This document shows positions 1 to 28,627 of a stretch of DNA of 28,627 nucleotides, piece after piece. The notes under the pieces were generated by a model. That model was not told where the DNA came from and searched no databases. It was given only the letters and a program-made list of their open reading frames with translations. The position numbers and the translations under genes were made by a program. Source of the DNA: Octopus sinensis (Eukaryota); the NCBI RefSeq assembly GCF_006345805.1, contig NW_021836749.1, forward strand, positions 1-28,627, in the 5' to 3' direction. Positions within the stretch are counted from its first letter, which is position 1, and every line of letters starts with the position of its first letter.

Positions 1-78
1 CTGAAAAGAGAAACTAGCGAAGAGCGAAATACCGCAAAGCATTTCAGCGCGCTAACGATTCTGCCAGCTCGTCGCCTT
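1..78 (-). mobile_element. 5' part of a tRNA-derived SINE (family A), running off the left edge
   Basis: The reverse complement begins ggcgacgagctggcagaatcgttagcgcg. The same motif (ctgccagctcg / aacgattc on + strand) recurs at ~26770-26790, 27775-27800 and, on +, at 2811-2840. Confidence 0.6.
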
Positions 79-81
79 AAT

Positions 82-82
<1 letters not shown>

Positions 83-145
<63 letters not shown>
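83..145. repeat. (AAT)n microsatellite
   Basis: About 21 near-perfect AAT units read directly. Confidence 0.95.
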
Positions 146-681
146 GCAGTGGCTCTCATGGCTTCTGATCTTAACTGACTGGAAGTGTTATCACGTACAT
201 TGTTTTGTCTTGGTATAAAAGATGGGCTACAGCAAATATTCTCCTCAATACCACAGATTTGCTTGTCAGTTGTTTGACCTTAACCAGTTGAGCATGTCCC
301 TTAGTGGCTGACGATATGTGCATCTCTGATCACGAGCAGAGGTAGTGGGGGAGCATCATAGCCATGTGTTGAGAGGGATTCTTTGGGGTTTGAATAATTC
401 ACCTGTAGAAACATGGGTGGTTCTTTCAACATCCTTAAACAACCCTTATTCAGGGACCTTTTGAGCGGGATGGGCTACTCAACCTGAAGAAAATTCTAAC
501 TGGGCCCCACCTGCAAGGTCATGTGCTGTTTATCTTGATATGAGATCACCATGTCGCGCACATATGGTTGTGATGCATGTGCCTGGTGTACCCTTATCAG
601 ACGGGTAGTCATGATGGGTATATTGGGCTTCGTATATTTTACCCCAGTGTCACTTTGATGGCATGAACTGCTCTCTCACTC
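146..681 (+). mobile_element. ~540-bp interspersed repeat, copy 1; probable non-LTR retrotransposon 3' region with trinucleotide tail
   Basis: Colinear with 746-1284 (gcagtggctctcatggc ... ctgctctctcactc) and ends directly in an (AAT)n/(GAT)n tail at 682-744. LINE origin is inferred from the tail. Confidence 0.6.
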
Positions 682-700
682 AATAATAATAATAATAATA

Positions 701-735
<35 letters not shown>

Positions 736-744
736 AATAATAAT
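682..744. repeat. (AAT)n(GAT)n(AAT)n compound microsatellite
   Basis: Read directly. Confidence 0.95.
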
Positions 745-745
745 A

Positions 746-1284
746 GCCCTGATGCAGTACCAGGCAGTGGCTCTCATGGCTCCTGATCTTAACTAATTGG
801 AAGTGTTATCTTGTACATATTTTGTCTTAGTATAAAAGATGGGCTACAGCAAATATTCTGACCAGCACCAAAGATATGCTTGTCAATTGTTTGACCATAA
901 CCAGTTGACCATATGACCATGGCTGATAATATGTGCATCTCTGATCATGAGCAGAAGTAGTGGGGCAGCATCATAGCCTTATGTTGAGAGGAATTCTTTG
1001 GGGTTTGGATAATTCAATCCTGGAAACAAGGCTGTTTCGTTCAACATCCTTAGGTAACCATTATTCAGGGACCTATTGACCAGAAGAAAATTCTAACTAG
1101 GCCCCCCCCACCTGTAAGGTCATTCACTGTTTATCTTGATATGAGATCACCATGTCGCGCACATATTGTTGTGGTGCATGTGCCTGGTGTACCCTTATCA
1201 GACGGGTAGTCATGATGGTTATAATGGGCTTCGTAGATTTTGTACCCCAGTGTTAATCTGACCGCATGCACTGCTCTCTCACTC
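746..1284 (+). mobile_element. ~540-bp interspersed repeat, copy 2 (slightly longer at the 5' end, more diverged)
   Basis: Colinear with 146-681, with extra 5' gccctgatgcagtaccag. Ends in an (AAC)n tail at 1285-1323. Confidence 0.6.
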
Positions 1285-1323
1285 AACAACAACAACAACA
1301 ACAACAACAACAAAAATAATAAT
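1285..1323. repeat. (AAC)n/(AAT)n microsatellite tail
   Basis: Read directly. Confidence 0.9.
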
Positions 1324-1505
1324 AAACCTTTGAAATTTAGTAGGTGTAGTCTAATCGATGAAGTCAACCCCAGTACTGAACTGGTACTTATTTTATTGAG
1401 CCCGAAAGGATGGAAAGCACAATCGAGCAGGGTCGCATCTGAACTCAGAGCGTAAAGACGGACGAAATCCCGCTAAGCATTTTTTCCGGTGAGCTTATGA
1501 TTCGA
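1324..1505 (-). mobile_element. tRNA-derived SINE, family A, degenerate
   Basis: Contains ccccagtactgaactggtacttatttt ... ctgaactcagagcgtaaagacggacgaaatcccgctaagcattt, the reverse complement of the + strand copy at 2811-2957. Confidence 0.65.
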
Positions 1506-1520
1506 ACAGCTTTTCCCCTC

Positions 1521-1670
1521 AGTAATAATCCTTTCTACTTTAGGCACGAAGCCTTAAATTTTATGGGAGCGGGTGGAGGGGCTTGTCGATTACATTACTT
1601 AATTTATTTTACTGAAAAGGATGAAAGGCCCAGTTTATCTCGGTTGAAGTTGAACTCAGAACATAAATAT
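1521..1670 (-). mobile_element. SINE family A, 3' fragment
   Basis: aataatcctttctactttaggcacgaagcc matches aacaatcctttctacggtcggcacaaggcc at 27597-27630; it continues to ttgaactcagaac. Confidence 0.55.
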
Positions 1671-1784
1671 GTGCCCAGAACATTTACAGAGCCACCCAGA
1701 CTGATGAGAAGGAGCGAGGTGTAGCGGAAGCGGAAACCTGATCCGGGTGCTTGCAACAAAAAAAAAACATAGCTAAAAGTACCC

Positions 1785-1930
1785 AAGATAACAGGATGTC
1801 TTATTAAACCGACTGAAGAAGTAAATCGAGGTGGCGAGGGAGAAGTCTGAACTCGGAGTACATCAGTCCAGAACAAATACCCCAAATATCCGGTCTACCA
1901 TCTTTACACTTCCGCTAATCCAGCGCCCTT
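1785..1930 (-). mobile_element. Highly decayed SINE family A fragment
   Basis: Weak matches only: aagtacc, tctgaactcggag, cagaacaaatacc, ccagcgcc. Confidence 0.35.
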
Positions 1931-2270
1931 GGTTGGCACTTCGTTACTTTAGCATAGACAAAGTTGACCTCTGTGGGATTCAAACACAGAATACAGACAC
2001 TCAGAAGAACCACAGTAAGGTAAGTTAACAGAATCTCTAATGACTCAGATAATACAGTACTTTGACTCGATCTGACTCAATCTGTTTAACACAACGACCT
2101 GGCTTTTCGGGTGATTTTAGTGGAGTCCATTCTGCATCAGCATTCAAGCCATGTACATGTATATGTGTGTATAAATATAGGGAGAGTTTACGAAAAAAAC
2201 GAAAGACGAAGGCAGGTGGTGTACAAAACAAACAGATGTATTAGTATAACGCTCAGGAATAGAAAAAAGT

Positions 2271-2306
2271 CTTTTACGTTTCGAGCCTACGCTCTTCTAC
2301 AGAAAG
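2271..2306 (-). ncRNA. Minimal type-I hammerhead ribozyme-like motif (CUGUAGA core variant)
   Basis: Minus strand reads CUUU-CUGUAGA-A-GAGC-GUAG-GCUC-GAAA-CGU-A-AAAG: stem I CUUU/AAAG, stem II GAGC/GCUC, palindromic ACGU stem III, GUA cleavage triplet. Confidence 0.55.
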
Positions 2307-2364
2307 GAACACAGAAAAAACAAGGAGAGAAAAAGATGTGTGTAGTGGATAACAATCAATCATG

Positions 2365-2380
2365 GCAGATGTATATAATA

Positions 2381-2434
<54 letters not shown>

Positions 2435-2550
2435 TATATGTATATGTATGTATAATATGTGTGTGTATATATATCTTCTATAAAATCCGTTCTGTCTGTG
2501 TGTGTGTGTGTGTTTATGTATGTGTATATATACATACATTATATATATAT
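2365..2550. repeat. (TA)n / (TG)n microsatellites within the left arm
   Basis: Read directly. Confidence 0.9.
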
Positions 2551-2810
2551 AATGAGGGTAACTTCTTTTTTCCTACGCACAAGTCTTAGATGCAAATGAG
2601 CAAGGTTATATACAACTAGCGAGCTGTTAGACATAGTAGCCAAAGCTCCCTAGAATTAGAAGTTAAATTGTTAAAAAAGAAAAAAAAAGAAAAGGTTCAT
2701 TAAATAATGCAGTCACAAGTACCCATAAACATACTGGTTGGGCATGGTAGGAATTCCGTTGTTCAAACGAGTGTTTCGTTAGATTCGAGTTGTCATTAAA
2801 TAATATTAAA

Positions 2811-2957
2811 GGCAGTTATGTGACAGAATCGTTAGCATGCCGGATTAAATGCTTAGCGGCATTTCGTCCGTCTTTACGTTCCAAGTTCAAAATTTCGCCG
2901 ATATCGACTTTACCTATCATCCTTTCGGGGTCGATGAAATAGGTACCAGTTGATCAC
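2811..2957 (+). mobile_element. tRNA-derived SINE family A, 5' two-thirds
   Basis: gacagaatcgttagcatgccgg ... aaatgcttagcggcatttcgtccgtctttacgttccaagttcaaa ... cctttcggggtcgatgaaataggtaccagtt. A degenerate B-box (agttcaaa) is present. Confidence 0.7.
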
Positions 2958-3514
2958 AGCCCCGTCCGGGTATTGCTGGCCTTGAGTCAAAATTTAGAAC
3001 CAATATCTAGCACCCTAAAAACCAATCTGGCAATAATTGCATCCATTTCTCCCACCCGTACAATATTTGTACCCACTTCTCCAGTCCTTACAATATGTGC
3101 TCCCTTTTCTCTACTCTACGATGTGCTTCCTTGTTCAATGATTTTCTATGTTACCCTAAAACTATTAGCCCCGTTACACCAATTCGAAAATACAGTCGAT
3201 AAAGTATAATGAATTAACCGACAAGAAAGCTATAGTTTTATGATAATGTACAACCCCGAGTAAACTTGTAACTGGACAAAATTTCAAATGCTACATGCCA
3301 GAGAATATAACAAGTCACAATGTCACACGAGCTTCCCATAAATGGTCACGAGCCGTTGTCTTACATCCCATTTTGTTGCAGGATTAATTCCACTCCTTTT
3401 ATCATCAAGAATTCATGTTTTCAAATCGATTCTTTCATCTTTTATGTTTTAGTTGGGCACCGCCTTTAAGAATTTTCGACGCAAATACTTCCTTTTTTTT
3501 TTAAACATCAGGCA

Positions 3515-3633
3515 CACAAACACACACACACACATACACGCACTTGTATACATACATACATACATACACACATACATACATACATACATACATACATGCA
3601 TGCATGCATACATACATACATACATACATACAT

Positions 3634-3684
<51 letters not shown>

Positions 3685-3827
3685 CATATATATATAATGT
3701 ATGTATATATACACATACATAAACACATACACACACAGACAGAGAGAACGGATTTTATATAATAGAAGATATATATACACACACATATATACACATACAT
3801 ATACATATAAATATATACACATACATA

Positions 3828-3865
<38 letters not shown>
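3515..3865. repeat. (CA)n/(TACA)n/(TA)n compound microsatellite
   Basis: Read directly. Confidence 0.95.
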
Positions 3866-3868
<3 letters not shown>

Positions 3869-4182
3869 GGTCCCGGGTTGAGTCGGGGTTAACCACAGTA
3901 AATAAGGTACTCAATACATAGCAGAGTAAATTAATTTATTTTAGTCCTGTAGAAGCTCCTTCTATAAAATAAAAAATATATATACATCTGCCATGATTGA
4001 TTGTTATCCACTACACACATCTTTTTCTCTCCTTGTTTTTTCTGTGTCCCTTTCTGTAGAAGAGCGTAGGCTCGAAACGTAAAAGACTTTTTCTATCCCT
4101 GAGCGTTATACTACTACATCTGTTTGTTTTGTACACCACCTGTCTTCGTCTTTTGTTTTTTTTTCGTAAACTCTTCCTATAT
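3686..4182 (+). repeat. Right arm of the long inverted repeat (carries a ~100-bp insertion at ~3866-3962)
   Basis: Reverse complement of 2175-2550. The segment gtaggtcccggg...gaagctcct has no counterpart in the left arm. Confidence 0.8.
4050..4085 (+). ncRNA. Minimal type-I hammerhead ribozyme-like motif (CUGUAGA core variant)
   Basis: cttt(4050-53) CTGTAGA(4054-60) A GAGC gtag GCTC(4062-73) GAAA(4074-77) CGT A(4081) aaag(4082-85). This motif is identical to the minus-strand copy at 2271-2306. Confidence 0.55.
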
Positions 4183-4377
4183 ATATATATATTTATATAT
4201 ATGTACATACATATACATACACACACACACACATATACATACACACATACATACATGTATATGTATGTCATTCTTCAGTTTAATTTCAAGATTTCTTGTC
4301 AATAGAGAAAGAACTGGTTTCTAATCTATATCCAAGGTTTCTTTATTGGAATTTCAACATCAACAACACAGTATTTT

Positions 4378-4528
4378 TTATGTGTGTATGTCTGCACGTA
4401 TGTATGCATGCATGTATGTATGTATGTATGTATGTATGTATGTATGTATGTATGTATGTATGTATGTGTGTATGTATGTATGTATGTATGTATGTATGTA
4501 TGTATGTATATATATTGTATATATACAA

Positions 4529-4564
<36 letters not shown>

Positions 4565-4579
4565 CACACACACACACAT

Positions 4580-4612
<33 letters not shown>

Positions 4613-4627
4613 GCTAGATATATATAT
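4378..4627. repeat. (TATG)n/(TA)n/(CA)n compound microsatellite
   Basis: Read directly. Confidence 0.95.
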
Positions 4628-4760
4628 AGTTTCCGTCTACCAAATCCAATCACCAGGCCTGAGATTGTAGTAGAAGACGCTTACCCACGGTGCCACGCAG
4701 TAGGACTGAACCCGCAGACATATGGTTGCGATGCAAGCTTCTTGGCACTCAACCACGCCA
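4628..4760 (-). mobile_element. 5' half of tRNA/CORE-type SINE family B, diverged
   Basis: The reverse complement (ggcgtggttgagtg...gggttcagtcctactgcgtggcaccgtggg...gtcttctacta...ggatttggtagacggaaact) aligns with 23109-23260. Confidence 0.7.
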
Positions 4761-5360
4761 TATAAAATTCTGCGTAAGGTGCAGTCCCAGTTTTACAGCC
4801 CCAGACAATCGCCTTGTTAGTGAAATATCGGATTCCGTTCTATTCCCACCTACTAAAATATTCCTATTAGAATAAATTATTTCAAGGGACGTTACTATGT
4901 ATATTTTTTGCGAAGTTACTTCCCCTAGCTGCATGTTGTTTTCTTTTATTTTTTTATAGTTTTTGGTTTCCCGTTTTAACGTTGCTTCGAAATTTTATAT
5001 TTTCAGTGGAGACTGACTTTTAGCATAGCTTCCTCATTATTAATATTTGCTGCTAGTATAGTGGATTTCCTCAACTGCAGTATATTACTGGTACTTAATT
5101 TAGTGACCCGTAAACGATAAATGTTAAAATCTACGTGGGTTTTGAATTTAGAAGGTCGAATTTTATAACTAGATGACACAGCAACATTAAATGATCATAA
5201 CTAAAAAACCTAAATGAGAGTCACAGCATCAAGTAGTCCTTACAAGAGAATGCAATAAGAATTCATCATAAGCTACGGACGTCGTATTACACACACATAG
5301 CATTCTGTATATTTTACTAAATGCACGCAGGGTCGGTATTTGTCTCGAAAAAGCATCCTG

Positions 5361-5372
5361 TTATAAGCGTTT
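5361..5372 (+). repeat. Left target-site duplication TTATAAGCGTTT
   Basis: 11/12 identical to 22014-22025 and abuts U6 +1 exactly. Confidence 0.7.
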
Positions 5373-5397
5373 GTACTAGCTACGGCGGTACATATTT

Positions 5398-5429
<32 letters not shown>

Positions 5430-5481
5430 GGATGGCCCCTGCGCAAGGATGACACGCAAATTCGTGAAGCGTTCCATATTT
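5373..5481 (+). pseudogene. U6: Full-length U6 snRNA retrocopy (processed pseudogene) forming the 5' part of a chimera
   Basis: From AAAATTGG to CCATATTT it matches the canonical U6 sequence (ACAGAGA box 5413-5419, AGC triad 5425-5427) apart from an ATGG duplication at 5432-5435. The 5' hairpin GTACT-A-GC[TACG]GC-GGTAC is intact. Canonical ATATACT reads ATATTTT, creating an internal T4. No TATA element at about -30. Confidence 0.9.
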
Positions 5482-5494
5482 AAGTGGAGGCGCG

Positions 5495-5549
5495 TGGCTT
5501 AGTGGTTAGGGTGTTGAACTCATGATCGTAAGGTTGTGGTTTCGATTCC
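5495..5549 (+). promoter_or_regulatory. Pol III type-2 internal promoter of the SINE head (A-box TGGCTTAGTGG 5495-5505; B-box-like GGTTTCGATTCC 5538-5549)
   Basis: Matches the TRGCNNARYGG A-box. The B-box carries one extra T relative to GGTTCGANNCC. Spacing is tRNA-like. Confidence 0.7.
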
Positions 5550-8500
5550 TGAACCGGGCGATGCGTTGTGTTCTTGAGCAAAACACTTCATTTTTCACGT
5601 TGTTCCAGTCCACTCAGCCGGCAAAAATGAGTAATCCTGCGATGGACCGGTGTGTGGTTTCGATTCCTGGACCGGGCGACGCGTTGTGTTCCTGAGCAAA
5701 ACACTTCATTTTTCACGTTGTTCCAGTCCACTCAGCCGGCAAAAATGAGTAATCCTGCGATGGACCGGTGTGTGGTTTCGATTCCTGGACCGGGTGATGC
5801 GTTGTGTTCTTGAGCAAAACACTTCATTTTTCACGTTGTTCCAGTCCACTCAGCCGGCAAAAATGAGTAATCCTGCGATGGACCGGTGTGTGGTTTCGAT
5901 TCCTGGACCGGGCGACGCGTTGTGTTCCTGAGCAAAACACTTCATTTTTCACGTTGTTCCAGTCCACTCAGCCGGCAAAAATGAGTAATCCTGCGATGGA
6001 CCGGTGTGTGGTTTCGATTCCTGGACCGGGCGACGCGTTGTGTTCCTGAGCAAAACACTTCATTTTTCACGTTGTTCCAGTCCACTCAGCCGGCAAAAAT
6101 GAGTAATCCTGCGATGGACCGGTGTGTGGTTTCGATTCCTGGACCGGGTGATGCGTTGTGTTCTTGAGCAAAACACTTCATTTTTCACGTTGTTCCAGTC
6201 CACTCAGCCGGCAAAAATGAGTAATCCTGCGATGGACCGGTGTGTAGTTTCGATTCCTAGACCGGGCGACGCGTTGTGTTCCTGAGCAAAACACTTCATT
6301 TTTCACGTTGTTCCAGTCCACTCAGCCGGCAAAAATGAGTAATCCTGCGATGGACCGGTGTGTGGTTTCGATTCCTGGACCGGGCGATGCGTTGTGTTCT
6401 TGAGCAAAACACTTCATTTTTCACGTTGTTCCAGTCCACTCAGCCGGCAAAAATGAGTAATCCTGCGATGGACCGGTGTGTGGTTTCGATTCCTGGACCG
6501 GGCGATGCGTTGTGTTCTTGAGCAAAACACTTCATTTTTCACGTTGTTCCAGTCCACTCAGCCGGCAAAAATGAGTAATCCTGCGATGGACCGGTGTGTA
6601 GTTTCGATTCCTGGACCGGGCGATGCGTTGTGTTCTTGAGCAAAACACTTCATTTTTCACGTTGTTCCAGTCCACTCAGCCGGCAAAAATGAGTAATCCT
6701 GCGATGGACCGGTGTGTAGTTTCGATTCCTGGACCGGGCGATGCGTTGTGTTCTTGAGCAAAACACTTCATTTTTCACGTTGTTCCAGTCCACTCAGCCG
6801 GCAAAAATGAGTAATCCTGCGATGGACCGGTGTGTAGTTTCGATTCCTGGACCGGGCGATGCGTTGTGTTCTTGAGCAAAACACTTCATTTTTCACGTTG
6901 TTCCAGTCCACTCAGCCGGCAAAAAATGAGTAATCCTGCGATGGACCGGTGTGTGGTTTCGATTCCTGGACCGGGCGATGCGTTGTGTTCTTGAGCAAAA
7001 CACTTCATTTTTCACGTTGTTCCAGTCCACTCAGCCGGCCAAAAATGAGTAATCCTGCGATGGACCGGTGTGTAGTTTCGATTCCTGGACCGGGCGCGAT
7101 GCGTTGTGTTCTTGAGCAAAACACTTCATTTTTCACGTTGTTCCAGTCCACTCAGCCGGCAAAAATGAGTAATCCTGCGATGGACCGGTGTGTAGTTTCG
7201 ATTCCTGGACCGGGCGATGCGTTGTGTTCTTGAGCAAAACACTTCATTTTTCACGTTGTTCCAGTCCACTCAGCCGGCAAAAATGAGTAATCCTGCGATG
7301 GACCGGTGTGTGGTTTCGATTCCTGGACGGGCGATGCGTTGTGTTCTTGAGCAAAACACTTCATTTTTCACGTTGTTCCAGTCCACTCAGCCGGCAAAAA
7401 TGAGTAATCCTGCGATGGACCGGTGTGTAGTTTCGATTCCTGGACCGGGCGTTGCGTTGTGTTCTTGAGCAAAACACTTCATTTTTCACGTTGTTCCAGT
7501 CCACTCAGCCGGCAAAAATGAGTAATCCTGCGATGGACCGGTGTGTAGTTTCGATTCCTGGACCGGGCGATGCGTTGTGTTCTTGAGCAAAACACTTCAT
7601 TTTTCACGTTGTTCCAGTCCACTCAGACGGCAAAAATGAGTAATCCTGCGATGGACCGGTGTGTAGTTTCGATTCCTGGACCGGGCGATGCGTTGTGTTC
7701 TTGAGCAAAACACTTCATTTTTCACGTTGTTCCAGTCCACTCAGCCGGCAAAAATGAGTAATCCTGCGATGGACCGGTGTGTGGTTTCGATTCCTGGACC
7801 GGGCGATGCGTTGTGTTCTTGAGCAAAACACTTCATTTTTCACGTTGTTCCAGTCCACTCAGCCGGCAAAAATGAGTAATCCTGCGATGGACCGGTGTGT
7901 AGTTTCGATTCCTGGACCGGGCGATGCGTTGTGTTCTTGAGCAAAACACTTCATTTTTCACGTTGTTCCAGTCCACTCAGCCGGCAAAAATGAGTAATCC
8001 TGCGATGGACCGGGTGTGGTTTCGATTCCTGGACCGGGCGATGCGTTGTGTTCTTGAGCAAAACACTTCATTTTCACGTTGTTCCAGTCCACTCAGCCGG
8101 CAAAAATGAGTAATCCTGCGATGGACCGGTGTGTAGTTTCGATTCCTGGACCGGGCGATGCGTTGTGTTCTTGAGCAAAACACTTCATTTTTCACGTTGT
8201 TCCAGTCCACTCAGCCGGCAAAAATGAGTAATCCTGCGATGGACCGGTGTGTGGTTTCGATTCCTGGACCGGGCGATGCGTGTGTTCTTGAGCAAAACAC
8301 TTCATTTTTCACGTTGTTCCAGTCCACTCATCGGCAAAAATGAGTAATCCTGCGATGGACCGGTGTGTAGTTTCGATTCCTGGACCGGGCGATGCGTTGT
8401 GTTCTTGAGCAAAACACTTCATTTTTCACGTTGTTCCAGTCCACTCAGCCGGCAAAAATGAGTAATCCTGCGATGGACCGGTGTGTGGTTTCGATTCCTG

Positions 8501-11500
8501 GACCGGGCGATCGCGTTGTGTTCTTGAGCAAAACACTTCATTTTTCACGTTGTTCCAGTCCACTCAGCCGGCAAAAATGAGTAATCCTGCGATGGACGGT
8601 GTGTGGTTCGATTCCTGGACCGGGCGATGCGTTGTGTTCTTGAGCAAAACACTTCATTTTTCACGTTGTTCCAGTCCACTCAGCCGGCAAAAATGAGTAA
8701 TCCTGCGATGGACCGGTGTGTAGTTTCGATTCCTAGACCGGGCGATGCGTTGTGTTCTTGAGCCAAAACACTTCATTTTTCACGTTGTTCCAGTCCACTC
8801 AGCCGGCAAAAATGAGTAATCCTGCGATGGACCGGTGTGTGGTTTCGATTCTGGACCGGGCGATGCGTTGTGTTCTTGAGCAAAACACTTCATTTTCACG
8901 TTGTTCCAGTCCACTCAGCCGGCAAAAAATGAGTAATCCTGCGATGGACCGGTGTGTGTAGTTTCGATTCCTGGACCGGGCGATGCGTTGTGTTCTTGAG
9001 CAAAACACTTCATTTTTCACGTTGTTCCAGTCCACTCAGCCGGCAAAAATGAGTAATCCTGCGATGGACCGGTGTGTGGTTTCGATTCCTGGACCGGGCG
9101 ATGCGTTGTGTTCTTGAGCAAAACACTTCATTTTTCACGTTGTTCCAGTCCACTCAGCCGGCAAAAATGAGTAATCCTGCGATGGACCGGTGTGTAGTTT
9201 CGATTCCTGGACCGGGCGATGCGTTGTGTTCTTGAGCAAAAACACTTCATTTTTCACGTTGTTCCAGTCCACTCAGCCGGCAAAAATGAGTAATCCTGCG
9301 ATGGACCGGTGTGTAGTTTCGATTCCTGGACCGGGCGATGCGTTGTGTTCTTGAGCAAAACACTTCATTTTTCACGTTGTTCCAGTCCACTCAGCCGGCA
9401 AAAATGAGTAATCCTGCGATGGACGGTGTGTGTGGTTTCGATTCCTGGACCGGGCGATGCGTTGTGTTCTTGAGCAAAACACTTCATTTTTCACGTTGTT
9501 CCAGTCCACTCAGCCGGCAAAAATGAGTAGTAATCCTGCGATGGACCGGTGTGTAGTTTCGATTCCTGGACCGGGCGATGCGTTGTGTTCTGAGCAAAAC
9601 ACTTCATTTTTCACGTTGTTCCAGTCCACTCAGCCGGCAAAAATGAGTAATCCTGCGATGGACCGGTGTGTGTAGTTTCGATTCCTGGACCGGGCGATGC
9701 GTTGTGTTCTTGAGCAAAAAACTTCATTTTTCACGTTGTTCCAGTCCACTCAGCCGGCAAAAATGAGTAATCCTGCGATGGACCGGTGTGTGGTTTCGAT
9801 TCCTGGACCGGGCGATGCGTTGTGTTCTTGAGCAAAACACTTCATTTTTCACGTTGTTCCAGTCCACTCAGCCGGCAAAAATGAGTAATCCTGCGATGGA
9901 CCGGTGTGTAGTTTCGATTCCTGGACCGGGCGATGCGTTGTGTTCTTGAGCAAAACACTTCATTTTTCACGTTGTTCCAGTCCACTCAGCCGGCAAAAAT
10001 GAGTAATCCTGCGATGGACCGGTGTGTAGTTTCGATTCCTGGACCGGGCGATGCGTTGTGTTCTTGAGCAAAACACTTCATTTTTCACGTTGTTCCAGTC
10101 CACTCAGCCGGCAAAAATGAGTAATCCTGCGATGGACCGGTGTGTAGTTTCGATTCCTGGACCGGGCGATGCGTTGTGTTCTTGAGCAAAACACTTCATT
10201 TTTCACGTTGTTCCAGTCCACTCAGCCGGCAAAAATGAGTAATCCTGCGATGGACCGGTGTGTGGTTTCGATTCCTGGACGGGCGATGCGTTGTGTTCTT
10301 GAGCAAAACACTTCATTTTTCACGTTGTTCCAGTCCACTCAGCCGGCAAAAATGAGTAATCCTGCGATGGACCGGTGTGTAGTTTCGATTCCTGGACCGG
10401 GCGATGCGTTGTGTTCTTGAGCAAAACACTTCATTTTTCACGTTGTTCCAGTCCACTCAGCCGGCAAAAATGAGTAATCCTGCGATGGACCGTGGTGTGT
10501 GGTTTCGATTCCTGGACCGGGCGATGCGTTGTGTTCTTGAGCAAAACACTTCATTTTTCACGTTGTTCCAGTCCACTCAGCCGGCAAAAATGAGTAATCC
10601 TGCGATGGACCGGTGTGTAGTTTCGATTCCTGGACCGGGCGATGCGTTGTGTTCTTGAGCAAAACACTTCATTTTTCACGTTGTTCCAGTCCACTCAGCC
10701 GGCAAAAATGAGTAATCCTGCGATGGACCGGTGTGTGTTTCGATTCCTGGACCGGGCGATGCGTTGTGTTCTTGAGCAAAACACTTCATTTTTCACGTTG
10801 TTCCAGTCCACTCAGCCGGCAAAAATGAGTAATCCTGCGATGGACCGGTGTGTAGTTTCGATTCCTGGACCGGGCGATGCGTTGTGTTCTTGAGCAAAAC
10901 ACTTCATTTTTCACGTTGTTCCAGTCCACTCAGCCGGCAAAAATGAGTAATCCTGCGATGGACGGTGTGTGTGGTTTCGATTCTGGACCGGGCGATGCGT
11001 TGTGTTCTTGAGCAAAACACTTCATTTTTCACGTTGTTCCAGTCCACTCAGCCGGCAAAAATGAGTAATCCTGCGATGGACCGGTGTGTGGTTTCGATTC
11101 CTGGACCGGGCGATGCGTTGTGTTCTTGAGCAAAACACTTCATTTTTCACGTTGTTCCAGTCCACTCAGCCGGCAAAAATGAGTAATCCTGCGATGGACC
11201 GGTGTGTGGTTTCGATTCCTGGACCGGGCGATGCGTTGTGTTCTTGAGCAAAACACTTCATTTTCACGTTGTTCCAGTCCACTCAGCCGGCAAAAATGAG
11301 TAATCCTGCGATGGACGGGTGTGGTTTCGATTCCTGGACCGGGCGATGCGTTGTGTTCTTGAGCAAAACACTTCATTTTTCACGTTGTTCCAGTCCACTC
11401 AGCCGGCAAAAATGAGTAATCCTGCGATGGACCGGTGTGTAGTTTCGATTCCTGGACCGGGCGATGCGTTGTGTTCTTGAGCAAAACACTTCATTTTTCA

Positions 11501-14500
11501 CGTTGTTCCAGTCCACTCAGCCGGCAAAAATGAGTAATCCTGCGATGGACCGGTGTGTGGTTTCGATTCCTGGACCGGGCGATGCGTTGTGTTCTTGAGC
11601 AAAACACTTCATTTTTCACGTTGTTCCAGTCCACTCAGCCGGCAAAAATGAGTAATCCTGCGATGGACCGGTGTGTAGTTTCGATTCCTGGACCGGGCGA
11701 TGCGTTGTGTTCTTGAGCAAAACACTTCATTTTTCACGTTGTTCCAGTCCACTCAGCCGGCAAAAATGAGTAATCCTGCGATGGACCGGTGTGTGGTTTC
11801 GATTCCTGGACCGGGCGACGCGTTGTGTTCCTGAGCAAAACACTTCATTTTTCACGTTGTTCCAGTCCACTCAGCCGGCAAAAATGAGTAATCCTGCGAT
11901 GGACCGGTGTGTGGTTTCGATTCCTGGACCGGGTGATGCGTTGTGTTCCTGAGCAAAACACTTCATTTTTCACGTTGTTCCAGTCCACTCAGCCGGCAAA
12001 AATGAGTAATCCTGCGATGGACCGGTGTGTGTAGTTTCGATTCCTGGACCGGGCGATGCGTTGTGTTCTTGAGCAAAACACTTCATTTTCACGTTGTTCA
12101 AGTCCACTCAGCCGGCAAAAAATGAGTAATCCTGCGATGGACGGTGTGTGGTTTCGATTCCTGGACCGGGCGATGCGTTGTGTTCTTGAGCAAAACACTT
12201 CATTTTTCACGTTGTTCCAGTCCACTCAGCCGGCAAAAATGAGTAATCCTGCGATGGACCGGTGTGTAGTTTCGATTCCTGGACCGGGGCGATGCGTTGT
12301 GTTCTTGAGCAAAACACTTCATTGTTCACGTTGTTCCAGTCCACTCAGCCGGCAAAAATGAGTAATCCTGCGATGGACCGTGTGTAGTTTCGATTCCTGG
12401 ACCGGGCGATGCGTTGTGTTCTGAGCAAAACACTTCATTTTTCACGTTGTTCCAGTCCACTCAGCGGCCAAAAATGAGTAATCTGCGATGGACCGGTGTG
12501 TAGTTCGATTCCTGGACCGGGCGATGCGTTGTGTTCTTGAGCACAAAACACTTCATTTTTCACGTTGTTCCAGTCCACTCAGCCGGCAAAAATGAGTAAT
12601 CCTGCGATGGACCGGTGTGTGGTTTCGATTCCTGGACCGGGCGATGCGTTGTGTTCTGAGCAAAACACTCATTTTTCACGTTGTTCCAGTCCACTCAGCC
12701 GGCAAAATGAAATAGTATCCTGCGATGGACCGGTGTGTAGTTCGATTCCTGGACCGGGCGATGCGTTGTGTCTTGAGCAAAACACTTCATTTTTCACGTT
12801 GTTCCAGTCCACTCAGCCGGCAAAAAATGAGAATCCTGCGATGGACCGGTGTGTAGTTTCGATTCCTGGACCGGGCGATGCGTTGTGTTCTTGAGCAAAA
12901 CACTTCATTTTTCACGTTGTTCCAGTCCACTCAGCCGGCAAAAATGAGTAATCCTGCGATGGACCGGTGTGTGGTTCGATTCCTGGACCGGGCGATGCGT
13001 TGTGTTCTTGAGCAAAACACTCATTTTTCACGTTGTTCCAGTCCACTCAGCCGGCAAAAATGAGTAATCCTGCGATGGACCGGTGTTGTGTAGTTCGATT
13101 CCTGGACCGGGCGTGCGTTGTGTTCTTGAGCAAAACACTTCATTTTTCACGTTGTTCCAGTCCACTCAGCCGGCAAAAATGAGTAATCCTGCGATGGACC
13201 GGTGTGTAGTTTCGATTCCTGGACGGGCGATGCGTTGTGTTCTTGAGCAAAACACTTCATTTTTCACGTTGTTCCAGTCCACTCAGCGGCAAAAAATGAG
13301 TAATCCTGCGATGGACCGGTGGTAGTTTCGATTCCTGGACGGGCGATGCGTTGTGTTCTTGAGCAAAACACTTCATTTTTCACGTTGTTCCAGTCCACTC
13401 AGCCGGCAAAAATGAGTAAGTAACCTGCGGGACCGGTGTGTGGTTTCGATTCCTGGACCGGGCGATGCGTTGTGTTCTTGAGCAAAACACTTCATTTTTA
13501 ACGTTGTTCCAGTCACTCAGCCGGCAAAAATGAGTAATCCTGCGATGGACCGGTGTGTAGTTTCGATCCTGGACCGGGCGATGCGTTGTGTCTTGAGCAA
13601 AAAACTTCATTTTTCACGTTGTTCCAGTCCACTCAGCCGGCAAAAATGAGTAATCCTGCGATGGACCGGTGTGTGGTTTCGATTCTGGACCGGGCGATGC
13701 GTTGTGTTCTGAGAGCAAAACACTTCATTTTTCACGTGTTCCAGTCCACTCAGCCGGCAAAAATGAGTAATCCTGCGATGGACCGGTGTGTAGTTTCGAT
13801 CCTGGACCGGGCGATGCGTTGTGTTCTTGAGCAAAACACTTCATTTTTCACGTTGTTCCAGTCCACTCAGCCGGCAAAAAATGAGTAATCCTGCGATGGA
13901 CCGGTGTGTGGTTTCGATTCCTGGACCGGGGATGCGTTGTGTTCTTGAGCAAAACACTTCATTTTCACGTTGTTCCAGTCAACTCAGCCGGCAAAAATGA
14001 GTAATCCTGCGATGGACCGGTTGTAGTTTCGATTCCTGGAACGGGCGATGCGTTGTGTTCTTGAGCAAAACACTTCATTTTTCACGTTGTTCCAGTCCAC
14101 TCAGCCGGCAAAAAATGAGTAATCCTGCGATGGACCGTGTGTTGTGGTTTCGATTCCTGGACCGGCGATGCGTTGTGTTCTGAGCAAAAACACTTCATTT
14201 TCACGTTGTTCCAGTCCACTCAGCCGGCAAAAATGAGTAATCCTGCGATGGACCGGTGTGTAGTTTCGATTCTGGACCGGGCGATGCGTTGTGTCTTGAG
14301 CAAAACACTTCATTTTTCACGTTGTTCCAGTCCACTCAGCCGGCAAAAATGAGTAATCCTGCGATGGACCGGTGTGTGGTGTTTCGATCCTGGACCGGGC
14401 GAGCGTTGTGTTCTTGAGCAAAACACTTCATTTTCACGTTGTTCCAGTCCACTCAGCCGGCAAAAATGAGTAATCCTGCGATGGACCGGTGTGTGGTTCG

Positions 14501-17500
14501 ATTCCTGGACCGGGCGATGCGTTGTGTTCTTGAGCAAAACACTTCATTTTTCACGTTGTTCCAGTCCACTCAGCCGGCAAAAATGAGTAATCCTGCGATG
14601 GACCGGTGGTTGTAGTTTCGATTCCTGGACCGGGTGATGCGTTGTGTTCTTGAGCAAAACACTTCATTTTTCACGTTGTTCCAGTCCACTCAGCCGGCAA
14701 AAATGAGTAATCCTGCGATGGACGGTGTGTGGTTTCGATTCCTGGACCGGGTGATGCGTTGTGTTCTTGAGCAAAAACACTTCATTTTTCACGTTGTTCC
14801 AGTCCACTCAGCCGGCAAAAATGAGTAATCCTGCGATGGACCGGTGTGTGGTTTCGATTCTGGACCGACCGGGCGACGCGTTGTGTTCTGAGCAAAACAC
14901 TTCATTTTTCACGTTGTTCCAGTCCACTCAGCCGGCAAAAAATGAGTAATCCTGCGATGACCGGTGTGTGGTTTCGATTCCTGGACCGGGCGACGCGTTG
15001 TGTTCCTGAGCAAAACACTTCATTTTCACGTTGTCCAGTCCACTCAGCCGGCAAAAATGAGTAATCCTGCGATGGACCGGTGTGTGGTTCGATTCCTGGA
15101 CCGGGTGATGCGTTGTGTTCTTGAGCAAAAACACTTCATTTTTCACGTTGTTCCAGTCCACTCAGCCGGCAAAAATGAGTAATCCTGCGATGGACCGGTG
15201 TGTAGTTTCGATTCCTAGCGGGCGACGCGTTGTGGTCTGAGCAAAACACTTCATTTTTCACGTGTTCCAGTCCACTCAGCCGGCAAAAATGAGTAATCCT
15301 GCGATGGACCGGTGTGTGGTTTTGATCCTGGACCGGGCGATGCGTTGTGTTCTTGAGCAAAAACACTTCATTTTTCACGTTGTTCCAGTCCACTCAGCCG
15401 GCAAAAATGAGTAATCCTGCGATGACCGGTGTGTGGTTTCGATTCCTGGACCGGGCGATGCGTTGTGTTCTTGAGCAAAACACTTCATTTTTCACGTTGT
15501 TCCAGTCCACTCAGCCGGCAAAAAATGAGTAATCCTGCGATGGACCGGTGTGTAGTTTCGATTCCTGGACCGGGCGATGCGTTGTGTTCTTGAGCAAAAC
15601 ACTTCATTTTTCACGTTGTTCCAGTCCACTCAGCCGGCAAAAATGAGTAATCCTGCGATGGACCGGTGTGTAGTTTCGATTCCTGGACCGGGCGATGCGT
15701 TGTGTTCTTGAGCAAAACACTTCATTTTTCACGTTGTTCCAGTCACTCAGCCGGCAAAAAATGAGTAATCCTGCGATGGACGGTGTGTAGTTTCGATTCC
15801 TGGACCGGGCGATGCGTTGTGTTCTTGAGCAAAACACTTCATTTTTCACGTTGTTCCAGTCCACTCAGCCGGCAAAAATGAGTAATCCTGCGATGGACCG
15901 GTGTGTGGTTTCGATTCCTGACCGGGCGATGCGTTGTGTTCTTGAGCAAAACACTTCATTTTCACGTTGTTCCAGTCCACTCAGCCGGCAAAAATGAGTA
16001 ATCCTGCGATGGACCGGTGTGTAGTTTCGATTCCTGGACCGGGCGATGCGTTGTGTTTTGAGCAAAACACTTCATTTTTCACGTGTTCCAGTCCACTCAG
16101 CCGGCAAAAATGAGTAATCCTGCGATGGACCGGTGTGTAGTTTCGATTCCTGGACGGGCGATGCGTTGTGTTCTTGAGCAAAACACTTCATTTTTCACGT
16201 TGTGTTCCGTCCACTCAGCCGGCAAAAAATGAGTAATCCTGCGATGACCGGTGTGTGGTTTCGATTCCTGGACCGGGCGATGCGTTGTGTTCTTGAGCAA
16301 AACACTTCATTTTCACGTTGTTCCAGTCCACTCAGCGGCAAAAATGAGTAATCCTGCGATGGACCGGTGTGTAGTTTCGATTCCTGGACCGGGCGATGCG
16401 TTGTGTCTTGAGCAAAACACTCATTTTTCACGTTGTTCAGTCCACTCAGCCGGCAAAAATGAGTAATCCTGCGATGGAACGGGTGTAGTTTCGATTCCTG
16501 GACCGGGCGATGCGTTGTGTTCTTGAGCAAAACACTTCATTTTTCACGTTGTCCAGTCCACTCAGCCGGCAAAAATGAGTAATCCTGCGATGGACCGGTG
16601 TGTGGTTTCGATTCCTGGACCGGGCGATGCGTTGTGTTCTTGAGCAAAACACTTCATTTTTCACGTTGTTCCAGTCCACTCAGCCGGCAAAAATGAGTAA
16701 TCCTGCGATGGACCGTGTGTAGTTTCGATTCCTGGACCGGGCGATGCGTTGTGTTCTTGAGCAAAACACTTCATTTTCACGTTGTTCCAGTCCACTCAGC
16801 CGGCAAAAATGAGTAATCCTGCGACCGGTGGTGTGTGTGTGGTTTCGATTCCTGGACCGGGCGATGCGTTGTGTTCTTGAGCAAAACACTTCATTTTTCA
16901 CGTTGTTCCAGTCCACTCAGCCGGCAAAAATGAGTAATCCTGCGATGGACCGGTGTGTAGTTTCGATTCCTGGACCGGGCGATGCGTTGTGTTCTTGAGC
17001 AAAACACTTCATTTTTCACGTTGTTCCAGTCCACTCAGCCGGCAAAAATGAGTAATCCTGCGATGGACCGGTGTGTGGTTTCGATTCCTGGACCGGCGGC
17101 GATGCGTTGTGTTCTTGAGCAAAACACTTCATTTTTCACGTTGTTCCAGTCCACTCAGCCGGCAAAAATGAGTAATCCTGCGATGGACCGGTGTGTGGTT
17201 TCGATTCCTGGACCGGGCGATGCGTTGTGTTTTGAGCAAAACACTTCATTTTTCACGTTGTTCCAGTCCACTCAGCCGGCAAAAAATGAGTAATCCTGCG
17301 ATGGACGGTTGTGTAGTTTCGATTCCTGGACCGGGTGATGCGTTGTGTTCTTGAGCAAAACACTTCATTTTTCACGTTGTTCCAGTCCACTCAGCCGGCA
17401 AAAATGAGTAATCCTGCGATGGACCGGTGTGTGGTTTCGATTCCTGGACCGGGCGGCGATGCGTTGTGTTCTTGAGCAAAACACTTCATTTTTCACGTTG

Positions 17501-20500
17501 TTCCAGTCCACTCAGCCGGCAAAAATGAGTAATCCTGCGATGGACCGGTGTGTAGTTTCGATTCCTGGACCGGGCGATGCGTTGTGTTCTTGAGCAAAAC
17601 AATTCATTTTTCACGTTGTTCCAGTCCACTCAGCCGGCAAAAATGAGTAATCCTGCGATGGACCGGTGTGTGTGGTTTCGATTCCGGACCGGGCGACGCG
17701 TGTGGTTCTGAGCAAAACACTTCATTTTTCACGTTGTTCCAGTCCACTCAGCCGGCAAAAATGAGTAATCCTGCGATGGACCGGTGTGTGGTTTCGATTC
17801 CTGGACCGGGTGATGCGTTGTGTTCCTGAGCAAAACACTTCATTTTTTGTTCCAGTCCACTCAGCCGGCAAAAATGAGTAATCCTGCGATGGACCGGTGT
17901 GTAGTTTCGATTCCTGGACCGGGCGACGCGTTGTGTTCCTGAGCAAAACACTTCATTTTTCACGTTGTTCCAGTCCACTCAGCCGGCAAAAATGAGTAAT
18001 CCTGCGATGGACCGGTGGTGTGTAGTTTCGATTCCTGGACCGGGCGATGCGTTGTGTTCTTGAGCAAAACACTTCATTTTTCACGTTGTTCCAGTCCACT
18101 CAGCCGGCAAAAATGAGTAATCCTGCGATGGACCGGTGTGTGGTTTCGATTCCTGGACCGGGTGATGCGTTGTGTTCTTGAGCAAAACACTTCATTTTTC
18201 ACGTTGTTCCAGTCCACTCAGCCGGCAAAAATGAGTAATCCTGCGATGGACCGGTGTGTGGTTTCGATTCCTGGACCGGGTGATGCGTTGTGTTCTTGAG
18301 CAAAACACTTCATTTTTCACGTTGTTCCAGTCCACTCAGCTGGCAAAAATGAGTAATCCTGCGATGGACCGGTGTGTGGTTTCGATTCTGGACCGGGTGA
18401 TGCGTTGTGTGTTCTGAGCAAAAAACTTCATTTTTCACGTTGTTCCAGTCCACTCAGCCGGCAAAAATGAGTAATCCTGCGATGGACCGGTGTGTGGTTT
18501 CGATTCCTGGACCGGGTGATGCGTTGTGTTCTTGAGCAAAACACTTCATTTTTCACGTTGTTCCAGTCCACTCAGCCGGCAAAAATGAGTAATCCTGCGA
18601 TGACGGGCCGGTGTGTGTTTTCGATTCCTGGACCGGGTGATGCGTTGTGTTCTTGAGCAAAACACTTCATTTTTCACGTTGTTCCAGTCCACTCAGCCGG
18701 CAAAAATGAGTAATCCTGCGATGACCGGGTGTGTGGTTTCGATTCCTGGACGGGTGATGCGTTGTGTTCTTGAGCAAAACACTTCATTTTCACGTTGTTC
18801 CAGTCCACTCAGCCGGCAAAAATGAGTAATCCTGCGATGGACCGGTGTGTGGTTTCCGATGGACCCGGGTGATGCGTTGTGTTCTTGAGCAAAACACTTC
18901 ATTTTTCACGTTGTTCCAGTCCACTCAGCCGGCAAAAATGAGTAATCCTGCGATGGACCGGTGTGTGGTTTCGATTCCTGGACCGGGTGATGCGTTGTGT
19001 TCTTGAGCAAAACACTTCATTTTTCACGTTGTTCCAGTCCACTCAGCCGGCAAAAATGAGTAATCCTGCGATGGACCGGTGTGTGGTTTCGATTCCTGGA
19101 CCGGGTGATGCGTTGTGTTCTTGAGCAAAACACTTCATTTTTCACGTTGTTCCAGTCCACTCAGCCGGCAAAAATGAGTAATCCTGCAATGGACCGGTGG
19201 TGTGTAGTTTCGATTCTGGACCGGGTGATGCGTTGTGTTCTTGAGCAAAAACACTTTTTTTCACGTTGTTCCAGTCCACTCAGCCGGCAAAAATGAGTAA
19301 TCCTGCGATGGACCGGTGTGTGGTTTCGATTCTGGACCGGGTGATGCGTTGTGTTCTTGAGCAAAACACTTCATTTTTCACGTTGTTCCAGTCCACTCAG
19401 CCGGCAAAAATGAGTAATCCTGCGATGGACCGGTGTGTAGTTTCGATTCCTGGACCGGGCGACGCGTTGTGTTCTTGAGCAAAACACTTCATTTTTCACG
19501 TTGTTCCAGTCCACTCAGCCGGCAAAAATGAGTAATCCTGCGATGGACCGGTGTGTGGTTTCGATTCCTGGACGGGTGATGCGTTGTGTTCTTGAGCAAA
19601 ACACTTCATTTTCACGTTGTTCCAGTCCACTCAGCCGGCAAAAATGAGTAATCCTGCGATGGACCGGTGTTGTAGTTCGATTCCTGGACCGGGTGATGCG
19701 TTGTGTTCTTGAGCAAAACACTTCATTTTTCACGTTGTTCCAGTCCACTCAGCCGGCAAAAATGAGTAATCCTGCGATGGACCGGTGTGTAGTTTCGATT
19801 CCTGGACCGGGTGATGCGTTGTGTTCTTGAGCAAAACACTTCATTTTTCACGTTGTTCCAGTCCACTCAGCCGGCAAAAATGAGTAATCCTGCGATGGAC
19901 CACGGTGTGTAGTTTCGATTCCTGGACCGGGCGACGCGTTGTGTTCCTGAGCAAAACACTTCATTTTTCACGTTGTTCCAGTCCACTCAGCCGGCAAAAA
20001 TGAGTAATCCTGCGATGGACCGGTGTGTGGTTTCGATTCCTGGACGGGTGATGCGTTGTGTTCTTGAGCAAAACACTTCATTTTTCACGTTGTTCCAGTC
20101 CACTCAGCCGGCAAAAATGAGTAATCCTGCGATGGACCGGTGTGTAGTTTCGATTCCTGGACCGGGCGACGCGTTGTGTTCCTGAGCAAAACACTTCATT
20201 TTTCACGTTGTTCCAGTCCACTCAGCCGGCAAAAATGAGTAATCCTGCGATGGACCGGTGTGTGGTTTCGATTCCTGGACCGGGTGATGCGTTGTGTTCT
20301 TGAGCAAAACACTTCATTTTTCACGTTGTTCCAGTCCACTCAGCCGGCAAAAATGAGTAATCCTGCGATGGACCGGTGTGTAGTTTCGATTCCTGGACCG
20401 GGCGACGCGTTGTGTTCCTGAGCAAAACACTTCATTTTTCACGTTGTTCCAGTCCACTCAGCCGGCAAAAATGAGTAATCCTGCGATGGACCGGTGTGTA

Positions 20501-21910
20501 GTTTCGATTCCTGGACCGGGCGATGCGTTGTGTTCCTGAGCAAAACACTTCATTTTTCACGTTGTTCCAGTCCACTCAGCCGGCAAAAATGAGTAATCCT
20601 GCGATGGACCGGTGTGTGGTTTCGATTCCTGGACCGGGTGATGCGTTGTGTTCTTGAGCAAAACACTTCATTTTTCACGTTGTTCCAGTCCACTCAGCCG
20701 GCAAAAATGAGTAATCCTGCGATGGACCGGTGTGTAGTTTCGATTCCTGGACCGGGTGATGCGTTGTGTTCTTGAGCAAAACACTTCATTTTTCACGTTG
20801 TTCCAGTCCACTCAGCCGGCAAAAATGAGTAATCCTGCGATGGACCGGTGTGTGGTTTCGATTCCTGGACCGGGTGATGCGTTGTGTTCTTGAGCAAAAC
20901 ACTTCATTTTTCACGTTGTTCCAGTCCACTCAGCCGGCAAAAAGAGTAATCCTGCGATGGACCGGTGTGTAGTTTCGATTCCTGGACCGGGCGACGCGTT
21001 GTGTTCTGAGCAAAACACTTCATTTTTCACGTTGTTCCAGTCCACTCAGCCGGCAAAAATGAGTAATCCTGCGATGGACCGGTGTGTGGTTTCGATTCCT
21101 GGACGGGTGGTGATGATGCGTTGTGTTCTTGAGCAAAACACTTCATTTTTCACGTGTTCCAGTCCACTCAGCCGGCAAAAATGAGTAATCCTGCGATGGA
21201 CCGGTGTGTGGTTTCGATTCCTGGACCGGGTGATGCGTGTGTGTTCTTGAGCAAAACACTTCATTTTTCACGTTGTTCCAGTCCACTCAGCCGGCAAAAA
21301 TGAGTAATCCTGCGAGGGAGTGTGTGGTTTCGATTCCTGGACCGGGTGATGCGTTGTGTTCTTGAGCAAAACACTTCATTTTTCACGTTGTTCCAGTCCA
21401 CTCAGCCGGCAAAAATTAGTAATCCTGCGATGGACCGGTGTGTGGTTTCGATTCCTGGACCGGGTGATGCGTTGTGTTCTTGAGCAAAACACTTCATTTT
21501 TCACGTTGTTCCAGTCCACTCAGCCGGCAAAAATGAGTAATCCTGCGATGGACCGGTGTGTAGTTTCGATTCCTGGACCGGGTGATGCGTTGTGTTCTTG
21601 AGCAAAACACTTCATTTTTCACGTTGTTCCAGTCCACTCAGCCGGCAAAAATGAGTAATCCTGCGATGGACCGGTGTGTAGTTTCGATTCCTGGACCGGG
21701 CGATGCGTTGTGTTCTTGAGCAAAACACTTCATTTTTCACGTTGTTCCAGTCCACTCAGCCGGCAAAAATGAGTAATCCTGCGATGGACCGGTGTGTGGT
21801 TTCGATTCCTGGACCGGGCGACGCGTTGTGTTCCTGAGCCATGCTCTTCATTTTATACGTTGCTCCAGTCCACTCAGCTGGCAAAAATGAGTAATACTGC
21901 GACGGACCGG
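5535..21910 (+). repeat. 118-bp satellite array, about 139 monomers (length/118, not individually counted)
   Basis: The anchor gatggaccgg recurs at 5641, 5759 and 5877 (period 118). Consensus: tgtgtRgtttcgattcctggaccgggYgaYgcgttgtgttcYtgagcaaaacacttcatttttcacgttgttccagtccactcagccggcaaaaatgagtaatcctgcgatggaccgg. Confidence 0.98.
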
Positions 21911-22013
21911 CGTCATCTCTAGGTGGAGGATTTCTACGCCCCTGAAACCGGGGAACCGGCCCTTATGAGCTTGGCATGGCTCGAGAGGGAACATTTATCT
22001 ATTTAAAAAATTT

Positions 22014-22025
22014 TTATAAGCCTTT
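22014..22025 (+). repeat. Right target-site duplication TTATAAGCCTTT
   Basis: 11/12 identical to 5361-5372; follows the A/T-rich SINE 3' end. Confidence 0.7.
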
Positions 22026-22061
22026 ATGTTTAGAAAGTAAAGAAGTCTATCAGTAGCAGCG

Positions 22062-22102
22062 GTGGTGGTGGTGGTGGTGGAGGTGGTGGTGGTGGTCGTC
22101 GT

Positions 22103-22133
<31 letters not shown>

Positions 22134-22156
22134 CTCATCGTCGCTGTCGTCGTCGT
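22062..22156. repeat. (GGT)n(CGT)n(CAT) compound trinucleotide repeat
   Basis: Read directly. Confidence 0.9.
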
Positions 22157-22185
22157 AAATTCGAATTCATATATATTTTTTCGTT

Positions 22186-22338
22186 CTAATCTTTTACTTG
22201 TTTCCCACGACTTACATTTTTAAGCCTTACGCTTATTCTACCGGTGTTCTTTTGCAGATCCGCTAGCTTAGTTATGGAGACGTAATCACACCAATACCGG
22301 TTGTCAATCGGTGGTGGAGGACAAACACACACACACAC

Positions 22339-22373
<35 letters not shown>

Positions 22374-22375
22374 TG
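22186..22375 (-). mobile_element. 3' half of SINE family B with its internal (TG)n tract
   Basis: The reverse complement (tttgtcctccaccaccgattgacaaccggtattggtgtg...gcaaaagaacaccggtagaataag...gaaacaagtaaaag) aligns with 23325-23520. Confidence 0.7.
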
Positions 22376-22649
22376 TATATAACTCTCTTTATTTTTTGGA
22401 ATGATGGATCTCGAATCATGCATAAAAAATTTTCGATTGAAAAGCGCATTCGAACAGAAAATGTTAAAAATTGCTAAAGGTTATTGAACCCAAGCGCGGC
22501 ATATGCATATACACATTCGAATACTGCGGCTTAAAATACTGCAATATTCATGAGACATGCTTTGCTCGCACTAATCGGTATTCATGTGACTGTATTTGTT
22601 TATCAGAATAGCATTTATAATGCGTGTGTTCCTTTATGTCCTGGCGCTT

Positions 22650-23700
22650 ATCGGTTTGTCCAGTAAATAGGGGATACTTTTAATGAATTGGATTAATAAG
22701 ATTGATGCCGCAAGTTACCCCTTTCTCCAGAAGAAGAGGCTTTAGCTTTTGTTCTTCGAAGCCCTCCAGGATCTAATGGGAATAACACCGCGGCATCTCG
22801 CTTGGTCTTAAACAAGGAGATAACACTTCGGTTCTTACCGGCTGATCATGGTTAATGAACCTCATGTAACACCCCGTTATGCTTGGAAGACAGAGCTGTA
22901 CCTTTGGTTCTGGCAGGACCTCCAAGACGAATGAAATTGATATCGTAATATTCCGCTTGGTCACGAAGAAGAAAAGGAATAAAACTTCAATTCTTATCGG
23001 CCCGTCACGGTTAACGAGGCTGAATGTAATCTCCCGTTATGCATGAAAGACGGAACTGTATCTTTGGTCGTGGCAGGACATCCAAAGACGAATGACATTG
23101 ATACCATAGGCGCAGGAGTGGCTGTGTGGTAAGTAGCTTGTTTACCAACCACATGATTCCGGGTTCAGTCCCATTGCGTGGCACCTTGGGCAGGTGTCTT
23201 CTACTATAGCCTCGGGCCGACCAATGCCTTGTGAGTGGATTTGGTAGACGGAAACTGAAAGAAGCCCGTCGTATATATGTATATATATATATATATAAGT
23301 GTGTGTGTATATGTTTGTGTGTCTGTCTTTGTCCCCCTAGCATTGCTTGGCAACCGATGCTGGTGTGTTTATGTCCCCGTTACTTAGCGGTTCGGCAAAA
23401 GAGACCGATAGAATAAGTACTGGGCTTACAAAAGAATAAGTCCCGGGGTCGAGTTGCTCGATTAAAGGCGGTGCTCCAGCATGGCCGCAGTCAAATGACT
23501 GAAACAAGTGAAAGAGTAAAAGAGTAAGAGTATAACATTCTGTTTGGTCTCGAATAAGAGAGGAAAATTCCGATTCTTATCGACCCGTCATGTTTTATGA
23601 GACTCATGTAACATTCCGTTATTCCTGGAAGACGGAGCTGCTCCTATGATTGTGGACTGAAAGATATCCAACGACTGATATGGTCAACTAGACTTTTGCA
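22650..23700. repeat. Degenerate ~155-bp tandem repeat (3 clear units plus 1 decayed), interrupted by a SINE
   Basis: Units start at cgcttggtc 22799, cgcttggtc 22954 and tgtttggtc 23541. Shared motifs include ttctta(c/t)cg, atgtaa..(c/t)ccgttat and gaagac(a/g)gagctg. Confidence 0.7.
23109..23530 (+). mobile_element. Full-length tRNA/CORE-type SINE family B with internal microsatellite
   Basis: A-box-like tggctgtgtgg, B-box-like gggttcagtcc, CORE-like caccttgggcaggtgtctt, internal (TA)n(TG)n at 23270-23325, and a 3' end with repeated aaagagt. Possible short TSD ATA (23106-23108 / 23532-23534). Confidence 0.8.
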
Positions 23701-23751
23701 TGCGGTGTTCCGGATTAGCCAAGAGTTTCTGAAACCAGTAACATAGTAAAA

Positions 23752-24280
<529 letters not shown>

Positions 24281-24459
24281 CCTGCCTGCTCGCCTGTATA
24301 TTTGTCTGTCTGTCTCAAAATTTTTCTCATCTCCCCCACCCCTTCTTTCTCATGTGTCTCTCTGTCTGCCTGTCTCTCTCTCTCTCTCTCTCTCTCACTC
24401 TGTTCTATCCACATCTATCGCTCCATCTCAGTTTACCTTCATCATTATCAGTTAACACT

Positions 24460-24738
24460 TACACACACACACGCACACACACACACACGCACACACACAC
24501 ACACGCCACAACACACACACACGCACACCACACACAACACACACGCACACACACCACACACGCACACACACACACACGACACACACACACACACACGCAC
24601 ACACACACACACGCACACACACACACACGCACACACACAGAGACACACACACACGCACACACACACACAGACGCACATACACAGAGACACACACACACGC
24701 ACACACACACAGAAATGCACACACACACACATACACAC
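24460..24738. repeat. Imperfect (CA)n microsatellite
   Basis: Read directly. Confidence 0.95.
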
Positions 24739-24804
24739 ATCTTTATTTCTGTTATTCCTTTACTAGTCTCTTTTTGTCATTTCGATCTCTATTACTCATA
24801 CAGA

Positions 24805-25875
24805 CTCTTCTTCTTCTTCTTCTTCTTCTTCCTCCTTCTTCTTTTTCTTCTTGTCTTCTTCTTCTTCATCATCTTCTTCTTCTGCTTCGTCTCCTCCTTC
24901 CTCCTCTTCCTTCTTCACCCGCTCCTTCCTCTCTCTCTCTTCTTTGTTCACCTCCCCTCCTTCACGCCTCATTCTCCTCCTCCTCCTCCCCAATCTCCTC
25001 CTTCCCCTCTCCTTTGTTTACCTCTCACTCCTTCACTTCTTCTTCTTCGTCTTCTCTCTCATCAGTCAGATCTTCCTTTTCAGTAATAGTCTTGTCTTTA
25101 ATCTCTCTCTCTCTCTTTCCATTTGTTCCTTCTTCTTCACTCCGTTTCTAACCGCCTCCTACTTCCATCCACATCCCCCCTTTCTCATTCTTACCCCTTC
25201 CACCCCTTCTTTCATAATCTCTCAATATATATCTGTCTAATTCCTCTCTCTTCTCCCCTTACTCTCTCACTTTGCTTTTCATAATCTCTATACATTTATC
25301 TCATACCAACTCTCAGATTTTCTTCACACTTGCTCACTTTCTGTCTCTTCTTCTTCTTCTTCTTCTTCTTCTTCTTCTTCTTCTTCTTCTTCTTCTTCTT
25401 CTTTTCCTTCTTCCTCTTCTTCTCTTTTTCTTCTTCTTCTTCTTCTTCTTCTTCTTCTTTTCCTTCTTTTTTCTTCTTTTTCTTTTCCTTCTTCTTTTTC
25501 TTCTTTTTCTTCTTTTCCTTCTTCTTCTTCTTCTTCTTCTTCTTCTTCTTCTTCTTCGTCTCTTTTTCTTCTTCTTTTCCTCCTTGTTCTTCTTGTTCTT
25601 CCTCTTCTTCTTCTTCTTCTTCTTCTCCTCCTTTTTCTTCTTTTTTTCCTTCTTCTTCTTCTTTTCCTTCTTTTTCTACTCCTTCTTTTCCTTCTTCTTC
25701 TTAACTTTTTTTCTTCACCTTCTTCTTCTTCTTCTTCTTATCTTTTTCTTCTTCACCTTCTTCTTCTTCTACTTCTCCTCCTCCTTTTTCTTCTTCATCT
25801 CCCCTTCTTCCTCCTCCTCTCCTCCTCCTCCTCCTCCTTCTTCTACCCTCCCATCCCCCCTCTCCCCCCTTTCTC
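24805..25875. repeat. Polypyrimidine low-complexity tract rich in (CTT)n/(CCT)n
   Basis: Strongly C/T-biased + strand, nearly purine-free from ~25340 to ~25850. Confidence 0.95.
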
Positions 25876-26159
25876 TACATCCACCGCTATTTCAACTTCT
25901 GTCTGTCTGTCCGTCCGATCGCCACCCCCTCTCTTCCCTGCCCCCCCCCCACCTCGTTTTCTTCTTCTTCGTTACAACAACAACAACGAGTAATCTGCAG
26001 TCTACCAGTATTGCCGACGAAATCATCGAGACCGACTTCTTCTCCTTTGTGGATGTGCAGTTGCTGCACTGGTTGCTATTGCAGATTGCAGTTTGTTTTG
26101 CAACAGCCAGAATCTCTGATACTGCAGCTGATAAAAACCATCATGATATTCCCGAAGAC

Positions 26160-26278
26160 GATACTGCTGCTACTGCTACCGCTGCAGCCATTGAAGCTGC
26201 TGCTGCTGCTGATGATGATGATGATGAGATGAGGATGAGGATGAGGATGAGGATGGTGATAGTGGTGATGGTGATGAC
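26160..26278. repeat. (GCT)n(GAT)n(GAGGAT)n low-complexity repeat
   Basis: Read directly. Confidence 0.85.
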
Positions 26279-26504
26279 GCTAGTTATGATGTCAGTGGCG
26301 TTGTTGATATGCAGTCTGTTGCATTCTAAATACAGACAGGCATATTTGTTATGGTGAAAGCAAAAGTATGCTGGGTAACGGAAGTTGAGAAATGACAGAC
26401 AGAATCTCCTAAAAATAGATTTACTCCACCGGACTTGGCTTCAGATAAATTACTTATAAATAGATAGACAAATAAATAAACTATAACGATAAGAATTACA
26501 ATTA

Positions 26505-26565
26505 TAGCAAAACAACAACAACACAACAACAACAACAACAACAGCAGCAGCAGCAACAACAACAA
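26505..26565. repeat. (AAC)n/(AGC)n microsatellite
   Basis: Read directly. Confidence 0.9.
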
Positions 26566-26574
26566 TTGCTACTG

Positions 26575-26790
26575 ATTTAGAGGTACACGATGAAAAATTT
26601 TGAATGTCGGGGTCTTAGTCGATGCCATCAATCCCAGTGGTTGTTTAATATTTTGCTTTATCGATCCCGGAGCGATAAAATGTAAATCTGGTGACTTCAG
26701 TGAGATTTGAACTCAGAACGCAAAATGCTGAAACAAATATCGCAAAACGTTTTCATTGACGCTCTCACGACTTTTTCCAGCTCGCCTCCT
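26575..26790 (-). mobile_element. SINE family A, diverged
   Basis: ttagtcgatgccatcaatcccagt ... tttatcgatccc ... atttgaactcagaacg ... ttccagctcgcc follows the same motif order as the other family A copies. Confidence 0.55.
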
Positions 26791-26862
26791 CAGTGTCAAC
26801 AACGTCATAGCCATCATCAATAACAACAAAGGCAACAACAACAACAATAATAATAATAATAA

Positions 26863-27590
26863 TTTCTTTTATGGCCCATAAGGTCCAAGACAGAGGACAA
26901 TAGCAATGGTCAAGATACAACACACAAAACAGGTGGGGTTTATGTCGATTAAAAGAAGGCTAGAACATTAAGAATATAACAAAATTATATAAAAACAGAG
27001 ATTAAAATTAATCAATTAATCAATTGATTAATTGAGTCCTCAATAGCGTAGTAGTCCACTTAGGGTAATTCGGAGCAAAGACCACACAAAAAGTCCTGGA
27101 TTATTCTGCCGTCTCCAAGGCACGGAACGTGTATCTTCCAGTTTCTTTCCTTCTACTGAGAAAAGCTTACTCAGAGTTGATCTATTCATCCTCACCAGTC
27201 TTGCCACTTTCGCCCACACTTTGATAAACTCACTAGAATGTAGGACCACCCTCTCTTTACTCTCACCTTCTTCCTCAAATGATATTTGAAGAAATTGATG
27301 AGAGTTTGGCTAGATAATTAAGTGCTTGTCTTCAATCCTTTTAGATGGGTCCACCACTCACCCTATTTTGCTACAGCAACGAAACAGAGAAAGACCAGCC
27401 TCTTTTCTCTGCCAAAGGAAGTTAGTACGTCAATTTTTGCTATATGTTCGATGGGCAGTTGGGTTCGTCTTACACAAGATATCAGTTGCTCAACACAAGC
27501 TTCGAGTCACTAATGATTGCTTGCAGGACGATTTCATCCCCCGGCATTCATCTCGAGCAGGTTGGTGCTTCCATGCCTGATCCAGGCAAT
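26863..27590 (-). pseudogene. 5'-truncated, decayed L1/Tx1-type LINE: ORF2 C-terminus plus 3' UTR with (ATT)n tail
   Basis: Manual minus-strand translation, with stops and frameshifts: TCSR*MPGDEIVLQAII (decayed CCHC zinc knuckle) ... CVEQLISCVRRTQLPIEHIAKIDVLTSFGREKRLVFLCFVAVAK*GEWWTHLKGLKTST*LSSQTLINFFKYHLRKKVRVKR ... VLHSSEFIKVWAKVARLVRMN. The element ends cataaaagaaatt(att)n. Clade assignment rests on recalled family motifs. Confidence 0.65.
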
Positions 27591-27595
27591 TGATA

Positions 27596-27802
27596 ATAAC
27601 AATCCTTTCTACGGTCGGCACAAGGCCTGAAATTTCGAAGGAAATGGGTAAGCCGACTACATCAATCAATTGGTACTTATCTTATCGACCACGAAAGGGT
27701 GAAAGACAATTCGCCATCGACAAAATTTGAAGTCAAAAACGGACGAAATGCAGCCAAGCATTTTTCTAGCCGTGCTAATGATTCTACCAGCCCGCCTCCT
27801 TA
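27596..27802 (-). mobile_element. SINE family A, near full length
   Basis: aatcctttctacggtcggcacaaggcctgaaattt ... ttggtacttatcttatcgaccacgaaaggg ... acggacgaaatgcagccaagcattt ... gattctaccagcccgcc. Confidence 0.7.
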
Positions 27803-28018
27803 AATGCGAATGTAATATTGATAGAAGCTGTTTTTAACAGTATTTGTTGTAAGCAATTTATTTCGAAGTATCATTTCTCTATGACATCCAATCTAAAACC
27901 CTGTGCTCTACTGTTTTTCTCCAAATCAATTCATAGCGCAGTCCACTAATTTAACAACACCTGTCAAACCAATCCGCTAGAAATAACAACCTAATCTCAA
28001 TAAAAACACATTGAATAA

Positions 28019-28206
28019 AGTTCTATATTTAAAAAATGAGGAATTATGTACATTATTTACAGTATTTACATTTAACTGATATTTGTCCCCATCTTGTTTG
28101 TTGTTAACACAACGTTTCGGCTAATATACCCACCAGCCTTCATCAGGTGTCTTAGGGAAATTTCGAACCTGGGTTCTCATTCATAAGGTATTTTTCGATG
28201 TTATCA

Positions 28207-28251
<45 letters not shown>

Positions 28252-28312
28252 ACACTGCCTGGAATCTACTCGGAATCTTGGGGTTAGTAGCCCGTGCTCT
28301 TAACAACTACGC
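28019..28312 (-). mobile_element. tRNA-headed SINE (family D) carrying an (AAT)n tract and a hammerhead ribozyme
   Basis: Minus strand reads: degenerate tRNA-like head (gcgtagttgttaagagcacgggctactaaccccaagattccgagtagattccagg), then (AAT)n, then ...aagacacCTGATGAaggct...agccGAAAcgttgtgtt, then an AT-rich 3' end. Confidence 0.65.
28106..28151 (-). ncRNA. Minimal type-I hammerhead ribozyme
   Basis: GACAC-CUGAUGA-A-GGCU(GG)-loop-(UU)AGCC-GAAA-CGU-U-GUGUU. Complete conserved core; 5-bp stem I (GACAC/GUGUU); 4-6-bp stem II; palindromic ACGU stem III. Predicted cleavage is after GUU, between 28111 and 28110. Confidence 0.7.
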
Positions 28313-28318
28313 TCTCGT

Positions 28319-28387
28319 GCATATGGCGTAGTGTTTAAGAGCGTGGTCTATTAACACCAAGATTCCGAGATCGATTCCAGACAGTGA

Positions 28388-28391
<4 letters not shown>
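28319..28391 (+). mobile_element. Second tRNA-like head of SINE family D, truncated after its (AAT)n tract
   Basis: gcatatggcgtagtgtttaagagcg...ccaagattccgagatcgattccagacagtgacctg is an inverted copy of 28245-28312. Confidence 0.65.
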
Positions 28392-28429
<38 letters not shown>

Positions 28430-28456
28430 GAAGAATAATAATAATAATAAGAAGAA
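28392..28456. repeat. (AAT)n/(AAG)n microsatellite
   Basis: Read directly. Confidence 0.9.
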
Positions 28457-28515
28457 GTGGGACTGAACCCGGAACCATGTGGTTTGTAAGCAAGCTACTT
28501 ACCACACAGCTACTC
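28457..28515 (-). mobile_element. tRNA-like head of SINE family B (fragment)
   Basis: The reverse complement gagtagctgtgtggtaagtagcttgcttacaaaccacatggttccgggttcagtcccac matches 23116-23172. Confidence 0.75.
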
Positions 28516-28627
28516 AAGAATCAAACAAAACTTTGATGAGTTATATTCGATTTTAAGATGAGAATGTGACGAGGCAGCTGCTGGATGTCCCTACCTCCCC
28601 AAGAGGAGTTCTAGTAATGTTTCAATC

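What the first reader, a model, noticed from the sequence alone, without database searches (positions are those of the whole stretch)
5361..22025. U6 snRNA-SINE chimeric retrocopy bounded by a 12-bp target-site duplication 16.6 kb apart
Seen: a full-length U6 (5373-5481) is joined by 4 nt (AAGT) to an intact tRNA-SINE head (5486). TTATAAGCGTTT ends exactly at U6 +1, and TTATAAGCCTTT follows the SINE 3' end (11/12 match). Established: U6-L1 and U6-Alu chimeras in mammals arise by LINE template switching or by RtcB ligation of the U6 2',3'-cyclic-phosphate end. Inference: U6 and the SINE were inserted together as one ~380-nt cDNA. The 3' partner appears full-length, whereas mammalian U6-L1 partners are usually 5'-truncated. 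If the same junction occurs elsewhere, this would be a composite U6-headed SINE family in an invertebrate; I am not aware of one being described, but I cannot search.
Basis: partly seen in the sequence, partly recalled or inferred. Interest (0 to 1): 0.85.

Follow-up and report, generated by a model that had tools for sequence, protein, structure and literature searches.

The report
U6–SINE retrocopy swollen into a satellite
A dead copy of the U6 spliceosomal RNA fused to a tRNA-type SINE sits between two copies of a 12-base target-site duplication, and the SINE's interior has since expanded into a 16.4-kb tandem array of 118-bp units; the fusion and the array are both known kinds of event, here recorded together at one locus.

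Summary
Rfam finds one full-length U6 at 5373-5483 (96 bits). It is followed by AAGT and a SINE head with A and B boxes. TTATAAGCGTTT (5361-5372) abuts U6 +1, and TTATAAGCCTTT (22014-22025) abuts the SINE tail; the chance of such a match is about 0.001.

The finding did not mention that 98% of the interval is a satellite: 139 tandem 118-bp units (5535-21910) made of the SINE's B box plus a CORE-like body. This array lies between the single head and the single tail.

The U6 is not a gene. It has no TATA at -30, no T4 or longer terminator at its end, and a 4-nt ATGG duplication.

Best reading (about 0.6): one chimeric U6-SINE cDNA of about 380 nt, made by a LINE reverse transcriptase, inserted with a 12-bp duplication, and the SINE interior later amplified in place.

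Main rival (about 0.25): a U6 retrocopy with a short A tail was later hit by the SINE. An inner exact 7-mer, TATTTAA (5477-5483 and 22000-22006, chance about 0.02), could be that SINE's own duplication.

No other copy of the SINE or of the junction could be fetched, so a U6-headed SINE family is untested, and it is mechanistically unlikely.

Verdict: new member of known kinds, moderate interest.

The parts
5361..5372 (.). Left copy of the 12-bp target-site duplication, TTATAAGCGTTT; it ends exactly at U6 +1
5373..5481 (+). Full-length U6 snRNA retrocopy. It carries a 4-nt ATGG/GGAT duplication after GCAT, ends in only three T, and has an internal T4 at 5395
5482..5485 (+). AAGT between U6 and the tRNA-like head: either the SINE transcript's 5' leader or nucleotides added at the template jump
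   Evidence: inference
5486..5534 (+). SINE head upstream of the array (A box 5495-5505).
5535..21910 (+). Satellite of 139 head-to-tail units of 118 bp (B box plus CORE-like SINE body). Substitution identity is about 97.7%, with no foreign insertion and no clear higher-order repeat
21795..21910 (+). Last unit. Unit positions 1-45 are identical to an array variant. Positions 46-118 carry 11 differences, which places the edge of homogenisation near 21840
21911..22013 (+). Unique SINE tail, ending ...GGGAACATTTATCTATTTAAAAAATTT
22014..22025 (.). Right copy of the 12-bp target-site duplication, TTATAAGCCTTT (11/12 match)
5477..5483 (.). Inner 7-mer TATTTAA (U6 3' end plus AA). Under the rival two-step history this is the left copy of the SINE's own duplication
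22000..22006 (.). Inner 7-mer TATTTAA, right copy. Under the best explanation it is part of the SINE tail

Best explanation
This is one retrotransposition event followed by local amplification.

1. A LINE reverse transcriptase primed at a nick in the target ...CCTG|TTATAAGCSTTT and copied a Pol III SINE transcript. That transcript had a tRNA-type head, a CORE-like body and a tail ...TATTTAAAAAAUUU. The enzyme read it to its 5' end.
2. It then jumped end-to-end onto the 3' end of a U6 snRNA and copied that to +1.
3. Second-strand repair produced a 12-bp target-site duplication around a U6-AAGT-SINE insert of about 380 bp. The insert was dead on arrival: the U6 lacks its external promoter.
4. 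Later, a 118-bp segment of the SINE was duplicated at a GT microhomology. The segment runs from just before the B box to the end of the CORE-like body.
5. Unequal exchange or replication slippage then expanded and homogenised it to 139 units (16.4 kb). The unique head was left on the left and the diverged distal body plus tail on the right.

Shown directly: the anatomy, the duplication, the lack of gene features, and the array structure. Inferred: the template jump, the LINE partner, and in-place amplification.
For: - U6 is full length and starts at the base after the left 12-mer.
- The 12-mers are significant (0/200,000; P = 0.0012) and limited to 12 nt.
- No comparable repeat flanks the SINE alone. 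The U6 3' end against the right flank gives at best 8/16.
- The U6 is not a gene. The -35..-20 region is ATTTGTCTCGAAAAAG, with no TATA. It ends in TTT followed by AAGT. It has a 4-nt duplication and an internal T4.
The remaining roughly 80 nt are identical. The copy is therefore little decayed.
- The SINE head has A and B boxes. It aligns colinearly with a MIR consensus from that consensus's position 1 (z about 5), consistent with a full-length 5' end.
- Head and tail are single-copy and continuous with the first and last units. There are no foreign insertions in the array.
- Literature: U6 chimeras flanked by a single duplication are made by L1, L2 and RTE LINEs, and the stringent clades make only chimeras. 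U6/Alu chimeras exist but are rare (PMC4476161).
Against: - An exact inner 7-mer, TATTTAA, brackets 5484-21999 (P about 0.02 by shuffling), as a nested SINE insertion would leave.
- The U6 ends in 3 T, whereas genomic human U6/L1 chimeras end in 5-7 T (PMC6789731).
- Four extra nucleotides sit at the junction.
- The distal part of the last unit differs from the array by 11/73. That is more than the near-intact U6 and the 1/12 mismatch in the duplication would predict for purely in-place descent.
- The SINE family's consensus ends, its LINE partner and its copy number are unknown. No second copy was retrievable.
Confidence: 0.6

Rival explanations
1. Two nested insertions. First, a U6 retropseudogene with a short A tail (...CCATATTT-AAAAAA-TTT) was inserted with the 12-bp duplication. 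A variant has a tailless U6. Later the SINE (5484-21999) landed at the U6/A-tail junction and duplicated TATTTAA. The array then grew as in the main explanation.
For: - An exact 7-mer, TATTTAA, lies at 5477-5483 and 22000-22006. The chance of a 7-nt or longer match in the two junction zones is 0.019.
- Polyadenylated U6 retrocopies with duplications are a known class in mammals (PMC4476161 section 7).
- The flanks are dense in SINE-like repeats, so secondary hits are plausible.
- A/T-rich tails are typical LINE endonuclease targets (general knowledge).
Against: - It needs two events, with the second landing within a few bases of the U6 3' end and in the same orientation.
- It leaves TTT unexplained between the A6 run and the outer duplication.
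- The A tail would be only 6 nt.
- The outer target (CCTG|TTATAA) does not look like a poly(A)-primed TT|AAAA site.
- The SINE tail is itself A/T-rich (ATTTATCTATTTA), which makes a chance 7-mer easier.
- The tailless variant has at most a 3-4-bp duplication (ATTT).
Confidence: 0.25
2. A genuine U6 gene, with a SINE that happened to insert just behind it. The 12-mers are coincidental.
For: - The U6 is full length.
- Its 5' stem-loop is maintained by compensatory changes.
- Its 3' 80 nt are unchanged.
Against: - No TATA at -30; the only TATA-like motif is at -12 to -6 and is part of the repeat.
- No T4 or longer terminator at the 3' end.
- A 4-nt duplication in the invariant core and an internal T4 at 5395.
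- The 12-mer pair is significant and ends exactly at +1.
Confidence: 0.03
3. This concerns the array only. The 118-bp satellite was not born from this SINE copy. It was imported by homologous recombination or gene conversion from a pre-existing array elsewhere in the genome, or from a circular multimer of units. That satellite would derive from a related SINE subfamily and would use this SINE copy as its landing homology.
For: - The last unit is identical to array variants over unit positions 1-45 and then differs at 11 of 73 positions. That is a sharp switch of the kind a crossover point would leave.
- The first unit carries a private variant (A18) within its first 45 nt.
- The 11/73 divergence exceeds what the almost intact U6 and the 1/12 mismatch in the duplication suggest for the age of the insert.
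Against: - Edge units of arrays that grow by unequal exchange are expected to escape homogenisation, which gives the same picture.
- Several of the 11 differences are at CpG sites or are clustered: 4 within 6 nt and 2 adjacent. The number of separate events is therefore smaller.
- No other array could be found to serve as donor.
Confidence: 0.2
4. Assembly artefact: the array length, or the linkage of head and tail, is wrong.
For: About half of the units deviate from 118 bp by small indels, many of them 1-nt changes in homopolymer runs and concentrated in the centre of the array. This looks like long-read consensus noise.
Against: - Unit variants are ordered in blocks along the array.
- Both junctions are clean.
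- The two flanks carry a matching duplication, which a chimeric join would not produce.
Confidence: 0.03

Closest known systems
U6/LINE chimeric retropseudogenes of vertebrates (U6/L1, U6/L2, U6/RTE; rare U6/Alu and U6atac/Alu). Sources: Buzdin 2002/2003, Garcia-Perez 2007 and Doucet 2015 (PMC4476161)
   Same: - Full-length U6 from +1.
- Same orientation as a 3' partner that keeps its 3' end.
- One duplication of 6-19 bp around the pair; no U6 promoter.
- The partner here is a SINE, as in the rare U6/Alu cases.
   Different: - The host looks like an invertebrate. The SINE types in the flanks suggest a cephalopod, from memory only.
- The partner is a tRNA/CORE-like SINE and appears full length rather than 5'-truncated.
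- The U6 ends in 3 T, not 5-7.
- There are 4 extra nucleotides at the junction.
- The target is not TT|AAAA.
RtcB-ligated U6/L1 chimeric RNAs (Moldovan 2019; PMC6789731)
   Same: U6 3' end joined to the 5' end of another RNA before or during retrotransposition.
   Different: Ligation needs a 5'-OH on the partner and is strongly reduced with a 5' triphosphate. A full-length Pol III SINE transcript carries a triphosphate, and only 3 T precede the junction. A template jump therefore fits better here. This was not tested.
SINE-derived satellites (squamate sSats, PMC10702118; limpet PcH-Sat from a Nin-SINE, PMC11121367)
   Same: Tandem arrays whose unit is a portion of a SINE, with modest homogenisation.
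   Different: This array sits inside one SINE copy that still has its single head, its single tail and the insertion's target-site duplication, so the seeding copy is identifiable. The unit spans the B box plus the CORE-like domain.
SINEU, SINEs with U1/U2 snRNA-derived heads (Kojima 2015; PMC4494074)
   Same: An snRNA sequence at the 5' end of a SINE, thought to be added by template switch.
   Different: SINEU is a multi-copy family with U1/U2 heads. Here there is a single U6-SINE locus with no evidence of propagation.
CORE-SINEs (mammalian MIR; octopus OR2, as listed in PMC4758252)
   Same: tRNA-type head with A and B boxes, followed by a body that aligns colinearly with the MIR core (CTTGrGCAA..ACTT.A ... 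AAAATGrG.TAAT).
   Different: The tail and the LINE partner are unknown. No comparison with OR2 was possible.

Membership tests
U6 chimeric retrocopy (U6 + LINE-mobilised partner) | Full-length U6 starting at +1 | tested here: met
   Rfam model positions 1-105 of 105, 5373-5483, 96.2 bits
U6 chimeric retrocopy (U6 + LINE-mobilised partner) | One target-site duplication enclosing U6 plus partner | tested here: met
   11/12 match at 5361-5372 and 22014-22025. P = 0.0012 by zone shuffles, and 0/200,000 against background
U6 chimeric retrocopy (U6 + LINE-mobilised partner) | No separate duplication around the partner alone | tested here: inconclusive
   No long repeat (best 8/16), but an exact 7-mer TATTTAA brackets 5484-21999 (P about 0.02)
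U6 chimeric retrocopy (U6 + LINE-mobilised partner) | U6 oligo-T end joined directly to the partner, same orientation | tested here: inconclusive
   Same orientation. Only 3 T, and AAGT intervenes. AAGT may be the SINE's own leader
U6 chimeric retrocopy (U6 + LINE-mobilised partner) | Partner is a retroelement with an intact 3' end recognised by a LINE | not testable with these tools
   No other copy of the SINE and no LINE with the same tail could be retrieved
Functional U6 gene | TATA box near -30 and an upstream PSE | tested here: not met
   -35..-20 is ATTTGTCTCGAAAAAG. The PSE consensus of the host is unknown
Functional U6 gene | T4 or longer terminator at the 3' end and an intact invariant core | tested here: not met
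   Ends in TTT followed by AAGT. There is a 4-nt insertion after GCAT and an internal T4 at 5395
tRNA-derived SINE | Internal Pol III A and B boxes at tRNA-like spacing | tested here: met
   TGGCNNAGTGG-N33-GKTTCGANNCC matches once, at 5495-5549, against 0 expected
tRNA-derived SINE | Recognisable tRNA similarity or cloverleaf | tested here: not met
   ARAGORN finds none. There is no Rfam tRNA hit at E<=10. The head folds as a long hairpin
tRNA-derived SINE | Many dispersed copies with their own duplications | not testable with these tools
   One copy in the window. The public collections searched hold no match
CORE-SINE superfamily | Conserved CORE domain after the tRNA-like head | tested here: inconclusive
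SINE-derived satellite | Head-to-tail units homologous to part of a SINE | tested here: met
   139 units of 118 bp. The first unit is continuous with the head and the last with the tail
SINE-derived satellite | Arrays at several genomic loci (a satellite family) | not testable with these tools
   No host genome was available
snRNA-headed SINE family (SINEU-like, U6 head) | Multiple copies sharing the same snRNA-SINE junction with different flanks | not testable with these tools
   The junction 27-mer is absent from viral contigs.

The most novel reading that the evidence does not exclude
The U6-AAGT-SINE junction is not unique. A master locus, in which a real U6 promoter reads through a weakened terminator into an adjacent SINE, has produced a family of U6-headed SINE copies in an invertebrate. 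In addition, this family's B-box-plus-CORE segment is a recurrent seed of 118-bp satellites.
Probability: 0.06. Interest if true: 0.8.

Novelty: new member of a known kind. Interest (0 to 1): 0.4.

Why it matters
If the single-event reading holds, this locus would show that U6 capture by a LINE reverse transcriptase also happens in an invertebrate with a tRNA/CORE-type SINE as the partner. Such capture is documented for vertebrate L1, L2 and RTE elements, and similar chimeras that do not involve U6 are known from a fungus. My literature searches found no invertebrate case of U6 capture.

Independently, the locus is a clean example of satellite birth. A 16.4-kb array is still framed by the head, the tail and the target-site duplication of the one retrocopy it grew from. 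That allows the seeding duplication (GT microhomology), the direction of homogenisation and the array's age to be studied against an internal clock, namely the U6 and the duplication.

It has no evident cellular function.

Tried and rejected
Looking for other copies:
- Exact-pattern scans found nothing for the head 22-mer, the B-box 23-mer, the body 33-mer and the junction 27-mer in viral contigs. They also found nothing for the body and the head in prokaryotic genome contigs.
- The single metagenome scan with the head 20-mer gave 5 loci. All were unrelated tRNA-like heads or bacterial sequence.
- Conceptual translations of the SINE tail and of all satellite reading frames had no relatives in the protein collection. 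Gene-call look-ups could therefore not lead to host contigs.
- Sensitive blastn of the collapsed SINE and of U6 against the window's flanks found nothing.

Literature:
- Searches for sequence strings gave only irrelevant primer matches.
- Gilbert and Labuda 1999, which shows octopus OR2, is not held.

Readings rejected:
- A segmental duplication as the source of the 12-mers, because the similarity stops at 12 nt.
- A SINE-only long duplication.
- A higher-order repeat structure in the array. Identity is flat across lags 1-12, although G/A variants at unit position 4 (alignment column 5) often alternate.
- Pol III read-through as the source of the array, because every unit contains T5.
Full report
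**What is there**

Rfam finds a single family in the window at gathering score. It is a full-length U6 snRNA at 5373-5483 on the + strand (96.2 bits, model 1-105 of 105, repeated).

The sequence reads as follows:
- ...CCTG-TTATAAGCGTTT | GTACTAGC...GTTCCATATTT | AAGT | GGAGGCGCGTGGCTTAGTGG... on the left.
- ...GGGAACATTTATCTATTTAAAAAATTT | TTATAAGCCTTT-ATGTTT on the right, at 22013/22014.

The two 12-mers are the only matches to TTATAAGCSTTT in the window.

Between them, Tandem Repeats Finder reports 139 copies of a 118-bp unit at 5535-21910 (96% matches, score 29882).

**Is the repeat pair more than chance?**

Yes.
- The real left 12-mer found no match of 11/12 or better in 200,000 random 51-nt stretches of the window's non-array sequence.
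- Shuffling the 25-nt and 29-nt zones around the two ends gave 11/12 or better in 0.12% of trials.
- The reverse test, random left 12-mers against the real right-hand zone, gave 0.14%. That figure is probably inflated by the A/T microsatellites of the flanks.
- The similarity does not extend outward (12/16), so it is a short duplication of the target-site kind, not a duplicated segment.

**The U6**

- The Rfam alignment shows all five pairs of the 5' stem intact.
- Against that human sequence the stem carries a double change, G3-C17 to A3-U17. The tetraloop is UACG rather than UUCG.
- The remaining roughly 80 nt are identical except for a 4-nt ATGG/GGAT duplication after AGCAU.

The copy is therefore little decayed, and most 5' differences probably come from the source gene.

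It is nevertheless not a gene:
- The -35..-20 region is ATTTGTCTCGAAAAAG, with no TATA.
- The only TATA-like motif (TTATAA, -12 to -7) is part of the duplication.
- The 3' end has three T followed by AAGT, rather than a T4-T5 terminator.
- The AC-to-TT change creates an internal T4 at 5395.

**The SINE**

An A box (TGGCTTAGTGG, 5495-5505) and a B-box-like element (GTTTCGATTCC, 5539-5549) occur at tRNA-like spacing. The combined pattern matches once in the window, against none expected.

Neither ARAGORN nor the Rfam tRNA model at E<=10 recognises a tRNA. The head folds as a hairpin rather than a cloverleaf. 'tRNA-derived' therefore rests on the promoter boxes.

The alignment starts at that consensus's position 1 and runs through the CORE motif. 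The score is 38, against 21 +/- 3 for shuffles.
- This suggests a CORE-SINE-like element.
- It also suggests that the 5' end at 5486/5487 is a complete SINE 5' end.
- Octopus OR2 is listed as a CORE-SINE (PMC4758252). I could not obtain its sequence.

Head and tail occur once each in the window.

**The array**

Segmentation gives 139 contiguous units with no foreign insertions.
- Mean substitution identity is about 97.7% and flat across lags 1-12, so there is no clear higher-order repeat.
- Variants are arranged in blocks: a very homogeneous stretch of units 10-53 (99.2%) and more varied ends.
- About half of the units deviate from 118 bp by small indels. Many of these are 1-nt changes in homopolymer runs, and they are concentrated in the centre. 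They may be long-read consensus errors.
- The unit runs from just before the B box to the end of the CORE-like body.
- The unit-to-unit joint (...GGACCGGTGT|GTGGTTTCG...) can be derived from the single-copy sequences ...AAGGTTGTGGTTTCG... and ...GGACCGGCGTCATC... through a GT microhomology.
- The first unit differs from the consensus only by a private A at unit position 18.
- The last unit is identical to array variants over positions 1-45 and then carries 11 differences in 73 nt. Homogenisation therefore stops near 21840.
- Every unit contains T5. The 16-kb block therefore cannot be a Pol III transcript copy and must have grown as DNA.

**How it most likely arose (confidence about 0.6)**

A single chimeric cDNA.
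1. A LINE reverse transcriptase primed at the target and copied a SINE transcript to its 5' end.
2. It jumped end-to-end to the 3' end of U6 and copied U6 to +1.
3. Integration duplicated 12 bp.

This is the structure described for vertebrate U6 chimeras (PMC4476161):
- They are made by L1, L2 and RTE elements.
- The stringent clades make only chimeras.
- U6/Alu and U6atac/Alu cases are reported as rare.

A short SINE template explains why the partner is full length, whereas L1 partners are usually truncated.

The AAGT may be the SINE transcript's own 5' leader, because Pol III starts about 10 nt upstream of the A box. Alternatively it may be nucleotides added before the jump. Both are inferences.

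The terminal TTT after A6 fits a Pol III transcript that ended in a downstream T run.

RtcB ligation needs a 5'-OH partner and is strongly reduced by a 5' triphosphate (PMC6789731). It therefore fits a full-length Pol III transcript less well.

**The main rival (about 0.25)**

An exact 7-mer, TATTTAA, occurs at 5477-5483 (U6 ...TATTT plus AA) and at 22000-22006, just before AAAATTT and the outer 12-mer. A match of 7 nt or longer between the two junction zones arises in 1.9% of shuffles.

Read this way, the history has two steps:
1. A U6-oligoA retrocopy formed first. This class is known in mammals.
2. The SINE (5484-21999) later inserted at the U6/A-tail junction with a 7-bp duplication.

Points against this reading:
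- It needs a second insertion at exactly that spot and in the same orientation.
- The TTT between A6 and the outer duplication is unexplained.
- The A tail would be very short.
- The outer target site does not look poly(A)-primed.
- The SINE tail is A/T-rich in its own right.

I rate the single event several-fold more likely. Only the SINE family's consensus ends can decide.

**Other readings**

- A real U6 gene with a SINE behind it fails on promoter, terminator, core integrity and the position of the duplication (about 0.03).
- A propagating 'U6-headed SINE family' could not be tested. It is mechanistically unlikely, because the tRNA-type promoter would start transcription at the SINE's own 5' end. 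It would need a master locus driven by a real U6 promoter (about 0.06).
- For the array, import from a pre-existing satellite by recombination remains possible (about 0.2). The evidence is the sharp switch in the last unit. The 11/73 divergence also sits uneasily with the nearly intact U6 and the single mismatch in the duplication. However, escape of edge units from homogenisation and CpG or clustered changes can explain the same data.

**Limits**

No host genome was reachable. Scans of viral, metagenome and prokaryotic collections, and protein-level searches with translated SINE and satellite frames, found nothing related.

The taxon is not established. The flanks are packed with microsatellites and other SINE-like repeats. 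One of them, at 4564-4759 on the - strand, resembles an octopus SINE as I remember it. That is a lead only.

**Verdict**

- The locus is a new member of two known kinds, a U6 chimeric retrocopy and a SINE-derived satellite, combined at one site.
- Interest is moderate (0.4). It would rise sharply only if the junction proves to be shared by a family.

Noticed in passing
window 78-1304: Two tandem copies of an element of about 615 bp (82-93% identical). Each ends in a trinucleotide microsatellite: (TAA)n at 78-145, (AAT/GAT)n at 682-745 and (CAA)n at 1284-1313.
   Followed up: partly
window 2151-2393 and 3963-4208: Inverted pair of a roughly 245-bp repeat (91-95% identical). It brackets 1.5 kb of (ATAC)n/(AT)n microsatellites. 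These are probably two opposed copies of another short interspersed element.
   Followed up: partly
window 4564-4759 (-) and 23115-23332 (+): Two copies (72% identical) of a different tRNA-like SINE (B-box-like GGGTTCAGTCC), each next to a TA/CA-rich microsatellite. From memory it resembles an octopus SINE, which is the only hint at the host taxon.
   Followed up: partly
window 1379-1503, 2826-2951, 27665-27785; also 22802-22942, 22974-23103, 23544-23655: Two further low-copy dispersed repeat families in the flanks (71-79% identical). The flanks hold roughly one SINE-like repeat per 1-2 kb.
   Followed up: no
window 21836-21844 and 21974-21982: A 9-nt inverted repeat, GAGCCATGC / GCATGGCTC, links the diverged part of the last array unit to the SINE tail. 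The first arm coincides with the cluster of 4 differences from the array consensus, so that cluster may be a templated change or an original hairpin of the SINE.
   Followed up: partly
window 22061-22156, 23795-24279, 24461-24739, 25346-25844: Very large microsatellites right of the insertion: (GGT)n(GTC)n, (ATCT)122, (AC)141 and (TCT)168. No credible protein-coding ORF was seen anywhere in the window.
   Followed up: no
window 6800-21400 (array interior): About half of the units deviate from 118 bp by small indels, many of them 1-nt changes in C, T or A runs, while the first nine units are all exactly 118 bp. This suggests consensus errors of a long-read assembly rather than biology.
   Followed up: partly
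L001, L003, L004, L005 (metagenome contigs Ga0056128, Ga0056126, Ga0209671, Ga0209146): The 20-mer GGCTTAGTGGTTAGGGTGTT also heads unrelated tRNA-like SINE-type elements in host-associated metagenome contigs. The A-box region is therefore shared across distinct elements and is not diagnostic of this family.
   Followed up: partly

What the first reader, a model, noticed from the sequence alone, without database searches (positions are those of the whole stretch)
5486..22013. A satellite born in place inside one SINE, with the parental head and tail still attached
Seen: the SINE head (5486-5534) runs seamlessly into monomer 1, and the last monomer runs seamlessly into a unique SINE-like tail (21911-22013). 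Between them a 118-bp internal segment is repeated about 139 times (~16.4 kb). The junction joins ...ggaccgg to tgtggtttcg with only GG(T) microhomology. Established: satellites derived from transposable elements are known. Inference: the complete birth site is preserved here (target duplication, head, array, tail), which makes it a clean natural record of a ~270-bp element growing about 60-fold.
Basis: partly seen in the sequence, partly recalled or inferred. Interest (0 to 1): 0.8.

Follow-up and report, generated by a model that had tools for sequence, protein, structure and literature searches.

The report
SINE-derived tandem array behind a U6 retrocopy

Summary
Tandem Repeats Finder reports a 118-bp unit x 139.0 copies at 5535-21910. 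It is preceded by a unique 49-bp head with a perfect Pol III A box. It is followed by a divergent last unit and a unique 101-bp tail.

Three things change the picture.

1. A full-length U6 snRNA retro-pseudogene (5373-5483, Rfam 96 bits) abuts the head. The only convincing target-site duplication, TTATAAGCGTTT / TTATAAGCCTTT (5361-5372 / 22014-22025, local-shuffle P ~0.0008), brackets U6 + head + array + tail, not the SINE alone. The founder insert was most likely a U6-SINE chimeric retrocopy. Less likely, the SINE landed later in the tail of a U6 retrocopy.

2. The array shows variant domains, older variants at its edges and one internal block duplication. The private changes of the two end units lie only in their outer parts. 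This fits in-place growth by unequal exchange.

3. Homopolymer indels rise from 0 at the edges to about 2.3 nt per unit in the interior. This looks like unpolished long-read consensus, so the count of 139 is provisional.

Only one outside copy of the SINE was found, exonised in protein P0002. Whether the unit is arrayed elsewhere could not be tested. SINE-derived satellites of this architecture are already described in squamates and bivalves, so this is a new member of a known kind.

The parts
5361..5372 (+). 5' copy of the target-site duplication, TTATAAGCGTTT. It ends exactly one base before U6 position +1.
   Evidence: with up to 1 mismatch, the only matches in the window are this site and 22014-22025 (expected 0.10); local-shuffle P = 0.0008.
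5373..5483 (+). Full-length U6 snRNA retro-pseudogene. It has a 4-nt insertion (GGAT) in the conserved internal stem-loop region. It ends in TTT followed by AA rather than a T4-5 terminator. There is no TATA box at -30.
   Evidence: Rfam RF00026: 96.2 bits, E 5.6e-24, model positions 1-105 of 105. Upstream sequence read directly.
5484..5485 (+). The dinucleotide GT between U6 and the head. It is either filler or the true first bases of the SINE. The AA at 5482-5483 may also be untemplated.
   Evidence: Sequence read directly. Cannot be resolved without a SINE family consensus.
5486..5534 (+). Unique SINE head carrying a Pol III A box, TGGCTTAGTGG, at 5495-5505.
   Evidence: Single copy in the window. 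The A box matches TRGCNNAGTGG at 11/11 by inspection. Head-to-body contiguity is also seen in the external copy P0002, which aligns across 5523-5650.
5535..5652 (+). Unit 1 of the array. It has a B-box-like GTTTCGATTCC at 5539-5549 and one private change at unit position 18, in its outer part.
5653..21794 (+). Units 2-138 of the 118-bp array. About 98.5% identical at substitution level. Four main variant sites (unit positions 4, 25, 28, 40) form domains. Block m3-24 is repeated at m79-99, and m52-55 at m102-105.
21795..21912 (+). Unit 139, the parental-like terminal unit. It differs from the consensus at 13 positions. Two of them (C28, C40) are shared with a minority of array units. The 11 private ones all lie at positions 46 and beyond.
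   Evidence: Comparison with P0002.
21913..22013 (+). Unique SINE tail, ending in the AT-rich ...ACATTTATCTATTTAAAAAATTT.
   Evidence: P0002 extends weakly (L-D-G versus L-E-M) into its first 10 nt.
22014..22025 (+). 3' copy of the target-site duplication, TTATAAGCCTTT (11/12 identical to the 5' copy).
5477..5483 (+). Candidate inner TSD, TATTTAA (its partner is at 22000-22006). It is relevant only to the nested-insertion rival, and this copy lies inside the U6 3' end.
   Evidence: 5 matches in the window against 3.3 expected; chance P 0.023-0.058.
22000..22006 (+). Partner of the candidate inner TSD, TATTTAA.

Best explanation
This is a single retroposed insert, most likely a U6 snRNA-SINE chimeric retrocopy made by a LINE reverse transcriptase. 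Within it, a 118-bp internal SINE segment later became tandemly duplicated and expanded in place to roughly 139 copies (about 16.4 kb). That segment runs from 4 nt upstream of the B box to the end of the body.

Steps that are shown:
1. One 12-bp TSD pair encloses U6 + head + array + tail.
2. U6 is full length, in the same orientation, lacks a TATA box at -30, and is damaged by an insertion.
3. Head, tail and a divergent last unit are each present once.
4. The array has variant domains, minority ancestral variants enriched at its edges, a long-range block duplication and short dimer-like stretches.

Steps that are inferred:
1. The reverse transcriptase copied a full-length SINE RNA, then switched template to the 3' end of U6. 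The 1-4 ambiguous bases at the joint (AA and/or GT) would be untemplated additions.
2. A first duplication arose by an illegitimate join with at most 1 nt of microhomology.
3. Unequal sister-chromatid or homologue exchange and conversion then amplified and homogenised the units. Only the outer part of unit 1 (up to about position 18) and the outer part of unit 139 (from position 46) escaped.

No cellular function is implied. The element is a young, private tandem array, a 'SINE-derived satellite' in the sense of Vassetzky et al. 2023. Every unit carries a T5 run, which would stop Pol III, so the locus cannot be a source of full-length SINE RNA.
For: - Array: TRF 118 bp x 139.0; unit-by-unit fit.
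- U6: Rfam 96 bits, full model length.
- Outer TSD: unique in the window at up to 1 mismatch, expected 0.10; local-shuffle P 0.0008.
- Head and tail are single copy, and unit 139 is 88.8% identical to unit 1.
- C28/C40 are shared between unit 139 and units 2, 4, 5, 7, 54, 80-83, 104-106 and 119-132. The private differences of unit 1 lie at position 18 and those of unit 139 at positions 46 and beyond.
- Block m79-90 matches m3-14 best, with 5 substitutions against a median of 22.
- The external SINE copy in P0002 spans body plus head. It agrees with the array at unit positions 46-51 and 61-62, and with unit 139 at positions 85 and 102. Both lineages have therefore diverged from a shared parent.
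- Precedents: TSD1-(SINE)n-TSD1 arrays with a complete first head and a complete last tail in a bivalve (PMC11481361). sSats with terminal SINE-end units in squamates (PMC10702118). U6 fused to the Mon-1 SINE with TSDs in platypus (PMC4476161).
Against: - No genome of the source species could be searched, so it is unknown whether the same 118-bp unit is arrayed at other loci or whether head and tail match one family consensus.
- Only one outside copy was found, and only at peptide level.
- A 7-bp direct repeat, TATTTAA, sits where a SINE-only TSD would be. This leaves a two-step origin open.
- The interior of the array carries homopolymer indels typical of unpolished long-read consensus, and one 22-unit block recurs. 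The copy number could therefore be wrong.
- The head does not score as tRNA with Rfam or ARAGORN.
Confidence: 0.65

Rival explanations
1. Nested, two-step origin of the 5' part. A U6 retro-pseudogene with a short A-rich tail (...CCATATTTAAAAAATTT) was inserted first, with the 12-bp TSD. A SINE then inserted into that tail, making its own 7-bp TSD, TATTTAA. The array then grew in place as in the main explanation.
For: - TATTTAA occurs at 5477-5483, 2 nt before the head, and at 22000-22006, 7 nt before the outer TSD.
- Removing the SINE and one repeat copy leaves a plausible U6 + A6 tail.
- A-rich tails are favoured retroelement targets (general knowledge).
- Doucet et al. name this alternative explicitly for tripartite structures (PMC4476161).
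Against: - A 7-mer match in this AT-rich context is expected by chance in about 2-6% of trials.
- It needs a SINE to land within about 10 bp of a U6 retrocopy end, which is rare a priori.
- It leaves the SINE with no A-rich or simple-repeat tail (it would end ...ACATTTATC).
- U6-poly(A) copies are reported to be rare where stringent LINEs dominate (PMC4476161).
Confidence: 0.25
2. This is not the birth site. The 118-bp satellite, or a SINE variant already carrying two or more internal units, exists at several loci, and this copy arrived already duplicated. Only the later growth happened here.
For: - In squamates the same sSat, with SINE-end terminal units, is found at many loci per genome (PMC10702118).
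- There is a sharp step between unit 138 (consensus-like) and unit 139 (13 differences).
Against: - Each unit contains a T5 run that would terminate a Pol III transcript, so multi-unit RNAs are unlikely to be retroposed (sequence; inference).
- The junction pattern was absent from every collection that could be scanned, but those collections hold essentially no cephalopod DNA, so this says little.
- C28/C40 are shared between unit 139 and the array, and both have the same 2-nt length state at the T run relative to P0002. This ties array and terminal unit to one parent copy.
Confidence: 0.15
3. Assembly artefact or over-expansion. The true array is much shorter, and long-read mis-assembly inflated it.
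For: - Indels rise from 0 per unit at the edges to about 2.3 nt per unit in the interior. They cluster in homopolymers (T5, A5, A4), which shows the interior was not polished.
- Block m3-24 recurs at m79-99.
Against: - The variant pattern is not a simple loop. The recurring block lacks about 26 units relative to its partner and does not share the partner's private substitutions (m17, m18).
- The 3' third of the array is a distinct T25 domain seen nowhere else. At least several tens of distinct units must therefore exist.
Confidence: 0.1

Closest known systems
TSD1-(SINE)n-TSD1 tandem SINE arrays of the blood clam Scapharca (Anadara) broughtonii (PMC11481361)
   Same: The first unit has a complete Pol III head but no tail. 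Internal units are truncated at both ends. The last unit has a complete tail. One TSD pair flanks the whole. The host is a mollusc.
   Different: The clam arrays have 4-15 units; this one has about 139. The founder here also carries a U6 retrocopy inside the TSDs. The SINE family is different and unnamed.
SINE-derived satellites (sSats) of squamate reptiles (Vassetzky, Kosushkin and Ryskov 2023, PMC10702118)
   Same: Tandem repeats of an internal SINE portion. Longer terminal units reach the SINE terminus, and a minor class has both termini. Arrays reach up to about 1000 units. Longer arrays are more homogeneous. Some stretches alternate in a dimer-like way.
   Different: The sSats occur at many loci, often subtelomeric, and derive from the Squam1-3 families. 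Here only one locus is known, its chromosomal position is unknown, and the phylum is different.
U6 chimeric retrocopies (U6-L1 in placentals; U6-L2 and U6-Mon-1 SINE in platypus; Doucet et al. 2015, PMC4476161; Moldovan et al. 2019, PMC6789731)
   Same: A full-length U6 sits at the 5' end, fused in the same orientation to a retroelement, and the composite is flanked by one TSD pair.
   Different: The partner here is an apparently full-length SINE in a cephalopod-type genome. I know of no invertebrate example, though that is not a survey result. RNA ligation cannot be told apart from template switching here. A nested insertion is not excluded.
PcH-sat of the limpet Patella caerulea, derived from a Nin-SINE (PMC11121367)
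   Same: A molluscan satellite whose unit contains a SINE segment.
   Different: PcH-sat is a genome-scale pericentromeric satellite (about 10% of the genome). Its birth locus is not preserved and its unit is 179 bp. The 118-bp figure in that paper is the length of the region of similarity, not of the unit.

Membership tests
SINE-derived satellite / tandem SINE array | Head-to-tail repeats of an internal portion of a SINE | tested here: met
   118 bp x 139. The unit starts 4 nt before the B box and ends at the body-tail border.
SINE-derived satellite / tandem SINE array | Terminal units continue into the SINE's own 5' and/or 3' terminus | tested here: met
   Unique head 5486-5534 and unique tail 21913-22013.
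SINE-derived satellite / tandem SINE array | The parental sequence is a dispersed, multi-copy SINE family | tested here: inconclusive
   No second copy in the window. One outside copy, exonised in P0002, covers body plus 12 nt of head. No genome of the source species was reachable.
SINE-derived satellite / tandem SINE array | Presence at multiple loci, satellite-like abundance, heterochromatic position | not testable with these tools
   The junction pattern is absent from the viral, metagenome and prokaryote collections, which hold essentially no cephalopod DNA.
tRNA-derived SINE (SINE2/tRNA) | Internal Pol III A and B boxes at tRNA-like spacing | tested here: met
   By inspection. A box TGGCTTAGTGG, 11/11 match to TRGCNNAGTGG, at 5495-5505. 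B-box-like GTTTCGATTCC, one mismatch to GGTTCGANNCC, at 5539-5549. Gap between them 33 nt.
tRNA-derived SINE (SINE2/tRNA) | Recognisable similarity to a tRNA, or a cloverleaf fold | tested here: not met
   ARAGORN finds none. Relaxed ARAGORN gives only nonsense at 60% thresholds. The Rfam tRNA model gives no hit even at E<=10.
tRNA-derived SINE (SINE2/tRNA) | Flanking target-site duplication of its own | tested here: inconclusive
   Only the 7-mer TATTTAA (P 0.02-0.06). The significant 12-bp TSD encloses U6 as well.
U6 chimeric retrocopy (Group IV of Doucet et al. 2015) | Full-length U6 fused 5' to a non-LTR retroelement in the same orientation | tested here: met
   U6 model positions 1-105 of 105 at 5373-5483, on the + strand, 2 nt from the SINE head.
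U6 chimeric retrocopy (Group IV of Doucet et al. 2015) | One TSD pair flanking the composite | tested here: met
   TTATAAGCGTTT / TTATAAGCCTTT, directly abutting U6 +1 and the end of the tail.
U6 chimeric retrocopy (Group IV of Doucet et al. 2015) | Made in one event, meaning the partner has no separate TSD | tested here: inconclusive
   The candidate inner TSD TATTTAA cannot be excluded.
Functional U6 snRNA gene | Intact conserved core, a T4-5 terminator, and an upstream TATA at about -30 | tested here: not met
   There is a 4-nt insertion in the conserved region (alignment). The 3' end reads ATTTAAGT. There is no TATA at -30; TTATAAG lies at -12 to -6 and is part of the TSD.

The most novel reading that the evidence does not exclude
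The seed duplication was made by the reverse transcriptase itself, not by DNA-level slippage. In the same multi-template retrotransposition event that appended U6, the enzyme would have jumped back on a SINE RNA, or onto a second one. That jump produced two or more copies of the 118-nt segment, which then served as the substrate for unequal exchange. In other words, a satellite seeded by LINE template jumping. Three observations are compatible with this: the near-absence of microhomology at the junction, the evidence for template switching at the U6 joint, and the sharp sequence step between unit 139 and the rest. None of them demonstrates it.
Probability: 0.12. Interest if true: 0.6.

Novelty: new member of a known kind. 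Interest (0 to 1): 0.35.

Why it matters
Loci that keep every layer of a transposon-to-satellite transition are uncommon and useful as teaching and calibration cases. Here those layers are the target-site duplication, the founder insert, both parental ends and the amplified core. This locus shows which parts of the terminal units escape homogenisation. It shows that large block duplications occur alongside local amplification. It also shows that a founder insert can itself be a chimeric U6-SINE retrocopy. If the source is an octopod, where SINEs make up about 11.6% of the O. vulgaris genome (PMC13282606), this extends SINE-derived satellites from squamates and bivalves to cephalopods. It does not reveal a new mechanism or a function.

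Tried and rejected
**Collection scans**
- The prokaryote genome scan gave one hit, a chance match in an Atribacteria MAG with no tRNA or SINE context.

**Peptide route**
- An array-frame peptide gave no homologues.
- Exact look-ups of two window ORFs and of P0002 gave no contigs.
- A flank-repeat peptide hit only an Argonauta hians protein. Its 20-kb locus holds the flank repeat but not this SINE.
- The exhaustive representative search gave P0003 and P0004. P0003 translates an unrelated 55-nt tandem repeat whose DNA similarity to the SINE is no better than shuffles. P0004 is a bacterial repeat protein. Both were rejected as spurious.

**Literature and family naming**
- Full-text searches for sequence strings returned only chance primer matches.
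- From memory, the body (…TTGAGCAA.ACACTT…CTCCAGTCCAC.CAGC…AAATGAGTA) resembles a conserved SINE central domain seen in other molluscs. I could not test this and do not file the element under any named superfamily.

**Structure**
- tRNA ancestry of the head found no support.
- The single-stranded fold of the unit is unremarkable, z +0.94.
- There is no strict higher-order repeat period. The lag analysis shows only weak short-lag preference plus the lag-76 block.
Full report

Yes. Tandem Repeats Finder reports one array at 5535-21910 with period 118, 139.0 copies, 96% matches, 2% indels and score 29882. I fitted every unit to the consensus one after another and obtained 139 units, the last at 21795-21912.

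The 49 bases before the array (5486-5534) and the 101 bases after it (21913-22013) each occur once in the window. A reconstructed head + unit 139 + tail (268 bp) finds nothing else in the 12 kb of flanks. The growth factor is 16,528/268, about 62-fold.

AgeI sites survive in 120 of 139 units and NaeI sites in 132 of 139.

**2.

An Rfam scan of the whole window gives a single hit above threshold. It is a full-length U6 spliceosomal RNA at 5373-5483 on the + strand: 96.2 bits against a gathering score of 44, E 5.6e-24, model positions 1-105 of 105 (repeated). It ends two bases before the head.

It looks like a retro-pseudogene for three reasons:
- It has a 4-nt insertion (GGAT) in the otherwise invariant region (alignment).
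- It ends ...CCATATTT-AAGT instead of in a T4-5 terminator.
- There is no TATA box near -30 (sequence).

Immediately before U6 position +1 lies TTATAAGCGTTT (5361-5372). Immediately after the tail lies TTATAAGCCTTT (22014-22025). With up to one mismatch these are the only two matches in the whole window on either strand, against 0.10 expected. When only the local 46 bases are shuffled, a match that good appears in 0.08% of trials.

The unit bounded by target-site duplications is therefore U6 + head + array + tail.

A duplication bounding the SINE alone exists only as the 7-mer TATTTAA (5477-5483 and 22000-22006). Its 5' copy lies inside U6. The 7-mer occurs 5 times in the window against 3.3 expected. 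A shared 7-mer between these two short AT-rich stretches arises by chance in 2.3-5.8% of trials.

**3. Is it a SINE?**

Evidence for:
- The head has a perfect A box (TGGCTTAGTGG, 5495-5505).
- Each unit begins with a B-box-like GTTTCGATTCC, one mismatch to the consensus, 33 nt downstream of the A box in unit 1.
- The size (268 bp) and the retroposed context fit a SINE.

Evidence lacking:
- Nothing recognises a tRNA. ARAGORN finds none, even when relaxed to 75% of its thresholds. The Rfam tRNA model gives no hit at E<=10. 'tRNA-derived' is therefore a motif-level statement only.

Outside evidence is thin because no genome of the source species could be reached:
- Junction and B-box patterns were absent from the viral, metagenome and prokaryote collections. 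The single hit was a chance match.
- A six-frame concatenated peptide query found one protein, P0002 (MetaClust, UniParc UPI00069532A9). It is a fibronectin-III protein whose last 45 or so residues are the antisense translation of this SINE.
- By tblastn, P0002 aligns to 5523-5650 (body plus 12 nt of head, 83-84% identity) and to 21795-21922 (unit 139 plus, weakly, 10 nt of tail).

P0002 shows that head and body are natively contiguous in at least one other copy, and that the element is dispersed. Whether head and tail belong to one family remains largely untested.

**4. Source organism**

Another repeat in the flanks (4564-4759 and 23115-23332, in inverted orientation) translates to a peptide whose only database relative is a hypothetical protein of the octopod Argonauta hians, at 79% identity. 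The corresponding Argonauta DNA is 87.6% identical over 113 bp.

The window is therefore probably from an octopod cephalopod. This fits its extreme microsatellite load. The exact species is unknown.

**5. Anatomy of the array**

Substitution diversity is very low:
- Mean 1.8 differences per pair of units.
- Private substitutions number 0.2-0.4 per unit.
- Four sites carry nearly all the variation: position 4 (G/A), position 25 (C/T), and the linked pair 28 and 40 (T/C).

The variant states form domains:

| Units | Composition |
|---|---|
| 1-7 | Mixed C28/C40 and T25 types |
| 8-53 | Position-4 variants only |
| 54-55 | C28/C40 and T25 types |
| 56-77 | Position-4 variants only |
| 78-83 | Mixed again |
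| 84-103 | Position-4 variants only |
| 104-106 | C28/C40 types |
| 108-138 | A T25 domain with a dimer-like alternation around units 119-127 |

Two internal repeats stand out:
- Units 79-90 match units 3-14 far better than any other place: 5 substitutions, against 14 for the next best partner and a median of 22. The correspondence runs from m3-24 to m79-99 with one unit missing.
- Units m52-55 recur at m102-105.

The array thus grew by long-range block events as well as by local amplification.

Unit 139 differs from the consensus at 13 positions:
- Two of them (C28, C40) are shared with the minority array type and retain CpGs, so they are probably ancestral.
- The 11 private ones all lie at positions 46 and beyond.
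- Unit 1 has a single private change, at position 18.

The outer portions of the two end units are therefore excluded from homogenisation. This is the pattern unequal exchange predicts.

Using P0002 as an outgroup:
- The array keeps the family state at positions 46-51 and 61-62.
- Unit 139 keeps it at position 102, and perhaps at position 85 (a CpG site).
- Both lineages have thus changed since a common parent.
- Both also share a 2-nt longer T run than P0002.

The unit has no unusual single-strand fold, z +0.94.

**6. Assembly quality**

Indels are absent in units 1-11. They rise to about 2.3 nt per unit in units 41-122 and fall again towards the 3' edge. They concentrate in the T5, A5 and A4 runs and in the (TG)n at the junction.

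This is the signature of long-read consensus that short reads could not polish, not of real divergence. The true units are probably over 99% identical, and the number 139 should be treated as provisional.

A gross artefact is unlikely. The variant domains are distinct, and the recurring block is not a simple loop.

**7. Mechanism**

Most likely (inference), a LINE reverse transcriptase copied a SINE RNA to its 5' end and switched to the 3' end of U6 snRNA. This gave a U6-SINE chimera with one TSD pair.

This is the Group IV architecture of Doucet et al. It was described for U6-L1, and in platypus for U6-L2 and U6-Mon-1 SINE (PMC4476161). Prior RNA ligation by RtcB is an alternative route for U6 chimeras (PMC6789731, abstract).

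The rival is two steps: a U6 retrocopy with an A-rich tail, later hit by the SINE, with the TATTTAA duplication. I weigh the one-event chimera at roughly 0.6 and the nested insertion at 0.25-0.3. My reasoning is that the inner repeat is only marginally beyond chance, while a SINE landing within 10 bp of a U6 end is rare a priori.

Either way, the 118-bp segment was then duplicated by a join with at most 1 nt of microhomology and expanded in place. Because every unit holds a T5 run, multi-unit Pol III transcripts are unlikely. The length was therefore gained at the DNA level.

**8. Comparison with what is known**

- The architecture 'TSD - complete head - doubly truncated units - complete tail - TSD' is described for SINE arrays of 4-15 units in the clam S. 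broughtonii (PMC11481361).
- SINE-derived satellites with terminal SINE-end units, up to about 1000 units, occur at many loci in squamates (PMC10702118).
- A limpet pericentromeric satellite contains a Nin-SINE segment (PMC11121367).
- The recent O. vulgaris repeat annotation lists SINE classes 'U' and 'U-L1' but does not discuss such arrays (PMC13282606).

This locus is therefore a new, well-preserved member of a known kind. Its extra feature is a U6-containing founder.

**9. Verdict**

- Observation: confirmed.
- Interpretation: partly supported. In-place growth inside one retroposed element is well supported. The boundaries and the duplication were misplaced. Single-locus origin and copy number are untested.
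- Interest: moderate to low (0.35).

Noticed in passing
window 4564-4759 (+), 23115-23332 (-), 28458-28515: Copies of another dispersed repeat, 72-93% identical to each other. They flank the array in inverted orientation. The translation matches a hypothetical protein of the octopod Argonauta hians (79% aa identity; 87.6% DNA identity over 113 bp in L002 10040-10152). This is the only clue to the source organism.
   Followed up: partly
window 5535-21794, mainly units 12-122: Homopolymer and (TG)n indels rise from 0 at the array edges to about 2.3 nt per unit in the middle, while private substitutions stay rare. This looks like an unpolished long-read consensus. Unit lengths and the total count are provisional.
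   Followed up: yes
window 78-701 and 684-1304: A direct, nearly adjacent duplication of about 620 bp at 81.5% identity. Each copy begins with a (TAA)n/(AAT)n microsatellite.
   Followed up: no
window 2151-2393 and 3963-4208: An inverted repeat pair, 247 bp at 91% identity, about 1.5 kb apart, with (TA)n, (ATAC)n and (AT)n tracts between the arms. It could be two copies of one element or the ends of a foldback-type element.
   Followed up: no
window 22802-22942, 22974-23103, 23544-23655: Three copies, 74-79% identical, of a further short repeat clustered in the 3' flank.
   Followed up: no
window 23795-24279, 24461-24739, 25346-25844, 22061-22156: Very long microsatellites: (ATCT)122, (AC)141 and (TCT)168. 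A compound (GGT)n(GTC)n tract starts 36 bp after the 3' target-site duplication. The strong GC and AT skews at 24-26 kb come from these tracts.
   Followed up: no
window 28210-28429: A self-complementary stretch, 222 bp at 86%, made of (TTA)n facing (AAT)n.
   Followed up: no
P0003 (protein from the representative library): A 1300-aa 'protein' that is the three-frame translation of an unrelated 55-nt tandem repeat. It scored E 6e-11 against the SINE peptide, but its DNA similarity is no better than shuffles. It is a reminder that translated repeats give inflated E-values.
   Followed up: yes
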